DNA of 64,000 nt, taken from the NCBI GenBank assembly GCA_964384465.1, contig CAYLLT010000020.1, positions 2,488 through 66,487 of the forward strand. The letters are read 5' to 3'. The stretch comes from an uncultured Planctomycetales bacterium. GTDB taxonomy: Bacteria > Planctomycetota > Phycisphaerae > UBA1845 > PWPN01. A model generated the notes under the pieces. That model saw only the letters and a list, made by a program, of their open reading frames with translations, did no database searches and was not told the DNA's origin. Shown piece after piece: positions 1 to 64,000 of this stretch; within the stretch, counting starts at the first letter, position 1, and each line of letters opens with the position of its first letter. The position numbers and the translations under genes were made by a program.

Positions 1-876
1 TGGCGACTGCCTCGATTCGAGCATGAGCAGATACTGCCGGACGAAGGCGTGATCGTCGACGGTCAGAGTGGGACTATCCTTGATCCACAGGTAAGCCTGG
101 GTCGGCGCGATCGCGGCATCGAAACGGACCGCCTGCCCCTGGCCCGGCCCGACTGTCAGGTACGCGTTGCTGCCCCGCAGGAACTGCATGGCCATCTGGG
201 CGTACGCCTCCTGGTGAAGCACGTGATAGAAGAACGCCTCGTACATGGCGTACTCCTGCTGATACGGTGCGTTGGGGTCGCCGGCGACCGCGTAGTTGGA
301 GGCCGCCCGGTTCAGATAGTACTGCCGGATAAAGTCGTAATAGTCGTCGCGGGTGATGGCCCGCGGCGCCGGCAGGGGCGGCGGATTCAGCCAGCGATCA
401 GGTGTTATTGCGGGTATTTCGGTGAGCCAGCCCACCGTCTTGATGTAGTAACCGGCGGGCGCGCTGCTGGCCTGCCCGTCATTGACGACGAAGAAGAAGG
501 TGTCGGAGCCCTCGTACCCGGTGGTGGGCTTATAGATGACGTAGTTTCCGCCGTTTGACAGGCTGTACGGCAGCTCTGAATTCTGGATGACGTGCAGCCC
601 CTCGGCGAGCGTCCCGTGGGTGGGGAGCGTCACAATGATATACGTCAACGGGTCGCCGTCAGCGTCGGTGCCCGTGAGCGTAAAGCCGGCAGCCTTGTTG
701 ACCGGTATATCGACGCTCCGCTCGATTCCGACGGGGGGCTGGTTCTCGGCGAAGGCGGCATTCTGTCCGCCAACGACGAGGGACAGACTCACCGATGCGA
801 GCGCCACGAGGCATGCGATCCGCAGCGCCCGATGTGCGCTGGCTGCATCAAGACAAGTCTTTCTCGGTGATCCCAA
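1..876 (-). CDS. Secreted protein, N-terminal part only (runs off the left edge): signal-peptide-like segment followed by a cadherin/Ig-like 'DADGDPLTY' domain
   Basis: Absent from the ORF track because it has no stop inside the window. My minus-strand translation (codon first bases at positions divisible by 3) is open from 1119 down to 1. It reads ...HRALRIACLVALASVSLSLVVGGQNAAFAENQPPVGIERSVDIPVNKAAGFTLTGTDADGDPLTYIIVTLPTHGTLAEG...YKPTTGYEGSDTFFFVVNDGQASS... The start is uncertain. TTG at 876 lies just before the hydrophobic stretch. The first in-frame ATG, at 1113, would add an implausible Cys-rich leader. Confidence 0.5.
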   Translation of the reverse strand, partial: MGSPRKTCLDAASAHRALRIACLVALASVSLSLVVGGQNAAFAENQPPVGIERSVDIPVNKAAGFTLTGTDADGDPLTYIIVTLPTHGTLAEGLHVIQNSELPYSLSNGGNYVIYKPTTGYEGSDTFFFVVNDGQASSAPAGYYIKTVGWLTEIPAITPDRWLNPPPLPAPRAITRDDYYDFIRQYYLNRAASNYAVAGDPNAPYQQEYAMYEAFFYHVLHQEAYAQMAMQFLRGSNAYLTVGPGQGQAVRFDAAIAPTQAYLWIKDSPTLTVDDHAFVRQYLLMLESRQSP

Positions 877-1147
877 TGATTTACCCCTGTGGAAGGTCGG
901 ACCGAGGAAGGAGCTTCTTTCGGAGGATAAGTCTACCGCATCTTGCCGTGCATGCAAGCGAAAAAATCCGCGAACATTAAGGAATTTGATGATGGAGTCG
1001 GCGTCCGGCTGTTCAGCATCGCTGCAAAACGCGGTTTTCGATGGTCTGAAGCAGCAGAGGCAGGGAAATGGCTCAGCGGTCTTGGCAAATGACGCGCTGC
1101 GGAACAGGTCCATGCCTGGTTATATAATCAGCAGCATCGGGAGTTCT

Positions 1148-1211
1148 GTAGGGTCCGCTCCGCGGACCTTCAGATTTGATTTGATCTCCAGGCCCGCACA
1201 GCGGACCCTAC
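1148..1211. repeat. REP-like inverted repeat (12-bp arms GTAGGGTCCGCT / AGCGGACCCTAC)
   Basis: Arms at 1148-1159 and 1200-1211 are perfect reverse complements, read directly. The element is intergenic, between two minus-strand genes. Confidence 0.6.
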
Positions 1212-1216
1212 GCACT

Positions 1217-1251
1217 GAACCCTGACCCCTAAACCCTGAACCCTCAACCCC
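1217..1251. repeat. Short degenerate AACCCT-type hexamer/heptamer run
   Basis: The sequence is gAACCCTgacccctaAACCCTgAACCCTcAACCCc, immediately 3' of the stop of the 1253-3124 gene. Confidence 0.5.
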
Positions 1252-1252
1252 G

Positions 1253-3124
1253 TCACGGCGCCGGGTTCAGCAGCAGCAGACCATTCACCGAGTTCGCCGG
1301 GTTGTTGCGGGCGATGATCTCGTCCGTCGAACTGACCGTGCTGCTCTTGTCATAGTCGTATCTGGCATCCGGCGCATTCGCCGCGGCATACGTGGAGTTC
1401 GTCGCCACCGGCACCCGCCTCAAACTGTTGTGCGGGTGATTGCGGGCGTCGGTCTCATCGGTTACGGTGACGATCGCCTGCGTCCCGTTCGGTGTCAGGC
1501 CCTCACCGATCGCCAGCCCGAAGTAAAAGACGCTATCGTCCGTCAGGTCGAGCTGGCCCCCGCTGGCATTCGATTTGACCACCACCCGCAGCCATCGCGT
1601 GTTCGGAATGGCGTTATCCGCCCAGATGATCCTGACACGATCCGACCCGCCGCTCCCGCCGCCGGGCGTCACGTCGATGCTGAGCGGGGCCGCCGCCGCG
1701 GCATACGATCCAAGGTTCGCGCTGTTGCCGACCTTGAAATCGAAGTTGGACGCCGAAAGCGCGCCCCCCGGCAGCGGTCCGCACGCCCCCGACATCACAT
1801 CGATCATCAACCCGTTGATGCCCCGGCTGTAACTGATGTAATGACTCGTCTCCGCGGTCTGACCGGGATCTAGCGCGGACTTGTCGGTCGCGAGCGCGGT
1901 GTTGTCGTTGCAGGGGTTCGCCCCGGTCAGCGTGGTGCAGGCCTTCGAGTCTGAGTCGTAGAACGAATTGTTGTAAAAGATGTGCCGGGCGACAATCGAT
2001 CGCGTGTTCAAACGCGAGATGCGAAAGAGCCGGCCGTCCGCCTGCGTGAACGGGCCGAAGGTCATGACCACGAGGTGGCCGTAGGGATCGACCTCAACGT
2101 CGAGCGGGTTGAGGAATCCGCGGGCGAAGACCGTCGCCTGGCCGGTCGGTTGATCGGCATCACTGAGATCCGGGACCACGCGGACCACGTCCATGCCGAC
2201 GCCGTTCGGGTCATCGAGTTCATAATCGAACCGGGCGATGAACAGGTTGCCTTCGTAGCCGCTGCCCCAGCACCCGCCCGCCGGATAGAAGTCCAGTCCA
2301 TCGGCCGAGGTCCCCAGCCCGAGCTCCAGCACGGGCGGAACGGCATCGGGAGGCGCGCTTTCCTGTGGAAACCCGTGGTGCCCTCCCGGGACCACCCGGT
2401 GCAACTTCTCCGGCCGGAGCGGCGTATCCTGCCCGTTGTCCCCGACCCACACGCGGTGCTGCGCATCCACACCGATCCCGAAGGGATTGCGGAATCCGTA
2501 TGCGTATACGCTCGGCAGGTTGTTCGAGGCGTTGAAATCGACCTGGAGCAGATCGACCCGCAGCACGGTCGCGGCCGGAATCGGCTGCGTGTTGTCCGCC
2601 TCACCGTCGTCGGTGCGCGAGCCCTGGCCGACGTAGAGAATGTGGCCGTCGATCGCAAGCTGATCGTTGTGGTGGCCGGCGTTGGGAAGCTGGGTGACAA
2701 ATCGCTGCTGCGTTTCGTAGATGCCGTCGTGGTCAGAATCGAGCAGCCGCGCCAGGAAGCCGGTATCGTACGCGGACTCGTTGGAAGAGGCATAGAAATC
2801 ACCGTTCTCGTCGAAGGCGATTCCGAGCAGGTTGCCCCCCACGTTTGAGGCCACGACCGTGCCCGATCCCTGCACACCATCGGGCCCGTAGTCGAACGCG
2901 AAAATGGTTCCGGTTCGGGTGGCCACGTACAGCCGGCCATCAGGCCCGAAGGTGATCTGCGTGGGCCACGGCAGGCCGGTGGCCTCCTGCGTTAATACGA
3001 AACCCGCTTCAAGAACTACGGGCTCCCCCCGCGCTGCCAACGTACAGGTCAACGACATCGTCCCGATAAAAAGCCCTGCCAATGACCGCGACATTCGATC
3101 TCTCCTTCGTTTCCAGTGGACCAT
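1253..3124 (-). CDS. Secreted PQQ-dependent sugar (glucose/sorbosone) dehydrogenase-like beta-propeller fused to a C-terminal beta-sandwich-like region
   Basis: 623-aa ORF. The N-terminal signal-like segment is MSRSLAGLFIGTMSLTCTLAARG (alternative start at 3094). Propeller motifs include GLPWPTQITFGPDGRLYVA, YAYGFRNPFGIGVDAQHRVWVGDNGQD and GGHHGFPQ. The C-terminal ~250 aa (RHIFYNNSFYDS...) has no function I can recognise. Confidence 0.65.
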   Translation of the reverse strand: MVHWKRRRDRMSRSLAGLFIGTMSLTCTLAARGEPVVLEAGFVLTQEATGLPWPTQITFGPDGRLYVATRTGTIFAFDYGPDGVQGSGTVVASNVGGNLLGIAFDENGDFYASSNESAYDTGFLARLLDSDHDGIYETQQRFVTQLPNAGHHNDQLAIDGHILYVGQGSRTDDGEADNTQPIPAATVLRVDLLQVDFNASNNLPSVYAYGFRNPFGIGVDAQHRVWVGDNGQDTPLRPEKLHRVVPGGHHGFPQESAPPDAVPPVLELGLGTSADGLDFYPAGGCWGSGYEGNLFIARFDYELDDPNGVGMDVVRVVPDLSDADQPTGQATVFARGFLNPLDVEVDPYGHLVVMTFGPFTQADGRLFRISRLNTRSIVARHIFYNNSFYDSDSKACTTLTGANPCNDNTALATDKSALDPGQTAETSHYISYSRGINGLMIDVMSGACGPLPGGALSASNFDFKVGNSANLGSYAAAAAPLSIDVTPGGGSGGSDRVRIIWADNAIPNTRWLRVVVKSNASGGQLDLTDDSVFYFGLAIGEGLTPNGTQAIVTVTDETDARNHPHNSLRRVPVATNSTYAAANAPDARYDYDKSSTVSSTDEIIARNNPANSVNGLLLLNPAP

Positions 3125-3359
3125 GCAATCGATTCCGTACTCATACCGTCTGACATAACTCCGTGGTGGGACCGGTATCCCGCCGGTCTCCGCAGCGTTC
3201 TGTCAACCCCCCACTTCCTCTTCGCCAGTGGATGACGCTTCCTGACACGCATTCCGGCGGCTTCTGTGTCTTTTTTCCACCGCATCCGACGGGCCTCCCC
3301 CAAGGCCCGTGTGGTCTGGAGTCAGTGAGGCGAAGCGCGGTTCACAGCGCGTGCGCGAT

Positions 3360-6300
3360 TCAGTCTGCGCAGTGGGGATCGTAGTTGCCCGCACCGCTGT
3401 AGCAGCGCTGAAACGCGCCGTAATCATCAAGGTCGCCGTCGCCGTCGTTGTCCACGTCGCACGCGGCGAACTGCGCGGCTGTGCATCCCGTGGCCGGCGG
3501 GCCGAAGATCGTCGGGCCCGTCACACATAGTTTGAATTGATCGTAATCGTCCTCATCCACGCGGCCGTTCAGATCGAAATCGAACCGCAGCGGCGGACAG
3601 CCGGAAAGACCGGGCGGATTACCCGCCGGCGTAGTAGGGCAGAGATCAATGCAGTCGGCTATGCCGTCACCGTCCGCGTCATCAGGACACGGAACAATCA
3701 TTTCCCTCGTCTGATAAGGCACACCTTCTGTTGATTGCATGACCGCGTAAACGACGTCGCCGGGACTCAGTGCGAGGTTGTTAAAGATCACCGAGTTATT
3801 CCCGTTCGGAACCACCGGCGGCCCGAGCTGTGCCCCGTTCTTGTACAACGTCACGTTGGCCGCATCAGCGTCCACGCCGGAGACGGTGACCGATGTCGCC
3901 CCCGCGGAGAGCGGACCCAGCAGCGGCGCGGCCACATCGACGCGCTGAAGCTGAAAATCGTCAACATAGATGGCGTAATCGGGCTCATCGTCCGGCATAT
4001 CCCGCATCACGAGAAACATCCCGATGTCCTGTGTCGTCGGCGGTAGTCGCACCGGGCAGGCGACGGTTATCCATTCACCGCTGATCGGGTGAATCTCCAC
4101 CAGCCCGCGTCCAACGACAAAGACGCCCGCCAGCGAGATGTTTGTTCTGGCCGGCGCCTGGATGTAAACCGTGCCCCGGGTGGGCGGCGTGTCGGCATAG
4201 ACCCGAACGAACAGAATGTAATCGGCTGTCGTGGCATACGATAAGTTCGAGACGCTTTGATAAATGTACGATTCCGATCCGCTCGCACCGGCGATCTTGA
4301 CCACTTTCCCCTGGTTCGAGCCGGAAGCCGGGTCGTCCACGACCGAGAAGGGATTCGATACGCCGTCGGCGACGCTTGTGCGCCAGTGATCGTTCAGGCT
4401 GGTATTGCTGAAGCCAGGGTCCGCGTTGAGCGGAGTCATGGCCGGCGCCTGGCATAGATGATTCCACACGCTTTTGGAGATGCTCAATTCCGTCACCAGA
4501 TCCGGATAAGCGGCCGGATCAATACTGTTTATCGTGCTGGTCACGGCCGCATCGTCCTTCATCGCCAGCAGCCGGAACATCAGATCACGGTCCCACCATT
4601 TGCCCATGAGGTCGAACAGGTAGTGCTTGGGAATTCCGCCCGCGACGCCCATGATGTGATCGTTTCCGTGTGTATTGTCCAACGGCCACGGTTTGACCCA
4701 ATCCATCCGATCCTGCTCGGCAACGATGCTGTCTTGCAACACGCCGGCGGCTTCCACGACCTGGCCGGCCAACGCTTCCGTATGCGCCAGGGTCGCTGCG
4801 CGACGCGCCTGTCCGGTGATGGCCCAGTAGCCGTATTGCGCGCGCATCAACCAGGCCCGGTTCTTCTGGTGTGTCGTAGCTGAACTGCCGGGGGCCGTCG
4901 CTGCCGCCACGCAATCGTCGAGCGTTTGAGCGCTGTGCTCCAGTAGCTGCGCAACAGTCGGGTGGTCGAGGTACTCGGTCGCAATCACACTTACGAATGA
5001 ACCTCTGGCGTATCTGAGATAATTCAAACTCCTGGCGCCGGCGCCATCAACCCCGGACCAGAAATCGTCCCAATCCGTGTAGAATTCGACCAGGTGGGAG
5101 GCCGCCTCAGGCCCGACGGCGGCCGTGCACCAATCGGTCAGGAGGCCGGGACCGTTCTGGTCGTCGAAGATCTTCAGGTCCGGCTTCCAGAGCAGTTTGA
5201 AGTAGGCATAGAACTTGAACGCCTCGCCCCAGTTGGGGTAGTGCTCGGATCGACTATGCCGCACGCCGGCGTTGTAGTCCGACTGGAGATAACGCGAAAT
5301 CTCCGACAGGTGCGGCACCGGCGCCAGAGCGCTGGCGAGATAGTCATACGCTCCGAGGTCGCCCGAGGTCACGTTCGCCCAGCGCCCAAGCAGCGCTTCG
5401 TATCGGGCGCGCTGACCGACACCCGCGCGATCATCCACCAGCTTGAGACGCTCGAACGCGAAGAATGGGATCACGTGGTCATCCACCATGGGACCGAGTG
5501 GCCCGAACCCCGCTCTCCCGTCTCGTGTGTCACGGTCCGGCGGATCGAATGTCTCGTCATAGGCCAAAGCCCCCAGATACTTGTTATTGCCATATCCGGA
5601 ATAGGAAGGGCCGCGCAGCAGCGCGACGGCTTCATTGGCCCATTGGAAGTAACTCCAGGACATGTCTCGAAGGCCGATGCTGTTGAAGGCGACCCGGGTC
5701 GTACAATCAGCCGGCGGATTGGTCGTGCAACCTTCAGCCACCGGTTCGCGGGCGAAAGACGCGACGCTGGTGTCGCGCTTTGTCGCCGGCCCGGTATCCT
5801 CAAGTCCGATCGGGAAGCTGGCGGCTTCTTGATTATCGTCGAAATACATCTTCAGGCGATCCGCCGCAGCAGCAGCCAGTGCACTCGCGGAGAAGTTGGG
5901 AAACCAGTCCGTCTGGTAATCGTAGACGGGGATCAATTGATCGGGGTAGAACTCAGGATGCGAACCGCCGTAAATGCTCGGCGGGAACAGACGGTGTGTA
6001 TTGTGCGACGGATCGACCCGCGAGTTTCCGCGCAACTTCCGCGTCCACTGTCGTTGGGTGGAGATCACCCCGTTGCTCGAAAACCCGTAGCCGCTCCCGG
6101 CGCGGGTCAGATACGCCGGGCTCTCGCGCACCTCCGTCTGCGGGATCGTCAAAATGGTATGTACCGGGACATGATCGCCGCGGACGAGATACTTCCCCGC
6201 GCCATCCGCCGGAGCATCAACCGGCGCCGGCTCGATCTGCGCCAGTTCCGCGGACGTGAAATGTGAATCGGGCATCACCCACCTGACGCCCAGGTGGCGC

Positions 6301-6926
6301 TCCAGGAACTCATACGTTCCGTTTTCCGTCCCTTCCTCTGTCGGCCCGGCGATCACGTGGTTCGCGTCATCGAGACCCTTCAGAACGTACCCTTCATCAT
6401 CGAGATCGATGAGGCTGATGGCGGTCATGCCGCACTGCGACTGGCCCAGATGAACGTTGATCCCTGAGGCCAGGCAACTCGTATCGATGTCCACGGTCGC
6501 GTTCGGCAGGCTCTCGGACAGGTACGTCTTAAGCATCTCGGCGGTGGCTTCTCGCTGTAGCTTGCCCTTGAGGTGATAGATGTAGATACCCGCCCCGCCG
6601 GGAATCGCATCGGGACTCCTGATGATGGATTCCAACCTGATGGAACTATCAGAGAGTCTCTCTTCGATTCTATACGCCCTGAGCAGGCCTGGATTGAGAT
6701 CTTCGAGATAGTAACCCTTCGCCTCTGTCACCAGGAAGGTGTCGCCGGGTACGAAGGTGTAGCCCTGGAATGCATTCGCGTTTCCGGTCAAGACGCGGTT
6801 GCCGGGCTCGAAAGAAGCATCCGTGACCGCGGTGCGAGAGGGGATCACAATCCGGATCGCACTGTGCGCCCAATCCGTCACGTTGACCGATGGGTTCAAC
6901 GTAACCAGCAATAACCAGAATACCAA
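3360..6926 (-). CDS. Large secreted DUF4838-like (GH20-related fold) protein with a CBM-like jelly-roll, an Ig-like domain and a Cys-rich dockerin-like C-terminal module
   Basis: 1188-aa ORF with a TTG start at 6926. The motif GTYEFLERHLGVRWVMPD is typical of DUF4838 proteins. The C-terminal 109 aa carry two EF-hand/dockerin-like loops (DFDLNGRVDEDDYDQF and DVDNDGDGDLDDYGAF). It lies 43 nt downstream of the subtilase gene on the same strand. Confidence 0.6.
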   Translation of the reverse strand: MVFWLLLVTLNPSVNVTDWAHSAIRIVIPSRTAVTDASFEPGNRVLTGNANAFQGYTFVPGDTFLVTEAKGYYLEDLNPGLLRAYRIEERLSDSSIRLESIIRSPDAIPGGAGIYIYHLKGKLQREATAEMLKTYLSESLPNATVDIDTSCLASGINVHLGQSQCGMTAISLIDLDDEGYVLKGLDDANHVIAGPTEEGTENGTYEFLERHLGVRWVMPDSHFTSAELAQIEPAPVDAPADGAGKYLVRGDHVPVHTILTIPQTEVRESPAYLTRAGSGYGFSSNGVISTQRQWTRKLRGNSRVDPSHNTHRLFPPSIYGGSHPEFYPDQLIPVYDYQTDWFPNFSASALAAAAADRLKMYFDDNQEAASFPIGLEDTGPATKRDTSVASFAREPVAEGCTTNPPADCTTRVAFNSIGLRDMSWSYFQWANEAVALLRGPSYSGYGNNKYLGALAYDETFDPPDRDTRDGRAGFGPLGPMVDDHVIPFFAFERLKLVDDRAGVGQRARYEALLGRWANVTSGDLGAYDYLASALAPVPHLSEISRYLQSDYNAGVRHSRSEHYPNWGEAFKFYAYFKLLWKPDLKIFDDQNGPGLLTDWCTAAVGPEAASHLVEFYTDWDDFWSGVDGAGARSLNYLRYARGSFVSVIATEYLDHPTVAQLLEHSAQTLDDCVAAATAPGSSATTHQKNRAWLMRAQYGYWAITGQARRAATLAHTEALAGQVVEAAGVLQDSIVAEQDRMDWVKPWPLDNTHGNDHIMGVAGGIPKHYLFDLMGKWWDRDLMFRLLAMKDDAAVTSTINSIDPAAYPDLVTELSISKSVWNHLCQAPAMTPLNADPGFSNTSLNDHWRTSVADGVSNPFSVVDDPASGSNQGKVVKIAGASGSESYIYQSVSNLSYATTADYILFVRVYADTPPTRGTVYIQAPARTNISLAGVFVVGRGLVEIHPISGEWITVACPVRLPPTTQDIGMFLVMRDMPDDEPDYAIYVDDFQLQRVDVAAPLLGPLSAGATSVTVSGVDADAANVTLYKNGAQLGPPVVPNGNNSVIFNNLALSPGDVVYAVMQSTEGVPYQTREMIVPCPDDADGDGIADCIDLCPTTPAGNPPGLSGCPPLRFDFDLNGRVDEDDYDQFKLCVTGPTIFGPPATGCTAAQFAACDVDNDGDGDLDDYGAFQRCYSGAGNYDPHCAD

Positions 6927-6969
6927 GGGATAATTACCTATTCCTTGTCACGGATCAAAAAATCGCGGA

Positions 6970-9900
6970 TCAGTCCGCGCAATGCGGATTGTAATTGCTT
7001 GCCCCGCTGTAACAGCGCTGGAAATAGCCGTAGTCGTCGTTGTCACCGTCGCCGTCGCTGTCGACGTCGCACGCGGTGAACTGCGCGGGGGTGCATCCGG
7101 TTGGCGGCGGGCCGTAAATGGTCGGACCCGTCCGGCACAATTTGAATTGATTGTAGTCGTCCTGGTCCACGCGGCCGTTCAGATCGAAATCGAACCGCAG
7201 CGGCGGGCAGCCGGAAAGACCGGGCGGATCACCCGCCGGCGTCGTCGGGCACAAATCGTTGCAATCGGCCGTACCGTCGCTGTCGGTGTCGGTGTCCGGC
7301 GTGCCGCAGCCGCATTGACCCGGAGCGATCTTCCCCACATCGTTCGGACAGCCGTCGCCGCAGTTGGGCGTACCGTCGTTGTCGTCATCGGGACTGCTCA
7401 CGGTGAACGTGTTCGGACAATCACTGCCAATGTCGGCCGCGTCCTTGACCGTAACCGTCACCGTCGTATTTCCGAGACCGACCAGCGTCCCAACCAACGG
7501 GCTTTGCGTTTTCGTCAGCGAGCCGGCGGGCGTGCAATTGTCCGTCGCGGTGACATCGGCCGTAAAGTCCGGCACCGGCGCCTGACAATTGCCATCAGCG
7601 GGCGCGAACTGCGCCGGTCCGCACGACGAGATCGCCGACGCGGTCGTATCCACCACCGTCACGTCCACCGTGCAGTTGGCGGTATGCCCGTGCCCGTCAT
7701 CGGCCGTGACCGTGACCGTGTGCGCGCCGGGGCCGACGGGCGTGCCGGCCGGCGGATTCTGCGTCGTGAGCACGTTCGGATTGCACCCGTCGGAAGCACT
7801 CGCACCGCTCGCAAGCTCCGGGATCGCCGCCTGGCAATTGGCATCCGCGGAGATCGGCGCCGGCGCCGCCAGACACGTCACGTTCGGCGACAGCGTATCC
7901 TGCACGGTCAGCATACGCGACGCGGTCACGTTCGGCGGAGTGCCGCCCGGATGCGATGCCGTCCACGTCACCGTCGTCGTGCCCAGCGGCAGACACGCCG
8001 GAGCATCGTTGCCGATCGTCGTATCGTTATCACAGTGGTCTTGCCCCTGCGGTTGCGCCAGCCACGCCGCAACGACGGTGTCCGTCTTCGGCGTGCCACT
8101 GCTGCTCGGACTCGTGCAGCCCTGACATTCGACGATCAAGTCGCTCGGCAGATTCGTAATCATCAGCGGCGCGTCCTCGCTCACGACGATCATCCGTGTC
8201 GCCGTGCTGGGGTTGCCGGAAAGATCGGTGGCCGTATACACCGCGTGATACGTCCCCTCGACCTGCGTGTTGGGGAAGCCTTCCGGATAGCTCGGCGGCC
8301 CGACGGAGATCGCTCCGTCGCAACTGTCGCTCGCCGTCGCACCCTGCTCCACGTACTGATTGGGCTGATTGTTTTGGCAGGTAAAAGCATTGGGCGTGCC
8401 GCCGGTGATGGTGATCACCGGCCCGGTCACATCGTTGAGCGTCAAGGTCCGCGTGCACATCACCTGATTGTTCGCCGCATCCTTGACCGTGAGCGTCACT
8501 GTGTGCGGTCCCTTACCGGTGACCGTGCTGCCCGCCGTCGGGCTCTGCGTCCTGGTCAGCGAACCGCCGGCCGTGCAGTTGTCCGTAGCCGTCACGCCGG
8601 CCGTGAAATCCGGCACCACGGCCTGACAATTGGCATCGGCATTGACGGCCTGATTCGGACCGCAATCGGTAATGGTGGGAGCAGCGGCGTCATTCACTGT
8701 GAAGCTTTTCGTACACATCGCCGGGTTGTTGGCCACATCCTTGACCGTGATGGTCACGGTTGTAGCACCCAGGCCCACCAGCGTACCGGCAATGGGACTC
8801 TGCGTCCTGGTCAGCGAGCCGGACGGCGTGCAGTTGTCCGTCGCGGTCACGTCGCCGGTCATATCGGGAACGGCCGCCTGGCAACTGCCGTTCGCCGACG
8901 CGGATTGATTCGAGCCACAGGAGGTGATCGACGGAGCGGTGATGTCGTTCACGGTGAAACTCTTGTTGCACATCGCGCTGTTGTTCGCCGCATCTTTCAC
9001 GGTAATGGTCACCGTGGTCACACCCGCGCCGACCAGCGTGCCCGCCGTCGGGCTCTGCGTCTTGGTCAGCGACCCGGAGGCCGTGCAATTGTCCGTCGCG
9101 GTCACGTCGCCGGTCATGTTGGGCACCGCGGCCTGGCAACTGCCGTTCGCCGACGCTGATTGATTCGAGCCACAGGAGGTGATCGACGGAGCGGTGGTGT
9201 CGTTCACGGTGAAGTTCTTGTTGCAGATCGCGGAGTTGTTGGCGGCGTCCTTCACAGTGATCGTCACGCTGGTTACGCCCAGCCCAACCAGCGTGCCGGC
9301 AATGGGACTCTGCGTCCTGGTCAGCGAGCCGGACGCCGTGCAGTTGTCCGTCGCGGTCACGTCGCCGGTCATATCGGGAACGGCCGCCTGGCAACTGCCG
9401 TTCGCCGACGCCGACTGATTGGAACCACAGGACGTGATCGATGGGACGGTAGTATCGTTGACAGTGAAGCTCTTCATGCACGTGGCGGAGTTGTTCGCCG
9501 CATCTTTCACGGTAATGGTCACCGTGGTCACACCCGCGCTGACCAGCGTGCCCGCGAGCGGGCTCTGCGTCTTGGTCAGCGAGCCGGACGCCGTGCAATT
9601 GTCCGTCGCGGTCACGTCGCCGGTCATGTTGGGCACCGCCGCCTGACAACTGCCGTTCGCCGACGCTGATTGATTCGACCCGCAGGAGGTGATATTCGGC
9701 GGCGTGGTGTCGTTGCCGCCGGTCAACGTGAAGGCGCCGGTTCCCGTGACACGTTTGACCAGGATGTACGCCCGCCGACTCGCCACCGGCGTGTAGCAGA
9801 TCGATTCGTTGACGTTCGTGCCCACGTTGGCACTCGACGCGAGAATCACCGGGTTGCCTTTGGTGTCAGGGACGCTGTCGTAAACGTACAAATCGTAGTC

Positions 9901-11952
9901 GCCGCCGCTCATGCCGGTCAGGATGAACGCGACAGGCGTACCCGAGGTGAGGTCCATGTATCTTCCGGCGGCCCGCCGGTCAGTGACCAGCGAACCGAGC
10001 GAATCGCTCAGCGGGCTGATCAGCGGCAGCGTCAATGCATCGACCGCGGCATCCGCGTTGATCATCCCGTAGCCCTCGAACGTATCCTTGTTCTTTCCGG
10101 TAGTGGCGTTATTGGATGCCCGTTCGAGCGTCGGGTTGTTGGTGCTGACTTCGCGCGTTTGATTGGTTTCCGTGGCCGAGGCGCACAGCAGCATCTTCAC
10201 GAACAGCGCATCGGCTGACGAAGCGAAACTCCACGTATGACCCGCCTGCTGCCAGGCGTCGATCACCAGCGCAGCGCAGCCCGCCACGAACGGCGACGCC
10301 ATCGAAGTCCCGCTGATGTTCAGATAATCGTTGGCCACCTGATCGGACAAGGCCCCGTCGGCATCGCCATCATTGGAATCGATGGACATGATCTTGCTGT
10401 ACTTCGCGGTCACCGTGCCGCCGGGTGCGATCACATCCGGCTTGTAGTCCTCCGTGGCGTCGGGCACGTCGGTCCAGATCGATGTGTAGTCGGTGAGCTG
10501 GTTGATGTCATTCGCCGCGCCCACCGTGATGACTTTGCCCGCCCGGCCCGGGTCTGTGGTCTCTCCCGTAGGCCCATCGTTACCCATGGAATTGCAGACC
10601 ACGATGCCGTTGTCCACGGCGGTGTTGGCTTTGGCCCGAAGCGTGGTGTCCTCCGCACCGGGCGTGATCAAACCGATGCTCATGTTGAGCACCTTGATGT
10701 TGTGAGCCACCCGCTGCGTCACCATGTCGTCCAGCGCTGCGCCGATATCAGTGGTGCTGCCCGAGCCGGCATTGGTGAATACCTTGCCCCCCGCCCAGCG
10801 GCAGGCCGGAGCCACACCGCGAAACAGGTTGAAGCTGTCACCGACGCCGAAATTGGACACATCCGCCGAAACGGTGTTTGCGGCGGAGTAAGCCTTGCCA
10901 CCCGTGTTGCCGGTGTTAGCACTGTTGTATGAGGAGTAGAGGCGCGGTGCCCCGCTCGCCTGAGGGTTTGCCAGATTGTTGTTGGTTACCGAAATCGGAG
11001 AGCTAGAACTGGACAAGATCGATCCGATCGCAACGTAACCAAAGGAGCTGTTTACATAAGCTTGGCCGTGCTGAGCGCTGCGTCCACCGCCGGTCGCCCA
11101 GATCATGTTGCTGACCCAGTCAAACTGCGTGACGGCCGCCGGCAGCTCGTGCGGCGAGGGATAGAAGGATCCTGCCATGCTGGGGAATGTGCCCTGGTCC
11201 GTCCAGCGGATCGTCGTGGGATTGACCCCGGAAGCCGCCCCGGTGCCCAGAGCGATACCCGCTACGTGAGTGCCGTGCGACTGGAAACCAATTGGAGTCG
11301 CTGACGCATCGCTGGTGTAGTCGTGCCAATACTCCATGCGGCCCGCAAGGTCTGTGTGGCTGTCATCCACACCGGTGTCCACGATCGCAATCGTGATGCT
11401 GGTGTCGCCGTCATATCCGTTATTCCAAAGATACGGCCGCACGCGCCCGTTGCGGCAGGCCTTGTCCAGGTGCAACTGGATCGGCTGTGACTCGATCACG
11501 CCCAAGAGCGAGGGTCCGGCTCCCTGCACGGCGCCGCGAATCGTGCTCAAAGGGAGCGTGCCGTTCCATCCGTAGCTGACGCTCTTGTAGATGTGTGTAA
11601 TCCGGCCGCCGAGCTTGGCGAACTGATCGAGCTGCTGCTGCCGGATCTGCGCGGAAAAAACGAACTCGACGGAAACGCTTTCATCCACCGCCAGCGGCGC
11701 CGTGGCCGGATTCGCGCGGTTGTTTTCAAATTGCAGGACTTTCGTTTCAAGCCCGTCGTCGATCTGGTCTGAATTCGAGTCCGTTTCGAGGACGGCGGGA
11801 ATGGTGGGGCGGATCGCCGGTTCCGCCGGAGCGACAATCTGGTCAGCGGTGAGAGGGATTCCCGCCCGACTCACGCCGGCCGACAACAGCAGAAGGAACA
11901 CGCAGATGCCCGGCATCCATCCCCACCCGCATCGTGTCTTCGCAACACACAT
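6970..11952 (-). CDS. Secreted subtilisin-like serine protease (peptidase S8) with nine HYR/Ig-like repeats and a dockerin-like C-terminal module
   Basis: Catalytic motifs are IAIVDTGVDDSHTDL (Asp), HGTHVAGIA (His), NSMGNDG (oxyanion Asn) and SGTSMASPFVAG (Ser). The ~85-aa repeats read DTTxPxITSCGSNQSASANGSCQAAVP.MTGDVTATDNCTASGSLT.TQSP.AGTLV..G.TTVTITVKDAANNSA.C.K.FTVN. I prefer the ATG at 11952 (MCVAKTRCGWGWMPGICVFLLLLSAGVSRA) because it is preceded by GGAGGGAG. The ORF-track start is 11994. Confidence 0.9.
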   Translation of the reverse strand: MCVAKTRCGWGWMPGICVFLLLLSAGVSRAGIPLTADQIVAPAEPAIRPTIPAVLETDSNSDQIDDGLETKVLQFENNRANPATAPLAVDESVSVEFVFSAQIRQQQLDQFAKLGGRITHIYKSVSYGWNGTLPLSTIRGAVQGAGPSLLGVIESQPIQLHLDKACRNGRVRPYLWNNGYDGDTSITIAIVDTGVDDSHTDLAGRMEYWHDYTSDASATPIGFQSHGTHVAGIALGTGAASGVNPTTIRWTDQGTFPSMAGSFYPSPHELPAAVTQFDWVSNMIWATGGGRSAQHGQAYVNSSFGYVAIGSILSSSSSPISVTNNNLANPQASGAPRLYSSYNSANTGNTGGKAYSAANTVSADVSNFGVGDSFNLFRGVAPACRWAGGKVFTNAGSGSTTDIGAALDDMVTQRVAHNIKVLNMSIGLITPGAEDTTLRAKANTAVDNGIVVCNSMGNDGPTGETTDPGRAGKVITVGAANDINQLTDYTSIWTDVPDATEDYKPDVIAPGGTVTAKYSKIMSIDSNDGDADGALSDQVANDYLNISGTSMASPFVAGCAALVIDAWQQAGHTWSFASSADALFVKMLLCASATETNQTREVSTNNPTLERASNNATTGKNKDTFEGYGMINADAAVDALTLPLISPLSDSLGSLVTDRRAAGRYMDLTSGTPVAFILTGMSGGDYDLYVYDSVPDTKGNPVILASSANVGTNVNESICYTPVASRRAYILVKRVTGTGAFTLTGGNDTTPPNITSCGSNQSASANGSCQAAVPNMTGDVTATDNCTASGSLTKTQSPLAGTLVSAGVTTVTITVKDAANNSATCMKSFTVNDTTVPSITSCGSNQSASANGSCQAAVPDMTGDVTATDNCTASGSLTRTQSPIAGTLVGLGVTSVTITVKDAANNSAICNKNFTVNDTTAPSITSCGSNQSASANGSCQAAVPNMTGDVTATDNCTASGSLTKTQSPTAGTLVGAGVTTVTITVKDAANNSAMCNKSFTVNDITAPSITSCGSNQSASANGSCQAAVPDMTGDVTATDNCTPSGSLTRTQSPIAGTLVGLGATTVTITVKDVANNPAMCTKSFTVNDAAAPTITDCGPNQAVNADANCQAVVPDFTAGVTATDNCTAGGSLTRTQSPTAGSTVTGKGPHTVTLTVKDAANNQVMCTRTLTLNDVTGPVITITGGTPNAFTCQNNQPNQYVEQGATASDSCDGAISVGPPSYPEGFPNTQVEGTYHAVYTATDLSGNPSTATRMIVVSEDAPLMITNLPSDLIVECQGCTSPSSSGTPKTDTVVAAWLAQPQGQDHCDNDTTIGNDAPACLPLGTTTVTWTASHPGGTPPNVTASRMLTVQDTLSPNVTCLAAPAPISADANCQAAIPELASGASASDGCNPNVLTTQNPPAGTPVGPGAHTVTVTADDGHGHTANCTVDVTVVDTTASAISSCGPAQFAPADGNCQAPVPDFTADVTATDNCTPAGSLTKTQSPLVGTLVGLGNTTVTVTVKDAADIGSDCPNTFTVSSPDDDNDGTPNCGDGCPNDVGKIAPGQCGCGTPDTDTDSDGTADCNDLCPTTPAGDPPGLSGCPPLRFDFDLNGRVDQDDYNQFKLCRTGPTIYGPPPTGCTPAQFTACDVDSDGDGDNDDYGYFQRCYSGASNYNPHCAD
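8437..9711 (-). repeat. Tandem 255-bp coding repeats (five copies, four of them near-identical) encoding HYR-like domains
   Basis: The landmark gattgattcgagccacaggaggtgatcg (and variants) recurs at 8903, 9158, 9413 and 9668, exactly 255 bp apart. More diverged copies extend the array down to about 7410. Confidence 0.9.
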
Positions 11953-12162
11953 CCTGATACTCCCTCCGTAGGTCCTCCGGACACCTGTTTCCACTGATAC
12001 CGATGCTTTGGAACCGCCGCTGAACGGCTCATCCTGAAGGGAGTGTTTTCAGCCGTGCTGACTGGAGAATAGTATAGCAGATTGGAGCAGGTTTATAAAC
12101 AGAAAAATGTCAGGATAATGCTGGCGGAATGTATGACACTTGGGCGGGTTGCCTTTTCGATA

Positions 12163-12231
12163 GGACCGCGGCGTTTTATTGCCGCCAACCCGCGTCCGCA
12201 ACGCCAGAGCGGCGATAAATTGCCGCGGTCC
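12163..12231. repeat. REP-like imperfect hairpin (GGACCGCGGC...GCCGC / GCGGC...GCCGCGGTCC)
   Basis: Arms are at 12163-12186 and 12209-12231. Of 23 aligned arm positions, 20 pair (blocks of 10, 5 and 5). Confidence 0.55.
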
Positions 12232-12327
12232 TGTGGATAGGGAGCTCCCCGGACCCGCCTGAATTGTGAATGACCCGATAAAATTGGTGAACGCCTCGCC
12301 CACCTCATTTTGATTCCGGCCAGTCGT

Positions 12328-12392
12328 GTAGGGTGGGTCTTGACCCACCTTCGACAAATCACCCATTGCTGGTGGGTCAAGACCCACACTAC
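12328..12392. repeat. Two inverted copies of a 22-nt palindromic unit GTAGGGTGGGTCTTGACCCACC
   Basis: The unit at 12328-12349 matches its reverse-oriented copy at 12371-12392 at 21 of 22 positions. Each unit also contains the self-complementary GGTGGGTC..GACCCACC. Confidence 0.65.
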
Positions 12393-12408
12393 GAAACTCG
12401 CTTTCCGC

Positions 12409-12437
12409 TTGAACCCGTCCTTGCCTCAGTGTATATC
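12409..12437 (+). promoter_or_regulatory. Candidate sigma70-type promoter for the ORF6N gene
   Basis: TTGAAC (12409-12414), a 17-nt spacer, then TATATC (12432-12437). This lies 35 nt upstream of the ATG at 12473, which is preceded by AGGTGA. Confidence 0.4.
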
Positions 12438-12472
12438 TGGGCACGTAGATCAACCGAGAAATAGGTGAAACG

Positions 12473-13048
12473 ATGGCGGCTGACAGGCGGTCGCAGATTC
12501 CGCTGGGGCGAATCGAACGAAGCATTCTGCTCGTGCGCGGTCAGAGGGTCATGCTCGACGCCGATCTCGCCGCACTTTACGGCGTAGAAACGCGCGTGTT
12601 GAATCAGGCGGTCAAACGCAACCTCGGTCGGTTTCCGTCCGACTTCATGTTTCGACTGACGTGGGACGAAGCGGAAGCTTTAAGATCACAAATTGTGATC
12701 TTAAACGAGAACCCTTCCGGCCGGGGTAAACATCGCAAGTATCCACCCTATGTGTTTACAGAGCACGGCGCCATAATGGCCGCCAATGTGCTCAACTCCG
12801 CAAGAGCGGTCAAAGCCAGCATCTACGTCGTGCGCGCGTTCGTAAATCTTCGGCAGATGTTCGCATCGCACAAGGAGCTGGCCGCCAAGCTCGCAGAGTT
12901 GGAACGCCGATTGGAAAAACACGACGGCCAGTTAATCGCCCTCGTGGAGGCCATCCGGCAGTTGATGCAGCCCCCGCCCGATCCGCCACGCCGCCGAATC
13001 GGGTTTGCGACCGAGCTCGAAGGCAGGGCACGCAGAGCGAACAGGTGA
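12473..13048 (+). CDS. ORF6N (KilA-N-like) DNA-binding domain protein
   Basis: Family motifs are LVRGQRVMLDADLAALYGVETRVLNQAVKRNLGRFPSDFMFRLT, LRSQIV, YPPYVFTEHGAIMAANVLNS and VRAFVNLR, followed by a C-terminal coiled-coil-like tail. Confidence 0.8.
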   Translation: MAADRRSQIPLGRIERSILLVRGQRVMLDADLAALYGVETRVLNQAVKRNLGRFPSDFMFRLTWDEAEALRSQIVILNENPSGRGKHRKYPPYVFTEHGAIMAANVLNSARAVKASIYVVRAFVNLRQMFASHKELAAKLAELERRLEKHDGQLIALVEAIRQLMQPPPDPPRRRIGFATELEGRARRANR

Positions 13049-13082
13049 AGATCGCGGCGATACGCGCGTTGCGTTGTGAACG

Positions 13083-13194
13083 ATCGAACCTGTCCCGTTC
13101 GTTTTCCGGTCCGAGTTGCGTCTCCTTTGTCCTTCCCGGGCGGAGCAACGCTTGCGTCGAGTAGGAAAGAGTAGGAAAGCGGGACAGGTTCGAT
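13083..13194. repeat. Long-range perfect 15-bp inverted repeat (ATCGAACCTGTCCCG / CGGGACAGGTTCGAT) with an 82-nt loop
   Basis: Arms are at 13083-13097 and 13180-13194. The loop contains the tandem AGTAGGAAAG x2. The element sits between the convergent ORF6N and higA genes. Confidence 0.6.
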
Positions 13195-13247
13195 TCTTGA
13201 TAGGCGAAAAGAGTATACGCAGCCCCAAACTCGTCTTGGCGTTTTGA

Positions 13248-13670
13248 TCACTCGATGAAAACAGACGCATCGAGCTTGAACCGCGCGGCCAGCTTCTTGA
13301 TCTGCGATTTCGACAAGGCGCGATCGCCCTTCAGGAACATCGACACGGCCGATTCGCTGCCGATGATGCGGCCGATCGCGGCCTGACTCAGCTTGTTCGC
13401 CTCCATCAACGCCCGGAGCGCTTCCCGCGGCGTCATGGCCTCGTCGATGGCGTGATGCTCCTCCTCGTACTTGTTCACCAGGACGATCAGGGCGTCAAGG
13501 TAATCGCCCGCGCCGCTGTCCAGATCGCGGCCCATCAACTCCGAGATGATCGCCGCTCCGGCTTCGTGCTCGTCGTCGTTCTTGATCGTCTTGAGCGGGA
13601 AACGTTGCACCAACTCCATGTAGGTGTCGCGCTCCTGCCGCTTGTTTTTAGACCTCGTCCGGGTGGGCAT
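13248..13670 (-). CDS. higA: Type II antitoxin HigA (XRE-type HTH)
   Basis: The C-terminal HTH region ...LSQAAIGRIIGSESAVSMFLKGDRALSKSQIKKLAARFKLDASVFIE resembles the E. coli HigA (YgjM) tail ...KLTLEHAKKLATRFGISPALFID. The gene lies 10 nt downstream of higB on the same strand, in the toxin-first order typical of hig loci. Confidence 0.8.
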   Translation of the reverse strand: MPTRTRSKNKRQERDTYMELVQRFPLKTIKNDDEHEAGAAIISELMGRDLDSGAGDYLDALIVLVNKYEEEHHAIDEAMTPREALRALMEANKLSQAAIGRIIGSESAVSMFLKGDRALSKSQIKKLAARFKLDASVFIE

Positions 13671-13680
13671 AAGAACTCCG

Positions 13681-13998
13681 CTAAAACAACTTCTTCCACA
13701 ACTTCTTGTCGTATTCCTTGTGGTCCATCACCGCCTCGATTTTCACCGTCTGCCGCTTGTAATCGACATGGGCAAGGATGCGGTACTTGTTCCCGCCAAT
13801 GTCGAATACGGTCGCAGTCCTCCCCGTGTCGCCGGTGGCCACGTCGGTCTGGCCGAACGTCGCCTTCGTCTCCTGGAAATTCTGCCAATGAGCCTTCCGG
13901 GCCAGTTTGAACCAATTCTCGAACGCCGCCGCGTGTGGACTGCGCTCCGGTTTGGCCGCATAAAAGTCTCTCAATTTCCTTCGGCTGATCACGTTCAC
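13681..13998 (-). CDS. higB: Type II toxin HigB (RelE/ParE superfamily mRNA interferase)
   Basis: 105 aa with a GTG start. FDIGGNKYRILAHVDYKRQTVKIEAVMDHKEYD matches the E. coli HigB (YgjN) core FNVGGNELRVVAMVFFESQKCYIREVMTHKEYD. Confidence 0.85.
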   Translation of the reverse strand: MNVISRRKLRDFYAAKPERSPHAAAFENWFKLARKAHWQNFQETKATFGQTDVATGDTGRTATVFDIGGNKYRILAHVDYKRQTVKIEAVMDHKEYDKKLWKKLF

Positions 13999-14006
13999 GC
14001 CTTCAC

Positions 14007-14062
14007 ATTATGCGAAGTATTCTGGCCCCTGTCAAGAGCAAGCCTTCTCAAAATGCGAAGTA
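14007..14062 (-). promoter_or_regulatory. higBA promoter with two copies of a 10-bp putative operator
   Basis: On the minus strand: TTGACA (14035-14030), a 17-nt spacer, then CATAAT (14012-14007). The GTG start follows only 8 nt after the -10. The direct repeat ATGCGAAGTA occurs at 14010-14019 (overlapping the -10) and at 14053-14062 (upstream of the -35). Confidence 0.55.
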
Positions 14063-14098
14063 AAGCGGGTCGCCGCCCAAGATTTGAGGAATTCCTTG

Positions 14099-14126
14099 CA
14101 TCTGCGAATCATCTGCGCCATCTGCG
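14099..14126. repeat. Triple direct repeat of CATCTGCG
   Basis: Copies are at 14099-14106, 14110-14117 and 14119-14126, in intergenic sequence. Confidence 0.5.
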
Positions 14127-14373
14127 GATTGCTCCCCACGGAACGCGCAACGTGTTCTGTCAAAGAATGGGGCCAAGGCGGTACTCGTGTGCAGTGTCAC
14201 TGGAGAGACCGGGCGTGGTGCCGTCGAAAAATAAAAACAGCGAAACGAAGCCGTGGATTACCCGTTCGCGCACTGCTTTGCCGGCGCACCCGAACGGAAC
14301 ACTTGTCGGACTTTTCGCGACCGGCGCAAGGACGTATGGCGATGATCGAACGGTCGCCGGTTGAAACGGTTGT

Positions 14374-17300
14374 TCAGGACGAAGCTTTCTTCTCCGCGGC
14401 TCGGCGTCTCTGCGGAGAATTCAGCGCGGCCAGCAGTTGTTCGGCCTTGGCGCGGGTGGCTTCGATCTTCGGCAGGCGGATCTCCGCGTAGCCGGTGATC
14501 GTTTCCACGCTCTTGAGCACGTCGACGTATTGCCGGTAAGTCACCTCGTTGTCGAAAGAGAAGCCATCCACCACGCCCTCATACCACATGAGCAGCTCGC
14601 GATCCTCCCGATGCCACCACGGCATGGCTTTGCGCAGGAAGCGCAAACTGCGGAGGCAGTAGAGCATCCAGTGCGGCGGGCTGATGTCGATCTGCTGGCC
14701 GAAGAAGCGCGGGTGAAACGTCCGTCGATAGCGGATGCGGTCGCCGTTGGAGGGGTTGATGTTGTAGCGGTGCCGGTCGCGGCGCATCTTCTCGTAGCTG
14801 GTGAGCAGATGGGCGACGAAGAACTCGTCCTTAATGAGCATGAGCTTGGCCAGGTTCCAGACCACCGCCCGCGTGGCGGCGAACTCGTATCGCTCGTGGT
14901 CGGCCAGGAACATCCGGCGCACGCGCTGGACGTACCGCTGGGCGTAACGGACGCCGCCCCACTGGACCAGGTCGTAGATGCGGACGGCGATGTCCTGCAT
15001 GGTCTGACGGTCGAGTTCGCGGCAGGCGCGGAGCGTGGTGTAGACCATGTGCTTGTACGATCGCGCGAGCTTGGTGTCGGGCAGGCGGCGCTTGCCGGCC
15101 GGGCGCGTGCCCTCGTGGCGCAGGGCGCGGCGCTTGCCGAGCAGGCGCATGTTGAGGTAAGCGGCTTTCTCGCGAACGGTACGGGCCAGCGACGGCTCCG
15201 GCTCGTGCTCGGCGAACAGGTGCGGATGGCTGACCAGCTTGCGACCGATGTCGAACGCCCGCAGGTTCTTCTTGAAATCGGCGCGGATGGTGTTGCGGAT
15301 GCCCTCCTTCATCGCCTCCAGTGAGACGGGGATCAAACCGCGTTGAAAGGCGACGCCGAGCATGGTGATGTTGGCATAGAGCTTGGTGCCGAAGATCCGC
15401 TCGCACAGCGAGGTGATGCGGGCGGAGAAATAGCGGTCGCTGCGCGTCGCCTGGCGGAGGGCCCGCTCGAGTTCATCGACTTTGAATTCGTCGAGGCCCA
15501 TCAGCGTGCGGATGGTCGGCGTGCGATCGGTGTTGATGACCGCGGCGGTGCGATCGGCGGATGAGATCCGGAAGCCAGCATCTGGATCTACGGCGCGTGC
15601 GGCCTCGAGAAGGTCGATGCCCAGCAGGAGGTCGGCTTTACCGTAGGGGACGGTCATACTGACGGGGAGAGAGGGCGAGTGGGCGAGGGGGCGAGGGGGC
15701 GAGGGGCTCTTGCTGAAGATGAGTTGCGAGTAGACGCCGCCGTTGCGGATGGCCAGGCCCTTCTTGTCGCTGAACTGGACGTGGTAGCCCTCGTGCTGGC
15801 CGGCGTGAACGAGGATGCTGGTGGCCGTGCCGATGCCCATACCGCCGACGCCGGCGATCCAGGCCCGCCAGACGTCGCCCGCGAAGTCGATGACCGGCTC
15901 GGGGATGTCCTCCAGCGTGATCTTGTGGCCGCGAGGCGTGGGCGGGTGTTTGCGGGTGACAATCACTTCTTCGAAGGATGGGCACGCATCGAGCCGCGCG
16001 CACGCGCCGTCGTTGACGCACCAGGACAGATCGGTCTGAATCTTGGGGCCGTAGTTCGTCTGCTCGATGGTCAGGCCGGGGCAGCCGGTTTTGTTCGTGC
16101 ACTCCAGGCAGAACTCGCACACTTCGGGCGTGACGTTCATGTAGACCTTTTTGCGGACGAACCCGCGGCGACTCTGCTCGGCCCGTTCGTGGCCCATCCG
16201 GCGGCGGTGATAGGTGATGCCGCATTCCTTGTCGGCGATGATGATCTTGACGCCGTCGGCGAGGATGGTCTTTTCGAGCAGGGCTTTGTAGCCCTCGCGG
16301 TCTTCCGGATCCACGCGGACGACCGGACTCTTCCCGCCGGTGATGGCGCGCGCGATCGTCTCGATGTCCTGCGACTGGATCGGGCGGTCGAGCAGGTCGG
16401 CATCAAGCGCGGGCAGCGGCTGATGGCCGGTCATGGCCGTCGTGCCGTTGGCGAGAATGATGTAGGTGAGGTCCTGCCGCCCGGCGATCGAGTTGCTGAT
16501 CGCGGCCGAGCCGGAGTGAAAGAACGTCGAGTCGCCCATGAAGACGACCTGCTTGTTGCGGATGAACGGGTCGATACCGCTGCCGGTCCCGCCGCCGAGG
16601 CCCATGCCGGAGTAGTTGTGCATGAGCGGGGCGTTCGGCTCGAACATCAGCATGGTGTAGCAGCCGGTGTCGCCGTGGAAGACGAGATCGATGGCCCCGC
16701 GCTTGTGGTGCTTGCGCATGTAGGCTTCATCAGCAAACTGCTGTTTGACCTGGAGCAGCACGTTGGACGAATCGCGGTGCGGACAGCCGGGGCAGAACGT
16801 GGGCGTGCGGGCGGGGATGCTCATCTCGATCTTCGCGGTGTCGGAGATGATGCGCAGCTCGGTCTCGATGCCTGCTGCCGCGCGGCGGGCGAGCGGCGAT
16901 TCGATGGCCCGCAGGAAACGCCCCAGTCTGTCGGCGACGATGGAGACATTAAGCCCCAAAACCGAAGGGAATCCGCTGCCGCCACCGGGAAACTGCTTGC
17001 CCCAGATCTTGCTCACCCGTCTCCCATTCGCCTGCGCATAGCGGATGGCAATCTCCGCGATCTGATCCTCGATGAACGAGCGGCGTTCCTCGACGATCAG
17101 CACGTGCTCGAATCGGGCCAGCAGCGGTTCGATCTGCCGGCGGTCGAGCGGGTAGGTCAGCGCGAGTTTGAAGACCGGCACCTCACCGGCGAGGCCGACG
17201 TCATGCAGGGCCTGCACGACATATTGATGGGCCAGACCACTGCTGACGATCAGCACCTCGTTCGTAGGCGCGTCGTCGAGTTGATTGAGGCCGATTCGCT

Positions 17301-18033
17301 CGACTTCGCGGGCCAATCGCTCGTAACGTTCGGGCAGTTCGACCTCGCGCCGGCCGGTCCTCGGCGGGAGCAGCACCGTGTTTTCCAGATCGAGGGCGTA
17401 GGTGTGCAAATCGAATGGATGTTTCGTGTTGGTTAGCGGGTAGTGGTTGGGGCGACAGGTGACGGAGCCGCCGCCTTCCGCCTGCGTGGTGGTGACGATA
17501 TAGCCCAGGTACAGTCCGCTGGCCCGCGACAACTGGAACGCGATGTCCACGTAATCTTTGAGTTCCTGGATGGTGCTGGGTTCGATGATGGGGACGAACA
17601 GGTGACGGAACAGAAACCGCGAATCGGCGGGGACCTGCGTGCTCTCGCTCCACGGGTCGTCGCCGACGACGATCACCGCTCCGCCTTCGGGATGCGGGCC
17701 GGCGAGATTCCCGATCGCGAGCGCATCGCTGGCCACGTGCAGGCCAACGCTCTTGAATACCGCCATGGCCCGCAGCGGGCCCATCTGCGAGCCGTTGACG
17801 GCCGCGACGGAGAGCGCTTCGTTGTTGGCCAGGCGGCCCTCGATGCCGTGCTCCTTGAGCAGCGGGGCACAGTCGGCCAGCACGTCGAAGAACGTCGCCA
17901 CCGGCGAGCCGGGATAGCCGGTCATCAGGTGGACGCCGCCGTCGGTTTCGAGGGCGCCTTTGAAGATCAGCTCATTGCCGTTGAATACGTCGGAGCCGGC
18001 GTTGCGCAGGAACTTCGGTGGGACGGTTTTCAT
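14374..18033 (-). CDS. Indolepyruvate:ferredoxin oxidoreductase family protein (fused IorA-IorB type 2-oxoacid:ferredoxin oxidoreductase)
   Basis: About 1219 aa. The N-terminal motif is NGNELIFKGALETDGGVHLMTGYPGSPVATFFD. The TPP-binding region reads GMGLGGGTGSGIDPF...FMGDSTFFHSG. Two ferredoxin-like Cys clusters are present (CPGCPHRD and CEFCLECTNKTGCPG). I prefer the ATG at 18033 (MKTVPPKF); the ORF-track start is 18168. Confidence 0.85.
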   Translation of the reverse strand: MKTVPPKFLRNAGSDVFNGNELIFKGALETDGGVHLMTGYPGSPVATFFDVLADCAPLLKEHGIEGRLANNEALSVAAVNGSQMGPLRAMAVFKSVGLHVASDALAIGNLAGPHPEGGAVIVVGDDPWSESTQVPADSRFLFRHLFVPIIEPSTIQELKDYVDIAFQLSRASGLYLGYIVTTTQAEGGGSVTCRPNHYPLTNTKHPFDLHTYALDLENTVLLPPRTGRREVELPERYERLAREVERIGLNQLDDAPTNEVLIVSSGLAHQYVVQALHDVGLAGEVPVFKLALTYPLDRRQIEPLLARFEHVLIVEERRSFIEDQIAEIAIRYAQANGRRVSKIWGKQFPGGGSGFPSVLGLNVSIVADRLGRFLRAIESPLARRAAAGIETELRIISDTAKIEMSIPARTPTFCPGCPHRDSSNVLLQVKQQFADEAYMRKHHKRGAIDLVFHGDTGCYTMLMFEPNAPLMHNYSGMGLGGGTGSGIDPFIRNKQVVFMGDSTFFHSGSAAISNSIAGRQDLTYIILANGTTAMTGHQPLPALDADLLDRPIQSQDIETIARAITGGKSPVVRVDPEDREGYKALLEKTILADGVKIIIADKECGITYHRRRMGHERAEQSRRGFVRKKVYMNVTPEVCEFCLECTNKTGCPGLTIEQTNYGPKIQTDLSWCVNDGACARLDACPSFEEVIVTRKHPPTPRGHKITLEDIPEPVIDFAGDVWRAWIAGVGGMGIGTATSILVHAGQHEGYHVQFSDKKGLAIRNGGVYSQLIFSKSPSPPRPLAHSPSLPVSMTVPYGKADLLLGIDLLEAARAVDPDAGFRISSADRTAAVINTDRTPTIRTLMGLDEFKVDELERALRQATRSDRYFSARITSLCERIFGTKLYANITMLGVAFQRGLIPVSLEAMKEGIRNTIRADFKKNLRAFDIGRKLVSHPHLFAEHEPEPSLARTVREKAAYLNMRLLGKRRALRHEGTRPAGKRRLPDTKLARSYKHMVYTTLRACRELDRQTMQDIAVRIYDLVQWGGVRYAQRYVQRVRRMFLADHERYEFAATRAVVWNLAKLMLIKDEFFVAHLLTSYEKMRRDRHRYNINPSNGDRIRYRRTFHPRFFGQQIDISPPHWMLYCLRSLRFLRKAMPWWHREDRELLMWYEGVVDGFSFDNEVTYRQYVDVLKSVETITGYAEIRLPKIEATRAKAEQLLAALNSPQRRRAAEKKASS

Positions 18034-18196
18034 GATGGTCACGGATGGTTTCGTTGCTTCAGACCCCGCCGGCCCTTCGACCCGCGCCGGGTCGAGGGAG
18101 GCTTTCCATCGACGTGACCATGATAACGCCGGGATGACGCGGTTGCCAGTTGGCTGGAGCGACACCACATTCTTTGAAATTCGGTGCAGAAACGAC

Positions 18197-18224
18197 TTGA
18201 CTCGCCGCGGATCTGGTGTATACT
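18197..18224 (+). promoter_or_regulatory. Near-consensus sigma70-type promoter
   Basis: TTGACT (18197-18202), a 16-nt spacer, then TATACT (18219-18224). Confidence 0.55.
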
Positions 18225-18270
18225 ATGGGTTCATGGATGCCGACGCGGAAGTCGGCTCCGGTTTTAGACG

Positions 18271-18402
18271 ATGAAGATTGCCATGACCAGCCTTTACCTG
18301 AATACGGACACGTGGACGACCCAGCAGATTTTCTGCTCGGCCGTGCACCCGTTTGCCGCCGTTTGCCGCGGTAACAAGATGCACGAGCGAGGTGGGCCGT
18401 AG
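18271..18402 (+). CDS. Hypothetical 43-aa small protein; alternatively the body of a small non-coding RNA
   Basis: My reading of the ATG...TAG ORF gives MKIAMTSLYLNTDTWTTQQIFCSAVHPFAAVCRGNKMHERGGP. It is too short for the ORF track. It sits between a strong promoter and a strong intrinsic terminator. There is no clear SD and I recognise no homologue. Confidence 0.3.
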   Translation: MKIAMTSLYLNTDTWTTQQIFCSAVHPFAAVCRGNKMHERGGP

Positions 18403-18430
18403 GGTAAAGTTGATTTTCGAGGAACTTTAA

Positions 18431-18464
18431 GCCCTGCGACCCGCGAAGGTTGCAGGGCTTTTTT
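18431..18464 (+). terminator. Rho-independent terminator
   Basis: The 11-bp stem GCCCTGCGACC / GGTTGCAGGGC (one G-U pair) has a 6-nt loop and is followed by TTTTTT. Confidence 0.75.
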
Positions 18465-18656
18465 GTTGGGCATTTTTTCCGGCGGTTGGCGGCGGGTCGA
18501 GGCTCTCCGGGGTTCGCCTCGACCCGCCGGGGGTCGGAAAGACAGGATGGCGGCGCTGCGGCGCCGCGGGCGATTCGTATCGATTGCACGTTTTTAGAAT
18601 CGACATCGCGCGAGCGGAGACGGTGCGCGCCAAGGTCGGCGAAAGGTGGTGCTCAG

Positions 18657-19265
18657 ATGGTTGCGGAACTGAAAAGAACAGAACGATACCGAAATTCTCC
18701 GGAGATCGTCCTGCACGAACCGGAGGACCGGCCCGTCGTCTATTACCTGGGCCAGCGGATCTATTTCCGCCCGCTCGAGGTTTCGGACGAGCCGCAGTTG
18801 CGCCGGTGGGTCAACGATCCGCGCGTGTGGGCGACGCTTCAGCATCGCGGGCCGATCAATGCCGCCCGCGAGACCGAGTGGATCGAGTCTCTGGGCAAGA
18901 GCACCAGCGACTACACCTTCGGGATTGTGGTCAAGGAGAACGACCGGCTGATCGGCTCCACCGGGCTGCATCGAATCAATCCGGTCACGCGCAGCGCGGC
19001 GTTCGGCTTAATGATCGGCGAGGTGAGCCAGCACAACCGCGGCTACGGCAGCGAGGCCACGCGGCTGGCCGTGCGGTATGGATTTCGCGAGCTGAACCTG
19101 AACCGCATCGAGTTGTCCGTGTACGCCGACAACTGGCGGGCGATCCGCGTCTACCAGAAGGCGGGGTTCGTGCACGAGGGCTGCCTGCGGCAGGCGGTGT
19201 ATCGCAACGGCCGCTACCTCGACGAGTACCGCTTCGCGATCTTGCGTGAAGAGTGGAGCGAGTAG
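18657..19265 (+). CDS. GNAT family N-acetyltransferase (RimJ/RimL-like)
   Basis: Motifs include YFRPLEVSDEPQLRRWVNDPRV, the acetyl-CoA region GEVSQHNRGYGSEATRLAVRYGF..LNLNRIELSVYADNWRAIRVYQKAGF, and VHEG. I prefer the ATG at 18657, which is preceded by AAGGTGG. Confidence 0.85.
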   Translation: MVAELKRTERYRNSPEIVLHEPEDRPVVYYLGQRIYFRPLEVSDEPQLRRWVNDPRVWATLQHRGPINAARETEWIESLGKSTSDYTFGIVVKENDRLIGSTGLHRINPVTRSAAFGLMIGEVSQHNRGYGSEATRLAVRYGFRELNLNRIELSVYADNWRAIRVYQKAGFVHEGCLRQAVYRNGRYLDEYRFAILREEWSE

Positions 19266-19291
19266 TTTTTGTGGGCAGAGCGGGCTTTGGC

Positions 19292-19365
19292 GCCCGGATA
19301 GCTCAATTGGTGAGAGCGTCTGAATCATAATCAGAAGGTTGTGGGTTCGATTCCCTCTCCGGGTA
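19292..19365 (+). tRNA. tRNA with anticodon CAT (elongator Met, or Ile2 if lysidinylated)
   Basis: The cloverleaf reads: acceptor GCCCGGA/TCCGGGT, D arm GCTC-AATTGGTGA-GAGC, anticodon arm TCTGA-ATCATAA-TCAGA, variable loop AGGTT, T arm GTGGG-TTCGATT-CCCTC (one U-U mismatch), discriminator A. CCA is not encoded. It lacks the initiator hallmarks (no three G-C pairs in the anticodon stem). Confidence 0.8.
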
Positions 19366-19413
19366 TTACCGGGATCTTGAATATGAAGGGTGCGAATCTG
19401 CGACGGAGATCGG

Positions 19414-19446
19414 GCTGATAGCTGAAAGCTGACGGCTGACAGCTAT
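19414..19446. repeat. AGCTGA-rich palindromic low-complexity element
   Basis: The sequence is gctgatagctgaaagctgacggctgacagctat, with complementary outer ends atagctg/cagctat. Confidence 0.45.
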
Positions 19447-19474
19447 TAGGATTTCGTGGCCGCCGGGTGGTTGG

Positions 19475-19573
19475 GGGCCGGGAGTCGTTGACAACTTTTT
19501 ATGGAGAGTGTGCCTAGGGTCGAAGAGATCACCCGGCGGCCTAGATTATCGTGGACTCCCGGCCCTTTTTTTT
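19475..19573 (+). terminator. Long hairpin plus T8, a possible terminator downstream of the tRNA
   Basis: GGGCCGGGAGTC (19475-19486) pairs perfectly with GACTCCCGGCCC (19554-19565). The stem is followed by eight T residues (19566-19573). The 67-nt loop is unusually long for an intrinsic terminator. Confidence 0.35.
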
Positions 19574-19608
19574 CTTTTGCCACAGAGGTCACAGAGAACA
19601 CCGAGAGA

Positions 19609-21948
19609 TCATTGATTCTCATCGATCGCTTTGAGAATCATCTCACAGTTGACCACTTTTTCCACCAGGTCGAGAGGCAGGTAGTAGTAATGATTCGACG
19701 CTTCAAAGCCGACGCGGCTGTCCCGGCGGGTGAGCGTGAAGAGGCGGCGGGCGAGTTGGACTTCGTCGCCCAGAATCGTCCGAAGAGTTTCGTCCGCATG
19801 CAACGGGTTGCCGCGCTGCGCAGTGGGCTGCGTCGTGGCGGGGAGTTTGCTGTTGCGGGCGATGATGAAGCGGACCTGATTGGCGGCGCTTTTGAAGTGG
19901 AGGAAGGCGGCTTCGGCGAGGCGGAGGTCTCCGGCGATGGCTGACCACTCGCTTGCGCTCGCGGCTCGGACGTTTTTATCACGCTCGGTGGCGGGAATAT
20001 CGCTGAGTTCGACGACTTCATGCAGGTGCTTCAGGCCGGTCTGCCAGCCGGCGGCGACTTTTTCCAACTGGGTCGCGAGCACCTCGGCGGGATAGACGCC
20101 GCGCCAGCGCTCCAGGTCGTCGTAGGGTATGCCGACCATGGTGGCGGCGTAGCCGCTGGGTTTTGCATAGAGAAGATTCGCCGGTCCCACTTGCATGGGA
20201 CCGTCATAGAGAAAAACGGGGCTGTACGGGAATTCGCTGAACGCTTTGCTGAAGGCAGCCCAGGCTTTGAGAACGTCAGGGGCGGCGGCGGGGCCGTAAC
20301 GCTCGACGGCCGTTTCCTTCAGGGCTTTCTCAACCGTCATTTCTCCCGGCCGGTCGATCAGTTTCTGCACGATTCGCAGGTTTGGCGAAGGATAGCCGCC
20401 GAGCGTCCAGCTCAACATCAGGCCGTCGATGTCCGCGGTGGTCAGGTTCTTCATGTGCTCGGCGACCAGATTCATCACCGGCAGCCACGGTACGGCCGAC
20501 AGCTCCCATGTGCAGTTTACCTGGACTTTGGCGAGGGTCTTGAGGCCGCGCTTTTTGGCGATGGCCCAATGACGTGTCGCGCGCGGACCGGGGCCGACGG
20601 CGGAGATGGAATACTCGTCGACCGTACTGCTCACGCCCCCGCGGGTAATGGGTTTGCTCCACTCGCTGACGCTCATCAGGTAGACATCGGCGGGCAGTGC
20701 GTTGATCGTCGCTTCGGCTTCCTGGTCCGGCCAGCCCCAGTCCCACGCGATGACCTTCGCCTCGGGGCGACCGGCGCGCACGCCGGCGGCGATGGCGGTG
20801 TTCACCTCGGCGATGATTTCCGCGTGCGTGCGCTTGCTGCAACGCGGGCACAACTCCTTGTGGAAATGACTGGCACAGTTGGTGAGGTTTTCCGACGCGG
20901 TGATGGTGAACACGCCGCCGAGGTCGGGCACGTTCTTAAACACGTAGGCGAGCGAGTCGGTGAGCCATTGCCGCACCTGCGGCTGGCTGGTGCACATGGT
21001 GAAGTGGTCATTTTCGGCGATGCCGCGGACCTCCGGGTGGTTCTCGAAAAAGTCGGCCTGCATCGCCCGCGGCTCATTCATGTAAAGATAGACGTTGATG
21101 CCGAAGCGGCGGGCGCGGGTGACCAGCTTTTGGAGGTTTGTGAGACGGACTTCATGATCCTTGCCGAACTCGGGAAAGATCGGGCTGGGGGCCAACTGGC
21201 GGAGCACAGTGTGCAGCCAGACACCGTTGACACCGGCCTCTGCGAGCCGCTGGAGCAGGCCGTCGGGAAACGGGTCGAGCTGCGGGTTCAGCAGCGGGTC
21301 GCCGTAGACGGCGAAGTAGGAATAGAGGAAACGTGGGTGGGATTGCGAATTGCGGATTGCGGATTGCGGATTGGAAGAGGGTACCGCCGCAGACAGATCG
21401 TTCAGGAAAGCGAAACGCGGCTCGGTGGGTTTGGAGAGTTCGTCGCCGAAGTACTTTTCGACGATCGCTTTGATCCCGGCGCAGCGCTTTTCCACTGCTT
21501 CGCTCGGGGACGTGTAGCGGATCGGGTCGCACTGCGGTTTCAGGCCGCCGAGCTTGGTCCAGAGGAAATCGTCTTCACGCAGGGTGTAGACGAGCCGCTC
21601 TTCGTCCCAGTCGAGGAGTTTTAACAGTTGATCGTACGGCAGCAGGTGCCAGTTGCGGCGGATGATGCAGATGTAATTGCGCTGCAACATCTCCGGGCCG
21701 ATCGTTGGATTATCGGGCAAGCCCATCGAGCGGCCAATGGCGCGGATGTTCTCCGGCGTCGTGCCCACCACGTCGGCCATGCGCGCGGCATCGACGCATT
21801 CCCAGTTCCGCCAGACGAAGGCGTGCAACCGATCGGGGAAGTGGGGGAACTCCAGCGCGGGCGGTCCTTTCGCGGCGGGCAGGGTCGTTTGAGCCATCGC
21901 CGATTGCACCAGCAGCACAACAGTGGTCCAACGGATAAGCCTGAGCAT
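19609..21948 (-). CDS. Secreted glycoside-hydrolase-like TIM-barrel protein (family not assignable by eye)
   Basis: I prefer the start MLRLIRWTTVVLLVQSAMAQ at 21948, which looks like a signal peptide. The central region GVNGVWLHTVLRQL...FGINVYLYMNEPRA...GGVFTITASENLTNC...VIAWDWGWP resembles (beta/alpha)8 hydrolases. Confidence 0.45.
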   Translation of the reverse strand: MLRLIRWTTVVLLVQSAMAQTTLPAAKGPPALEFPHFPDRLHAFVWRNWECVDAARMADVVGTTPENIRAIGRSMGLPDNPTIGPEMLQRNYICIIRRNWHLLPYDQLLKLLDWDEERLVYTLREDDFLWTKLGGLKPQCDPIRYTSPSEAVEKRCAGIKAIVEKYFGDELSKPTEPRFAFLNDLSAAVPSSNPQSAIRNSQSHPRFLYSYFAVYGDPLLNPQLDPFPDGLLQRLAEAGVNGVWLHTVLRQLAPSPIFPEFGKDHEVRLTNLQKLVTRARRFGINVYLYMNEPRAMQADFFENHPEVRGIAENDHFTMCTSQPQVRQWLTDSLAYVFKNVPDLGGVFTITASENLTNCASHFHKELCPRCSKRTHAEIIAEVNTAIAAGVRAGRPEAKVIAWDWGWPDQEAEATINALPADVYLMSVSEWSKPITRGGVSSTVDEYSISAVGPGPRATRHWAIAKKRGLKTLAKVQVNCTWELSAVPWLPVMNLVAEHMKNLTTADIDGLMLSWTLGGYPSPNLRIVQKLIDRPGEMTVEKALKETAVERYGPAAAPDVLKAWAAFSKAFSEFPYSPVFLYDGPMQVGPANLLYAKPSGYAATMVGIPYDDLERWRGVYPAEVLATQLEKVAAGWQTGLKHLHEVVELSDIPATERDKNVRAASASEWSAIAGDLRLAEAAFLHFKSAANQVRFIIARNSKLPATTQPTAQRGNPLHADETLRTILGDEVQLARRLFTLTRRDSRVGFEASNHYYYLPLDLVEKVVNCEMILKAIDENQ
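21340..21374. repeat. GCGGATT-type heptamer run embedded in frame in the hydrolase-like CDS
   Basis: The sequence is ggattgcgaattgcggattgcggattgcggattgg. On the coding (minus) strand it translates as NPQSAIRNSQS. Confidence 0.7.
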
Positions 21949-22014
21949 CTGCGTCACCTCGAACGTTCCGGCTCGAAGAATCTGTCCCTGGAACGGAAAC
22001 AACACGCGCCGTTT

Positions 22015-22043
22015 TTGACAACGCGCTTGCGGCATCATACCCT
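22015..22043 (+). promoter_or_regulatory. Candidate promoter of the act operon
   Basis: TTGACA (22015-22020), a 17-nt spacer, then TACCCT (22038-22043), upstream of actA. Confidence 0.4.
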
Positions 22044-22058
22044 GAAACGAACCGACGT

Positions 22059-22742
22059 TTGAAATCACGGGATCACTGCGTGGCTCAGATTTTTCATCCC
22101 TCCATGAACGCGTTTTCCAAAGCGAGCATCTTTGGAGCGGTGTTCATTCTGGCGGGGCTGACGTGGATGTGGGCGCTGGTCATCCGTTCGCCTTACGTGA
22201 CCGAGGCGGGTGTGGTGCGCCAGCAGCCGGTGGAGTTCAGCCACGAACATCACGTCAGCGGGCTGGGCATCGACTGTCGCTATTGCCACACCTCCGTGGA
22301 AGATTCGGCCTTTGCCGGGATTCCGTCCACGCACACCTGCATGACCTGCCACTCGCAGGTCTGGACGCAGGCGCCGATGCTCGAGCCGGTGCGGGAGAGC
22401 TACCGCACGGGTGAGTCGATCCCGTGGACGCGCGTGCACGACCTGCCGGATTTCGCTTACTTCGATCACAGCATTCACGTGCATAAAGGCATCGGCTGCT
22501 CGACGTGCCACGGGCGGGTGGATCGGATGCCGCTCACCTGGCGCGAGCACGCGCTGGATATGGAATGGTGCCTGGGATGCCATCGCGCGCCGGAGCGGTT
22601 TATCCGGCCGCGCGAGGAGGTGTTCAACATGGCCTGGGAGCCGCCGCCGGATCAAATCGAGCGCGGTCGCGAGCTGATCAGGAAGTACGACATCGATTTG
22701 CGTCAGGATCGGCTGAGCGATTGCTGGATATGCCATCGGTAG
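22059..22742 (+). CDS. actA: Alternative Complex III subunit ActA (membrane-anchored pentahaem cytochrome c)
   Basis: Five CxxCH motifs are present (CRYCH, CMTCH, CSTCH, CLGCH, CWICH), with an N-terminal TM helix. The start is either TTG at 22059 or ATG at 22104. Confidence 0.85.
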   Translation: MKSRDHCVAQIFHPSMNAFSKASIFGAVFILAGLTWMWALVIRSPYVTEAGVVRQQPVEFSHEHHVSGLGIDCRYCHTSVEDSAFAGIPSTHTCMTCHSQVWTQAPMLEPVRESYRTGESIPWTRVHDLPDFAYFDHSIHVHKGIGCSTCHGRVDRMPLTWREHALDMEWCLGCHRAPERFIRPREEVFNMAWEPPPDQIERGRELIRKYDIDLRQDRLSDCWICHR

Positions 22743-22757
22743 GAAATGCTATCAGAA

Positions 22758-22777
22758 CCCCGCCCGCGAGGGCGGGG
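22758..22777 (+). other. Intercistronic GC hairpin between actA and actB
   Basis: CCCCGCCC-gcga-GGGCGGGG forms a perfect 8-bp stem. No T-run follows. Confidence 0.5.
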
Positions 22778-22830
22778 CCGGGCCGGGCACTCGCGTGCCG
22801 GGTTCGGATGACAACCGTCGAAACGCAGAA

Positions 22831-25818
22831 ATGGCAGATTTCAAATTTGAAATAGCAGAGAGCGGCGGCGGATCAAACGACCGGAGGCCGCGTTACTGGC
22901 GGAGTCTCGAAGAGCTGGCGGATACGCCGGCGTTTCGCGAGATGCTGCACCGGGAGTTTCCGCGGCAGGCTTCGGAATGGCTGGATCCGGTTGGCCGGCG
23001 CGAGTTTCTGAAGCTGATGACGGCTTCGCTGGGTCTGGCCGGGCTCACTTCCTGCACGCGGCAGCCGACGGAAAAGATCATGCCGTACGTGCGGGCGCCG
23101 GAGGAGATCGTGCCGGGCAAGCCGCTGTTTTATGCCACGGCACTGCCTTTCCGCGGCTATGGCATGGGTGTGCTCGTCGAGAGCCACATGGGCCGGCCGA
23201 CCAAGATCGAAGGCAACCCGCAGCATCCGGCCAGTCGAGGGGCGACGGATGCATTCGCTCAGGCTTCCGTGCTGACGCTGTACGATCCCGATCGGTCGCA
23301 GACGGTTGTCTACGGTGGGCGGATCAATACCTGGGAGCGATTTACCACTGATCTGCGTGAAGCGATGGCGTCGCAGACGGCCAAGCGCGGGGCGGGTCTG
23401 CGAATTCTCACCGAGACGGTGACTTCGCCCACTCTGGCACATCAGATTCGAACGCTGCTGGAAGCGCTGCCGGAGGCGCGGTGGCATCAATACGAGTCGG
23501 TCTCCAATGACAATGTGCTCGGCGGGATGGAGCTGGCTTTCGGGCAGCCTGTCGGAATCCACTATGACTTTGCCAAGGCCGATGTGATCCTCTCGCTGGA
23601 TGCGGATTTTCTGCTGGGTGAGCCGGCGAGCGTGCGGTACGCGCGAGATTTCGCTTCGAAGCGGCAGGTCACCGGCGACGGCACGCACATGAACCGTCTG
23701 TATGTGGCGGAGTGCGCGACGACGCTGACCGGCGCGATGGCGGACCATCGGTTGGCGGTGCGGGCGTCGGAGGTGAAGGCGTTAGCGAAGCTTGTGGCAA
23801 ATGGGGTGAGTGATGCAGTGATGGAGGGAGAGAGGGAGGCCGACCGATGGGCAGAGGCCGGTGGCCACAAGAAATGGATCGAGGCGGTTGTAAAGGATCT
23901 GCGAAGTCATCGTGGATCGAGTATCGTGCTGGCGGGTTGCCGGCAATCGCCTGGTGTGCACGCAACAGCGCACTGGATCAATCGAATGCTGGGAAATTTC
24001 GGCAAGACACTGATCTACACCGATGCGGTCGAGCCGTCGCCCGTTAAACATCTAGAGTCATTGCGGGAACTGACGAAGGCCATGGCCGCGGGCCGCGTGG
24101 AAATGCTGATCATCCTCGGCGGCAACCCGGTCTTCACCGCGCCGGCTGATTTGGAGTTCGGCGAGCACCTGTCGCGCGTGAAGTTCAAGGTGCATCTTGG
24201 GCTCTATGAGGATGAGACGGCGCAGAAGTGCCAGTGGCACGTCCCACAGGCGCACGAACTGGAGGCATGGGGCGACGTACGCGCTTACGAGGGCACGGTC
24301 TCCATCATCCAGCCATTGATCGAACCTCTGTATGGGGGTAAGTCGGCGCACGAGCTCCTGGCGGCGATGCGCGGCGAGCCGGATGCGTCGGGATACGAAA
24401 TCGTTCGCGAATACTGGCGCGGGCAACACCGTGGGGATGATTTTGAAATGTTCTGGCGCCGGACGCTGCATGATGGCATCATGGCGGGAACGTCGCTGCC
24501 CGGCAAAACGCCTCCGCAGAATCCCGCTATCAACGAGCTGTCTGAAACTTCGCGCGACTGGTCCGGTCTGGAGATCAACTTCGCGCCTGACCCGACGATC
24601 TGGGACGGGCGCTTCTCCAACAACGGCTGGTTGCAGGAGCTGCCCAAGCCGCTCACAAAACTCACGTGGGACAATGCTGTGCTGCTGAGTCCGCACACGG
24701 CGAAAGAGCTCCAACTGTTGAACGAGGATCTTGTCGAGCTGCGGCTCGGCGGGCGGAGCGTCCGCGGGCCGGTGTGGATTCTGCCGGGACACGCCGATGG
24801 CGCGGTGACGGTTCACCTCGGATACGGCCGCACGCGTGCGGGCAGAGTGGGCGAGCGTGCAGGCTTCCGGGTGGAGGATTTGCGCACGAGCGATGCGTTC
24901 TGGTTCGGGCCCGGCCTCGAGATTCGCAAGACCGGCCAACACCACAAGCTGGCCTGCACGCAGGACCATCACAGCATGGAGGGACGGCCGATCGTGCGCG
25001 CCGCCACGCTGAGCGAGTTCATGAAAAATCCGCATTTCGCCCATGAAGGGGCGGAACATCCCTCGCCCGAGCAGTCGCTGCTGCCCGCATTCAAATACGA
25101 GGGCTACGCGTGGGGCATGGCGGTCAATCAGAACGCGTGCATCGGCTGCAATGCGTGCGTGATCGCGTGTCAGGCGGAAAACAATATCCCCGTCGTGGGC
25201 AAGCAACAGGTGTCGAACGGGCGCGAGATGCACTGGCTGCGGATCGATGAGTATCACAGCGGCAGCCCCGAAGAGCCGGAGCATTATTTTCAGCCGATGC
25301 TCTGCCAGCATTGTGAGAAGGCGCCGTGTGAGACGGTGTGCCCGGTGGCGGCCACGGTGCACGACTCTGAAGGGCTGAACACCATGGTCTACAACCGCTG
25401 CGTCGGCACACGGTACTGCTCGAACAACTGCCCGTACAAGGTGCGGCGGTTCAATTTCCTCCAGTACGCCGACCTCGAAACGCCGGTGCTCAAGATGCTG
25501 CGGAATCCGGATGTGACCGTGCGTACGCGAGGAGTGATGGAGAAATGCACCTATTGCGTCCAGCGGATCAGCGCGGCGCGCATCCAGGCCGAGAAGGAAG
25601 AGCGGCACATCCACGACGGAGAAGTGGTGACCGCCTGCCAGGGGGCCTGCCCCACGCAGGCGATCGTCTTCGGCGATATCAACGATCCCGAGAGCCGCGT
25701 CTCGAAACTCAAGCGCGATCCGCTCAACTACAGCGTGCTCGGCGAACTGAACACGCAGCCGCGCACGACCTATCTGGCCAAATTGACCAACCCGAACCCG
25801 GCGATGGAGACGAAGTGA
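22831..25818 (+). CDS. actB: Alternative Complex III subunit ActB (molybdopterin-oxidoreductase-like domain fused to a 4Fe-4S ferredoxin domain)
   Basis: Motifs include YWRSLEELADTPAFRE, the twin-arginine-like GRREFLKLMTASLGLAGL, and Fe-S clusters (CIGCNACVIACQAEN, CQHCEKAPCETVCP, CVGTRYCSNNCPYKVRRFN, CTYCVQR). I prefer the ATG at 22831; the ORF-track start is 22795. Confidence 0.9.
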   Translation: MADFKFEIAESGGGSNDRRPRYWRSLEELADTPAFREMLHREFPRQASEWLDPVGRREFLKLMTASLGLAGLTSCTRQPTEKIMPYVRAPEEIVPGKPLFYATALPFRGYGMGVLVESHMGRPTKIEGNPQHPASRGATDAFAQASVLTLYDPDRSQTVVYGGRINTWERFTTDLREAMASQTAKRGAGLRILTETVTSPTLAHQIRTLLEALPEARWHQYESVSNDNVLGGMELAFGQPVGIHYDFAKADVILSLDADFLLGEPASVRYARDFASKRQVTGDGTHMNRLYVAECATTLTGAMADHRLAVRASEVKALAKLVANGVSDAVMEGEREADRWAEAGGHKKWIEAVVKDLRSHRGSSIVLAGCRQSPGVHATAHWINRMLGNFGKTLIYTDAVEPSPVKHLESLRELTKAMAAGRVEMLIILGGNPVFTAPADLEFGEHLSRVKFKVHLGLYEDETAQKCQWHVPQAHELEAWGDVRAYEGTVSIIQPLIEPLYGGKSAHELLAAMRGEPDASGYEIVREYWRGQHRGDDFEMFWRRTLHDGIMAGTSLPGKTPPQNPAINELSETSRDWSGLEINFAPDPTIWDGRFSNNGWLQELPKPLTKLTWDNAVLLSPHTAKELQLLNEDLVELRLGGRSVRGPVWILPGHADGAVTVHLGYGRTRAGRVGERAGFRVEDLRTSDAFWFGPGLEIRKTGQHHKLACTQDHHSMEGRPIVRAATLSEFMKNPHFAHEGAEHPSPEQSLLPAFKYEGYAWGMAVNQNACIGCNACVIACQAENNIPVVGKQQVSNGREMHWLRIDEYHSGSPEEPEHYFQPMLCQHCEKAPCETVCPVAATVHDSEGLNTMVYNRCVGTRYCSNNCPYKVRRFNFLQYADLETPVLKMLRNPDVTVRTRGVMEKCTYCVQRISAARIQAEKEERHIHDGEVVTACQGACPTQAIVFGDINDPESRVSKLKRDPLNYSVLGELNTQPRTTYLAKLTNPNPAMETK

Positions 25819-25821
25819 CCG

Positions 25822-27243
25822 GTGGAGCACTCTGAAGGTCATATCGCCGCGGATCAGCGTAGCGCCGGCCCCCCGTGGTCGGCGTCGGCGGCCACAGAAA
25901 GCCGCAACCCCATACTCAAGCCGGGGCACACATACGCCTCGGTGACGGACAAGATCAGCTCCATCGTACTTACCCGCCGCACGCGGATCGGGTGGTTCTT
26001 CGGCTTCGGGATTTCGTTCCTGCTGGTCATGCTGCTGTTCTACACGCTCGCTTACGTGCTCACCGTGGGCGTCGGGGTCTGGGGCGTCAATGTCCCGGTG
26101 GGGTGGGGCTTCGACATCATCAATTTCGTGTGGTGGATCGGGATCGGCCACGCCGGGACGCTGATCTCCGCCGTGCTCCTGCTGTTTCGCCAGGAGTGGC
26201 GGACCTCGATCAACCGCTTCGCGGAAGCCATGACGTTGTTCGCGGTCGCCTGTGCGGCCCTGTTTCCGCTGTTTCACATGGGCCGGCCGTGGGTGTTCTA
26301 CTGGCTCATTCCCTATCCGAACACGATGACCCTGTGGCCGCAGTTCCGCAGTCCGCTGGTCTGGGACGTGTTCGCGGTGAGCACGTACGCGCTGGTCTCG
26401 CTGCTCTTCTGGTACGTGGGATTGATACCCGACCTGGCGACGTTACGCGATCGATCCAACAGCCGCTTCGGCCGGATCATTTACGGCATCCTGGCCATGG
26501 GCTGGCGGGGTTCGGCCAATCACTGGAACCATTACCAGACGGCGTACCTCCTCCTGGCGGCACTGGCCACGCCGCTGGTGGTGTCGGTGCACAGCGTGGT
26601 GAGTCTGGACTTCGCGGTGGGTATCGTACCCGGCTGGCATGCGACGATTTTTCCGCCGTACTTCGTGGCCGGCGCGATTTACTCCGGCTTTGCGATGGTG
26701 ATGACCCTGGCCATTCCGCTGCGGAAGTTCTATCGCCTCGAAGATTTCATCACCATGCGGCACCTGAACAACATGGCCAAGATCCTTCTGGCGACCGGTT
26801 TGATCGTCGCCTATGGCTACCTCATGGAGAACTTCATCGCGTGGTACAGCGGCAACATCTACGAAATGTACATGATGCGCAACCGGAAGATCGGCCCCTA
26901 CGCATTTGTCTACTGGGGCGTGATCGTCTGCAACGTCCTGGCGCCTCAGGTGCTGTGGTTCAAGCGCGTCCGGCTGAACGTGCCGGCGCTGTTTGTCGTC
27001 GCGCTGATCGTGAACCTTGGCATGTGGCTGGAACGATACATGATCGTGGTGACCAGTCTGCACCGCGATTTTCTTCCGTCGTCGTGGGGCATGTACGCGG
27101 CCACGCGCTGGGACTACGCGATGTTTGTGGGGACGATCGGGCTGTTCCTGGCGCTATCGTTCCTGTTCATCCGATTTTTGCCGATGATTTCGATTTTTGA
27201 GATGCGCGAATTGACGCACGCGGTTCGTGAGGAGAATGGGTAG
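25822..27243 (+). CDS. actC: Alternative Complex III subunit ActC (NrfD/PsrC-like polytopic quinol-interacting membrane subunit)
   Basis: 473-aa polytopic membrane protein directly after actB. The N-terminal motif [15 protein letters not shown] is typical of ActC. The start is GTG. Confidence 0.85.
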
Positions 27244-27250
27244 TCCCGAA

Positions 27251-27319
27251 CCGAGCCGCGACCGTGAGGGAGCGGTCAAACTGACCTGTCGTTTCCGCTT
27301 CCTTACGGGCGCGGCTCGG
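27251..27319. repeat. REP-like imperfect inverted repeat inside the act operon
   Basis: The arms are CCGAGCCGCGACCGTGAGGGAGCGG (27251-27275) and CCGCTTCCTTACGGGCGCGGCTCGG (27295-27319). They pair at 22 of 25 positions. The element lies between actC and actD. Confidence 0.6.
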
Positions 27320-27329
27320 ATAAATCGAT

Positions 27330-27866
27330 ATGATGAAACCGCCGATTTTTGGACTGGTGGCCGAGTTCGGGGAGGTGAAACAACTCGTGGCGGCGGCGCA
27401 TCGTGCGCGCGAGGCGGGTTACCGGCGAATGGATGCCTTCACGCCGTTTCCGGTGGCCGAGTTGCCGGAGGCGTTGGGAGCGCGGCGGAGCCGTCTGCCG
27501 TTCATCGTGCTGATCGGCGGACTGATCGGGGCGGCTGCGGGTTACTTCATGCAGTATTACGCTTCAGTCGTTTCTTATCCGCTGAACGTCGGCGGGCGGC
27601 CGCTGCATAGCTGGCCTTCGTTCGTTCCGGTGACGTTCGAGATGACCATCCTGGTTGCGGCGCTCTCGGCGGTGCTGGGCATGTTCGCGTTGAACGGGCT
27701 GCCCCAGCCGTATCACCCGCTGTTCAATGTGCCGCAGTTCGCGCTGGCCTCGCGCGATCGGTTTTTTCTGTCCATTGAAGCCAGTGATCCGCAGTTCGAT
27801 CGCGTGGCGACCAGAGTGTTTCTGGAGTCCTTGAAGCCGGCGGGGGTGTACGAAGTTGCGCATTGA
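27330..27866 (+). CDS. actD: Alternative Complex III subunit ActD (DUF3341 membrane protein)
   Basis: The N-terminus FGLVAEFGEVKQLVAAAHRAREAGYRRMDAFTPFPV is followed by two TM helices. Gene order supports the call. Confidence 0.8.
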   Translation: MMKPPIFGLVAEFGEVKQLVAAAHRAREAGYRRMDAFTPFPVAELPEALGARRSRLPFIVLIGGLIGAAAGYFMQYYASVVSYPLNVGGRPLHSWPSFVPVTFEMTILVAALSAVLGMFALNGLPQPYHPLFNVPQFALASRDRFFLSIEASDPQFDRVATRVFLESLKPAGVYEVAH

Positions 27867-28428
27867 GCGACTATTACTTGTGTTCATACCGATGCTCGCG
27901 TGCCGGCAGGACATGCACGATCAGGCGAAGTACGAGCCGCTGGAAGCCAGTACGTTCTTCGCCGATGGTCGATCGTCGCGGCCGCCGGTGCCGGGGACGG
28001 TTGCCCGCGGCGATCAATTCCTCCGCGCGGACGAGCATCTCTATACCGGCAAATCGGGCGGCAAACCGGTCGATACTTTCCCCTTTGCGATCACGCGCGA
28101 CACGCTCGAACGCGGCCGCGAGCGATTTGATATTTTTTGTGCGCCCTGCCACGACCGCATCGGCAACGGTCAGGGCATGATCGTGCGGCGCGGCATGAGG
28201 ACGCCGCCGTCGCTGCATATCGACCGCCTGCGGGATGCGCCGCCGGGACACTTCTACGACGTGATCACCAATGGTTTCGGCGTGATGTACAGCTATGCCG
28301 ACCGGGTGGAGCCGAAGGACCGATGGGCGATCGCAGGTTACATCCGCGCTTTGCAATTGAGCCAGCGGGCGAGCCTCGATCTGCTGCCGGCGGAGGAGCG
28401 CCGGAACCTGGAGGGGCAACGGCGATGA
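27856..28428 (+). CDS. actE: Alternative Complex III subunit ActE (monohaem cytochrome c lipoprotein)
   Basis: A lipobox-like LVFIPMLAC is followed by RQDMHDQAKYEPL and a single CAPCH haem motif. The TTG start overlaps the end of actD. Confidence 0.75.
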   Translation: MRIERLLLVFIPMLACRQDMHDQAKYEPLEASTFFADGRSSRPPVPGTVARGDQFLRADEHLYTGKSGGKPVDTFPFAITRDTLERGRERFDIFCAPCHDRIGNGQGMIVRRGMRTPPSLHIDRLRDAPPGHFYDVITNGFGVMYSYADRVEPKDRWAIAGYIRALQLSQRASLDLLPAEERRNLEGQRR

Positions 28429-29609
28429 ACGGATCATCGACGATCCCTCCGCGTTGGGAGCCGGTTCAGCGGGCAGCGCTGACGATCGGCGCCGTTGCAC
28501 TGGTTCTCTGCGTCGCCGGCGCGCTGCTGGTATCCAGCCCGGCCCAAATGCTGCGGTCATATCTGTTCGCGTATCTGTTCTGGTTGAGCATGCCGCTGGG
28601 GTGCATGGCGATCCTCATGGTTCATCACCTGGTCGGCGGCGGGTGGGGGCTGGTCATCCGCCGAATACTCGAAGCGTCGATACGGACGGTGCCGCTGATG
28701 GCCGTGCTGTTCGTTCCATTCGCCTGGCAACTGTCCGCGCTGTACGTCTGGGCTCGGCCGGAGGAAGTCGCAGCCGATGAGCTGCTGCGGCACAAACAGG
28801 TCTATCTGAATGTCCCGTTCTTCTGGATACGGGCGGTCATATACTTCGGGAGTTGGATCGCCCTCGCGCATTTATTGAATAAATGGTCGCGCCAGCAGGA
28901 GATTCGGCCGGACTCCTCCATCGTGCGAAGGTTGCAACTGCTGAGCGGGCCGGGGCTGGTGATTTACGGTTTGACCGTCACGTTCGCCTCTTTCGACTGG
29001 GCCATGTCGCTCGATCCACACTGGTTCTCCACCATGTACGGCATCCTGTTCGTGTGCAGTCAGGTTTTGGCCGCCTTCGCGCTATCCATCTGCACACTTG
29101 TTCTGCTGTGCCGATTCAAGCCGCTCGCCGACGTGGTCACGCCGGACCATCTGAACGACCTCGGAAACTTTCTGCTCGCATCGGTCATGCTGTGGGCGTA
29201 CATGGCGTTCGCCCAATACCTGATCGTCTGGTCGGGTAATCTGCCGGAGGAAGTGACCTGGTATATCGGCCGGCAGCGGGGGGGGTGGCGCGGCGTCGCA
29301 CTGCTGCTGATCGTATTTCATTTTGCGCTGCCGTTCGTGCTGCTGCTGTCGCGAGGGGTCAAGCGACAGGCGGGCAATATCATCATGGTGGCCGGGCTGC
29401 TGCTGGTCATGCGGCTCATCGACAACTTCTGGCTGGTGATGCCGACGTTTCGGCCGAGTCTGTCGGTGCATTGGATGGACGTTCTGGCTCCCGTCGGCAT
29501 CGGCGGTCTGTGGATCGGCGCTTTCATCGGTCAGCTCAAGCGCCGGCCACTGTTGCCGCCGGCGGAGCCGGAACCGGCGGGCGGCGCCTTGCCCGCGGAG
29601 AGTGTTTGA
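28425..29609 (+). CDS. actF: Alternative Complex III subunit ActF (second polytopic membrane subunit)
   Basis: The ATG at 28425 overlaps the actE stop (ATGA). The 394-aa product is multi-TM. The ORF-track start at 28137 would overlap actE heavily. Confidence 0.75.
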   Translation: MNGSSTIPPRWEPVQRAALTIGAVALVLCVAGALLVSSPAQMLRSYLFAYLFWLSMPLGCMAILMVHHLVGGGWGLVIRRILEASIRTVPLMAVLFVPFAWQLSALYVWARPEEVAADELLRHKQVYLNVPFFWIRAVIYFGSWIALAHLLNKWSRQQEIRPDSSIVRRLQLLSGPGLVIYGLTVTFASFDWAMSLDPHWFSTMYGILFVCSQVLAAFALSICTLVLLCRFKPLADVVTPDHLNDLGNFLLASVMLWAYMAFAQYLIVWSGNLPEEVTWYIGRQRGGWRGVALLLIVFHFALPFVLLLSRGVKRQAGNIIMVAGLLLVMRLIDNFWLVMPTFRPSLSVHWMDVLAPVGIGGLWIGAFIGQLKRRPLLPPAEPEPAGGALPAESV

Positions 29610-30035
29610 TTGACGCAGGAACCGACACAGACCGACGTTCCCGCCGGGTACGAACGGCACGAGCTGAGTGTGCCGGCCATCGTGCGCTTCGGGATCGGCT
29701 TGGCGCTGATGCTCATTTTTGTTCATGGCCTGCTGTTCGGAGTGTTTCGGTATATGCAGTCCCGGCGGATGGGGCCCGCGCCGCGGTCGTCCGTGGATGT
29801 CCGGCCGCTGGTTGCGGAGCCGTTGCTGCAAGCCTCATCATCGGCGGAGAGGCGCGAGATGGAAGCGGCGGAAGAGCGGTTCCTGAGCGGTTATGGGTGG
29901 GTCGATCCGAAGGCGGGCGTGGTGCGAATCCCGATCGAGCGGGCGATGGACGTGCTGGCGGAGCACGGTTTACCCGTGAGGCAACAATCGACGCAGCCGA
30001 GTGCAGCGACACGCCCGGAAAGCACGCAACAATGA
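29610..30035 (+). CDS. Small single-TM membrane protein between actF and SCO1 (possible ActG-like or assembly factor)
   Basis: 141 aa. The TTG start follows the actF stop directly. One TM helix is present (VPAIVRFGIGLALMLIFVHGLLFGVF). Its stop overlaps the SCO1 start (ATGA). Confidence 0.4.
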   Translation: MTQEPTQTDVPAGYERHELSVPAIVRFGIGLALMLIFVHGLLFGVFRYMQSRRMGPAPRSSVDVRPLVAEPLLQASSSAERREMEAAEERFLSGYGWVDPKAGVVRIPIERAMDVLAEHGLPVRQQSTQPSAATRPESTQQ

Positions 30036-30913
30036 ACATCACTATCAAGAAAAGAATGTGCCTGCTGGTGGGAATGATCGTGCTTCCATGTCCGGGCGCG
30101 TTCGCGCAAAACGCGAACGCCCCGGCAACTTCAATCAGTGCGCCCGCCGTGTTGCGCAACGTCGGTATCGATCAGCGTCTCGACGAGCAGGTGCCGCTCG
30201 ATCTCGTTTTTCGCGATGAGGCCGGCAAGCCGGTGAAGCTTTCGCAGTATTGCGACAAGCCGGTCGTCCTCGCGCTGGTGTATTACAAGTGCCCGATGTT
30301 GTGCAACCTGGTGCTGAACGGATTGCTGAAGGCACTGCGTGCGATGCCGTTCGATGCGGGCAGGGAGTTCAACGTGGTGACGGTCAGCTTCGATCCGCGC
30401 GAGACGGCGAATGTCGCGGCGGCCAAGAAATCGGGTTACATCCGGCAATACGGCCGGTCGGGAGCGGCGGCCGGCTGGCGGTTTCTGACCGGCGATGAAG
30501 CTTCGATCCGCCGGCTGACGGCAGCGGTCGGGTTTCGCTACACGTTCGATCCGGTGAGCAAGCAATTTGCGCACGCCAGCGGCCTCGTCGTGCTCACGCC
30601 GAAGGGCAAAGTCGCCCGCTATCTGTACGGCATCGAGTATTCCGCGCGCGATCTTCAATTCTCGCTGATGGACGCCGCCACCGAGAAGATCGGCTCGCCC
30701 GTCGATCAACTGCTGCTCTATTGCTATCACTACGACCCGCTGACCGGCAAGTACGGATTCGCCATCATGACCGTGATCCGTATCAGCGGAACGTTGACCG
30801 TGCTGGCGCTGGGCGGCTTCGTCGTCGTCATGCTGCGGCGCGAAAGGCGTCGCGGCCGTATGCGACCCGCAGTATCGAATGTTGAGCATCCTTTCGGAGA
30901 AGCGCGCTCATGA
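30032..30913 (+). CDS. SCO1/SenC family copper chaperone (thioredoxin fold, CxxxC) with a C-terminal TM segment
   Basis: The start is MNITIKKRMCLLVGMIVLPCPGAFA. Motifs include LALVYYKCPMLCNLVLNG and H in KQFAHASG. The ORF-track start at 29285 is an upstream extension that overlaps actF. Confidence 0.85.
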   Translation: MNITIKKRMCLLVGMIVLPCPGAFAQNANAPATSISAPAVLRNVGIDQRLDEQVPLDLVFRDEAGKPVKLSQYCDKPVVLALVYYKCPMLCNLVLNGLLKALRAMPFDAGREFNVVTVSFDPRETANVAAAKKSGYIRQYGRSGAAAGWRFLTGDEASIRRLTAAVGFRYTFDPVSKQFAHASGLVVLTPKGKVARYLYGIEYSARDLQFSLMDAATEKIGSPVDQLLLYCYHYDPLTGKYGFAIMTVIRISGTLTVLALGGFVVVMLRRERRRGRMRPAVSNVEHPFGEARS

Positions 30914-31869
30914 TGTGGCTGAGCCTGCCGCTGTTTCCCGAACAAGCTTCCACGGTCGCCGGCCGGGTGGACGCGCTTTACTTCTTTTTGTTGGGTGTTT
31001 CTACCATTTTCGCCGTGCTGATTTTCGTGCTGGTCATCTTTTTCGCCGTCAGATACCGCCGGTCCAAACATCCCCGTGCCCGTCAGATCGGCGGGAGCCT
31101 GCCGCTGGAGATACTCTGGTCGGCCATACCGTTCAGTCTGGCGATGGTCATGTTCGCCTGGGGGGCGAACTTGTATTACGACATGTATGAGCCTCCGAAG
31201 GAGGCGGCGGATCTGTACGTGGTCGCGAAGCAATGGATGTGGAAATTCCAGCACCCGGAGGGGCCGAGCGAAATCAACGAGCTGCACATCCCGGTAGGCC
31301 GCAGGTTCAAGACCATCATGACCTCGCAGGACGTGATCCATTCCCTGTACATCCCGGCGTTCCGTATCAAGCGCGATGTTCTGCCCGGCCGGTACGTGAG
31401 CGCGTGGTTCGAGGCGACGCAGCCGGGTGAGTACCACCTGTTCTGCGCGGAATACTGCGGGACCGAGCATTCGCGCATGGTGGGCCGCGTGGTGGTGATG
31501 GCGCCGGCGGAGTACGAAAAGTGGCTGACCCGCGGGAGCACGGGCGTTTCGATGGCGGCCGCCGGCCGGCAATTATTCGAGCAGCTTGGCTGCCGGACGT
31601 GCCACAGCCGCGATTCCGGTGCGAACGGGCCGCAGCTCGCCGGCCGGTTCGGCAGCCGCGTGCAACTCCGCAGCGGCCAGACCATCGTGATGGACGAGAA
31701 TTACCTGCGCAAATCCATCCTCGACCCCGCCTTCGATATTGCGGCCGGATATGATCCCACCATGCCCACCTACCGCGGGCTGGTCAGCGAAGAGGGTTTA
31801 ATGCAGATCGTGGAGTGGTTGAAACGTTCCGACGAGGCGGCAGCAACGCAACCGGCGCAACAACCATGA
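30910..31869 (+). CDS. ctaC: Cytochrome c oxidase subunit II with fused C-terminal cytochrome c domain (caa3 type)
   Basis: The CuA site is [14 protein letters not shown]...[12 protein letters not shown]. The C-terminal haem c motif is CRTCH. There are two N-terminal TM helices. Confidence 0.9.
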
Positions 31870-33488
31870 GCACCACCGTCACGGAAACCCGCGAGAACTA
31901 TCTCAACGCCGCCTATGGCGTCAAGTCGTGGCTGCTCACCACCGACCACAAACGCATCGCCATTCTTTACCTGCTGGCGATCACGTTTTTCTTTTTCATC
32001 GGCGGGGCGTTCGCGGTGATAATCCGCATCGAGCTGATTACGCCGCAGGGCGATCTGGTCACGTCGGAAACGTACAACAAGCTGTTCACCATGCACGGCG
32101 TGATGCTCGTCTTCTTCTTCCTGATCCCTTCCATTCCGGCGACTCTCGGCAATTTCCTGGTCCCGCTGATGATCGGCGCGCGCGATCTGGCCTTTCCCAG
32201 GTTGAATCTGGCGAGTTGGTACATTTTCATGGCCGGCGGGTTATTCGCCCTGGTCGCGGCCGTCACCGGCGGCGTCGATACCGGCTGGACCTTCTATACG
32301 CCTTACAGCAGCACCTACGCCAATACCAACGTGATCCTCACTGCCCTCGGCGCTTTCATCATGGGCTTCTCCTCCATACTCACCGGGCTTAACTTCATCG
32401 TCACCATTCACAAGATGAGGGCGCCGGGGCTGACCTGGTTCCGGCTGCCGCTCTTCATCTGGGCTAACTACGCGGCCAGCCTCATCATGGTGCTCGGCAC
32501 GCCGGTGGTGGCCATCGCCATCGTACTGGTCGCACTCGAGCGGCTTTTCGGGTTCGGATTCTTCGACCCCCGTTTGGGAGGCGATCCGATCCTTTTTCAG
32601 CATCTGTTCTGGTTTTATTCTCATCCGGCCGTGTACATGAACCTGCCGGCGATGGGCGTGATCTGCGTGCTCATCCCCTGTTTTTCCAGAAAACGCGTCT
32701 TCGGCTACAGCTTCATCGCATTCTCCAGTCTCGCCATTGCCTTGCTCGGCTTTCTCGTCTGGGGACATCACATGTTCACCAGTGGGCAATCCATCTACGC
32801 CGGTATGATTTTCTCGATACTCAGTTTCCTGGTCGCCATTCCATCCGCGATCAAAGTGTTCAACTGGACGGCCACGCTCTACCAGGGCTCGATCTCGTAT
32901 GCGACACCGATGCTCTACGCCCTCGGCTTCATCGGCCTGTTCACCATCGGCGGGTTGACCGGCCTTTTCCTGGCCTGCCTGGGATTGGACGTGCACGTGC
33001 ACGATACCTACTTCATCGTCGCTCATTTTCATTACATCATGGTCGGCGGCGTGGTCATGGCCTACCTGGGCGGATTTCATTTCTGGTGGCCGAAGATCAC
33101 CGGGCGCATGTACCCGGAAGGCTGGGCGCGCCTCTCCGCGCTGATCATCTTCGTCGGATTCAACCTCACCTTCTTTCCGCAGTTTCTGCTCGGTTATCTG
33201 GGCATGCCGCGGCGCTACCATGATTACAGACACTCGCCGGAATTTCAGATCTATCACGTGCTATCGAGTGCGGGGGCATCGATTCTCGGCGTGGGCTACC
33301 TGCTCCCGATGGTGTACATGATCTGGTCGCTGCGCTGGGGGAAGGTGGCCCCGTCCAATCCGTGGGCAGCCACGGGCTTGGAATGGCAGACGCCCTCGCC
33401 GCCGCCGACGCACAATTTCGAGCAGACACCCATCGTGACGGAAGAAGCCTACGCCTATAGCGAACATGAGGAGCCGCAGCTTGTCTAG
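31866..33488 (+). CDS. ctaD: Cytochrome c oxidase subunit I, A2-type (YSHPAVY motif)
   Basis: Motifs include [10 protein letters not shown] (CuB His and cross-linked Tyr, with the Tyr-Ser signature that replaces the D-channel Glu) and [12 protein letters not shown] (CuB and haem ligands). The ATG at 31866 overlaps the subunit II stop (ATGA). Confidence 0.95.
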
Positions 33489-34125
33489 CCAATCCGCCCC
33501 TCTGGCGCATCATTTCGAGGACCTGGATCAGCAGCATCAGGTGGCCACGATGGGTATGTGGGTGTTCCTGGTCACGGAGGTGCTGTTCTTCGGCGGGCTG
33601 TTTACCGGTTACACGTATTATCGCTGCCTCTATCCGGATGCCTGGATGCACGGCAGCCGGTACCTTGACGTTCCGCTCGGCGCGATCAATACCGTCGTGC
33701 TCATCACCAGCAGCCTGTTCATGGCCATCGCCGTAAGGAGTGCCCAGCTTGGGGCGCGGAAAATGCTGACGCTCTTTCTGTGGCTGACCATTCTGGCGGG
33801 CGGTGCGTTCTTATGCATCAAGTTTTTTGAGTATCACCACAAGTTCGAGGAGCACCTGGTTCCCGGCCGCGACTTTGTCCTTCGTGGGTCGCAGCCGCGG
33901 GAGGTTCAATTATTTTTCTCGTTCTATTTTGCCATGACCGGCCTGCATGCCGTGCACATGATTGTCGGGATCGTCCTGATCGCCGTCTTCAGCATCGCGG
34001 CGTGGCGCGGGCGTTTTTCGCCGGCCTATTTTGCGCCCGTCGAGACGCTGGGCCTGTACTGGCATTTTGTGGATATCATCTGGATCTTTCTATTCCCGTT
34101 GCTCTATCTCGTGGGGCATCACTGA
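33466..34125 (+). CDS. ctaE: Cytochrome c oxidase subunit III
   Basis: Motifs include [33 protein letters not shown] and [16 protein letters not shown]. Gene position supports the call. Confidence 0.85.
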
Positions 34126-34427
34126 TGACGACACACATCGTTCCGCTCAAAACGTACCTGGCTGTATTCGGCGGCCTCATCCTGCTGACGACGGCCACCA
34201 CCGGCGCCGACTATATCGATCTCGGCCGATGGAACCTGATCCTGGCGCTCGGCATCGCGACCGCCAAGGCCCTGCTGGTCGTCCTGTATTTCATGCACCT
34301 TCGCTACAGCGGTGGGCTGATCCGGGTCTTCGTCGGCGCGGCGATCATGTGGCTGATGATCCTGATCGGCATGACGCTGGACGATGTGCTGACGCGAGGC
34401 TGGCAGTTCCGCCCGCGCGGCTGGTAG
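34125..34427 (+). CDS. caa3-type cytochrome c oxidase subunit IV
   Basis: 100 aa with three TM helices. It reads YLAVFGGLILLTTATTGADYIDLG...KALLVVLYFMHL. The ATG overlaps the subunit III stop. Confidence 0.75.
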   Translation: MTTHIVPLKTYLAVFGGLILLTTATTGADYIDLGRWNLILALGIATAKALLVVLYFMHLRYSGGLIRVFVGAAIMWLMILIGMTLDDVLTRGWQFRPRGW

Positions 34428-34595
34428 CCGGTCTTTAAGGGGGGAGGCGCAGGCGCGCCGGCCCAGGGGAGGTCTTTTGGCCATCGCAAACCGAGGTGGT
34501 TTTTTTTAACGGCGTGTGGCACGGCCGTCTTGGCCTCGGGCCTTTCGCCGCCACCAGTGCACGCTGCGGACGGGATACGCAGGAGGCGCGATCCA

Positions 34596-34850
34596 TCAGA
34601 AAAACTGCCTTACCTGCGGTAACTTCGGTCGGTGCGGTCGCGACGGCAGCTTCGGGGGCGCGACTGCCGCTCGCCGATCTTCGAATGCCCGCAAGTCGCT
34701 CTCGCGCACGACGTATCGCGGCCTGCGGCCGGTCGCGCGTGTGGCGATATTGATCGCCTGGAGTTCACCCGACCTGATCCATCCCAGCACCTTGTCCGGA
34801 CTGACGCCGTATGCTTCGGCGATTTGCGGCGGCGTAAAATGGCGTTCCAT
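34596..34850 (-). CDS. Excisionase-family / MerR-like helix-turn-helix DNA-binding protein (HTH_17-like)
   Basis: 84 aa. The sequence FTPPQIAEAYGVSPDKVLGWIRSGELQAINIATRATGRRPRYVVRESDLRAFE matches the usual pattern of small excisionase-type HTH proteins. Confidence 0.65.
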   Translation of the reverse strand: MERHFTPPQIAEAYGVSPDKVLGWIRSGELQAINIATRATGRRPRYVVRESDLRAFEDRRAAVAPPKLPSRPHRPKLPQVRQFF

Positions 34851-34914
34851 TCAGATAGGGTACCCCAAGTTCCACTGTTTCGAAATCGCCGTATCCGATT
34901 CGCCACCGTATGAA

Positions 34915-35973
34915 TTAAAGGCGCTGTGCGGGCGTGACCCCGCGCGAACGACGGAGCAACGGGAGTGCAATAAGCAGCATCAGCCCGCTAGCGGGCTCGG
35001 GAACTTCGGCGATGCGGAAACCAATACCTCCGTCCTCTCCTGGCAATATGGCGTAACTGCTCATGAAAGCCCCTGTCCATGTATTAGAGCCGCCGAAAGA
35101 TCCGCCACGGTGTTCGTGCGACTTACCGGGAACAACTGCCTCATTCCACTCCCAGACGTTGCCTCCTTGATCGAATGTGTTGTATGGGCTGCTTGAGTTT
35201 GTGAAAGCACCCACCTCGGTCCGGTAGTAGGGCGGACCAATGGTATAGTTACCGATGACGGCATTCACATTGTTTCCAGGATCGGGATTGAGAAGCGCAT
35301 TTGCAGGTGGATTATTGGTTCTAGTTGGGTATTCCCAGTAACCCGCTCCTCCGGGTTTCTGAGGATCGAAATAAGCGGCCTTGTACCATTCGTCTCTAGA
35401 CGGGATAACATAACGGGCATTGGCGTTGCGGGTGACCTGCAATAAGTCAGCCTCTGTATTTTTTCCGATCAGCGTGTATGACCCATCCTCTGTCGTCGTA
35501 GCATCTTGCGCGCCATTGGGTTGGCCATTGTTCAACCAATTATTGAAACGAGCTGCGTCGCCCCAGCTCACGAAATTGACGGGGCGGTTGGCTCGGTCTG
35601 GCGCGACCGTGTAGACGTAAGGACTTGCCAACGTGCCGGAGCCAGCGCGTTGGATTTGACAACCTAGTCCAGATGTCATGCCACCGCTATACAGGTTGTG
35701 AGGATCTCCCCCTGCCGCAACTGAGTTGAGGAATTGGGTATACTGGCCGGCCGTTATCTCGAATTTGCCGATCTCGTAGCTGTGGTTGACTGCGCCATAT
35801 CCAGGAGTCGCATACCGGGGATCTGGAGCATTTCCTACATTTCCCACGGGCACGAACTGCAGGCTGGTTTGCCCGATCGGCATGTTGAACACGTCCGCTG
35901 ATGCGGCACTGGCGAACAAGGATGTGAATGCAGAGATTGCGCAGGCCGCGCGGGCATTTCGTATGATGGACAT
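34915..35973 (-). CDS. FGE-sulfatase (SUMF1/C-type-lectin fold) domain protein with a PEP-CTERM sorting signal
   Basis: The ATG at 35973 is preceded by GGAGGAG. The signal peptide is MSIIRNARAACAISAFTSLFASAASA. Motifs include YEIGKFEITAGQYTQFLN, NFVSWGDAARFNNWL, GGNVWEWNE and RGGSF. The C-terminus VPEPASGLMLLIALPLLRRSR is a PEP-CTERM signal. Confidence 0.8.
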   Translation of the reverse strand: MSIIRNARAACAISAFTSLFASAASADVFNMPIGQTSLQFVPVGNVGNAPDPRYATPGYGAVNHSYEIGKFEITAGQYTQFLNSVAAGGDPHNLYSGGMTSGLGCQIQRAGSGTLASPYVYTVAPDRANRPVNFVSWGDAARFNNWLNNGQPNGAQDATTTEDGSYTLIGKNTEADLLQVTRNANARYVIPSRDEWYKAAYFDPQKPGGAGYWEYPTRTNNPPANALLNPDPGNNVNAVIGNYTIGPPYYRTEVGAFTNSSSPYNTFDQGGNVWEWNEAVVPGKSHEHRGGSFGGSNTWTGAFMSSYAILPGEDGGIGFRIAEVPEPASGLMLLIALPLLRRSRGVTPAQRL

Positions 35974-36122
35974 GCTTTTCTCCTCCAGCCGGACGTGAAT
36001 GCTTTTCCGGCCCCATTCTACACGCTGGGCTGGGAGGCACAAGCTTCCGTTTTGAAGAATGGCCGCTAATTCACAGTGCGGGTAGCATCGGTCCTCAGAA
36101 ACACTCGATGGAGGGCTATTCT

Positions 36123-36644
36123 ATGCGAAAACCGCGCATTCTCGCCGTTTTGCCCTTGCTGTTCATCCCCTCGGCAGCCGCCCTCGCCGACGCTACAGCC
36201 ACACTCTCGGGCGTCGATGTACTCTTCTCTCCGAACGGTGGCTGTCAGGCTCGAATCGTTGCTGAACTAGCGAAAGCGAAGAAGACCATCCGCATCCACG
36301 CGTACAGCTACACTGACGCGAAGATCGCGAAGGCGCTGCTCGATGCGAAGAAACGCGGCGTCACGTGTGAGGCGATACTCGATAAGTCGAACAAGACCGC
36401 CAAGTACAGTGCGGCCACGTTTCTGAAGAATCAGGGCATCCCCTGCCTGATCGACGATCGACACGCCATCGCACACAGCAAAATCATCATCATCGACGAC
36501 GTGACTGTGGTCACCGGCTCGTACAACTTCACGAAGAACGCGGAGGAGAACAACGCGGAGAACATGCTCGTGCTCGCGGGGATGCCGGACGTGGCCAAGG
36601 CATACGTCGAGAACTACAAGCGGCACCGGGAGCATGCGCCGTAG
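36123..36644 (+). CDS. Secreted phospholipase D-superfamily nuclease (Nuc-like, single HKD motif)
   Basis: The signal peptide is MRKPRILAVLPLLFIPSAAALA. The HKD motif reads AHSKIIIIDD...GSYNFTKNAEENNAEN. The size (~173 aa) matches single-HKD Nuc endonucleases. Confidence 0.8.
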   Translation: MRKPRILAVLPLLFIPSAAALADATATLSGVDVLFSPNGGCQARIVAELAKAKKTIRIHAYSYTDAKIAKALLDAKKRGVTCEAILDKSNKTAKYSAATFLKNQGIPCLIDDRHAIAHSKIIIIDDVTVVTGSYNFTKNAEENNAENMLVLAGMPDVAKAYVENYKRHREHAP

Positions 36645-36720
36645 CCGGTCTGCTGTCGTTGAGGTACAGTGCGCCGGGCCGACTGACATATACCCGTCGG
36701 GACCAAACAAGGAGCCTTTC

Positions 36721-38022
36721 ATGAACCCACGCTGGATGCTCTCAGCGGCGATACTTGGATTGATGTCACTCGCGGCCGGCGGGGCGGAGCCTGCTGCGAC
36801 CGTGCGGTGGAAGCAGAAGCAGTTCATCATCACGTTCTGGAGTCCGCCGCCGGCCACGGAAGAGGCGCTCGCCGCCGTGGCGGCCGAGCATTACAACCTC
36901 ACCTGGGTGCCGGTCGAGGGGCTGGACATGGCCGCCAAGCACGGTCTGCGGGCCATGCTGACCAGCGACCTGTTGAACCCAGTCGTCCTGGATGATGCGG
37001 CGAAGCGGCCGCAGCTCGACGCGCTCATCGAGCGAGTGAAAAAGCACCCCGCCCTGGAGGCGTACTTCATCACCGACGAGCCGGGCGCCGGCGCGTTCCC
37101 CGGCTTGGGCAAGCTGGTGACGTACCTCCGCGAGCGCGACCCGGCCCACCCGGCGTACATCAACCTGTTCCCGACCTACGCGAACGAACAGCAGCTCGGG
37201 GTCAGCGCCGACGCCGCCGAGCGGGCCAAAGTCGGCTATCCGCAAAACTATGCGGGTGTCGGCACCAGCGATAAAACGGTGCTGGCCTACCGCGAGCACC
37301 TGAAGAAGTACGTCGAGATGGTCAAGCCCGATCTCATCAGCTACGACCACTATCATTTCATGAAGGACGGGGGCGACGGAAACCAGTACTTTCTTAACCT
37401 CGCGCTGATCCGCACGGCGGCGCTCGAGGCCGGCAAGCCGTTCCTGAACATTATCCAGGCCAGCGATGGCGAGAAGAGCTGGCGGCTGCCGAACGCCGCC
37501 GAGACGCGCTTTCTTGTTTATACTACGCTGGCCTACGGCGGGCGGGGGATCAGCTACTTCCTCTATTGGGGCTCTCCGTCCTACAGCGGACTCTATAAGG
37601 AAGGCAAACCCACTTCTATGGCCAAAGAGGTGGCCGCCCTCAACGCGGAGATAGAGAAGTTCGGCCCCGCGCTCATGGCCTTGGACTCGCTGGCCGTATA
37701 CCATACCGCACCGTTGCCCTACGGGACGGAGGCCGCCCCACCCGACGCACCGGTGCGAATCATCGGCGGCGGCGAGTTCGTACTCGGCTTGTTCGGCAAG
37801 GCCGGCGGCCGACCGAGCGCCTTCATGGTGGTCAACCGCAACTACAAGCAGAACAGCGAGGCGGAAGTGAGGGTCGCTATCCCCGGCCGCAAGCTGGAGG
37901 AACTCGACCGCAGGACGGGCAAGTGGTCTCACGTCCAGTCCCTCGGCGAGGATCGAATCGTGAAGATCAAGTTGCCGCCGGGCGACGGCCGGCTGTTCCG
38001 CATGTCAGACGCAAAGGGTTAA
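36721..38022 (+). CDS. Secreted glycoside-hydrolase-like TIM-barrel protein (GH42-like organisation; family uncertain)
   Basis: The signal peptide is MNPRWMLSAAILGLMSLAAGGA. Motifs include AYFITDEPGAGAFPGL, PAYINLFPTYA, DLISYDHYHF and LAYGGRGISYFLYW. Confidence 0.45.
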   Translation: MNPRWMLSAAILGLMSLAAGGAEPAATVRWKQKQFIITFWSPPPATEEALAAVAAEHYNLTWVPVEGLDMAAKHGLRAMLTSDLLNPVVLDDAAKRPQLDALIERVKKHPALEAYFITDEPGAGAFPGLGKLVTYLRERDPAHPAYINLFPTYANEQQLGVSADAAERAKVGYPQNYAGVGTSDKTVLAYREHLKKYVEMVKPDLISYDHYHFMKDGGDGNQYFLNLALIRTAALEAGKPFLNIIQASDGEKSWRLPNAAETRFLVYTTLAYGGRGISYFLYWGSPSYSGLYKEGKPTSMAKEVAALNAEIEKFGPALMALDSLAVYHTAPLPYGTEAAPPDAPVRIIGGGEFVLGLFGKAGGRPSAFMVVNRNYKQNSEAEVRVAIPGRKLEELDRRTGKWSHVQSLGEDRIVKIKLPPGDGRLFRMSDAKG

Positions 38023-38024
38023 CG

Positions 38025-39203
38025 ATGATTCAGGCATTGACACTCTCGGGTGCGTTCGCGGTGGGGATCGTGCTGTCGCTTCTGGGGGCGGTCAAGCTCG
38101 CGCTGGCCGAGAAGCTGAACATCAGCGACGCCGAGGTGGGCGGTCTCATCTCGGCCTTGATGTTCTCCTGCGTCATCGGCGCACTGGTCGCCGGCCCCCT
38201 GGTTGACGCGCTGGGCCAGAAGCGGGTGGTGGTATTCGGCTTCGCGCTGTGCGGCGTTTGCATTCTCCTCATCGCCCATGCCACTGCTTATACCGTGCTT
38301 TTCGCCGCCTGTTCCCTGCTCGGCCTGGGCACGCTCTGCGTTTCCACGGTCAGCAGTACGCTGGCCCCGGTGACCCTCTTCGGCGGAAGGAACCCGTCCG
38401 CGGCCCAGAACCTCAATAACGTGTTCTTCGGCCTCGGCGCATTTCTGATCCCGCTGCTGGTCGTCCTCCTCCTGCCCAGGCTCGGCTTTCAAGCCACCAT
38501 CAGTCTCATCGCGGCGCTGATCCTGCTGCCCCTGGTCCCTGGCTTCATGACCACGTATCCACCCCTGACCACCGGGTTCCAATTCACAAGAGCCATCGGA
38601 TTATTGACGAAACCCACGATCCTGCTGGCCGGTCTCGTCCTCTTCTGCTATGTCGCGCTCGAAGCCTCGATGGGCGGCTGGATCACCACCTATCTGACCG
38701 ATCTGGGTGCCAGCGGGAAGACTGCCGGCACGGTCCTGTCGCTCTTCTGGGTGAGCATCATGTTCTCGCGTCTGGCGGCCGCTCTGCTCATGGTGAGAAG
38801 CCGCGTTCTGACCGAACATCCCCATCAGGCCATGTTGATCACCATCGCCCTCACGATCATCTCGATCGTGTGCATCGCGACGATGATCGTCACCAGCTCA
38901 GCGCCGGTGGGAATTGCCGCGATCATTCTGATGGGGCTTTCGTTCGGCCCGAATTTCCCGAACGTCGTGGGCCTGACCTTCAGCCGATGCGATCGATCCG
39001 TCTGGGGCAGCGCGTTTGGGATCGTCTTCGCGATGGGCTTGCTCGGGGCCACCATTATCCCGGCGGCCATCGGCATTTATTCCAAAGGCAAGACCATCCA
39101 GGCCAGCATGCCCATCGCCCTGGTCACGGCCATCGTTCTCCTGGTCCTTTCCGTGGGCCTATGGCGGCTCTGTGCCCCGGGCCGAAGATCAGTCACCGGC
39201 TAG
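38025..39203 (+). CDS. MFS transporter (sugar-type, 12 TM)
   Basis: 392-aa hydrophobic protein with 12 predicted helices, starting 3 nt after the preceding gene's stop. Confidence 0.8.
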   Translation: MIQALTLSGAFAVGIVLSLLGAVKLALAEKLNISDAEVGGLISALMFSCVIGALVAGPLVDALGQKRVVVFGFALCGVCILLIAHATAYTVLFAACSLLGLGTLCVSTVSSTLAPVTLFGGRNPSAAQNLNNVFFGLGAFLIPLLVVLLLPRLGFQATISLIAALILLPLVPGFMTTYPPLTTGFQFTRAIGLLTKPTILLAGLVLFCYVALEASMGGWITTYLTDLGASGKTAGTVLSLFWVSIMFSRLAAALLMVRSRVLTEHPHQAMLITIALTIISIVCIATMIVTSSAPVGIAAIILMGLSFGPNFPNVVGLTFSRCDRSVWGSAFGIVFAMGLLGATIIPAAIGIYSKGKTIQASMPIALVTAIVLLVLSVGLWRLCAPGRRSVTG

Positions 39204-39284
39204 AGCCTTTCACGACCCGGAGGGTCCGAATGCGGGACCCCTGTCAGTTCACTGGACGACGCTTGCGCGCGGTAGAATGCTCGG

Positions 39285-39602
39285 ATGCACTGGTTCTGGC
39301 GAGGAGCCATAGTCTGCATCGTCACCGCTCTGATCATATTCGGGCTTGTCATGACCCAAGCAATCACCCTCGCCGCAATGCTCATCGCTGGCGCTCTCTA
39401 TTGGCTCCCGTTGGGCACGAATGATATAGCCGCATGGCTGATTGTCGCAGCGATGTTGAGCGCGGTTCCATTGTTCCTGTATGGACTCTGGGGGCGGTAC
39501 CTGGCTCCTGATCCCTCCAATGAAACCCGCTGCCGCAAATGCGGTTACATCCTCCGCGGCATCACCGAGCTGCGCTGCCCGGAGTGCGGGGAGAGGATAT
39601 GA
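39285..39602 (+). CDS. Small membrane protein with C-terminal zinc ribbon (CxxCGY...CPECG)
   Basis: 105 aa with three hydrophobic helices, then CRKCGYILRGITELRCPECGERI. Confidence 0.55.
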   Translation: MHWFWRGAIVCIVTALIIFGLVMTQAITLAAMLIAGALYWLPLGTNDIAAWLIVAAMLSAVPLFLYGLWGRYLAPDPSNETRCRKCGYILRGITELRCPECGERI

Positions 39603-40132
39603 AGTGGCGTTCTCGAACACGCCGTTTGTTCAGACGGTCCGGGCTCTTCTTCTCGATGCTCATAGCCGTGGCGTGGATAGTCTCCTTTTTCTTCCAATTC
39701 GAGTATTTCCTGAAGCAGAAAAAAACGGGCGCATCATTCCTCGGCAGCCCAGGATACACGTTTACCTTGGGCATGTGGCTGAGTGAAGGGGCCGCAGGCG
39801 TCGGCTACAGATGGCCGGGGGGACAAGGATGGCAGATCGCAAAGAGCTCCGTTATCACGATGGAGGACACATGGCTACCTTTCTTCGACCCCAGCGGACA
39901 AGATGCGCGTAACTGGAACGGTGTCCCTCTGGTAATCCTGCCGCTTTGGATTCCTTTCCTCATCGTGGCCATCCCGACGGGCGTCCTCTGGAGACGTGAC
40001 CGTCGCATCCCGCAGGGGCATTGCCAGGAATGCGGCTACTCCCTGACCGGCAACACCTCCGGCGTGTGCCCGGAGTGCGGGACGGCGGTCAATTCTCCTC
40101 CGGCGTCACCGGAGTGCGGGGAGAGGATATGA
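39599..40132 (+). CDS. Membrane protein with C-terminal zinc ribbon, paralogue of the preceding gene
   Basis: The ATG at 39599 overlaps the upstream stop (ATGA). It has N-terminal and C-terminal TM helices, then CQECGYSLTGNTSGVCPECGTAVNSPPASPECGERI. Confidence 0.55.
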   Translation: MKWRSRTRRLFRRSGLFFSMLIAVAWIVSFFFQFEYFLKQKKTGASFLGSPGYTFTLGMWLSEGAAGVGYRWPGGQGWQIAKSSVITMEDTWLPFFDPSGQDARNWNGVPLVILPLWIPFLIVAIPTGVLWRRDRRIPQGHCQECGYSLTGNTSGVCPECGTAVNSPPASPECGERI

Positions 40133-40235
40133 AGGGCTGATGCAATGATGACCCGCGTGTCCTGTTGGGTAACTTCTGTTCGCGCTCGGTGCGGTGGTCG
40201 GATGGGGTGTGGCGCCTTGGCGCGGATACGTGCGT

Positions 40236-42605
40236 TCATCGCTGGCCGGTCGGAAAATCGCGGGCGGCGCGGCCCAGCATTTGCCCCAGCGGTTCGTCCG
40301 GGGCGGGCGGAGCGAGCAATCGCGATTCAGGCCGGTGTTGCAAATAATAGGCCAGCACTTCCGCGAAGTAGATCACACCCTCCGGCGGCGACGATCCGAA
40401 TGTGTACGCACCCTCGCGGTAGTCGCGCTGCGGATCGCGGTCCGACGGGCGCTTGTACAGCGTGTAGATTTCCTTCTGCGTCTTGATCCTGCCCGTGGCC
40501 AGTTCCCATCCGGATAGCGTGCCGGGCACCTTGCCGGTTTGCAGCCAGCCGTGCAGCCGTTGACGCAGGACGCGCTCGATCGCGTCCAGATACTTCTCGT
40601 GTGGGCCGAGCAGCTTGGCCGCGTTGGTGATCTGCCACGCGTTTTCCATGCCCATGCTCAGCAACAACGTGCTGGAAGATGGATGCGGATACCTCCACCC
40701 GCCGAGCGGGTCCTGGCTGTCGGCGAGAAAGTCCGCCACCGCCTGCACCACGTCGCGCAGCTTGGGCTCGTCGGGATAATAACGGGCCAGCGCCGGCAAA
40801 CCGTTCAACGCATACCCGATGATGTACGGTTTGGCATATCCGAAGGGCACGCCCGCGGCATCATCGTCCACGAACGGCGGATCCGGCTTCAGCGGCTTGC
40901 CGCCCTGATCGAACAGATCGCCCGTCGACAGCTTGGTCCGCAGCTCGCGGAACAGCCGGATCGCTTCGTTGAGATACCGCTTTTCGCCGGTGAACTCGTA
41001 CAGATGCACAAAATCGGCCACGTCGCCGATGTTCCGGCACTCGCCGTGGTCCGCGAACACATTCTGCTTCGCATAATTCACCTGCGCGTCCAGCGCCGCC
41101 ATCATCCGCGGATCGCCGGTCTCCTCGTAGGCGAGTAGAAATGAGTCGTATCCCTTCGTGCAGAAATTGCTTTCGCCGTTCGACCGCCACATATACGAGC
41201 GGTCGTTATCCAGCGGCTCGCGCTGCATGGCGATGATGTTGCAATAGCGCGTACCGCCCGTCGCCCCCGGCCCCCACCAGATCGTCTGATCGTAAAAGTT
41301 GTCGCACCAGTTCACGGCCGTATCCAGCAGCCGCCGGTCGCCGCTGCGATACGCGTCGAAGAATATCGCCGGGCAGTGATTGAGCCGGTTCATGCCCATG
41401 ACCGGGCCTGCGGCGACGCCGTCGTTGTAAGCGGTGACGTTGCCCCAATCATCGCCGACGCATGCGCTGTGGACCACCGCGTCGCGGTGATAGGCGAGCA
41501 AGCGTGCGAGCGGCGAATCCGGTTTCAATGTCAGGCGCGGCTTGCAGGGATAGAGTTCATCCCAGATGCTCGAATCAACGCGGCAAACGTGCGGATAGCC
41601 CAACGTCGGCGTTAACGCCGCCGCCTTCACCGGCGCGATCACCACCTCCGCCCGATGCCACGCCGCCTGCTGCATCGGCACTTTCTCATCCGCCCGGCAC
41701 CGCCAATAGCGATAGGACACTTCGCCAGGAGTATCGCCCATTTTGGCTTCAACAAATCCGCGTCGTCGCAGCGGCGCCGCCGGATGATAGACCCGATATG
41801 CATCGCCGACGCTCAAGACGCAGGACGCTCCATCCTTGAATGCATGCCTGATCGTCGATTTTCCGAGTCCCGATTTCATCTGACCGCTCTCGAGAGACAC
41901 CTTCGCGTTCTGTGAGTTAGGGAGCGTCAGTTCCCATCCAAAATCGGGCGCCCGGCCGTCCCCCTCGACATTCCGTTGTAGGTGCGCGATCAGCGCCACC
42001 GTACCCATCGCATCCGCGCGCATCTCGATCACTTGTTGCCACTGCGGATCGTTCAATACGTACCGCTCCCAGATGAAGTATCTGTCGCATTCAACAAGTT
42101 CAACCTTTACCTGCGTTGTCTGAGTCGGTTCGGGCGCCAGTAGCTTGGCCTTGATCGTCGTACCATCCCTGAATACGACCTCGACGTTTCGCCAATCATC
42201 TGACGTGACCTCAGGAAGCGGAACGCTGGATTTGGGTTCTGCTGCATTCCGGGGGAGACCGAGAGTGAACGTGACCGGAGCAGTTGAAGTGAACGTGTAG
42301 GGAAACGTAAATATTCCGCGCCGAAGAGTGCTGATCCCATCGGATGTCGGCGCGTGCCCGGTGATATCCCGACATGTTGGACGGATGGATATACCGTCCG
42401 GTCCCATCAAATAAATCGCATCACTTTTAGCCGGGAAAATGGTGAGGCGACGGAACGGTATCGACGCGCGTACCAATTGTTCCCCTGTAGCCGCCGGCGT
42501 GACCGTGATGGTCATCCTTGCAGGCCGGCTCTCCGGCTGCGCGGCTCTGCAGGTGACACACATCCAGGCGGCCAAAACAGCGTTCAGACGTCGCCGGTAG
42601 CTCAT
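40236..42605 (-). CDS. Secreted hypothetical protein; the C-terminal half looks like an (alpha/alpha)-toroid polysaccharide lyase/hydrolase fold (low-confidence function)
   Basis: 789-aa ORF with signal-like MSYRRRLNAVLAAWMCVTCRAA. It has good coding character, but I can name no diagnostic motif. Confidence 0.35.
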   Translation of the reverse strand: MSYRRRLNAVLAAWMCVTCRAAQPESRPARMTITVTPAATGEQLVRASIPFRRLTIFPAKSDAIYLMGPDGISIRPTCRDITGHAPTSDGISTLRRGIFTFPYTFTSTAPVTFTLGLPRNAAEPKSSVPLPEVTSDDWRNVEVVFRDGTTIKAKLLAPEPTQTTQVKVELVECDRYFIWERYVLNDPQWQQVIEMRADAMGTVALIAHLQRNVEGDGRAPDFGWELTLPNSQNAKVSLESGQMKSGLGKSTIRHAFKDGASCVLSVGDAYRVYHPAAPLRRRGFVEAKMGDTPGEVSYRYWRCRADEKVPMQQAAWHRAEVVIAPVKAAALTPTLGYPHVCRVDSSIWDELYPCKPRLTLKPDSPLARLLAYHRDAVVHSACVGDDWGNVTAYNDGVAAGPVMGMNRLNHCPAIFFDAYRSGDRRLLDTAVNWCDNFYDQTIWWGPGATGGTRYCNIIAMQREPLDNDRSYMWRSNGESNFCTKGYDSFLLAYEETGDPRMMAALDAQVNYAKQNVFADHGECRNIGDVADFVHLYEFTGEKRYLNEAIRLFRELRTKLSTGDLFDQGGKPLKPDPPFVDDDAAGVPFGYAKPYIIGYALNGLPALARYYPDEPKLRDVVQAVADFLADSQDPLGGWRYPHPSSSTLLLSMGMENAWQITNAAKLLGPHEKYLDAIERVLRQRLHGWLQTGKVPGTLSGWELATGRIKTQKEIYTLYKRPSDRDPQRDYREGAYTFGSSPPEGVIYFAEVLAYYLQHRPESRLLAPPAPDEPLGQMLGRAARDFPTGQR

Positions 42606-42625
42606 CGTTCGGACCTCATCGGCAT

Positions 42626-44638
42626 CTATTGGACCTCCACGACTGTTGCGGCTCCCTGCAACACGCGATACCGAACCGGCGATTCATCATGAACATCGAC
42701 GGTCGCCGCCTCGCCCTGTTTGGTCCAGTCCGGGCGATAACTCTGCACGCGATGTTGCCTGCCGTGCGGCGTGATCCGAAGCGTCAGATCATCGGCATCC
42801 GTGCAGTTAAGCACAATGACCCTGCGTACCGGCTTCGGCAGGACAACGTCGTGCGTTGCCGCATTGCGAATGTACACCACGGCCTCATCCGTCCCCACCA
42901 GCATCATGTCCGGCGCGCCGTAGTCCGCGCCGAACAGGCGAAAATCCCCGCGGAGCAACGTTTCCTTATGCTGCTTGTAAAACGCCAGCCACGCCGCGAC
43001 CAGGCGGCACTGCTCCTCGGGCGCGGTCAGAAAATCCACCGATAGCGCGGGCACCCCGTTGCAGACCATCGTCGCCAGGAACTTGCCCACCAGCGCCCTA
43101 TCCGCCTCCTGCTTCCAGAACATCGGGTCGTTCTTGAGCACGATGTCGTAGGTCCATGCCCGCATCTGAATGCTCGCCAGCCGCAGGTTTTCGTAACTTT
43201 CCGGAGCATCCGACGGCTGCACCACATCGAGGGCACGCTTGCTGTTCAGATTGGCGTGCAGGACGCGGGCTTCGGTGATCGCTTCCGGATTGACCGAACG
43301 CAGGCCGTCATGAATCGCCGCCAGGCAATCGGTAAAGGCCGCGCCCATCGGCTGCGCGGTGTGTTCATGTTTCGCGACACACACGGCCGGCACCGAATCC
43401 GCCGCGTCGAGCCACATGCCGTCCATGCCGTACGTCTTCGCCACCCGCGCGAACGTATCCCGCAGATAATCCTTCATCCCGGGATGCCGGGGGCACAGAT
43501 TGTAATCCTCGCCCTCCGTCGTCCACGCATGCCAGTCGCCGGTCTTTTCCTGATACACCCGGCTCTTCCTGCCCTGCCAGAACGGGGCCGACCACAGTTC
43601 CACGCGCAGCCCCATCTCGTGCATCTGCCGAATCGCTCCGGGCAGATCGGGATACCGATCGGGCATGGCCTTGAAGTCGCCGAGGATGCCGTGCTTGAAG
43701 TCGCCATATCCGCCGTCGGGCCGGCAATCCCAGCCGGCGTCGATCAAAATCGTTCCGAAGCCCAGTTCCTTGCATTTGCGGGCGACCTTCAACACGCCCG
43801 CCTGATCGATGTGATCCAGGTAACAGTACCATGTGCAGAATACCGGCTCGCTGGTCCAGGCCGGCGGCGCCGCGTGCTGCCGGTGATTGAGCGCATCGAA
43901 GGTCTTCGCATACGTCCGCACGACATCCCACCACGATTCGCCCGCCGTATCGACGAACATCGCGTCTTCGAGGCGCTCGCCGGTGAACGGGACATCCTCC
44001 TGCCGTGACAGCGTCAGCACGTATCGATCGCCATCGGCGTCACCCTTCAATTCAGTCGCACGCTCGGCAACGGTCCAACCGACGGCTATCCGATTGTTGC
44101 CCTTGTCATCGGTGAGTTGGATCAACGGCGCATCGTGGTTCGCATTGCCTGAGTCCTTGAACCCGCCCGGTATCTTCGTGCGATAGATCCGCATGTCCTC
44201 CGGCCACTTCTTGTGTTCGTGATAGTAAATGAGCGTATGCGCGATTGGTGCCGTCGCCGGCACGGTGACGGCGTGAAGTCCCTCGATCGGCAAACGCAAG
44301 CGTGCCGTATAACCGCGGATGGACAGCCTTTGCCCGGCCGGGGGTTCAAGTTTGAACCGCATCAACCGCGGCGGGCGGGCCTCTTCGATCGTCAGCACCA
44401 GCGTGTGCCCCTGCCACGCATAGCGTGCCTCATTCGCCGTCCGGTTTTCGAGTTGCCATTCCACATCGGGTTTGTCGAGATCGAAGGTCAACTCGATTTT
44501 TGGAACGCCCTCGAACGGCACATCAATACCCGCAGCGCGCAAAACCGCCGCGCCGTACAAACCGAAAGCCGCCATGACCGTCCCTGCTCCTGGCCGACGA
44601 CATTTCACGTGAATTCTCCATTTGGTTATGAACTGCAT
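42626..44638 (-). CDS. Glycoside hydrolase, clan GH-D-like (alpha-galactosidase/melibiase-type TIM barrel)
   Basis: Motifs are PVFCTWYCY...GFGTILIDAGWD...GLRVELWSAPFW...YGMDGMWLDAAD. The start is uncertain (alternative ATG at 44575). Confidence 0.5.
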   Translation of the reverse strand: MQFITKWRIHVKCRRPGAGTVMAAFGLYGAAVLRAAGIDVPFEGVPKIELTFDLDKPDVEWQLENRTANEARYAWQGHTLVLTIEEARPPRLMRFKLEPPAGQRLSIRGYTARLRLPIEGLHAVTVPATAPIAHTLIYYHEHKKWPEDMRIYRTKIPGGFKDSGNANHDAPLIQLTDDKGNNRIAVGWTVAERATELKGDADGDRYVLTLSRQEDVPFTGERLEDAMFVDTAGESWWDVVRTYAKTFDALNHRQHAAPPAWTSEPVFCTWYCYLDHIDQAGVLKVARKCKELGFGTILIDAGWDCRPDGGYGDFKHGILGDFKAMPDRYPDLPGAIRQMHEMGLRVELWSAPFWQGRKSRVYQEKTGDWHAWTTEGEDYNLCPRHPGMKDYLRDTFARVAKTYGMDGMWLDAADSVPAVCVAKHEHTAQPMGAAFTDCLAAIHDGLRSVNPEAITEARVLHANLNSKRALDVVQPSDAPESYENLRLASIQMRAWTYDIVLKNDPMFWKQEADRALVGKFLATMVCNGVPALSVDFLTAPEEQCRLVAAWLAFYKQHKETLLRGDFRLFGADYGAPDMMLVGTDEAVVYIRNAATHDVVLPKPVRRVIVLNCTDADDLTLRITPHGRQHRVQSYRPDWTKQGEAATVDVHDESPVRYRVLQGAATVVEVQ

Positions 44639-44679
44639 CTGATGTGGGTATCATTGTAGCGGACCCGGTGTGCTAAGGA

Positions 44680-46287
44680 ATGACATGCATGCTGAGATTT
44701 CGCATTCGCATACTCGTATGGTTGAGCCGGTTCGTCGTGGTTCTTGCGTCGGTGGCCCCGACCCGCGCCGCTGAGGTCGATCGAGACGTGGTGGTTTACG
44801 GGGGCACCGCAGCGGGGGCGATGGCGGGAATCGCGGCGGCGCGGCATGGGGCGTCGGTGATCATTCTCGAGCCGGGCAGGCATGTCGGCGGCATGGTGTC
44901 GGGTGGTCTGAGCCGCTCCGACGTACTCCGCCAGGAACACCTCATCGGCGGACTGGCGCTCGAATTCTTCACACGAGTCGGAAAGCATTACGGCCAGCCG
45001 GTCGCCTGGCAATTCGAGCCGCACGTGGCGGAGAACACATTCAAGGCCATGCTGAAGGAAGCAGGCGTGGAGGTGCGGTTCGGCCAGTCGTTGGCCGCAG
45101 CCGACACCGATGGGACTCGCTTGCGTGCGCTGCATACGCGGGACGGAGGCGCGTACACCGCCAAGGTATTCATCGACGCCACCTACGAAGGAGATTTATT
45201 GAAGGCGGCGGGCGTGTCCTATGTCGTCGGGCGGGAAGGGCGCGATCGCTACGACGAATCTCTCGCCGGCCGATGCGAGTTGCTGCCGATGCACCACCAG
45301 TTCAAGGCCGCGGTTTCACCCTGGCGCGACGGCAAGCTGCTGCCGTACATCACGCCGCAGGACAAGCTGGTGCCGGTCGGCGCCGGCGACGGCAAGATAC
45401 AGGGCTACTGCTTCCGCCTCTGCCTGACCGATCGGCCGGAGAACCGTTTGCCGATCTCGAAACCGGAGGGCTACGATCCATCACGCTACGAATTGTTGCG
45501 ACGTTACATCATCGCCCTCGAAGAGCGCGAAGCTGGGCGCGCCCACGCCTTCTTGGGAATCGGACGCATCCCCAACGGAAAATGTGATGCGAACAGCGGC
45601 GGACCGGTCTCCTCCAACATGCTCGGCGCCAACCAGGAATACCCCGAAGCGTCCCCGAAGCGCCGAGCGGAGATCTGGGAGGAGCACCGGAGTTGGGTGC
45701 ATGGCCTGCTGTACTTCCTCCAGAACGATCCCTCCGTGCCCGAGAAGGTGCGCGCCGACTATACCCCCTGGGGCTTGTGCAAAGACGAGTTTCAAGACAC
45801 CGGCGGCTGGCCTCATCAGCTCTACGTCCGCGAAGCCCGGCGCATGCTCGGCGAATACGTGCTCACGCAACGCGACCTCCAGACACACCGGCGCAAGCAC
45901 GACGCGATCGGAATGGCCGGCTACAACATCGACATCCGCGAGGTGCAATGGGTCTCGGCGCGCAACTTCCATTTCCCAAAAGCAGAGGATGAGACGTTCC
46001 TGGAAGGCTACCTGAGTCAGCCCGTGGAACCCTGGGACATCCCGTATCGTTCGCTGCTACCGCGTTACTCGGAGTGCTCGAACCTGCTGGTGCCGGTTTG
46101 TGTTTCAGCTTCGACGGTGGCTTACGCGTCTTTCCGTATGGAGCCCAATTACATGATCGCAGGTCACAGCGCGGGCGTGGCCGCCGCCCTGGCCGCCAAA
46201 GCCTCCGTTTCCGTTCATAACGTGAACCTCGACAACCTCCGAGATTGTCTTCGCGCCGACGGCCAGATCTTGCACGTTGAGAAATGA
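44680..46287 (+). CDS. FAD-dependent oxidoreductase (FAD_oxidored family common in PVC/Bacteroidota glycan loci)
   Basis: The dinucleotide-binding motif is VVVYGGTAAGAMAGIAAARHGASVIILEPGRHVGGMVSGGL. A signal-like N-terminus is present. Confidence 0.75.
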   Translation: MTCMLRFRIRILVWLSRFVVVLASVAPTRAAEVDRDVVVYGGTAAGAMAGIAAARHGASVIILEPGRHVGGMVSGGLSRSDVLRQEHLIGGLALEFFTRVGKHYGQPVAWQFEPHVAENTFKAMLKEAGVEVRFGQSLAAADTDGTRLRALHTRDGGAYTAKVFIDATYEGDLLKAAGVSYVVGREGRDRYDESLAGRCELLPMHHQFKAAVSPWRDGKLLPYITPQDKLVPVGAGDGKIQGYCFRLCLTDRPENRLPISKPEGYDPSRYELLRRYIIALEEREAGRAHAFLGIGRIPNGKCDANSGGPVSSNMLGANQEYPEASPKRRAEIWEEHRSWVHGLLYFLQNDPSVPEKVRADYTPWGLCKDEFQDTGGWPHQLYVREARRMLGEYVLTQRDLQTHRRKHDAIGMAGYNIDIREVQWVSARNFHFPKAEDETFLEGYLSQPVEPWDIPYRSLLPRYSECSNLLVPVCVSASTVAYASFRMEPNYMIAGHSAGVAAALAAKASVSVHNVNLDNLRDCLRADGQILHVEK

Positions 46288-46295
46288 CCTCATTG

Positions 46296-46570
46296 ATGAT
46301 CCGGGCGGACCTGTGGCGTGCCCGAGCACTGTGGATTCGCGAGACACGAGATAGAGCTGAACGGCGGCGGCGGTTATCCGTATCCCCCTGTGGATATCGT
46401 TTCTGCTCTTCGCCGCGCTGACTGCATTCTTCTTCTGGCACGACCGTCGCCTGCCACAGGGGTATTGCGAGCAATGCGGCTATTCCATTACCGGCAACAC
46501 CTCCGGCGTGTGCCCGGAGTGCGGAACGCCGGTCAGTTCACCCCCTGCAGTTTCCACCGCTCCCGAATGA
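46296..46570 (+). pseudogene. Degenerate or frameshifted third copy of the zinc-ribbon membrane protein family
   Basis: The frame ending at TGA 46568-46570 encodes IPLWISFLLFAALTAFFFWHDRRLPQGYCEQCGYSITGNTSGVCPECGTPVSSPP. It has no start codon after the stops at 46352 and 46358. A 42-codon ATG ORF (46296, MIRADLWRARALWIRETRDRAERRRR...) lies in another frame. The two frames would join through a shift near the CGG run at 46362-46373. Confidence 0.45.
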
Positions 46571-46678
46571 GTTGTGCCCGATACTTCAGGACGGGGTCGC
46601 TTGTACGATAACAGGACACGGCCCGATGACGGAGTCGGCAAGGCCACTATGGGAAAGGTCGAATCCGAGAATTGCGAT

Positions 46679-47941
46679 TCAGTCGCGGACAGTGAGCGAG
46701 CCTGCACCGAACACGACACCGCGCCGCTCGCGGCCGACCGCGGTCGCGACGATGGCGAGCAGGAAGATCGCGGTGGCGCTCACTGCCATTACCTGGGGAT
46801 AGGGATACTTCCCGGCGAGGGTGGCCTGAATCCACGCGATGGAGGCGGCGATCAGGTTGCCGCATTGGTATGAGAAACCGGGAAGAAATCCGCGCACCTG
46901 GTCGGGCGAGAGTTCACTGATGTGGGCGGGGATGATGCCCCATGCTCCCTGCACCATGAACTGCATGAGGAACGCGCCCACCACGATCGACGTGAATTGC
47001 GACGAGAACGCCCACAGCGGCACCACGGTCAGTGCCCCGATAAAGGCGAGGATCATCATGCGACGCCGGCCGAAATGGTCGGAGGCGAGGCCGAAGAGGA
47101 TGCCGCCCGCGATCGCGCCGGTCATCATAATGATCACGATCTTCGAATAGACCTTCGCGTCGAGACCGCGGAAGCTTTTCATGAACGTCGGATACATGTC
47201 CTGCGTGCCGTGGGAGGAGAAGTTCATCATCGCCATGAGCAGTGTGAGGTAGATAAACAGCCGCCAGTGCGAGAGAATTCCCCGTCCCAGATGCGACCAG
47301 CTTTCAGCTTTGCTCCTCTGCCAGACCTCGGACTCGCGGATGAAAAAGCGAATGAACAGCGCGAGCAGCGCCGGCGCTCCGCCGAGCCAGAACATCGGGC
47401 GCCATCCGAACCGATCGAGCATGAAGTACGCGGCCACGGCCGAGAGGAGGTAACCGGTCGCATATCCTTCCTGGAGAAAACCGCTGAGCACGCCGCGCCA
47501 TTTTGCGGGCACCTTCTCCATCACCAGCGACGTGCCCACACCCCACTCGCCGCCCATGCCGATGCCGAACAGCGCACGCAGGATGAGGAACGTCGTGAGG
47601 TTGGGAGCAAAGCCGGTCGCGACTTCCACCGCCGAGTAGAAGACCAGGTCGATCATCATGGGCATGCGCCGGCCGTAGCGATCGGCCAGCAGCCCGAAGA
47701 TGAATGCCCCGACCGGCCGGAACATGAGCGTGAGTGTCAGCGACACGGCGATGGCCGCCTGGTTTGTGCCGAAGTCAGCGGCGATGCGCGGCAGCGAGAT
47801 CACGACGAGAAAGAAATCGAACGCGTCGAGCGTCCAGCCGAGGAAGCCGGCGGTGACGGCGAAGACCGCCTCGCGCAGGGGAACCGGGGAGACGCGCTCG
47901 ACTGGAACCGATGATGCTCGTGCGTGTGATGTCAAAAGCAA
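46679..47941 (-). CDS. MFS transporter (metabolite:H+ symporter type)
   Basis: Motifs include GWTLDAFDFFLV, LADRYGRRMPMM and FGIGMGGEWG. The ORF-track start (48130) overlaps the tRNA-Asp gene, so I prefer a TTG at 47941 or 47935. Confidence 0.8.
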   Translation of the reverse strand: MLLTSHARASSVPVERVSPVPLREAVFAVTAGFLGWTLDAFDFFLVVISLPRIAADFGTNQAAIAVSLTLTLMFRPVGAFIFGLLADRYGRRMPMMIDLVFYSAVEVATGFAPNLTTFLILRALFGIGMGGEWGVGTSLVMEKVPAKWRGVLSGFLQEGYATGYLLSAVAAYFMLDRFGWRPMFWLGGAPALLALFIRFFIRESEVWQRSKAESWSHLGRGILSHWRLFIYLTLLMAMMNFSSHGTQDMYPTFMKSFRGLDAKVYSKIVIIMMTGAIAGGILFGLASDHFGRRRMMILAFIGALTVVPLWAFSSQFTSIVVGAFLMQFMVQGAWGIIPAHISELSPDQVRGFLPGFSYQCGNLIAASIAWIQATLAGKYPYPQVMAVSATAIFLLAIVATAVGRERRGVVFGAGSLTVRD

Positions 47942-48103
47942 TCCCCGGTCAACCCCGCGACAGTCAGGGCGCGAAATCACGCGGAAGGGTGCAGCGTGGC
48001 GCGATGAGTTCGCATTGCTGCCGCGACCAGCGATCGAGCGTAAACGCTTGGGGAATGCGGAGCAGCGCGAAGCGGTGCGACCAGATGCGAATCGAGGTGA
48101 AAA

Positions 48104-48177
48104 CGAGGCCGACGGGGCTCGAACCCGCAACCTTCGGATCGACAGTCCGATGCTCTAACCAATTGAGCTACGGCCCC
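48104..48177 (-). tRNA. tRNA-Asp (anticodon GTC)
   Basis: The reverse complement folds as GGGGCCG-TA-GCTC-AATTGGTTA-GAGC-A-TCGGA-CTGTCGA-TCCGA-AGGTT-GCGGG-TTCGAGC-CCCGT-CGGCCTC-G. CCA is not encoded. Confidence 0.9.
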
Positions 48178-48459
48178 TTAAGCGAGAGATCTCCATCTCG
48201 CCGGAGCTTTGCCAGTATAGCGCCCGCCACCCCTGTGTCAAGGTCACAACTAGGCACGCCAGCCGATGAAACCGTTAAACCGCCAAGAAGGCAGGATTGC
48301 GCGGGACTTTGAAATAAAAACAACGGCAGCAAGGGTTAGATTTACTGCGGGACACGCGGACGGAAGCGGTCGTTTTTCCGTTTGGCGTCTTGGCGCCCTG
48401 GCGGTTCATCGAGCCCGCCGCCGTAGAGTTCCAAAAGCGGGTCGGTATAATTACTACGA

Positions 48460-49176
48460 TTGGCATCGGACGGAGGTGTCGCGATTTCTCCGCTGGGACA
48501 GGCCCTGAACTCTGATTCAGTCATTGTGCGCCGAGTCAATATCGGGTGCGGCCGCACGCCCACGCCGGGCTGGATCAACATCGATAATTCGCCGAGCGTT
48601 CTGCTGGCTCATGATCCAATCCTCGCCGGCGGCCTCAAGGCGCTCGGGCTCCTCCGCCATGAGAGCAGGAAGTTTATACAAATGGTCCGCGAGGTCCGCA
48701 TCCGCTGGGGCAGCGGCAACCGGCTCTCGATGCTGGCCGACAACACGGTGGAGGTGGTTTACTCTTCGCACATGATGCAGCAGCTCGATCGCGATGGGGT
48801 CAAGGCGTTCCTGGCGGAGATCCGGCGCGTGCTGGTGCCGGGCGGGATCGTCCGGCTGACCATGCCGGACCTGGAGTTGATGATCCAGAATTACATGCGC
48901 GATCGGGATGCCGACCGGCTGGTGGCGATGACGAGCCTGTCGATGCGGAAGCCGAAGAACTTTTTGCAGCGGATTCAGTGGATTCTCTTCGGCGTGAGGA
49001 ACACCAGTTTGTGGCATTATGACGGCAAATCGCTCTGCAAGCTGCTCGAGGCGAACGGCTTCCGCGATCCCTGCGTGCTTCCGCCGAACGAGACCACGAT
49101 CCCCGATCCCGGTCCGCTGGACCTGGCGGAGCGTTCGCACGAGAGTGTTTACGTCGAAGCGCGGAAAGCGTGTTAG
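48460..49176 (+). CDS. Class I SAM-dependent methyltransferase
   Basis: Motif I-like VNIGCGRTPTPGWINIDNS and post-I/II-like VEVVYSSHMMQQL...LAEIRRVLVPGGIVRLTMPD are present. The start is uncertain (TTG at 48460 in the ORF track). Confidence 0.7.
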   Translation: MASDGGVAISPLGQALNSDSVIVRRVNIGCGRTPTPGWINIDNSPSVLLAHDPILAGGLKALGLLRHESRKFIQMVREVRIRWGSGNRLSMLADNTVEVVYSSHMMQQLDRDGVKAFLAEIRRVLVPGGIVRLTMPDLELMIQNYMRDRDADRLVAMTSLSMRKPKNFLQRIQWILFGVRNTSLWHYDGKSLCKLLEANGFRDPCVLPPNETTIPDPGPLDLAERSHESVYVEARKAC

Positions 49177-49233
49177 AAAAAACCCCGTCGCCAACAAACC
49201 CGTCACTGGCGCTTCAGGCTCTGACCATGTCGA

Positions 49234-49632
49234 TCAATCGGGGATGCATTTCACCAGCATCTGCCGTTGCCGCGGGCCGTCGAACTCGCAGAAGTAGATG
49301 CCCTGCCAGGTGCCGAGCACCAGTCGCGCATTTTCGACGAACACGGTAACCGACGAGCCCATCATCGAGGCTTTGATGTGCGAATCGGTGTTGCCCTCGG
49401 CGTGGCGGTAGGCGGACTCGTGCTTGGGCACGAGTTGCTCGAGCTTCCACAACACGTCGTGCACGACGTCCGGGTCGGCGTTCTCCTGGATGGTGATGCC
49501 GGCCGTGGTGTGCGGGACGTAACAGATGACGTGGCCGTTCTTGACGCCCGCCTGGCGGACGACCTGCTGGACTTCCGAGGTGACATCCACCATCTGGCAT
49601 CGCTGGCGGGTAGGGACTGAAAGCGTGTGCAT
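49234..49632 (-). CDS. yjbQ: YjbQ/UPF0047 family protein (secondary thiamine-phosphate synthase enzyme)
   Basis: 132 aa. It reads DVTSEVQQVV...GHVICYVPHTTAGITIQENADPDV..D....L..LVP......HAEGNTDSHIKASMMGSSVTV...GTWQGIYFCEFDGPR. Confidence 0.85.
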   Translation of the reverse strand: MHTLSVPTRQRCQMVDVTSEVQQVVRQAGVKNGHVICYVPHTTAGITIQENADPDVVHDVLWKLEQLVPKHESAYRHAEGNTDSHIKASMMGSSVTVFVENARLVLGTWQGIYFCEFDGPRQRQMLVKCIPD

Positions 49633-49730
49633 GGAAATCTTCTCCGGTGTCTTTGAGTACGTGGCCGCCTTATAATTGGCGATATCGTCGGTGTTGTCGA
49701 TAGTGCTGGTATTCCGGGGGTACTCGTTTG

Positions 49731-50900
49731 ATGCATGATCGTGGCAAAGTGGTCGTCGCGATGAGCGGCGGCGTGGATTCCAGCGTGGCGGCGTGCCTGC
49801 TGCACGAGCAGGGGTACGAGGTCACGGGTTTGTTCATGCGCACGGGCGTCCATGAGGCGGAAACACAGCAGGAAGAATTGCGGATTGCGGATTGCGGATT
49901 GCGGAATAAAGGATCGCATGCGGACACCCAATCCGAAATTCGTAATTCGCGATCCGAAATCGCGGAACATGATCGTCATCGCGGCTGCTGTAGTGCGGCG
50001 GATGCTTCGGACGCGCGAGCGGTGGCGGGCCGGCTGGGGATTCCGTTCTTCGCGCTCAACTTCAAGGAGCAGTTCGATCGGATCATCGATTACTTCGCCG
50101 ATGAGTACCGCCGCGGGCGCACGCCGAATCCGTGCGTGATGTGCAACGAGCATCTGAAGTTCGGGCGGTTGGCCGATTACGGAGCGGCGGCCGGGGCCGA
50201 CTTCATCGCCACCGGGCATTATGCGCGGATCGATCAGGTTGACGGCGTGCATCGTTTGTGCCGCGGGATCGACGCGCAGAAGGATCAGTCATACGTGCTC
50301 TTCGGAGTCAACCGTGACATGCTCGCCCGCACGCTGTTTCCGATCGGCGGCATGACCAAGGGTGAGGTGCGCGGGCACGCGCGGCGGTTCGGCCTCGCGG
50401 TGAGCGACAAGCCCGATTCAGTGGACATCTGTTTCGTGCCGGACCGCGACTACGCGCGGGTGGTGCGCGAGCGGCGGCCGCAGGCGTTTGCCGAGGGTGT
50501 CGTCGTGGATGCCGACGGCAACAAAGTCGGCCGGCATGGCGGTGTGGCCAACTTCACCATCGGTCAGCGGCGCGGCCTCGGCATCGCCATGGGCCTGCCG
50601 ATCTACGTCACCGGCCTCGATGCCGACACGAACACTGTCACGGTGGGAAGCAAGGACGATCTCGCATCGACCAAGTTGTCGGCGTCCGGCGTCCGCTGGC
50701 TGATCGATCCGCCCACCGGGCCGGTGCGCGCCGGCGTGAAAATCCGCTACGCCCACCGTGCGGCGCCCGCGACAGTGGAGCCTGTCGGGATTGACCGCGT
50801 CCGCGTCGAGTTCGATTCACCGCAACAGGCCATCACGCCCGGCCAAGCCGCCGTTTTCTACGATGATGATGTCGTTCTCGGCGGCGGGTGGATCGATTGA
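49731..50900 (+). CDS. mnmA: tRNA 2-thiouridine(34) synthase MnmA, carrying a ~30-aa in-frame insertion
   Basis: It has the PP-loop VVVAMSGGVDSSVAA and the conserved segments RTPNPCVMCNEHLKF, ATGHYARI, KDQSYVLF, DSVDICFV and TPGQAAVFYDDDVVLGGGWI. The start is ATG 49731 or TTG 49728. Confidence 0.9.
   Translation: MHDRGKVVVAMSGGVDSSVAACLLHEQGYEVTGLFMRTGVHEAETQQEELRIADCGLRNKGSHADTQSEIRNSRSEIAEHDRHRGCCSAADASDARAVAGRLGIPFFALNFKEQFDRIIDYFADEYRRGRTPNPCVMCNEHLKFGRLADYGAAAGADFIATGHYARIDQVDGVHRLCRGIDAQKDQSYVLFGVNRDMLARTLFPIGGMTKGEVRGHARRFGLAVSDKPDSVDICFVPDRDYARVVRERRPQAFAEGVVVDADGNKVGRHGGVANFTIGQRRGLGIAMGLPIYVTGLDADTNTVTVGSKDDLASTKLSASGVRWLIDPPTGPVRAGVKIRYAHRAAPATVEPVGIDRVRVEFDSPQQAITPGQAAVFYDDDVVLGGGWID
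49875..49966. repeat. Inverted arrays of a 7-nt unit (GCGGATT x4, spacer, degenerate AATCCGN x5) inside mnmA
   Basis: The left arm gaattgcggattgcggattgcggattgcggaat is at 49875-49907. The right arm caatccgaaattcgtaattcgcgatccgaaatcgcg is at 49929-49964. Confidence 0.75.
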
Positions 50901-50924
50901 TGATTTCACCGCGGGACCGCCGAA

Positions 50925-51422
50925 TCATCCGAAGACCGGCTTGCGTCCCAGCGCCCGGCGGGCGTCGGCTACCTGGCCGGCGTGAAACATCTGATGGTTG
51001 ACGGCGGCGCTGAACACCAGTCCGATGGTGCCGAAGAAACTTTGATATTCCGGCGGCGCCTTGCTCGGCTTATCCAGATCGGCATCGCTCATCGACGCGA
51101 GCAGCTTCAACGTCGATGAGCGGACTTTCTCAAACTGAGATAGCAGTTCCGCGAACGGCGGATATTTGCCGGCGTCCGCGACCGGTTCGCTGCCCATGCC
51201 GAACAGCGGCTCCCAATGGGCCAGCGGGTTCTGTTCGCCCTGGATCATTTTCGACATCATCGACGCCTCTGAACAGGTGATGTGGCCGAGGACCCACAGC
51301 GGGTGATTGCCCCCTTTGTGTGTCGGGAAGGTCGTTGGCGCGTCTTTCATGTCGTTGACCATCAGGAGAAGCCAGTCCTTTCCCTGCTCCAGCGTTTGTC
51401 GAATGTAGTCGGTGGTCTTCAT
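50925..51422 (-). CDS. DinB-superfamily protein
   Basis: 165 aa with the His triad context NHPLWVLGH ... NHQMFHAGQV, as expected for a four-helix-bundle DinB-like protein. Confidence 0.7.
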   Translation of the reverse strand: MKTTDYIRQTLEQGKDWLLLMVNDMKDAPTTFPTHKGGNHPLWVLGHITCSEASMMSKMIQGEQNPLAHWEPLFGMGSEPVADAGKYPPFAELLSQFEKVRSSTLKLLASMSDADLDKPSKAPPEYQSFFGTIGLVFSAAVNHQMFHAGQVADARRALGRKPVFG

Positions 51423-51479
51423 GCGTCTTTCCTTTCGTGAAAAAGAGGTTGACTGTTCCGTCCAGAATCTGATTTCACT

Positions 51480-52100
51480 TTACCTATGGGTTGCCGGTCT
51501 TAACAGCAGCGTCTTGATCAACTCGATGGAGCTTTCCGTCGGCACGAGGGCGCTGCCCAGCTTGCGGCTGACCAGCGCGCCGAGCAGCGTGTTGTTGATC
51601 CACTGTGCCCAGGTGGCCGCATCGACGCGCTCGTCCACCTCACCCGCCTGCTGCGCCTGGGTGATCAGATCGCGCCACAACTCGAAAAGTTTCAACTGCA
51701 TCTCCCGCACCGCGCTCTTGAGTCGCACGTCGGCGTCGGTCATTTCCGCGCACAGAGTCGCCATCAACTGACAGTTGCACCAATCCGGCTGCGCGTTCAA
51801 GGCCAGCACACCGTCGAGCAACGCCGCGAGCCGCTGACCCGGCTTGGCCAGCGTTTGCGTCGGCCCGATCCAGCGTTCGGCATATTCCGCGCGGGCCATA
51901 TCGAGCACGCCCAGCGCCAAGTCCTCCTTCGACCGGAAATGGTGGTAAAAGGCACCCTTGGTCAGGCCCGTCACCGATTGGATGTCCGATAACCCGGTTC
52001 GATGGTAGCCATGCTGGCTGAACAGCCGCCGGGCGACCTGAACGATGTCCAATCGAGTGGATTGCCCGCGGGTCCAGCCTGAGCCGTTTTTAGTGTTCAC
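51480..52100 (-). CDS. TetR/AcrR family transcriptional regulator
   Basis: The HTH region is RLDIVQVARRLFSQHGYHRTGLSDIQSVTGLTKGAFYHHFRSKEDL. I prefer the GTG at 52100; the ORF-track start at 52253 would run into the upstream gene. Confidence 0.8.
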   Translation of the reverse strand: MNTKNGSGWTRGQSTRLDIVQVARRLFSQHGYHRTGLSDIQSVTGLTKGAFYHHFRSKEDLALGVLDMARAEYAERWIGPTQTLAKPGQRLAALLDGVLALNAQPDWCNCQLMATLCAEMTDADVRLKSAVREMQLKLFELWRDLITQAQQAGEVDERVDAATWAQWINNTLLGALVSRKLGSALVPTESSIELIKTLLLRPATHR

Positions 52101-52180
52101 AGGGGAAGCTCCAGCGGATATTCCATACCGTTCGGTCGGTATGATACCCGCACGATCGGCTAACGTCCAGGGCCTGGAGA

Positions 52181-53308
52181 TCAGGCTCTGAGATCCAGTA
52201 TGTCGCATCGGGGCCACGAACGGCCGGCGGCGACATATGGGCTGGTTGGCCATTCGCCTGCCGGGGAGAGGATTTCATTGCCTTCGGGGCCGACCAAAAT
52301 GGTGTCTTCGCTCTTGGTGCCGGCGATCGAGGGATTCCATGCGAAGGCCTGGTTCGGGTAGACCGGCGTCGGATTATCGGGCGTAGCGCGGACTTCACGG
52401 CCGACGTAGCCGGTCGGGCCGCCCTGATGATGGTGCCGCCACTCGTCGGGGAAACCGGCATCGGCATAGGCCCGCGTGGCCGCCGCGAATACGTCGCCCA
52501 GCGTCCGGCCGGGGCGAGTGGCGGCGATCATGGCCGCATCCACCTGACAGACGGCCTGATGCCGCCGACGAAGCTCGCCTTCGATCGGGCCGAAGGAAAA
52601 CAATCGCGTGCAGGAAACGATCAGCCCGTACCGTTCGCCGCAGCAGACCGCCATGCCATAGCGATTGAACTTCTTTTCAGTGGGAATAGGATGCCGAAAC
52701 CGCTGCACGCGCTCATCGGCGGCGATCAGCAGGACGGGGGACCGGATGGCTCGCTCCTGCAAGTGGCCGGCGATCCGGCCGGCCAGTTCGTGCTCCGTCA
52801 TACCCGGACGGGCGGTGCGGCACACCGACTCCAGACTCTCGGCGACCTCCCTGCCCAGCGTCCGATAACGTTCAATTTCGCCGGCCGTCAGCGGCCATCG
52901 GAGTCTATCGAAGTCGCCGCCGAGGGCCGTCACATGGTCAGGTAGCCCCGCAACTCGGGCGTCACAGGCACACCGGCGCGAGCCGATCGCGTCTGACCAC
53001 GTCCGAACGGCAGCCCCGGCATCATGCCAGGCGAAGCTACGTATCTCGATGCCCAGCCCGGCCAGCTCTTCGGCGGCGATGCGCGGTTCCTCGATGTTGC
53101 TGGTAATGCAAAGCGTCTGCTCGGGCGTGATCAGCAGCGACGCCCCGCCCACATCGGCCGCGGTGGAAACGTGGTTAAGCCCGCCGGCGGTATACCAGGC
53201 GAAGTTGCACCGCCGCGTCAGCACGACCGCGTCAAGCGGGTGGTTTTCCAAATACTCCAGGACCGCCTGACGTTTCTGGCGGCACTCGTCGGCATGTGAT
53301 TGCATCAA
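52181..53308 (-). CDS. M24 family metallopeptidase (Xaa-Pro aminopeptidase/creatinase-like)
   Basis: 375 aa with a creatinase-like N-domain and a pita-bread C-domain (...DVFAAATRAYADAGFPDEWRHHHQGGPTGY...WNPSIAGTKSEDTILV). Confidence 0.7.
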   Translation of the reverse strand: MMQSHADECRQKRQAVLEYLENHPLDAVVLTRRCNFAWYTAGGLNHVSTAADVGGASLLITPEQTLCITSNIEEPRIAAEELAGLGIEIRSFAWHDAGAAVRTWSDAIGSRRCACDARVAGLPDHVTALGGDFDRLRWPLTAGEIERYRTLGREVAESLESVCRTARPGMTEHELAGRIAGHLQERAIRSPVLLIAADERVQRFRHPIPTEKKFNRYGMAVCCGERYGLIVSCTRLFSFGPIEGELRRRHQAVCQVDAAMIAATRPGRTLGDVFAAATRAYADAGFPDEWRHHHQGGPTGYVGREVRATPDNPTPVYPNQAFAWNPSIAGTKSEDTILVGPEGNEILSPAGEWPTSPYVAAGRSWPRCDILDLRA

Positions 53309-53572
53309 GATCTCCTGATCGCTGCGACTACCGGACCTCGATTCCCCATTCAGAGCGTATTCTAACCAGAAGTCCGCTCAGAAGGCTCGAACTGCGACGC
53401 AACCGCCGCTTGCGATGAATCGTATAAAGTAAAGAACGGCTGGGGTTTACAGGGTCAGCGGTGCCGTTATTCACAGAGCTTGCGGATTTCGCCTGATGCG
53501 GTTAAGAAACGCCCGATCGATGGGCGTGTCGCCGGCTGAATCACAACGCCAAACCGAGAGGCACAACTTCGA

Positions 53573-55522
53573 ATGATGCGCAGCAGCAAGACGCCTGCGT
53601 CGTGCGGCCTCCGCCGGCCAATCTGCCATGTGCCGCGCGCTGCGCTTTTGACGTTCCTCAGTGCCGTCGTATTCCTCGTCGCGATAGCTGCCCCCGGTCA
53701 GGCCCAGAACAACACTTCGACCCGGCCCGCCACCTCACCGAGCACGGGGCCCGCTGATTCGTCGCCGCTGGACCTGGTGCTGAAAATCGCCGGGGAGACG
53801 GATCCCAAAACCCGCCGCGAAGCCGCACTGGCCATCCTCAAAATGTCTGATGCGGAATCGACGCGGACGCTGCTGAAGCTTTTCGAGAGCAAGAATAACG
53901 ACCCGGCCAAGCTGGCCGTCTGTGAAGCGCTCGCGGAGAGTCGATCGCAGAACGCCGAGTTCATCCCGCCGCTTTTGGCTCTGTTAGACCAGAAGGAAGC
54001 CGGGTTGCGCAAGGCCGCCGTCGCGGCGCTCGGCAACTATCGCGATCCGGTAGTTGCCGAGAAGGTCAAGGCCGCCGTTCAGCAGCACGACGCTCAATTA
54101 CTGGCCGAGAACCATGCCGCGCTGATGAAGGCGCTATACGACAGCACCGCGGATGCGGAGCGGGCCGCGCTGCTGCTGAACTGGCTCAAGCAGCCTTTGG
54201 GGCTGGAGCGATTCACCGCTTTGGAGATCGTCCAGCAGGCGCTGCGAAAAGGCGCTCCGGATGGGGCGGTGCTCGATCAGGTCCGTACGCTCCTGGCGGA
54301 TTCCGATGAGGCCGTTCGGCAGAAAGCCGTGCTCGTGCTGCGGACCCGCGGTCTGCGCGAGGATGCTCCGCGCATCCGGGCCCTGCTGCGGCAGGAGCCG
54401 TCGGAACTCGTACGCGATGCGATCTATAGCGCCCTGGGCGTCCTCGGCGATCCGGCCTCGATCCCCGTTGTGGCTGAAGGCTTGAAAGATACGTCAGAGC
54501 AGGTGGTCGTCGAAGCCGCCACCGCACTCGGGCAGTTGGGCGAACTCCAGCCCGCGCCCTCCGGCGAACTGCTGGCGACGGCGGTCCAAGCCCTGCTGGA
54601 AAGAGCGTCCGGCCCGCGGCTCGAAAACGCCAAGCTCCGCGAGCGCATCATTGACGCGATGAGCCGAATCGCCGATCCCAAGTTCCTGCCCGTCCTCGTA
54701 CAGCACGCGGGCGCTGATGAGCCGGTCCCCGCGATCCGTCAGGCGGCTGTCCGCGGGTTGGGCCGGGTGAACGACGCGCAACAGGCAGCGGTGGTGATCG
54801 CTCGCTTGTCGACAGACATCGACCCCGGCGTTCGCGAGGTGGCGGCGGAAGCGCTCGGAAGACTGGGTGTGGATGTGGGCCCTCTCAAAGCGTTGCGCGA
54901 GCGGCTGGACCCCAAGCTCGAAACTTCCGCCGCCGTGCAGGACAAGGCGTGGGAATCGTACGCTTTGATCTTCCTCAAATTGCCGGCGGCGGATCAGAAA
55001 ACAGTGATGGCTTCATGGCCTGCGGCCGATCCGGGAGCTGTAACCAGGCGGATAGAACTATTGATTCATCTCGAAAAGGCGATGAGCAACAGCAAATACG
55101 ATCCGCCGCGACTGACGATGCTTCGCGAGGAACTGGCGGATGCGCTGGTGGCCGCGAGCCGTCCCGCCGACGCGGCTCCGGTACTGGCCCGCGGCCTGGA
55201 GACCCTCGCCGCGGATCAATCCGCGGTCCGTCGGCGATTGACGCTCAAGCTGGTGGAAACCCAATTGAATGGCTCGACACCGGAAAAAGCGATTGCCACC
55301 GCGGCGGGGCTGGAGACGGCGGAGCTGAAGGAGGCGGTTGCCGCCCGTCTGCTGAAGTATGCCCAGGTAGCGGCGAAAAAAGATCGCGCCGCGGCCGCCG
55401 ATTTCCTGACCAAGCTCAAGCAGAGCGTACCCGATCAGTTCGGCCCGCCGTGGACGACGCGTTTTGAGGAACTCCGTGTCTCGGCGAGTTCAAAACCAGC
55501 CACGGCCCCAACCGGCAAATAG
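53573..55522 (+). CDS. Secreted HEAT/armadillo-repeat protein
   Basis: A signal-like N-terminus is followed by repeated ...A..ALG.LGDP..IP.L motifs (AVAALGNYRDPVV, SALGVLGDPASIPVV, AATALGQLG, AVRGLGRVND, AAEALGRLG). Confidence 0.7.
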   Translation: MMRSSKTPASCGLRRPICHVPRAALLTFLSAVVFLVAIAAPGQAQNNTSTRPATSPSTGPADSSPLDLVLKIAGETDPKTRREAALAILKMSDAESTRTLLKLFESKNNDPAKLAVCEALAESRSQNAEFIPPLLALLDQKEAGLRKAAVAALGNYRDPVVAEKVKAAVQQHDAQLLAENHAALMKALYDSTADAERAALLLNWLKQPLGLERFTALEIVQQALRKGAPDGAVLDQVRTLLADSDEAVRQKAVLVLRTRGLREDAPRIRALLRQEPSELVRDAIYSALGVLGDPASIPVVAEGLKDTSEQVVVEAATALGQLGELQPAPSGELLATAVQALLERASGPRLENAKLRERIIDAMSRIADPKFLPVLVQHAGADEPVPAIRQAAVRGLGRVNDAQQAAVVIARLSTDIDPGVREVAAEALGRLGVDVGPLKALRERLDPKLETSAAVQDKAWESYALIFLKLPAADQKTVMASWPAADPGAVTRRIELLIHLEKAMSNSKYDPPRLTMLREELADALVAASRPADAAPVLARGLETLAADQSAVRRRLTLKLVETQLNGSTPEKAIATAAGLETAELKEAVAARLLKYAQVAAKKDRAAAADFLTKLKQSVPDQFGPPWTTRFEELRVSASSKPATAPTGK

Positions 55523-55586
55523 AGGACGATGACCGGTCAGCGCGTGTGTTCAACGACCGACCGCCTCGCTGAATTCGCTGAACAGG

Positions 55587-56588
55587 TCAAATCATTGCCC
55601 CCTTCTCTACAAGACTACAGGCCACCGCAATGCGTTCTGCGAGTTGCTTGAATTGCTCGTAGCACTCTGTGACTGCAGCTCCGTGGCCGCCGATCGCCCC
55701 ATCCGCAGGTTTGAGAAAAAACATCGGCTTTCTCGCATCTTGGGCAAGCGGCATGAGGCTCTTGAAATGCTTGATCATGGCCAGTTGATGTTGTTCCTCA
55801 GAAAGTAACTGCTCACCAAGCACTTCGTGCACATAGGTTTCCGGAATTCGATCTGCCCATCTTTTGTAAGCTTTTACCGGGCGATTGCTGCGAACCGAGG
55901 GGTTTAGTACCACATATCCGATTGGATGCATATCTCCACTCGGTACGATCAGGTCGGCAGGCACCGTATTGTAGGATTTTCTCTTACTCCACCCTTCGCG
56001 CCAGTCGCGCAGCGTGGGACCGAGGTTGCGCAAACCCTGTAAAGAGAATAAGTCTGCGCCGAGTGGAATGACAACAAAATCGCTGGCGACGAGAGCGGCA
56101 CGATTCATTGCTCCGATGTTCGGCCCCACATCTATGAGTGCGACATCAGCTTGACATTTCTTCCCGGCCTCGACGGCAATGCGGTAGAAAGCTGTCATGA
56201 CGCGGAAAGCATCCGCTGCATCTGGTCGTATATCACTCTGGCAATCTCGCCATGCTTGTGAGAGGCGATCCTCGAACGCGCTGAGCCCCAGGTCGCCGGG
56301 GATGAGACTGAGCCCGTCCTCAAGCGATCTGGGCTGAATTGACTGGATATCACCAAGGCGTTCACTCATCTGGTCAATCGCACCAAGGATTGTGTTCGGA
56401 TGAGAGCCATCAGGCCACAGCTTCTCGAGTTCGTCCTCTTCGAGAAACGCGCTGGTTAAATTCGATTGGGGATCCAGATCGATAGTAATCACCCGATGTC
56501 CCAGTTCTCGGAACATCCACGCAAGATGATAGACGAGGGACGTTTTTCCCACACCGCCTTTGTTATTAAAAAACGTGATAGTCTTCAC
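55587..56588 (-). CDS. ParA/MinD-superfamily ATPase with deviant Walker A and a ~120-aa C-terminal extension
   Basis: Motifs are FFNNKGGVGKTSLVYHLA, TIDLDPQSNLT and DVALIDVGPNIGAMNRAALVASDFVVIPLGADLFSLQGL. The GTG start overlaps the stop of the upstream gene (GTGA). Confidence 0.8.
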   Translation of the reverse strand: MKTITFFNNKGGVGKTSLVYHLAWMFRELGHRVITIDLDPQSNLTSAFLEEDELEKLWPDGSHPNTILGAIDQMSERLGDIQSIQPRSLEDGLSLIPGDLGLSAFEDRLSQAWRDCQSDIRPDAADAFRVMTAFYRIAVEAGKKCQADVALIDVGPNIGAMNRAALVASDFVVIPLGADLFSLQGLRNLGPTLRDWREGWSKRKSYNTVPADLIVPSGDMHPIGYVVLNPSVRSNRPVKAYKRWADRIPETYVHEVLGEQLLSEEQHQLAMIKHFKSLMPLAQDARKPMFFLKPADGAIGGHGAAVTECYEQFKQLAERIAVACSLVEKGAMI

Positions 56589-57772
56589 AAGCGTCCTCGA
56601 ACGATGGCAGCAAAATGGTTTGTACCCACGTCAAACTCGATGGGAGGACTGTTGTTACGATCCATTTCTTTCTGGGCGATCGCAATGCCTCTGCCAAAGC
56701 GATTGACGAATCCGAGAATCTTCGCGGCCTCGGCCAGAATCGGATTCCTATAAGATGTACCATATGGAAAGTTATCTAACGAAAGGTCACCGTAAAGTGA
56801 TCCAGGATTATGAATCTCAAGCCGATCGTCAAAATGGTTGATCATGGTGGGAGTTGTGGAGCCCTCATAATTACGATGGATTACGGCGTTCATGAACAAT
56901 TCGTGAAGCGCGATTGACGGGAATGCGTATACCGTCGCATCTGTTAAGTCGTTCCTGCGGACGGGGCGCGGTTCCATTAGGCGCTGCGCGAGTAGGTCTA
57001 ACTCTCGCATTACAAGCAGTAGATCGCCGGTGATCCGTGATTCGGCCACAACGTCGTCTCCCGCGGAGGGACCGTCGTAGTGAACATATTGTATGTATGC
57101 TCCAGGGAAAAAAGAGAGGGCATCTTTGCCAAACAGCAAGATAGCGGCGTTTGTCGGGCGATCAATGCGTGTGTCGTACAGCCGCAAAGCTGCCAATTGC
57201 TCTTCGGTTGTTCGTTGGTTCTCATCCAGCACTTCACGCGCGACGGCATTCGGCAAATAGTTGAACTGGAAAAGATCGAGAGACAGGTCGTCGAGTGTCG
57301 CTTCAGGGCAGGCGCGCGCATCCCACGTTCTGGCGCGATCGATCCGGCGCTCGGATAACCGGCGTTCTTCCTCGATTGTCGCAACGCCCCGCCGCGGACC
57401 GACGCGGATATAGGTGATACCTTTATAGCGCACGGGTGGTGAGGTCGAAGGGAACACCTCCACTACGGCGACGGCAATGCCCTGAAACTCAATCTTATCC
57501 ACAAACATCAGTGGCTGGGGAATGATCCGGCCGTTATCCCGGTGGGACGCGAGGTTCACGAGTAATTGTTCGGTAATGGGCACTCCCGTAGGTTGGCCTT
57601 TGTCGTCTACGCCGATGATCAGATAGCCGGGTAGCCGATGATCGGGCAAGTCATTCGCGAAAGCACATATCGCTTCACAAAACTTGTCGGTGTCCGAGAC
57701 AGACTGTGTGCGTTCAACACGGTCTGTTTCACACTCCCGAAGAAGTTGTTCCAGTTGTGCGGAGTCAATCAT
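56585..57772 (-). CDS. Schlafen/AlbA_2-type putative DNA-binding domain fused to an HATPase_c_4-like ATP-binding domain
   Basis: The N-terminus ETDRVERTQSVSDTDKFCEAICAFANDLPDHRLPGYLIIGVDDKG...VRYKGITYIRVG is AlbA_2-like. The C-terminus LHELFMNAVIHRNYEGS...LEIHNPGSLYG...SYRNPILAEAAKILGFVNRFGRGI is HATPase_c_4-like. The ATG lies 24 nt after the icd stop. Confidence 0.7.
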   Translation of the reverse strand: MIDSAQLEQLLRECETDRVERTQSVSDTDKFCEAICAFANDLPDHRLPGYLIIGVDDKGQPTGVPITEQLLVNLASHRDNGRIIPQPLMFVDKIEFQGIAVAVVEVFPSTSPPVRYKGITYIRVGPRRGVATIEEERRLSERRIDRARTWDARACPEATLDDLSLDLFQFNYLPNAVAREVLDENQRTTEEQLAALRLYDTRIDRPTNAAILLFGKDALSFFPGAYIQYVHYDGPSAGDDVVAESRITGDLLLVMRELDLLAQRLMEPRPVRRNDLTDATVYAFPSIALHELFMNAVIHRNYEGSTTPTMINHFDDRLEIHNPGSLYGDLSLDNFPYGTSYRNPILAEAAKILGFVNRFGRGIAIAQKEMDRNNSPPIEFDVGTNHFAAIVRGRL

Positions 57773-57796
57773 TTTCGTACGCGGTATTCTATCACA

Positions 57797-59125
<1,329 letters not shown>

Positions 59126-59259
59126 TGCTTTCCTCGCCACGTCTCGTGAAACGCAAATAGCCGCATGCTTTAGCCTGCGCGGTGCTGTCGCCGAGGAGAA
59201 CGTTCCCCACTGCGGGATCGCCGCGCGGGTTAAAACCCGCGGCTGGATATTCAAATGGA

Positions 59260-60369
59260 CTATAGCAATCCGACTAATGTTCCGCAAACCGTTTCCACTT
59301 CGCGCTCGGTGAGATGCCCGTGGAATGGCAGAGCGATGGTGCGATCCGAGAGGGCTTCGCAGATGGGGAAATCGCCGGTTTTGTGGCCGAACTGCTCGAC
59401 GTAAAACGGCTGGAGATGGATCGGCGTGAAATAGTTGCTACAGCCGATGCCTTTCTCACGCAGCGCGATCAGGATGCGGTCGCGGTCGGCGCGCGTGTAG
59501 CGATCGTCGAGGCGGACCACCATCACGAACGGACTGATGACGCAATCGGGGTGGATCTTTTGCAAACGGATGCGGTTATCGCCGCCGAGCCGCTCGACGT
59601 AATAACCGGCGACGCGGCGGCGGTTCGCGAGAATCTCCTCGATCCGATTCATCTGGGCGATGCCCAGCGCGCAATTGATCTCGCTCAGTCGGAAGTTGTA
59701 ACCCAGCCGCTCGTGTGCCAGCCAGCCGCCGCCTTCGCCGCGGCCTTGATTACGCATTGAGACCACCCGCTTGTGCAGCTTCTGGTCGTCCGTGACGATC
59801 ATGCCGCCTTCACCGGTGGTCACCTGCTTATTCGGATAGAAGCCAAATACGCCGACTTCACCCAGCGCGCCCGCCTTGCGGCCCTTGTATTCCGCGCCGA
59901 GCGCCTCGCACGAATCTTCGATGACCCGCAGCTTCCGCTGCCGCGCCAGCTCCAGAATCGGACCCATCTCCGCCGGCTGGCCAAAAACGTCAACCGGCAG
60001 GATCGCCCGGGTCCGCGGCGTAATGGCCCGCGCGATGCGGTTCGGATCGATGTTCCAAGTGTCCGGGTCGATGTCCACAAACACGGGCCGTGCCCGCTCG
60101 AACAGAATGCAGTTCGCCGAAGCGATGAACGAGAAGGGCGTGGTGATGACCTCGTCGTCCGGCCCGATCTCCATCGCCCGGATGCACAGGTGCAGGCCGC
60201 TGGTGCCGCTGTTCACCGCCGCCGCATATTTCGTGCCGGTATGGGCGGCCAGCAGCCGCTCGAACTCGACCAGCCGCGGGCCCAGCGAAAGCTGATCGCT
60301 GAGCGTGGCCTCGCCCACCGCGCGGCGTTCGGCGTCCGTGATATCCGGGCGAGAGAGCGGAATGTCCAT
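59260..60369 (-). CDS. DegT/DnrJ/EryC1/StrS family PLP-dependent sugar aminotransferase
   Basis: It begins [18 protein letters not shown]. Further motifs are [11 protein letters not shown] and [19 protein letters not shown] (PLP lysine context). The ATG at 60369 is preceded by GGAGG. Confidence 0.85.
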
Positions 60370-60536
60370 CGAGTCCTCCAGGCACCGGTTCAGGGTCAAA
60401 ACCGCTGCATTGTAGCGTTACGTTAAATAAGAAGAAGAGCACGGCACCCAATTTAACGGGAACCACCGGAAGCCCACCGGCGTCTAAGCTATTAGTCAAT
60501 TGGTCCGAGGCGGGTTCAATTTCGGGAGGTGATCCC

Positions 60537-62717
60537 ATGTCCACGCGTCCTAATATCTCGACATCGCGGTCGCTCGTTGCCGCCGGCGCGGCACTCTTGC
60601 TCCTGAGCACATCTGTGCGGGCGCAGATCATCATCGACCGGCGGCCGACCATCATCGTGCCGCAGATGCTCGAGATCAGCGAAATAACCGTCGATGCCCA
60701 GGTCCGCGAGCAGGCGGCCCAAGTACAGGTCACGCAGGTGTTCCGCAACACCGGCTCGGTCGTGCTCGAAGCGGAATACTTTTTCCCGCTGCCGGAGGAG
60801 TCCGCGGTGCAGGACGTGGTGCTGCTGGTGGACGGCAAAGAAATCCCCGGCCGCATCCTGCCGCAGGACGAGGCCCGGCGCATATATGAAGAGATCGTCC
60901 GCAGCAAGCGCGACCCGGCTTTGCTGGAGTACATGGGCCGCGGTCTCTTCCGCACCAGCGTGTTCCCGATCCCGCCGGGTCAGTCGCGAACTGTGACCAT
61001 GCGGACGACATATCTCTGCCGGCGCGATCGCGACCTGGTCGAATTCATGTATCCTCTCTCGACACAGAAGCACAGCAGCAAACCGGTCGGCCGCACCGCC
61101 GTCACCGTCAATATCGAGACCAAGGAGCCGCTCAAAACCGTTTACAGCCCATTGCCCGGCGTGGTCATCGAGCGGCCGAACGACCGCAAGGCGATTGCCC
61201 GCTACGAGCAGCGACAGAGCGTCCCCGCCGGCGATTTCCGCCTGTTCTACGGGCTGGCCGATGGCGCGGTCGGCGCGACCATCCTGAGCTACCGGCCGAG
61301 CGATGGCGATGATGGCTATTTCCTGCTGCTGGCCAGCCCGGCCGTGAAATCGGACCGTTCGCAGCCGATCGCCAAGACAGTGGTCTTCGTGCTCGACCGC
61401 TCCGGCTCGATGGCCGGCAAAAAGATCGAGCAGGCCCGCGACGCGCTGCGCTTCGTGCTGAATAATTTACGCGAGGGCGACCTCTTCAACATCGTCGTTT
61501 ACGAGTCGCAGGTGGAGACGTTCAAGCCGGAGCTTCAGGCGTTCACGCCGCAGACGCGGGCGGCCGCGCAGTCGTTCGTGGATAACATCCGGCCGGGCGG
61601 CAGCACCAACATCGACGAGGGGCTCAAGACGGCCCTGAACATGCTCCAGGACAAGGAGCGGCCCAACTACGTGCTGTTCCTCACCGACGGTCTGCCCACG
61701 GCGGGCGAGCAGCGCGAAACCGCCATCGCCGATAACGCGAAGGCGTACAACAAGGCCGGCGCCCGGATCTTCGCGTTCGGCGTCGGTTACGACGTCAACT
61801 CGCGCCTGCTCGATCGCCTGAGCGGCGGCAACGGCGGCATCAGTGAGTATGTCAAACCGGAGGACGACCTGGAGGCGGCGGTATCCCGGCTCTATTCGCG
61901 GCTGAGCAGCCCGGTGTTGACCGGTATTCACGTCGAAGTCGCAGGCAGCGACATCAACCGCACATATCCGAAGGATCTGCCCGACCTGTTCGAGGGCGGT
62001 CAGCTCGTCTGGACCGGCCGATACCGGCAATCGGGGCCGGCCAAGGTGGCGCTGTCCGGCAAAATCGGGCAGCAGGATTTCCGGCTCAAGGTCGAAGCTG
62101 ATCTGGCGGCGGCCAACCGCGGCGTGAGCCATGCGTTCGTCGAGCGCCTCTGGGCAACGCGGCGGATCGGCTCGATCATCGACGAGATCGACCTGCGAGG
62201 CAAAAACCAGGAGCTGATCGACGAGCTGGTCGCACTCAGCAAAAAATACGGCATCCTGACGCCGTACACGGCATTCCTGGCCGATGAGCGCGTCCCGCTG
62301 GCGGCCAAAGCCGAGCAGCTCAGCCGGGCCAACGAAGCGAGCGACAAATTGGGACAAGCATACGGCCGGGAGGGTTTCGCCCAGCGGCAGTACAAGGCGG
62401 GATTGATGCAGTCGAGCGCCGCGCCGGCCACTCCTGCGCTACAGTTTGCTGGTGCTGATGGCAGCAAGGAGACACCCGTCACCACCATGCGTCAGATCGC
62501 CAGCAAGACGTTCTATCGTCGGGACGGCCGCTGGATCGATTCGACCGTCACGCCCGAAGAGGAAGCCAAGGCCGTGGTCGTCGAGCAGTTTACCGACGAT
62601 TATTTCCGCCTGGCCCGCGCGCAATCGGCCGATCTCAATCAATATCTGAACTTCGATGAGGAGGCGACCGTCAAACTCGGCGACCGCGTGTACCGCATCA
62701 CACAGCAAAAGAGATGA
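60537..62717 (+). CDS. Secreted VIT + von Willebrand factor A domain protein
   Basis: The ATG is preceded by GGGAGGTG. The VIT region reads QVQVTQVFRNTGSVVLEAEYFFPLPEESAVQDVVLLVDGKEI...GLFRTSVFPIPPG. The vWA MIDAS motif is VVFVLDRSGSMAGKKI. LFLTDGLPT is also present. Confidence 0.85.
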   Translation: MSTRPNISTSRSLVAAGAALLLLSTSVRAQIIIDRRPTIIVPQMLEISEITVDAQVREQAAQVQVTQVFRNTGSVVLEAEYFFPLPEESAVQDVVLLVDGKEIPGRILPQDEARRIYEEIVRSKRDPALLEYMGRGLFRTSVFPIPPGQSRTVTMRTTYLCRRDRDLVEFMYPLSTQKHSSKPVGRTAVTVNIETKEPLKTVYSPLPGVVIERPNDRKAIARYEQRQSVPAGDFRLFYGLADGAVGATILSYRPSDGDDGYFLLLASPAVKSDRSQPIAKTVVFVLDRSGSMAGKKIEQARDALRFVLNNLREGDLFNIVVYESQVETFKPELQAFTPQTRAAAQSFVDNIRPGGSTNIDEGLKTALNMLQDKERPNYVLFLTDGLPTAGEQRETAIADNAKAYNKAGARIFAFGVGYDVNSRLLDRLSGGNGGISEYVKPEDDLEAAVSRLYSRLSSPVLTGIHVEVAGSDINRTYPKDLPDLFEGGQLVWTGRYRQSGPAKVALSGKIGQQDFRLKVEADLAAANRGVSHAFVERLWATRRIGSIIDEIDLRGKNQELIDELVALSKKYGILTPYTAFLADERVPLAAKAEQLSRANEASDKLGQAYGREGFAQRQYKAGLMQSSAAPATPALQFAGADGSKETPVTTMRQIASKTFYRRDGRWIDSTVTPEEEAKAVVVEQFTDDYFRLARAQSADLNQYLNFDEEATVKLGDRVYRITQQKR

Positions 62718-62720
62718 TCA

Positions 62721-62860
62721 GAGCCCGGAGCGCAAGCGACGGGTTTCGCGCGGTAAAGCTACGACCAGAGCGCTCCCATATCAATGGACGAGATGTCTTG
62801 TAGAGCCCGAAGCGCAAGCGAGGGTTTGTGGCAGAAAACCCTCGCTTGCGCTTCGGGCTC
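62721..62860. repeat. REP-like element: perfect 25-bp-stem hairpin plus an upstream half-copy
   Basis: GAGCCCGAAGCGCAAGCGAGGGTTT (62803-62827), an 8-nt loop, then AAACCCTCGCTTGCGCTTCGGGCTC (62836-62860). A half-copy GAGCCCGGAGCGCAAGCGACGGGTTT is at 62721-62746. The element sits between convergent genes. Confidence 0.8.
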
Positions 62861-62889
62861 CATCGTCCACTGACTTGGGAACCGCTTTA

Positions 62890-64000
62890 TTATTTCTGAC
62901 TGCGCGTTTGTTCGAGCGTCAGGTCCGACGGCCGGCTGTTATCCAAGAGCAGCTTGACCAGCGCGCTGCGCCGATCGAGCTTCCACGCCGACACCAGCAC
63001 CGGATATGCATCATCGCGGTGCCCGGTGAAATACAGCACGTAGCCCAGCACGATGAGCCGGTCCATATTGGCGGGGGCGTGCTGGACGGCCTCCTGCAAT
63101 GTCGAAAGCTGCTGATCGAAATCGCTCCGTTGCTTGTAATCATCGCGGATATCGAATGACAGTAAAGCGATGTTCGGCTGGAGCTCGAACGCGCGACGCA
63201 GATATGGCACGGCTTCCTGATAGCGGCCGACGGCGAACAGTGCGTGCGCGGCGTAGATCTTCGCCGACGGATCGCCCTGGTGCGTATCCGCGGCGAGACG
63301 AAATGCGTCGGCGGCTTCGCGATAGCGCCCGTTGCGGAAGAAATCGAGCCCGCGGGTCAGATGCGTCGCGAAGTGCTGAAGGTTGGACTCCGTCCGTGCG
63401 TTCGACCGCTCGGTGAAGTAGCCGTAGTCGAACCCGCGGTTGAAGCCGAAGCGATAGAAGTCCCCGCCGTAACCATCATCCAATTCATACTCCAGCTCTT
63501 GATTCCCGTACCCGTACCGGCCCGGCTGGCCGCCGAAATACCGATAGTTGCTGAAGTCCCGGTCATGCCTGGAGAGCTGCCCGCCGCCCGGCTCGTAATA
63601 GTACGGATACGGAAACGGGTAGGGGTACGATCCGTAGATCATGCGTTCCGATTCGAATGCGGGCCGCGATGTCGCTCCGGCATCGGGGAACGCTTTGCGA
63701 AGTTCCTCATTGGTCGGGCCGTTCGAGCTCGATCGGCCGTTGGCGGATTTGCGTGCCTTGCGGGCGGGGTCGCCGTTGCCGGCGACGGTACGCGCGCCGC
63801 TGCCGACCGGACCCGTGCCTCGTTTTCGCGGGACGACATAAAGCTGGTGCATCGCCTCCTGCACGGCCCCGGGCTTGCCGATCGCCGGGGGGTCCTTTGA
63901 ATCGGCATCCCCGGTCCTGCCCGGCGAAGCCGCGGAAGCGGATTCATCCTTCGGCTGGGACGATTCGGCCGGCTCATCGGCGTAAACCGATGGCCCGACA
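62890..64000 (-). CDS. TPR-repeat protein with a Tyr/Gly/Pro-rich low-complexity N-terminal region; possibly 5'-partial
   Basis: TPR-like units include GRYREAADAFRLAADTHQGDPSAKIYAAHALFAVGRYQEAVPYLRRAFELQP. The ORF-track start (GTG at 63864) is not forced. My translation shows the same frame staying open to the right window edge. Confidence 0.55.
   Translation of the reverse strand, partial: VGPSVYADEPAESSQPKDESASAASPGRTGDADSKDPPAIGKPGAVQEAMHQLYVVPRKRGTGPVGSGARTVAGNGDPARKARKSANGRSSSNGPTNEELRKAFPDAGATSRPAFESERMIYGSYPYPFPYPYYYEPGGGQLSRHDRDFSNYRYFGGQPGRYGYGNQELEYELDDGYGGDFYRFGFNRGFDYGYFTERSNARTESNLQHFATHLTRGLDFFRNGRYREAADAFRLAADTHQGDPSAKIYAAHALFAVGRYQEAVPYLRRAFELQPNIALLSFDIRDDYKQRSDFDQQLSTLQEAVQHAPANMDRLIVLGYVLYFTGHRDDAYPVLVSAWKLDRRSALVKLLLDNSRPSDLTLEQTRSQK

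Follow-up and report, generated by a model that had tools for sequence, protein, structure and literature searches.

A putative leader-peptide transcription attenuator preceding a GNAT acetyltransferase gene in Planctomycetota

A short transcription unit upstream of a GNAT gene

The window analyzed here is a stretch of 64,000 nucleotides from an uncultured Planctomycetales bacterium (GCA_964384465.1, CAYLLT010000020.1:2488-66487). Upstream of a GNAT N-acetyltransferase gene, and on the same strand, lie a promoter, a 5' stem-loop, a short open reading frame and an intrinsic terminator (Table 1). A sequence-only reading of this DNA had described them as an orphan, self-contained unit that could encode a small protein, produce a regulatory sRNA or act as a terminator-controlled leader for the GNAT gene. 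All four features were found where that reading had placed them, and the 43-codon peptide matched the one it quoted.

Table 1. Positions of the features of the unit and of the downstream gene, numbered from the first nucleotide of the window.
Feature	Position	Strand	Remarks
Sigma-70-type promoter, TTGACT-16 nt-TATACT	18197-18224	+	10/12 consensus positions
Promoter -35 element, TTGACT	18197-18202	+	Within the promoter
Promoter -10 element, TATACT	18219-18224	+	Within the promoter
5' stem-loop, 6 bp, GCCGAC gcggaa GTCGGC	18239-18256	+	Untranslated leader
Leader ORF, 43 codons + UAG	ATG 18271 to TAG 18400-18402	+	Open frame
Thr(ACG)/Trp cluster, T-D-T-W-T-T	18304-18321	+	Leader ORF
Cys codons	18334-18336, 18364-18366	+	Leader ORF
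Region 2, anti-terminator 5' strand, GUGGGCCGUAGGGU	18392-18405	+	Last three sense codons, UAG, 3 nt more
Spacer hairpin, AAAGUU ... AACUUU	18406-18428	+	Stacked on the anti-terminator helix, whose loop it closes
Intrinsic terminator	18429-18465	+	Stem-loop 18429-18460, then T6 18459-18464
Region 3, terminator 5' arm	18429-18441	+	Pairs with region 4
Region 4, terminator 3' arm	18448-18460	+	Pairs with region 3, then U6 tract
GNAT N-acetyltransferase, 202 aa, candidate regulated gene	18657-19265	+	Preceded by GAAAGGTGG

Judged from the position of the promoter, transcription is predicted to start at about 18231. Three promoter-like sites were seen in the 3-kb region, compared with 0.6 expected from shuffled sequence; these scans cover sigma-70-like sites only, and relatives were scored by the criteria used for the window promoter. 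This promoter had been called the best in the window, which holds for the plus strand but not overall, as two sites on the minus strand score 11/12 (48241 and 14035). The terminator had likewise been rated the best, with an 11-bp stem and T6. It is the cleanest canonical terminator on the plus strand and the T6 is present, but the stem measures 13 bp (8 G-C) with a loop of 6 nt. The energy of this hairpin is -23.9 kcal/mol.

An equivalent TTGAC-N16-TATAnT promoter was located upstream of the leader in 23 of 27 GNAT-linked relatives. The 5' UTR of the window copy folds at -16.1 kcal/mol, and a 5' UTR hairpin of -8 kcal/mol or lower was predicted in 19 of 36 relatives, in which its position is kept and its sequence is not. 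We can only guess at its role, RNA stability and RNA polymerase pausing being two candidates. The fold of the whole 243-nt transcript has a z-score of -3.6.

The protein encoded downstream belongs to Pfam family Acetyltransf_3 (PF13302; E = 1.5e-26, 94.2 bits against a cut-off of 25.4). No NCBIfam model or equivalog reached its cut-off for this protein, the best being PseH at 84.9 versus 93.1. Among proteins of solved structure, it comes closest to aminoglycoside 6'-N-acetyltransferases and SpeG spermidine acetyltransferases, with E values of approximately 1e-16. No promoter-like site was observed between the terminator and this gene in the window (18465-18657).

Conservation and two competing helices

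A DNA search of related genomes identified the 3' 80 nt of the unit, from the last codons to the T-tract, as its best-conserved part, with 73-86% identity across genera. A covariance model, R1, was built on the 3' 106 nt. R1 matched 32 of 35 genomes of the family (Phycisphaerae, Planctomycetota) and 42 of 151 at the level of the order; in the rest of the phylum, matches dropped to 4 of 150 genomes. Carriers recovered by a pattern scan of one genome per species were Planctomycetota, mostly Phycisphaerae or metagenome-assembled genomes labelled 'Planctomycetales'. The unit occurs once in the window's own genome, and a mobile element or second genomic copy was rejected on this basis; tmRNA or tRNA identity was also ruled out. 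The Rfam scan of 17900-18800 (E ≤ 10), a check that the sequence-only reading had proposed, yielded no family for the unit, only terminator-shaped matches with E ≥ 0.07 that fell far under gathering scores.

The relatives share one anatomy, consisting of a near-consensus promoter, often a 5' hairpin, a variable ORF of 34-56 codons, a spacer of about 25 nt and a terminator. An almost invariant GGGCCGUAGGGU contains the stop codon, and the terminator takes the form AAGCCCUGCGGCC...GGUUGCAGGGCUUUUUUGUUGG.

The sequence-only reading overlooked an anti-terminator that overlaps the stop codon and is central to the mechanism proposed below. Region 2 is complementary to 18431-18444, that is, to the terminator 5' arm plus part of the loop, with one A x C mismatch in the window copy. 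We assessed covariation in 46 distinct sequences aligned by the terminator model, using 500 shuffles. The region 2-region 3 helix was paired in 83.8% of cells, compared with at most 50.5% when the partner was slid. Doubly changed cells numbered 35, versus 11.3 in shuffles, and none of the 500 shuffles reached 35, a statistic that overstates significance because the genomes are metagenome-derived kin and not independent. Compensatory region 2/region 3 pairs include GGGUCAUAGGG/CCCUGUGACCC, GUGAACCGUAGGGC/GCCUUGCGGUUCAC, GGUCCG/CGGACC and CUCCGUAGGG/CCCUGCGGAG, and RNAalifold independently predicted the same helix. The terminator helix itself was paired in 95.6% of cells, with 42 doubly changed cells. 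The terminator arm thus shows covariation with each of two alternative partners, as is characteristic of a switch with two states.

Folding predictions were compared for 41 sequences. Before region 4 exists, the anti-terminator, stacked on the spacer hairpin, was the minimum-energy fold in all 41. The mean energy was -29.0 kcal/mol for the anti-terminator and -22.6 kcal/mol for the terminator hairpin, and with region 2 free, the anti-terminator form was the more stable in 31 of 41. For the window copy the values were -26.8 kcal/mol (anti-terminator form) and -24.4 kcal/mol (terminator form), a margin of only 2.4. The spacer hairpin is also compatible with the terminator; an equivalent small hairpin of variable sequence was predicted in relatives.

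The distance from stop codon to terminator arm was 29-35 nt in relatives, with a mode of 31. In our model, this spacing would leave the terminator unobstructed while region 2 is covered by the terminating ribosome. Termination efficiency is described as rising with distance from the stop codon (PMC4824070), in agreement with the spacing argument. The stop codon lies inside the anti-terminator strand, a geometry that fits control by the ribosome and from which we infer dependence on translation. A conserved region 1 (anti-anti-terminator) was not detected, as the best region 1-region 2 duplexes were no better than dinucleotide shuffles (mean z = -0.58). Some members have predicted local hairpins of this kind, among which one change looked compensatory (UGC to UGU with CCG to CCA).

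A retained reading frame and the genes downstream

The start codon that the window shares with two relatives of the same genus is the second ATG, at 18283 (MTS..., giving 39 aa), and this is probably the conserved start. In most relatives, the start codon lies 13-65 nt past the -10 element. The frame that ends at the conserved stop ran without interruption for 34 codons or more in all 41 relatives, which the other two frames did in 44% and 41%. The peptides themselves range from 34 to 56 aa, with many indels and highly variable sequence. In the same pairs of close relatives, dN/dS was 0.35-1.55 for the leader versus 0.12-0.20 for the GNAT gene, and the leader also had the lower dS, which indicates constraint at the RNA level. 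These comparisons suggest a reading frame that is always kept and a peptide that evolves almost freely. When substitutions were scored across relatives, as the sequence-only reading had suggested, the RNA structure was conserved with compensatory changes and the peptide was barely constrained.

Certain residues nevertheless recur among the variable peptides. Of 36 peptides, 35 contain Cys and 33 contain Trp, and the majority end in G-P. The C-terminal residue can vary (GGS*, GGA*) while pairing with the terminator arm persists. Because synonymous positions are conserved at the 'GGP' end and changes there track the terminator arm, we attribute this end mainly to RNA constraint. The stop codon is UAG in nearly all copies. 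Termination after proline is poor, and the frequent Pro-UAG ending may therefore prolong ribosome occupancy or slow peptide release.

Leaders of the GNAT-type elements contained no tandem runs of one regulatory codon, unlike those of classical attenuators. Relative to the long genes of the window, leader codons were enriched for UGC (3.5-fold), ACG (3.0-fold) and UGG (1.9-fold), but not for ACC. Thr(ACG) codons cluster around the Trp codon, as TDTWTT in the window and TTTWTT in a congener. Counted back from the stop, codons -4 to -14 showed a 6.5-fold enrichment in Cys, which occurs there in 22 of 27 leaders. This is the zone that holds the Leu or Ile codons in the leuA and cimA leaders described below. 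Part of the UGC enrichment may arise at the RNA level, as UGCGG is complementary to CCGUA. Candidate signals are general translation stress or the availability of tRNAs for the codons UGC (Cys), ACG (Thr) and UGG (Trp).

A same-strand GNAT orthologue of 50-79% identity was found downstream in 14 of the first 20 loci, and in approximately 30 of 39 Phycisphaerae-type elements with enough flank. The projected GNAT start lies 0-500 nt past the terminator, the spacer reaching about 500 nt in some genomes. In none of 27 relatives was a sigma-70-like site observed between the terminator and the GNAT gene. Linkage of the GNAT gene to tRNA-Met was considered and is not conserved.

The GNAT gene is not the only gene that follows the switch. 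Five genomes without a GNAT orthologue at E ≤ 1e-20, four of one genus (g4) and one of another, keep the complete switch. In genus g4 it is followed by tRNA-Thr, tRNA-Gly and tRNA-Phe genes, with no promoter-like site between, and in several genomes paralogous copies precede a gene for a membrane-anchored YbjN-domain protein. The switch is therefore portable and not specific to GNAT genes. Promoter-like sites ahead of the downstream gene were absent in every context examined, whether GNAT gene, YbjN-domain gene or tRNAs. A match between the Thr codons of the leader and the anticodon of the downstream tRNA-Thr in g4 was rejected, since it fits one locus (L033, ACG/CGT) but not two others (L048 and L049, AGT).

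The architecture was also recognized upstream of biosynthetic genes, as weaker matches of the GNAT-element model. One leader is Leu-rich (7 Leu in 19 codons) and lies directly upstream of leuA in another class (769.6 bits against a cut-off of 532). Others are Ile-rich, with runs such as ..GIIGIIG.. and ..IIGGIIIG.., and precede citramalate synthase genes (cimA), which scored 634 and 675 bits where the cut-off is 450; such leaders occurred within the same family as well as in cultured Anatilimnocola and Bremerella. Upstream of leuA and of cimA alike, UAG again lies inside a ...UAGGG that pairs with CCCUG.... Each of these leaders is rich in the amino acid that matches the gene behind it, and they serve as positive controls for an attenuator architecture.

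Interpretation and comparison with known attenuators

We propose, with a probability of roughly 70%, that transcription of the GNAT acetyltransferase gene is attenuated by this unit through a ribosome-dependent, leader-peptide mechanism. The strong promoter would start transcription and the short ORF would be translated. The 3' end of the ORF, including UAG, would form the 5' strand of the anti-terminator, and the 5' arm of the terminator its 3' strand. In the OFF state, a ribosome would be at the stop codon while RNA polymerase transcribes the terminator some 30-65 nt ahead. Region 2 and the first spacer bases would then be covered, the terminator would form, and a transcript of about 235 nt would be released. 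The ON state would arise when the ribosome is late, whether stalled at hungry codons, slowed by a translation inhibitor or never having initiated. The anti-terminator, at least as stable as the terminator, would then form first, and the polymerase would read through into the GNAT gene. The position of the ribosome would thus decide the fold. Supporting this proposal are the mutually exclusive covarying helices, the fixed geometry, a frame that is kept although the peptide is not, the syntenic GNAT gene with no promoter-like site in between, and the leuA and cimA parallels.

Of the options left by the sequence-only reading, a terminator-controlled leader for the GNAT gene is the one we favor, given the synteny, a spacer that was promoterless in all 27 relatives and the covarying anti-terminator. 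'Orphan' and 'self-contained' are not the best description of a unit that has GNAT orthologues downstream in most relatives, no intervening promoter-like site and an anti-terminator in competition with its terminator. We nevertheless weighed a separate gene whose product is a trans-acting small RNA, perhaps one with a dual function. Adjacency to the GNAT gene would then be inherited synteny only, and the conserved single-stranded GGGCCGUAGGGU a seed for target pairing. The unit's own strong promoter and terminator, the identity of its 3' 80 nt across genera (73-86%) and its retention in the five GNAT-less genomes would fit such a gene. There is also a precedent in the terminated trp attenuator RNA of Sinorhizobium, rnTrpL, which is described as acting in trans (PMC7968998, 10.1101/606483). 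However, a plain sRNA needs neither a covarying helix that rivals its own terminator nor a frame open in 41 of 41 copies, and it leaves the downstream GNAT, YbjN-domain and tRNA genes without promoter-like sites of their own. The three-way pairing constraints already account for the high sequence conservation, and we regard this explanation as unlikely. Less probable still is a functional small protein of about 40 aa as the product of the ORF, with conserved Trp and Cys residues and a Gly-Gly-Pro end, the terminator simply closing its gene. The frame is indeed conserved, as are Cys (35/36 peptides), Trp (33/36) and, in most peptides, the G-P ending. A dN/dS of 0.35-1.55, against 0.12-0.20 for the GNAT gene, together with lengths of 34-56 aa and many indels, makes a stable product improbable. 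At the C-terminus, synonymous positions are conserved too and changes go together with those in the terminator arm, as expected of constraint on RNA; the anti-terminator would be left without a role. No conserved genes for modifying or partner proteins were found nearby, except the GNAT gene, and we consider a small protein the most improbable of the alternatives. For similar reasons, namely a nearly unconstrained peptide and no conserved maturation or antitoxin genes, a RiPP precursor or toxin-antitoxin system was rejected.

The switch might also be worked by something other than the progress of the ribosome through the leader, either a ligand (riboswitch) or RNA-binding protein that recognizes GGAGGUGGGCCGUAGGGU, or the sensing of the stop codon itself through release-factor-1 activity or UAG read-through. 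The conservation of region 2 exceeds the needs of pairing, an SD-like GGAGG lies 7 nt before the stop in about two thirds of copies, and UAG is the stop in nearly all. In addition, the reading frame continues past UAG and through the terminator without a stop in 76% of copies, versus 51% and 41% for the other frames. An aptamer would be at odds with the absence of an Rfam family match and with RNA that, from promoter to region 2, varies in sequence and length yet keeps one frame open, and the Leu and Ile versions of the architecture clearly read codons. Read-through of UAG cannot be general, since a second stop follows within 1-12 codons in a quarter of copies. With the frame open in only 76% and such early second stops, programmed read-through or RF1 sensing was retained as a minor rival only, and we hold ligand control and stop-codon sensing together to be very unlikely. 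The SD-like GGAGG also raised the question of a prfB-type +1 frameshift, which inspection led us to reject, since no codon for re-pairing is available at CCG-UAG and the GNAT gene carries a separate start.

The leader-peptide attenuator that we favor may be of wider use than control of one gene. We consider it rather unlikely, but worth stating, that the leader gauges how well codons read by scarce, single-species tRNAs (Thr-ACG, Cys-UGC, Trp-UGG, Met) can be decoded, without being tied to any one pathway. In this speculation the switch of the GNAT-less genus directly gates tRNA-Thr (anticodon CGU or AGU) and the neighboring tRNA genes, and the terminated RNA may also act in trans. If true, this would constitute feedback, with more tRNA being supplied whenever the leader is decoded slowly. 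Apart from such a gauge, a role in trans is conceivable for the terminated RNA of the attenuator.

Gene regulation has hardly been explored in Planctomycetota, and the literature searched contained no paper on leader-peptide attenuation in this phylum or on this element. Judging from the sequences compared, the unit most likely represents a previously undescribed family of leader-peptide transcription attenuators, a regulator type already known, with an unusual set of targets and within one group of Planctomycetota. The proposal would give the phylum one recognizable architecture, a UAG embedded in a ...UAGGG / CCCUG... anti-terminator, as a compact ribosome-operated terminator switch. It would serve leuA, cimA and possibly serS, as well as an acetyltransferase of the aminoglycoside/polyamine/RimL-like kind, a YbjN-domain protein and tRNA genes. 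It also hints that the GNAT gene is induced by translation stress or starvation. The covariance model is ready for use in annotating such leaders in metagenome-assembled genomes.

The classical attenuators of E. coli (trpL, leuL, thrL, hisL and ilvL) resemble the GNAT leader in having a promoter-proximal short ORF and an intrinsic terminator ahead of the structural gene. In both, the anti-terminator shares a strand with the terminator. A ribosome at the end of the leader covers the anti-terminator strand in the classical systems, and would do so in the GNAT leader, leading to termination. The GNAT leader differs in lacking a run of one cognate codon, in its predicted non-biosynthetic targets (the GNAT gene here and, elsewhere, a YbjN-domain gene and tRNA genes) and in a stop codon that lies in the middle of the anti-terminator strand. 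It is also long, at 34-56 codons; its best region 1-region 2 duplexes are no better than shuffles, and it matches no Rfam leader family.

A closer functional likeness may exist with the mycobacterial whiB7 uORF, E. coli toiL and Bacillus bmrB-bmrCD, which are uORFs that sense translation stress. In the accounts of this class, a variable uORF is coupled through ribosome stalling to anti-termination into a stress or resistance gene, and the uORFs are enriched in particular residues and respond to many translation stresses (PMC10274678, PMC12121999, PMC4191407). The downstream GNAT protein falls in an acetyltransferase superfamily that includes aminoglycoside and polyamine acetyltransferases, and the element could be a natural 'generic' translation-sensing attenuator comparable to the whiB7 uORF. 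It has no sequence relationship to that class and comes from a different phylum. In addition, toiL works by occlusion of the ribosome-binding site plus Rho, whereas the GNAT leader has an intrinsic terminator.

Mycobacterial polycysteine short ORFs are reported to sense Cys supply by ribosome pausing (10.1101/834739), and they share with the GNAT leader an enrichment in Cys codons. Those ORFs are leaderless, contain Cys tracts, lie before Cys-metabolism genes and exert translational control by unmasking a ribosome-binding site. The GNAT leader, in contrast, has one or two Cys codons and a transcription terminator, and precedes a GNAT gene. Finally, the trpL attenuator of Sinorhizobium is described as giving its terminated product a second life in trans, as the sRNA rnTrpL alongside the peptide peTrpL (PMC7968998, PMC7298713). 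By analogy, a similar role in trans might account for the persistence of the unit where the GNAT gene is missing.

Surroundings of the unit in the window

Two related GC-rich palindromes (..TCGACCCGC / GCGGGTCGA..) were observed on either side of the proposed attenuator unit, at 18075-18097 and 18492-18527. One lies within the ior upstream region; its counterpart, a 13-bp hairpin, belongs to the read-through leader and is positioned past the terminator and ahead of the GNAT acetyltransferase gene. As tRNA-Met (CAT) is encoded on the same strand as the GNAT gene and begins 27 nt past its stop codon, the two may be co-transcribed in the window's genome; relatives do not conserve this linkage. 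No promoter-like sequence in the window matches the consensus better than the site close upstream of tRNA-Asp (11/12 positions).

Features of the window and of loci in other genomes. L numbers are loci in other genomes, with coordinates within the locus; other coordinates refer to the window.
Feature	Location	Strand	Context
tRNA-Met (CAT)	19292-19365		Past GNAT gene
Promoter-like site, TTGACA-16-TATACT	48241	-	Upstream of tRNA-Asp
tRNA-Asp	48104-48177	-	
tRNA genes downstream of leader	L033:958-1375; L048:1123-1197; L049:1909-1983		Genus without GNAT gene
Short ORF ending ...RPGA-UAG, with CCCUGAGAC...GUCUCAGGG terminator	L125:250-1950; L127	L127 reverse	Immediately 5' of serS
Ile-rich leader before citramalate synthase	L124:~500-2401		Same family as window genome
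Ile-rich leader before citramalate synthase	L100:5560-7394		Anatilimnocola sp. NA78
Ile-rich leader before citramalate synthase	L058/L071/L096		Bremerella; valS-like gene next
Leu-rich leader before leuA	L130		Genome of another class

Other genes downstream of related leaders

In the genus without the GNAT gene, the first tRNA-Thr after the leader is orthologous among the three species, with anticodon CGT in one (L033) and AGT in two (L048, L049). An AGT anticodon is unusual in bacterial tRNA-Thr. A motif, GGAGAGTGGTGCCTAGGGTCGAAGA, was found 3' of tRNA clusters and is repeated in four genomes (L033, L039, L048, L052), about 400-560 nt past the terminator; compared with Rfam, it returned nothing at gathering score.

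Paralogous copies of the leader ending Gly-Gly-Pro before UAG, with its terminator, were located upstream of a gene for a membrane-anchored YbjN-domain protein (PF10722, E = 4e-13 to 5e-15; L105, L112, L116, L117), and no promoter-like site was found between copy and gene at these four loci. The seryl-tRNA synthetase gene, serS, follows the RPGA-UAG ORF and terminator as the next gene and is possibly a further leader-controlled gene.

Leaders of amino-acid genes

The leader and terminator architecture of the window unit is the same at the citramalate synthase and leuA loci, and Leu accounts for 7 of the 19 codons in the leuA leader. These Ile- and Leu-rich leaders represent amino-acid attenuators of the classical kind in Planctomycetota.

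Follow-up and report, generated by a model that had tools for sequence, protein, structure and literature searches.

An in-frame heptamer-repeat hairpin in the mnmA gene of a planctomycete and the dispersed repeat family to which it belongs

The window (the whole 64-kb stretch of DNA that was analysed) carries an mnmA gene whose first domain is interrupted by a heptamer-repeat hairpin (Table 1). According to Pfam, the ORF product contains the three domains of MnmA, namely the PP-loop HUP domain (tRNA_Me_trans), the PRC barrel and the C-terminal beta-barrel (PF03054, 1.3e-69; PF20259, 1.3e-17; PF20258, 5.2e-22), together with the SGGxDS motif and the C-x-x-C and DICF cysteines. The HUP-domain match was cut into two stretches at the element, the main one beginning from profile position 31. 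A PDB search matched the product to E. coli MnmA (2DER, E = 5.5e-82), with query residues 5-38 aligned to 18-51 and query residues 79-388 to 54-372, leaving about 40 residues of the planctomycete protein opposite 2 residues of the E. coli protein at the insert.

Table 1. Positions of mnmA, its conserved motifs, the parts of its insert and a second family copy in the window
Feature	Position	Strand	Details and basis
mnmA CDS	49728..50900	+	390 aa from TTG 49728; 389 aa from ATG 49731 (ORF list)
PP-loop motif SGGVDS, intact	49764..49781	+	translation; invariant in 59-sequence alignment
Inserted segment ETQQEE...EH	49860..49970	+	111 nt = 37 codons; compared codon by codon with relatives including G001 and G002
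Left arm, GA + four perfect ATTGCGG + AAT	49875..49907	+	translated LRIADCGLRN; TRF
Hairpin loop AAAGGATCGCATGCGGACACC	49908..49928	+	21 nt, translated KGSHADT; unique in genome
Right arm, about five degenerate CCGCAAT-type units (CAATCCGAAATTCGTAATTCGCGATCCGAAATCGCGGA)	49929..49966	+	translated QSEIRNSRSEIAE; inverted-repeat pairs; RNA fold with left arm
HDRHRGCCS, conserved sequence resumes	49968..49994	+	RHRGCC, with C86/C87 invariant in clade; alignments
PCVMCN, C-x-x-C catalytic / Fe-S-type motif, intact	50130..50147	+	C135 and C138 invariant in 59-sequence alignment
DICFV, second catalytic cysteine context, intact	50424..50438	+	C234 invariant in 59-sequence alignment
Lone arm, 4.9 GGATTGC units	21340..21373	-	translated NPQSAIRNSQS; TRF

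A preliminary description of this DNA had proposed that four direct heptamers, a spacer and five degenerate inverse heptamers lie within the gene, with its reading frame and cysteine contexts preserved. Tandem Repeats Finder and an inverted-repeat search verified this architecture, with about five inverse units, and SGGVDS, PCVMCN and DICFV were all present in the ORF product. The direct array has a period of 7 with 4.1 copies of ATTGCGG at 100% matches (49877-49905), and the inverted arms (49877-49901 and 49929-49953) are 25 nt long and 80% complementary; a 44-nt palindrome was found at 70%. The units of the right arm are AATCCGA, AATTCGT, AATTCGC, GATCCGA and AATCGCG, and the protein reads ...GVHEA ETQQEE LRIADCGLRN KGSHADT QSEIRNSRSEIAE HDRHRGCCS.... 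GC content of the 111-nt inserted segment is 49.5%, compared to 64.3% for the mnmA CDS. A 126-nt stretch around the element gave an RNA fold of -43.7 kcal/mol (z = -2.5), and the 98-nt element core folded at -37.7 kcal/mol in the sense direction and -30.9 kcal/mol in the antisense direction. Within the window, the 14-mer GCGGATTGCGGATT (two units, up to 2 mismatches) occurred 8 times against 1.24 expected, a number reached in none of 100 shuffles. The second family copy in the window, a lone arm, is situated in a minus-strand ORF of 819 aa (19609-22068) for which no Pfam family was found. Rfam models detected only two tRNAs in the window, and the best Rfam match at the element was a plant miRNA hairpin with 23 bits against a threshold of 83 bits.

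In order to compare the site with its relatives, MnmA was searched in 40 related genomes and the site was aligned at both the protein and the DNA level. The two genomes of the same genus (G001 and G002, the congeners of the source genome G000) show GVHE-(7-11 aa)-DRHRGCCS with a D-A-C-x-P motif and not even one heptamer unit at this position; 25 other relatives were aligned as well. At the site, 38 residues are found in the source protein, versus 7-14 in both congeners and most of the family, and the net gain over the congener loop (21-30 nt) is 81 nt, or 27 codons. RIADCG- or SEIRN-type peptides were absent from the best 120 homologues in a search of 5.8 billion proteins, with the one exception being the source protein itself, and none of the papers in the full-text library searched contained the GCGGATT dimer or its peptides. 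The closest named MnmA proteins were those of Phycisphaerae MAGs. Thus, the proposed in-frame gain of a repetitive hairpin element is borne out by the alignment of orthologues, and since the copy is absent from both congeners, the insertion is recent and younger than the split from them. The alternative that the extra residues are a lineage-specific loop with no insertion was ruled out; although the loop is length-variable in the class, an equivalent repeat-free segment is not carried phylum-wide, the nearest relatives being short and free of repeats.

Loop length itself needs a more cautious statement than it first received. The claim that most MnmA proteins have 10-15 residues in this region holds for E. 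coli-type MnmA, but it does not hold for the 114 close homologues in which both motifs were located (several of them named Phycisphaerae), where GLFM and CC are separated by anything from 17 to 100 residues; the two congeners have 18-22. Some of these longer loops contain other palindromes. One homologue (L156) has three CGCGGGCTNAAGCCCGCG hairpins in the mnmA loop, read as RGLKPAA, and another (L157) has an LPDGRGSD-type repeat there, indicating that this loop is a permissive site that has been struck independently. Beside the heptamer element, the ancestral loop of about 7-10 codons, including D-A-C-x-P, was unrecognisable, and no clean empty site was obtained. From this comparison we infer that the loop was exchanged and not merely split, so that an insertion with replacement is the probable course at the codon level.

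The host gene is intact and constrained. A whole-genome search found no second mnmA in the assembly, which consists of 220 contigs with 92% completeness and 5.8% contamination. With the loop removed, MnmA of the source genome reaches 77.2% in the comparison with that of the outgroup G017, and the congeners reach 73.4% and 74.4%. Being equally close or closer to the outgroups outside the loop, it shows no sign of relaxed constraint, and the case in which a second intact copy had released this one from selection does not apply. An AlphaFold2 model built with 59 homologues reached a mean pLDDT of 89.5 and a pTM of 0.85, whereas residues about 41-88 had pLDDT values of 51-68, with a weakly predicted helix at 42-54 followed by coil. 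The surface insertion of about 30 aa suggested in the preliminary description therefore appears, in this model, as a low-confidence loop on a confident MnmA core, and MnmA with the insert is probably still functional.

The element is a member of a repeat family that is dispersed over the source genome. Perfect arrays of at least 3 copies numbered 105 for period 7, whereas periods 6 and 8 gave 23 and 17, respectively, and AATCCGC (GCGGATT on the other strand) was the commonest period-7 unit, accounting for 45 of the 105 arrays. We found 201 arms at about 159 loci, 122 of which had a pairing partner when one mismatch per unit was allowed, leaving 37 loci with lone arms. Where both arms were clearly called, their order was ATTGCGG, loop, CCGCAAT in 39 loci and the reverse in none. 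The elements are 60-110 nt long with a median hairpin loop of 26 nt, and their consensus ends are ATTGCGGATTGC...GCAATCCGCAAT. Positions relative to genes were taken from home-made gene calls, by which 84% of the genome is coding. Between 22 and 51 of the 159 elements were intragenic, the lower number under the strict requirement that one and the same open frame score best as coding sequence to either side of the element, the higher under the looser criterion of the gene calls themselves. The family is thus depleted in genes, and 68-86% of elements lie outside ORFs compared to the 16% of DNA that is non-coding. Elements between co-directional genes start at a median of 9 nt past the upstream stop codon and end 29 nt before the next start. 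The dispersed repetitive origin that had been proposed for the mnmA element is therefore supported by the genome-wide count, with most of the approximately 159 loci being intergenic and just after stop codons.

Comparison of hairpin loops gave some indication of how the family multiplies. Between distinct loci, 13 pairs of loops were similar versus 0.35 in shuffles, while about 50 of 63 loops were unique. Two loci, C17:4270 and C149:8050, share their whole interior, and one of them has a small palindrome nested in it, which indicates that at least part of the family multiplies by copying. For the mnmA copy, the 33-nt left arm has an identical counterpart at C4:2489-2521 and 29-32 nt of identity at more than 10 further loci, and the arrangement of four perfect units followed by AAT is common to mnmA and C4:2439-2516. 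A blastn-short search of the genome with its loop returned the locus itself and one 16-nt match (E = 0.018). No donor can be named, since this loop has no second copy in the genome.

The mnmA copy is one of at least a dozen in-frame cases in the source genome. Other hosts, identified by NCBIfam, are MutS (two sites), PheT, PurL, FeoB, Mfd, AroDE, DusB, a UbiD-type menaquinone decarboxylase, MqnC and GlnS. Several of the NCBIfam models were split exactly at the element, and one of the two MutS sites is located just ahead of the Walker A motif. The left arm adds peptides of the RIADCGL type and the right arm peptides of the NPQSAIR or SEIRNSQ type. No other types arise, because successive 7-nt units shift through each of the three frames in turn and both strands of the hairpin read alike. 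GCGGATT, GCGAATT and TCGGATT units have no stop codon in any frame of either strand. However, one in two heptamer classes lacks stops on both strands, and we rejected stop-freeness as a special property of this unit; it enables insertions and is not evidence of selection. MutS site 2 and the AroE insert were found in degenerate form at the same sites in G002, and were absent from G001, G016 and G017. These two insertions, common to G002, show that the events differ in age, and insertions of the family have accumulated over time and been retained in frame.

Heptamer arrays are not confined to the source genome. Among 41 relatives their occurrence is patchy, most having none, as did the reversed control. 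The source genome had 362 array matches and the congeners G002 and G001 had 131 and 34, while G034, G023 and G031 had 76, 51 and 42, respectively. An exact 25-mer scan with one genome per species gave at least 120 stretches, and the matches listed include, by their titles, MAGs of Acidobacteriota, Planctomycetota, Verrucomicrobiota, Gemmatimonadota, Bacteroidota, Chloroflexota, Armatimonadota, Binatia and proteobacteria, many of the listed stretches having the arm-loop-arm layout. Single genomes of Acidobacteriota, Chloroflexota, Bacteroidota, Verrucomicrobiota and Gemmatimonadota contain 124-688 heptamer matches each, with array lengths ranging overall from 2 to more than 20 units, the longest being in genomes other than the source. 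In a Saprospiraceae MAG (Bacteroidota), a UvrD-like helicase-nuclease carries the hairpin in frame within its UvrD_C domain. Heptamer arrays were also present in 32 stretches of IMG/VR viral contigs.

Several known types of mobile repeat were considered for this family. The lengths of potential target-site duplications at 57 elements (0 nt in 38, 1 nt in 17 and 3 nt in 2) were the same as in the control, and with no excess over it the classification as a MITE was rejected. PF01797 (Y1 transposase) occurs in 39 of the 41 relatives regardless of heptamer content. Elements do not flank any of its eight matches in the source genome; around the three strongest, the nearest 1.8 kb are free of elements, and three weak or partial matches have a single element, to one side, at a distance of 0.4-0.8 kb. 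A RAYT/Y1 transposase is therefore an unlikely mover, as it neither tracks the repeat nor has flanking elements. REP sequences are characterized, as given in PMC3733652, by a 5′ GTAG/CGTC tetranucleotide on a palindrome of 20-40 nt. The heptamer elements are 60-110 nt long and end in ATTGCGG...CCGCAAT, which excludes them from REP/REPIN. The term REP-like, used in the preliminary description, is thus appropriate for behaviour, but not for the tag, the flanked Y1 gene or the element length, these elements not being short palindromes of 20-40 nt.

RNA-level properties were compared across the family as well. Among intragenic copies, the sense RNA had the weaker fold in 12 of 16 (p = 0.03), and no U-tract was found after the hairpins. 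Given the absence of a U-tract and the weaker sense fold on average, the elements are not canonical terminators, and RNA-level selection on them was rejected on the same grounds. An mRNA hairpin, as had been suggested, is possible for the mnmA copy, whose sense fold is the more stable one, but this does not extend to intragenic copies, which on average fold more weakly in the sense direction. The order of unit variants in the two arms was no more complementary than in shuffled arms (mean z = 0.13, n = 30).

We believe, with good confidence, that a dispersed hairpin repeat entered mnmA after the split from the congeners, replaced the loop there, and is now most likely carried as a harmless translated passenger in an MnmA that works. 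In such a course of events, a non-coding hairpin repeat, made of tandem ATTGCGG/CCGCAAT stems around a variable loop, would have entered the gene by some copy-and-insert process. Its target would have been the PP-loop domain, at the point where a loop of variable length connects strand beta2 (GLFMR) to helix alpha2 (CCSAADASDA), and the short ancestral loop would have been exchanged for the element with a net gain of 27 codons. Owing to the 7-nt period, the peptide of 7 residues would be identical whatever the frame, RIADCGL from one arm and NPQSAIR from the second. The insert could be tolerated because the heptamer and its common variants are stop-free in all six frames, because the net number of added bases is divisible by three and no stop codon happens to interrupt the hairpin loop, and because the site is a disordered surface loop. 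Its peptide is probably translated and harmless, and a translated passenger is the most likely status of the insert.

An unlikely alternative is an origin in situ, in which a heptamer seed grew by polymerase slippage and a fold-back or template switch then produced the inverted arm. Such a fold-back predicts a complementary order of variants in the two arms, which was seen neither in the mnmA copy nor family-wide, and the hairpin loop is not a palindrome of the flank. Bacterial heptameric simple repeats are over-represented and have been ascribed to slippage (PMC4692102), and arrays of more than 20 units in other genomes, as well as the 37 loci with lone arms, agree with growth of this kind. 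The lack of both a target duplication and a donor with the same loop also speaks for it, and TGCGG at the ancestral loop cysteine codon in some relatives could have served as a seed or microhomology, yet the congeners do not have a single heptamer unit at the site. Some subfamilies share loops between distant loci, and the 39:0 arm order and the same 25-mer in many phyla suggest a defined element rather than a product of local slippage.

It is still less probable that the insert has been retained for a function in mnmA, either as an mRNA hairpin that makes ribosomes or RNA polymerase pause or influences transcript stability, or as a peptide, for example one whose cysteine replaces the loop cysteine. 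At least one loop cysteine is present in 85 of 114 homologues and the insert supplies exactly one (ADCG compared to DACxP), although this cysteine is neither invariant nor fixed in position and the insert region has low model confidence. The stable sense hairpin of the mnmA copy would suit a role in the mRNA, and so would the position of intergenic copies close behind stop codons, where hairpins can act on mRNA 3′ ends; against this stand the weaker sense RNA of intragenic copies, which is the opposite of selection for mRNA structure, the missing U-tracts and the lack of an Rfam match. Moreover, the insertion is confined to one species. Misassembly at the repeat, or decay of a gene superseded by another copy, is hardly credible. 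The assembly is of the metagenome type, with the contig number and contamination given above, and a repeat that occurs about 160 times can mislead assemblers. However, on a contig of 67 kb both gene halves border the element and share one frame, an arrangement that a chimeric join would not yield, and in-frame copies exist in at least 10 other genes, two of them shared with another assembly. Decay is contradicted by the single mnmA with all motifs intact and no rate acceleration.

A bolder possibility, which we regard as tentative and rather doubtful, is that the GCGGATT hairpins are one horizontally spreading family with a mobilising machinery yet to be named, active in at least six bacterial phyla, present on some viral contigs, and repeatedly writing RIADCGL- and NPQSAIR-type peptides into the surface loops of conserved proteins. 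If true, it would be a cross-phylum counterpart of the Rickettsia palindromic elements (RPEs), and proteins would quite generally obtain new loops from it. These elements link the excess of heptamers in bacteria with the occurrence of repeat-derived insertions in proteins, both of which are poorly explained. The events can be dated relative to each other, as the mnmA copy is species-specific among the genomes compared and one congener also carries the mutS and aroE copies. There is also an effect on annotation, since inserts of this kind split domain models and inflate the number of "hypothetical" peptides.

Among known systems, the RPEs are the closest in behaviour. They are short palindromic elements found in frame in housekeeping genes, described as confined to Rickettsia (Ogata et al. 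2000, as cited in PMC10969869). Like them, the heptamer elements are scattered palindromes, many of which are in frame in unrelated housekeeping genes, where a family-specific peptide is gained and the host protein is not destroyed. RPEs, however, are about 100-150 bp long and conserved throughout their length, whereas the elements described here have 60-110 nt, stems of tandem units and mostly unique loops. Unlike in RPEs, any frame gives the same peptide, and the unit occurs in many phyla. With a host from Planctomycetota and heptamer arrays as building blocks, membership in the RPEs was rejected, in-frame palindromic insertion being the only behaviour in common. In-frame colonisation by palindromes, once a Rickettsia curiosity, is thus seen here in a free-living planctomycete with a simpler element.

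REPINs are composed of two inverted REPs around a spacer. The heptamer elements resemble REPs and REPINs in being imperfect palindromes of high copy number that lie mainly outside genes and frequently just behind stop codons, but they differ in having no 5′ tag and no flanked Y1 gene, and in that 14-32% of copies are intragenic. With bacterial MITEs (Correia/NEMIS, ERIC, BOX, Nezha) they share a non-autonomous, hairpin-forming and dispersed nature with occasional in-frame fusions, and some heptamer copies have a whole interior in common or contain nested insertions, as MITEs do. Unlike MITEs, they have no target-site duplication, and what would be their "terminal inverted repeats" consists of simple-sequence arrays that differ in copy number; an examination of Y1 transposases brought no parent IS with matching ends to light.

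In construction, the elements belong with the bacterial heptameric repeats, as they show the period-7 excess, the mainly intergenic location and the copy number varying by locus and genome. In Xanthomonas, GGGAATC arrays most often have 4 units, amount to about 185 in each genome and include some inverted pairs, and Nostoc has GGGGA(C/T)T arrays (PMC4692102); TAACTGA heptamers are common to Beggiatoaceae, Cyanobacteria and Bacteroidetes (PMC4679880). The planctomycete arrays are similar to these in their period of 7, the typical number of about 4 units and the approximately 170-190 arrays per genome, as well as in their intergenic position near gene ends, some inverted pairs and patchy occurrence across distant lineages. 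The STRR heptamers of cyanobacteria are a further class of heptameric repeats. What distinguishes the present family from known heptameric repeats is its GCGGATT unit, the hairpin pairs that are the rule here (122 of 159 loci partnered, with a fixed order in 39), and the frequent in-frame colonisation of conserved genes. The element in mnmA therefore combines the behaviour of an RPE with the construction of a heptameric simple repeat.

The loop of MnmA between the GLFMR and CCS motifs, which in the source genome (G000) carries the GCGGATT-heptamer hairpin element in frame, is occupied by other repeats elsewhere. MnmA sequences from two other Planctomycetota MAGs (DNA stretches L156 and L157) contain different palindromic repeats, inserted in frame at this same loop. 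The MnmA loop is thus a recurrent landing place, reached independently by different palindromic repeats. A loop cysteine was present in 85 of 114 MnmA homologues, at a varying position, and it was seen within a D-A-C-x-P context in relatives (L005, L008 and L011). The insert itself contributes exactly one cysteine (ADCG), encoded by the TGC of a heptamer, and the ancestral codon context at the loop cysteine in the related genome G010 is TGCGG, which overlaps the heptamer unit.

Other G000 genes also contain the element in frame. mutS has two copies, the second of which directly adjoins the Walker A motif on its upstream side (…SAMLMLITGPNMAGKST); the congener G002 has a degenerate version of this second copy. 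The element recurs at an identical position, after AYVRYVH, in three membrane-protein paralogues that have C-terminal TPR repeats, with a different loop in each; this could reflect an insertion predating the duplication, or one site struck repeatedly.

At two further G000 loci the element was composite, with outer arms of a CACGGAG/CTCCGTG heptamer enclosing the GCGGATT hairpin. The loops at these two unrelated loci are identical at 29 of 30 positions, and the left arm of the copy on contig C17 is interrupted by an additional small palindrome (GGGTCGTCGACGACCC). At least eight families of heptamer units were found in G000. In the window, a lone GCGGATT-type arm without an inverted partner is read in frame as NPQSAIRNSQS within an ORF for which no Pfam family was found, an array of GCTGACA type, differing from the GCGGATT family, lies about 50 nt downstream of a tRNA gene, and another array consists of CTGAACC/CCCTAAA-like units.

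Features discussed, with locations in the window, in G000 contigs (C) or in other records (L)
Feature	Location	Strand	Remark
MnmA loop segment	window 49860-49994
MnmA	L156:1001-2353		three CGCGGGCTNAAGCCCGCG hairpins in loop, read as RGLKPAA
MnmA	L157:1001-2197		loop repeat read as ...RERP...LPDGRGSD
mutS, first element	C36:2608-2679
mutS, second element	C36:3331-3438
TPR membrane paralogues	C1:22192-22262; C10:28766-28808; C114:7005-7076
Composite elements	C17:4270-4341; C149:8050-8135
Lone arm	window 21340-21373		4.9 units
ORF hosting lone arm	window 19609-22068	minus	819 aa
tRNA gene	window 19292-19365
GCTGACA array	window 19414-19444		4.4 units
CTGAACC/CCCTAAA-like array	window 1215-1250		5.1 copies

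Beyond this genome, the exact 25-mer of the GCGGATT array occurred in 32 stretches of IMG/VR viral contigs (L166-L197), which may be phages or host flanks of prophage calls, with at most four arrays per stretch. The GCGGATT-heptamer hairpin was also found in frame in other phyla, in a Saprospiraceae MAG (L201) and a Chloroflexia MAG (L202), in one case the host being a UvrD-helicase/PD-(D/E)XK nuclease protein, with the copy in its UvrD_C domain, and in another a long membrane-protein ORF.

Follow-up and report, generated by a model that had tools for sequence, protein, structure and literature searches.

A Two-Gene Cassette of a Schlatpase and a ParA-Like ATPase Behind icd in an Uncultured Planctomycetales Bacterium: a Candidate Conflict Module

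Introduction

In humans, Schlafen proteins act as antiviral tRNases; in prokaryotes, the majority of them carry a GHKL ATPase, and defence by Schlafens in bacteria was shown only in 2025–2026. ATPases of the ParA/MinD class (SIMIBI) are so far known for the positioning of cargo on DNA and, to our knowledge, they have had no part in bacterial immunity. Prokaryotic Schlafens confer phage defence through tRNA cleavage, and the combination of a Schlafen/AlbA_2 domain with a GHKL ATPase constitutes the "pSlfn-HisKinase" class, of which two enterobacterial proteins did not protect against any of the phages tested (PMC13056530). The term Schlatpase was defined in work on this architecture that also describes RzAgo (SLFN-pAgo), in which ATP drives tetramerisation and tRNA is cleaved (bioRxiv 10.64898/2026.05.29.728809). 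The canonical Schlafen nuclease motif is E-x4-(E/D)-x-K (PMC13056530; bioRxiv 10.64898/2026.05.29.728809). A dyad composed of a HEPN protein of the MAE_18760 family and a ParA/Soj-like ATPase was predicted as a toxin-antitoxin system, and some members of the MAE_18760 HEPN family occur as fusions with a Schlafen domain (Anantharaman, Makarova, Burroughs, Koonin, Aravind 2013, Biol Direct 8:15; PMC3710099).

Here, we describe a gene pair in which a Schlatpase is joined by a ParA-like ATPase. It lies in a stretch of 64,000 nucleotides of contig CAYLLT010000020.1 from an uncultured Planctomycetales bacterium, which is referred to as the window. A first-pass annotation made from the sequence had proposed the pair as a candidate undescribed defence or addiction module and had not recognised it as a named system. 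The latter holds: no PADLOC 2.0 (PADLOC-DB 2.0) system was matched by either protein over its whole length, and no description of a Schlatpase paired with a ParA-like ATPase was found in the literature.

Organization and Base Composition of the Locus

Both genes are encoded on the minus strand, which the first-pass annotation had not given, and both open reading frames are intact. Gene 1 (56585..57772, ATG start) encodes 395 amino acids and gene 2 (55587..56588, GTG start) encodes 333 amino acids. As had been noticed, the stop of gene 1 and the start of gene 2 have four bases in common (GTGA, 56585..56588, minus strand), which indicates translational coupling; a Shine-Dalgarno-like GAGGA motif is situated 6 nt 5' of the GTG. 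Directly upstream and co-oriented lies the isocitrate dehydrogenase gene icd (57797..59287, minus strand; Pfam Iso_dh, E 2e-89), treated here as context only; the TTG given as its start probably lies too far 5', since the Pfam match begins only at residue 81. Its stop codon (57797-57799) is separated from the start of gene 1 by exactly the 24 nt claimed before (57773..57796, minus strand), which leaves no room for a separate promoter, and neither a promoter-like nor a terminator-like site was found in this spacer. At the other end, 64 nt without assigned strand (55523..55586) lie between the stop of gene 2 and the stop of a convergent HEAT-repeat gene, and no terminator-like site was scored in them. 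The earlier statement that ParB, centromere-like repeats, integrases and transposases are missing nearby agrees with our search: within about 8 kb of the cassette no ParB, repeat array, integrase, transposase, tRNA or Rfam element was seen, and ParB and repeat arrays are absent from the whole window.

The cassette has a G+C content of 53.1% compared to 61.5% for the entire window, which is the lowest value among all segments of the same size and about 4 SD under their mean, and the GC3 of gene 1 (0.57) and gene 2 (0.55) is depressed relative to the six flanking genes (0.75–0.82). No other compositional break in the window is as sharp. This much of the first-pass annotation stands, whereas its quoted values of 37–52% inside and 65–75% outside overstated the contrast, since 60-nt lines range from 40 to 65% in the cassette (mean 53%) and from 48 to 72% in icd (mean 62%). 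In related loci the G+C content of the pair is likewise below that of its flanks (61 of 67 loci).

Gene 1 Encodes a Minimal Schlatpase With a Variant Nuclease Motif

Gene 1 shows the Schlatpase architecture in a minimal form, i.e., a Schlafen/AlbA_2 domain followed by a GHKL HATPase_c_4 domain in one protein and no C-terminal HTH. The Schlafen/AlbA_2 domain comprises residues 15–127 (57392..57730, minus strand; Pfam PF04326 SLFN_AlbA_2, E 1e-16, 61.6 bits over a gathering cut-off of 25.3), and Pfam HATPase_c_4 (PF13749) matches residues 309–390 (E 2e-15, 57.1 bits over a cut-off of 26), which bears out the assignment made from the sequence alone. By this match together with invariant residues, the GHKL ATPase domain was delimited to residues 291–390 (56603..56902, minus strand). 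The claim that a winged-helix tail is lacking was borne out as well, as the HTH tail is missing in comparison with two canonical homologues. In a Foldseek ranking, 3LMM was the best match of gene 1, followed by 2KYY, SLFN14/11/12, and histidine-kinase CA/PDK domains.

In the GHKL domain the N-box ELFMN (E291, N295; 56888-56902, minus strand) and the residues N322, G324, G328, and G360-R-G362 are invariant, which supplies the ATP/Mg ligands expected for this fold, and the E-x3-N spacing agrees with that of the ATP/Mg ligands E314/N318 of RzAgo. In the Schlafen domain, E15, E20, T22, K30, and D41 are invariant across 34 homologues. The CAFAN box (residues 36–40) corresponds to the SAFAN (Schlafen) box, with C36 and N40 present in 34/34 and A37 and F38 in 33/34 of these homologues and with A or S at position 39, and it is followed by a G49-Y-L-x-x-G-V-D stretch; the third acidic residue, D56, occurs in only 85% of the 34 homologues compared.

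The nuclease motif itself is a variant, ETDRVERT (57707..57730, minus strand; E15-TDRV-E20-R-T22), i.e., E-x4-E-x-T instead of the canonical E-x4-(D/E)-x-K. T22 is near-universal also in 84 loci, in only two of which (L051, L063) ERK is found instead of ERT, and a canonical homologue on a Runella plasmid keeps the lysine (EESQNIEWK). Since an invariant threonine takes the place of the lysine of all characterised Schlafen nucleases, the domain could be inactive or differ in its substrate.

Gene 2 Encodes a ParA-Like ATPase of the DIP2308 Clade

Gene 2 had been recognised as a deviant-Walker-A ATPase of the ParA/MinD type on account of the motifs KGGVGKT and DLDPQSN, and its Pfam matches to AAA_31 (E 8e-27) and CbiA agree with this. 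The deviant Walker A motif NNKGGVGKT (56541..56567, minus strand) contains the signature lysine K10 and the P-loop lysine K15, each present in 33/34 homologues. In the Walker A'/switch I motif DLDPQSN (56460..56480, minus strand) the residues D37, D39, P40, Q41, S42, and N43 are invariant, and so are D153, V154, G155, and P156 in the Walker B region ALIDVGPN (56118..56141, minus strand). The AlphaFold model (pLDDT 87) has 3PG5 as its best Foldseek match, followed by Soj/ParA/McdA, with TM-scores of 0.72–0.81 to Soj, ParA, and McdA when normalised to the length of the target, so that gene 2 combines the deviant Walker A, the Walker A'/B aspartates, and the ParA fold. In a profile search 3PG5 was matched over its full length (residues 1–325, E 1e-31) and Soj in fragments only. 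The NCBIfam cut-offs for ParA, RepA, and SopA were missed widely: the best match reached 66.8 bits where 348 are required, and ParA_partition reached 62 bits where 180 are required.

Among ten aligned members, gene 2 shares the motif PGDxxLSxFED, an invariant W196, and the motif SLxPxAQ, by which we place it in the DIP2308 (PDB 3PG5)-like effector-linked ParA clade as delimited in this analysis. A C-terminal extension of about 120 amino acids, which had been proposed for this protein, was rejected: the model aligns end to end with Soj/ParA/McdA structures, and residues 198–333 make up the regular C-terminal half of the fold, which carries inserts specific to the clade.

The Two Genes Are Linked Across Bacterial Phyla

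Co-occurrence of the two families beyond this genome, on which the proposal of a module had been made to depend beforehand, is found. Gene 2 lies directly downstream in 71/80 loci of species genomes found with gene 1, gene 1 lies directly upstream in 78/80 metagenome loci found with gene 2, and the pairwise identities of both proteins are correlated (r = 0.84). The gap between the tblastn matches of both genes amounts to 0–56 nt in nearly all related loci and to 166 nt in one (L081). In addition, a natural fusion exists (P0373, 731 aa), in which the Schlatpase is followed by the ParA-like ATPase in the order of the two-gene form, and the identical fusion protein was detected on 15 contigs from independent samples. 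The pairing is thus near-obligate. Considering at least 576 loci, the pair is retained across hundreds of bacterial species in at least 12 phyla, including the cultured carrier Sorangium sp. So ce1099. Both proteins are 45–80% identical across phyla, and the similarity of the pair between phyla equals that within a phylum.

Nothing else travels with the pair: no third conserved gene was found beside it across 84 loci, no recombinase forms part of it, and no close homologues of the Schlatpase-linked pair were found on plasmids, phages, or viral contigs, so that addiction on mobile elements is unsupported for this clade. The usual position is immediately behind an unrelated co-oriented gene, frequently a housekeeping gene such as icd, gyrA, or proS. 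The icd-linked arrangement exists in four Planctomycetota genomes (icd is also directly upstream in L004, L005, and L010), the icd genes of which are merely 60–63% identical. In a plain count of 104 nearest-neighbour ORFs, taken as two genes per side of 26 loci, most encode housekeeping functions and few are defence-like (Hma components, AbiD, methylases); the Schlatpase-linked clade appears to reside mostly outside defence islands, and its linkage to defence genes appears weak.

Relatives of Gene 2 Are Combined With Other Effectors

More distant members of the ParA-like clade, with which gene 2 shares motifs over the full length, have other partners. A SIR2_2 gene lies directly downstream of the ParA-like gene, usually with a 4-nt overlap, in six loci (L167, L170, L171, L173, L174, L177); such dyads are found on plasmids of Salmonella Infantis, Vibrio ponticus, and Spirosoma and on Actinomycetota contigs, close cousins with a SIR2 effector sit on Salmonella, Escherichia, and Klebsiella plasmids, and neither a name nor a paper for these dyads was found in the literature. 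On Burkholderia glumae plasmids, a HEPN_RiboL-PSP gene lies directly downstream of a ParA-like ATPase that is 26.5% identical to gene 2 over 98% of its length. The protein P0438 is a ParA-like ATPase fused to a RES domain, a relative in Corynebacterium epidermidicanis lies amid CHAT, MmeI, and GmrSD genes, and some members stand alone without a partner. A toxin-type partner is therefore seen both for gene 2, i.e., the Schlatpase, and for relatives, i.e., SIR2_2, HEPN, or RES. As judged from these domain assignments, the ParA-like clade works without ParB and is paired or fused with interchangeable, predicted toxin domains.

Comparison With Described Systems

Gene 1 resembles Schlatpases such as that of RzAgo in having both Pfam domains in order, a SAFAN-type box (CAFAN), two acidic nuclease residues, and the GHKL E-x3-N signature, and over residues 15–383 it matches that portion of a PADLOC pAgo model which corresponds to the Schlatpase. 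Partial PADLOC matches are confined to Schlatpase-like parts of the pAgo and Aga models for gene 1 and to the Walker A region of PDC-M28B for gene 2. Unlike RzAgo-type Schlatpases, gene 1 encodes a stand-alone protein of 395 aa without an Argonaute, NACHT, restriction-modification, or HTH module. It also departs from known Schlatpases in its ExxxxExT motif in place of ExxxxExK, in its apparent location mostly outside defence islands, and in its obligate ParA-like partner, which is mentioned neither in PMC13056530 nor in bioRxiv 10.64898/2026.05.29.728809.

With the predicted HEPN dyad the cassette has in common the two-gene operon of a ParA/Soj-like ATPase and an RNase-type effector. It differs in that the effector is a Schlatpase, which is itself an ATPase and is encoded first, and Pfam gives no HEPN domain in gene 1. 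The kind of cassette is not wholly new, because this sister dyad was predicted as a toxin-antitoxin system already in 2013 (PMC3710099). The B. glumae HEPN is assigned as Pfam HEPN_RiboL-PSP and is only possibly a member of the MAE_18760 family, to which the HEPN of the 2013 dyad belongs. The ParA-like/SIR2_2 dyads share with the cassette the extended ATPase clade (27–33% identity over the full length, common motifs) and the tight operon with 4-nt overlaps, and their partner is a known abortive-infection effector domain, the SIR2 matching ThsA and Dsr models. In contrast to the cassette, they have a predicted NADase instead of a nuclease, the ParA gene comes first, and they are plasmid-borne beside methylases, helicases, and serine recombinases.

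The association of a predicted nuclease with an accessory P-loop NTPase in one operon of variable gene order is also known from Gabija, Hachiman, AbpAB, Azaca, and PD-T4-8 (bioRxiv 10.1101/2025.07.10.664194). The NTPases of these systems are helicases, ABC, or other P-loop proteins and none is of the ParA/MinD type (SIMIBI), the systems target DNA, and there is no Schlafen effector among them. With ParA/Soj, McdA, and MinD, gene 2 shares the fold, the deviant Walker A with the signature lysine, and the Walker A'/B aspartates, but it has clade-specific inserts and motifs and lacks a partner of the ParB, McdB, or MinE type.

Discussion

The explanation that we favour, with slightly more than even confidence, is that the two genes of the cassette form a complete conflict module by themselves, with a toxic effector and a dedicated NTPase. 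Judging from the sequences, its role is probably abortive-infection defence against phages or addiction. The analysis shows that both proteins have the domain content described above with intact ATPase motifs, that the two genes are near-obligately linked, co-evolve, and are fused in nature, that the ParA-like clade exchanges its effectors, and that the pair is spread across phyla and lacks partition partners. The G+C content below that of the flanks, the occurrence in at least 12 phyla, and the missing third conserved gene give the pair an accessory character, which favours a conflict module. The original proposal of a defence or addiction module gains support from the SIR2, HEPN, and RES toxin domains that accompany relatives of gene 2. 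Mechanistically, both proteins would be co-produced and may then form a complex, in which the ParA-like ATPase could act as an ATP-dependent switch that keeps the effector inactive. The effector would be released or licensed by a cue, for which an infecting phage, foreign DNA, damage to the nucleoid, or the loss of the module itself are candidates, and the freed Schlatpase would cut RNA, most likely tRNA, leading to growth arrest and abortive infection. Against a conflict module stand the ExxxxExT motif, the presence of D56 in only 85% of the homologues, the apparently weak linkage to defence genes, and a conservation that is unusually high for immune genes; by analogy, the two unprotective enterobacterial Schlafen-HisKinase proteins (PMC13056530) may also speak against it.

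If the pair served toxin-antitoxin or addiction purposes only, without a dedicated role against phages, the Schlatpase would be a growth-arresting toxin and the ParA-like ATPase its protein antitoxin, acting via a nucleotide-dependent conformational change or phosphorylation, and the module would persist because its loss is harmful. Such a model has been proposed for the HEPN and ParA/Soj dyad (PMC3710099), and it fits two translationally coupled, stand-alone genes that appear scattered among housekeeping genes and not in defence islands, the classical toxin-antitoxin domains HEPN and RES beside related ParA-like genes, and the plasmid location of relatives of gene 2. We nevertheless consider it rather unlikely, as plasmids and phages yielded no member of the Schlatpase-linked clade itself, the supposed antitoxin is not a small and labile protein but an ATPase of large size and high conservation, two ATPase partners suggest regulated signalling over simple neutralisation, and the stable fusion P0373 is hard to square with a differential stability of toxin and antitoxin; moreover, many supposed toxin-antitoxin systems proved to be abortive-infection defences, so that both readings overlap. 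The invariant threonine in place of the catalytic lysine would fit a cellular function outside conflict, in which the AlbA_2/GHKL protein, its nuclease site being degenerate, would bind nucleic acids as a regulator or adaptor and would be positioned or regulated on the nucleoid by the ParA-like ATPase, e.g., as an accessory of transcription or chromosome organisation. Database names of AlbA_2-HATPase_c_4 proteins often describe a DNA-binding or transcriptional regulator, sequence conservation is high, and the frequent position directly behind co-oriented icd, gyrA, or proS suggests co-transcription with core genes, the icd linkage being kept in four Planctomycetota genomes despite the low identity of their icd genes. 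This is improbable in our view, given the patchy distribution over at least 12 phyla with equal similarity between and within them, the G+C content systematically under that of the flanks, the inconsistency of the neighbouring gene or pathway, the invariant acidic metal ligands E15 and E20, the missing HTH tail that is typical of such proteins, and the ties of the ParA-like clade to SIR2, HEPN, and RES toxin domains.

The ParA fold with its deviant Walker A, weak sub-threshold NCBIfam matches to RepA and ParA partition models, and the nucleic-acid-binding domain of gene 1 might finally suggest a degenerate or orphan partition locus of a chromosome or plasmid, in which gene 2 would be the ParA and gene 1 would bind the centromere as a substitute for ParB. 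It is very hard to maintain: the partition models score far under their cut-offs, there is no ParB, repeat array, replication gene, or plasmid link, the gene order is opposite to that of par operons, the closest structure (3PG5) is no partition ParA, and the relatives are paired with SIR2, HEPN, and RES and not with ParB. The view of the first-pass annotation that an ordinary partition role is unlikely is thereby upheld, to which the lack of a centromere-like array, of a third conserved gene, and of close plasmid or phage homologues adds.

Implications for Bacterial Immunity

Beyond the conflict module proposed for this locus, we tentatively put forward, with less than even confidence, that the DIP2308-like ParA clade is a large unrecognised immune or toxin family, in which switches of one type, SIMIBI ATPases, would be shared by four or more exchangeable effectors, including the Schlafen-GHKL nuclease, the HEPN RNase, and the NADases of the SIR2 and RES types. 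The form with the Schlatpase would then be the one most widespread in environmental bacteria, with an altered ExxxxExT site and riding promoter-less at the tail of housekeeping operons. The cassette points to a control of stand-alone Schlatpases by a ParA-like ATPase of their own, which hundreds of species retain beside the Schlatpase and which is fused to it in some cases. As the same ParA-like clade is also associated with SIR2, HEPN, and RES, it may be a general modular switch, much like the STAND, ABC/OLD, HerA, and SMC partners found elsewhere. The Salmonella, Escherichia, and Klebsiella hosts of the SIR2 cousins permit standard phage and toxicity assays. If ATP-dependent DNA binding enables the ParA-like partner to sense foreign DNA or the condition of the nucleoid, this would represent a new sensing principle in bacterial immunity.

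Organization and Composition of the Cassette

The cassette behind icd consists of two intact genes in the same orientation on the minus strand of the window, gene 1 (56585–57772; 395 aa, ATG start) and gene 2 (55587–56588; 333 aa, GTG start). Gene 1 stops and gene 2 starts within a shared GTGA of four bases, and a GAGGA motif is found 6 nt upstream of the GTG of gene 2. The upstream gene icd encodes an isocitrate/isopropylmalate dehydrogenase (Pfam Iso_dh, E 2e-89) and its stop is separated from the start of gene 1 by a spacer of exactly 24 nt (57773–57796), while a HEAT-repeat gene downstream, convergent with the pair, has its stop 64 nt from that of gene 2. These coordinates agree with the first-pass annotation, made from the sequence alone, in the co-orientation of the two genes, their GTGA overlap and the distance of 24 nt to icd. 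The cassette is also the sharpest compositional break of the window, as had been claimed: its G+C content of 53.1%, compared to 61.5% in the window, is the minimum among all windows of the same size and lies about 4 SD under the mean, and the GC3 of its genes is 0.55–0.57 compared to 0.75–0.82 in six neighbouring genes. The size of the break had been exaggerated, however, by estimates of 37–52% inside and 65–75% in the flanks.

Neither promoter- or terminator-like sites at the pair nor a structured RNA (Rfam element) beside it were found. Flanking repeats, a tandem array, an adjacent tRNA, an integrase, a transposase and ParB were likewise not found beside the pair, which extends the earlier observation that ParB, a repeat array, an integrase and a transposase do not accompany it. 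The sole tRNA of the window’s last 19 kb, tRNA-Asp(GTC) at 48104–48177 on the minus strand, is not next to the cassette. As listed, the icd ORF begins with TTG at 59287 and shares 28 nt (59260–59287) with the end of a DegT-family aminotransferase ORF located upstream; because its Pfam match begins only at residue 81, the true start is probably located further downstream. Second only to the cassette in low G+C within the window is a patch at 34915–36644 (about 54–55% in 1-kb windows), which contains a secreted protein with a PEP-CTERM-like anchor at its end (34915–36042, minus strand) and a small secreted ORF that by eye resembles a phospholipase-D-type nuclease (36108–36644, plus strand).

Domain Architecture and Conserved Motifs

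Both proteins have a clear anatomy with conserved motifs. In gene 1, Pfam assigns a Schlafen/AlbA_2 domain to residues 15–127 and a GHKL-type HATPase_c_4 domain to residues 309–390, confirming the N-terminal and C-terminal assignments of the first pass. This combination was named “Schlatpase” in a 2026 preprint (bioRxiv 10.64898/2026.05.29.728809), and the same architecture, called Slfn-HisKinase, is the commonest prokaryotic Schlafen class according to a 2026 Nature Microbiology paper (PMC13056530). The structural model of gene 1 (pLDDT 78) matches best the Corynebacterium diphtheriae protein DIP2311 (PDB 3LMM), followed by Schlafen N-terminal domains and histidine-kinase/PDK ATP-binding domains. 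The protein stops straight after the GHKL domain and lacks the HTH tail of two canonical homologues, as expected from the earlier remark on a missing winged-helix tail. The GHKL ATP/Mg ligands E291 and N295 are invariant, and their spacing equals that of E314/N318 in RzAgo, a studied SLFN-pAgo example. The Schlafen domain has kept its two acidic residues, E15 and E20, together with a CAFAN box. The nuclease motif reads E-x4-E-x-T and thereby differs from the canonical Schlafen motif E-x4-(E/D)-x-K, in which a lysine takes the place of the threonine. This threonine is invariant in 34 homologues and near-universal across the 84 loci examined; the lysine is retained in a homologue on a Runella plasmid.

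Gene 2 encodes a ParA/Soj-fold ATPase in which the deviant Walker A (NNKGGVGKT), the Walker A′ (DLDPQSN) and the Walker B (DVGP) motifs are all intact, so that motifs and fold both bear out the deviant-Walker-A ParA type. Soj, ParA and McdA can be aligned to its model (pLDDT 87) from end to end; what was reported earlier as a C-terminal extension is therefore the usual latter half of the fold, carrying inserts specific to the clade, and this claim is withdrawn. The nearest structure, by sequence profile (E 1e-31, full length) as well as by fold, is PDB 3PG5, the uncharacterised C. diphtheriae protein DIP2308. Soj yields only fragmentary matches to the gene 2 profile, and all NCBIfam partition models score far under their cut-offs on gene 2.

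Conserved Pairing, Co-evolution and a Natural Fusion

The two genes are obligately linked, they co-evolve and they have undergone fusion. Hundreds of homologues exist for each of them at 60–80% identity, and many of the homologues of the two come from contigs of matching size. A tblastn scan with gene 1, using one genome per species, returned at least 576 loci, and among the best 80, which were examined (45–74% identity), 71 carry a gene 2 homologue directly downstream on the same strand. The gap between the two tblastn matches is 0–56 nt in nearly all cases and 166 nt in one (L081). Conversely, metagenomes scanned with gene 2 had gene 1 directly upstream in 78 of 80 loci. The two families therefore co-occur well beyond this genome, a point on which the first-pass proposal had been made to depend. 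Pairwise identities of gene 1 and gene 2 are correlated with r = 0.84 over 67 loci. Among 1.84 billion representatives, a profile search gave 663 clusters at E ≤ 1e-30, one of which, P0373 (731 aa), is a Schlatpase fused to a ParA-like ATPase with the gene order kept; its Schlatpase part shows 37% identity to gene 1 and contains the motif ESERLERT. The fusion is not an assembly error, since independent samples yielded 15 contigs coding for exactly this protein.

A third conserved component was not found, the biggest neighbour family occurring in 5 of 84 loci. Gene 1 relatives without a ParA-like partner are few and have other neighbours: an overlapping HEPN gene and a 156-aa ORF follow in L054 (11137–11999), a HIT-domain gene follows in L053 (1793–2497), and longer versions of 463–464 aa stand behind a type I methylase in L072 and L077. 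Further members of the ParA-like clade, P0399 (595 aa), P0370 (508 aa), P0367 (432 aa) and P0494 (442 aa), have C-terminal extensions of 100–270 aa without a Pfam match, which may be additional unrecognised effector domains.

Distribution and Genomic Position

The pair is an accessory element distributed across phyla, with carriers in at least 12 phylum-level groups including Planctomycetota, Myxococcota, Acidobacteriota, Verrucomicrobiota, Pseudomonadota and Bacteroidota as well as Omnitrophota, Latescibacterota, Deinococcota, Bacillota and Actinomycetota. Among the Myxococcota, Sorangium sp. So ce1099 has it on a completely sequenced chromosome (NZ_CP150359.1, about 12.2258–12.2279 Mb), where the two proteins show 59 and 61% identity to those of the window. 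The corresponding values for a Phycisphaeraceae member, presumably of the same phylum as the window, are 58 and 65%, and this similar distance indicates transfer of the pair between phyla. Close relatives of the pair were not found in PLSDB plasmids or IMG/VR contigs, and INPHARED phages contained no relative above 30% identity. A prophage or mobile-element remnant is thus without support, as integrase, transposase, flanking repeats and adjacent tRNA are missing and IMG/VR and INPHARED gave no close relative.

In 61 of 67 loci the pair is poorer in G+C than the sequence on either side (median difference −5.6 points). Low G+C as proof of recent acquisition is weakened by the icd-then-cassette arrangement in four divergent Planctomycetota genomes (the window, L004, L005 and L010), in which the genes downstream differ and the cassette proteins are 58–76% identical. 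Since the icd proteins of these genomes are only 60–63% identical, low G+C need not mean recent arrival; the arrangement can be old and the GC dip long-lived. By crude ORF calling, the nearest upstream ORF is co-oriented with the pair in 29 of 34 loci and the downstream ORF in 16 of 34, and the upstream ORF ends less than 100 nt before gene 1, often 5–35 nt, in 17 of 34. In a one-sided binomial test, the upstream co-orientation gives p = 2e-5 when 50% is taken as the baseline, but only p = 0.03 when the baseline is set at 70%. The upstream genes are mutually unrelated and include icd in the four Planctomycetota, gyrA in three Betaproteobacteria (L056, L073 and L074) and others, with proS upstream of the fused gene P0373 (L179–L182). 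This position behind co-oriented gene ends suggests either read-through expression or preferred insertion behind gene ends.

Schlafen genes in general are linked to defence islands, 69.6% of them having a defence gene no further than 10 kb away (PMC13056530), whereas the clade of the window shows no clear island association in a small sample. For 26 loci, a small sample without control, the four ORFs closest to the pair are mostly housekeeping genes, and the few defence-like ones are Hma components, AbiD and methylases. In a WOR-3 MAG (L041, about 3142–14783) an SNF2/ResIII helicase with NOV_C, which is the HmaA architecture, is located directly upstream of the pair. The neighbour scan of this locus gave strong HmaA, HmaB and HmaC matches, and the pair there may be part of an Hma defence operon.

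Interchangeable Partners of the ParA-Like ATPases

More distant relatives of gene 2 have clade-specific motifs in common with it, at 26–33% identity over 89–98% of gene 2 or 41–44% identity to DIP2308, and within this clade the effector is swapped. These arrangements are as tight as that of the pair. A SIR2_2 gene sits immediately behind the ParA-like relative, in most cases overlapping it by 4 nt, both in three Actinomycetota contigs and on plasmids of Spirosoma, Salmonella Infantis and Vibrio ponticus. Burkholderia glumae plasmids carry a HEPN_RiboL-PSP gene in this downstream position, and P0438 is a ParA-like protein fused to a RES domain. A member from Corynebacterium epidermidicanis is found in a defence-island context, with CHAT, MmeI and GmrSD genes on one side and Fic/HTH genes on the other; other members are solo or adjoin small serine recombinases or Abi genes. 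The PLSDB search, in which the ParA-like gene alone was counted, gave 210 records, of which 80 are from Escherichia, 50 from Salmonella and 24 from Klebsiella. On the large Salmonella Infantis plasmid NZ_CP148876.1 (locus L174, 2905–5919) a DNA methyltransferase, the ParA-like ATPase and the SIR2 gene stand in a row, the latter two occupying 96094–98012 of the plasmid record. An operon of DIP2308 and DIP2311 had been suspected because the PDB entries nearest to both cassette proteins come from C. diphtheriae, but it is not supported: on the contig L168 the genes are located at 4170–5279 and from 12329 onwards, with about 7 kb and seven unrelated genes between them.

Relation to Described Systems

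The components and the general logic of the cassette are already known. A dyad of a HEPN protein and a ParA/Soj-like ATPase was described by Anantharaman et al. 2013 (PMC3710099), who also pointed out Schlafen fusions in the HEPN family of this dyad. The Schlafen papers make no mention of a ParA partner, neither Schlafen effectors nor NTPases of the ParA type come up in a survey covering 16 nuclease-NTPase systems, and a specific paper on Schlatpase plus ParA or SIR2 plus ParA was not found in the literature outside subscription journals. PADLOC 2.0 holds no full-length model for gene 2 or for its SIR2-linked relatives. No named system was thus recognised for the pairing, in line with the first-pass annotation. 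As far as could be found, the pairing of Schlatpase and ParA-like ATPase, its breadth and its fusion are undescribed, and the same applies to the SIR2, HEPN and RES partners tied through one ParA-like clade.

Possible Function of the Pair

For a protein of the ParA/Soj fold a partition locus was considered and is rejected for the lack of ParB, repeat array and plasmid link together with the sub-threshold partition models; a partition role, judged unlikely from the outset, retains hardly any probability. Many defence and toxin-antitoxin families likewise combine a single conserved NTPase with exchangeable partners of toxin type. For the HEPN dyad, the HEPN protein was proposed to be an RNase toxin and the ATPase its antitoxin (PMC3710099), and a plain toxin-antitoxin or addiction role is conceivable for the pair as well, which we regard as rather unlikely. 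A regulatory role outside of conflict appears to us improbable. We lean slightly towards a conflict module with a defence-type function; the K-to-T change in the nuclease motif, the high conservation and the lack of a link to defence islands all call for real caution.

As such a conflict module, the ParA-like ATPase, co-translated with the Schlatpase and at times fused to it, would be the regulatory subunit. It would act as an ATP-dependent dimer switch that restrains or licenses the Schlatpase effector on cue; complex formation, who controls whom, substrate, trigger and phenotype are what we infer in this scheme. Release or licensing of the effector would then result in growth arrest.
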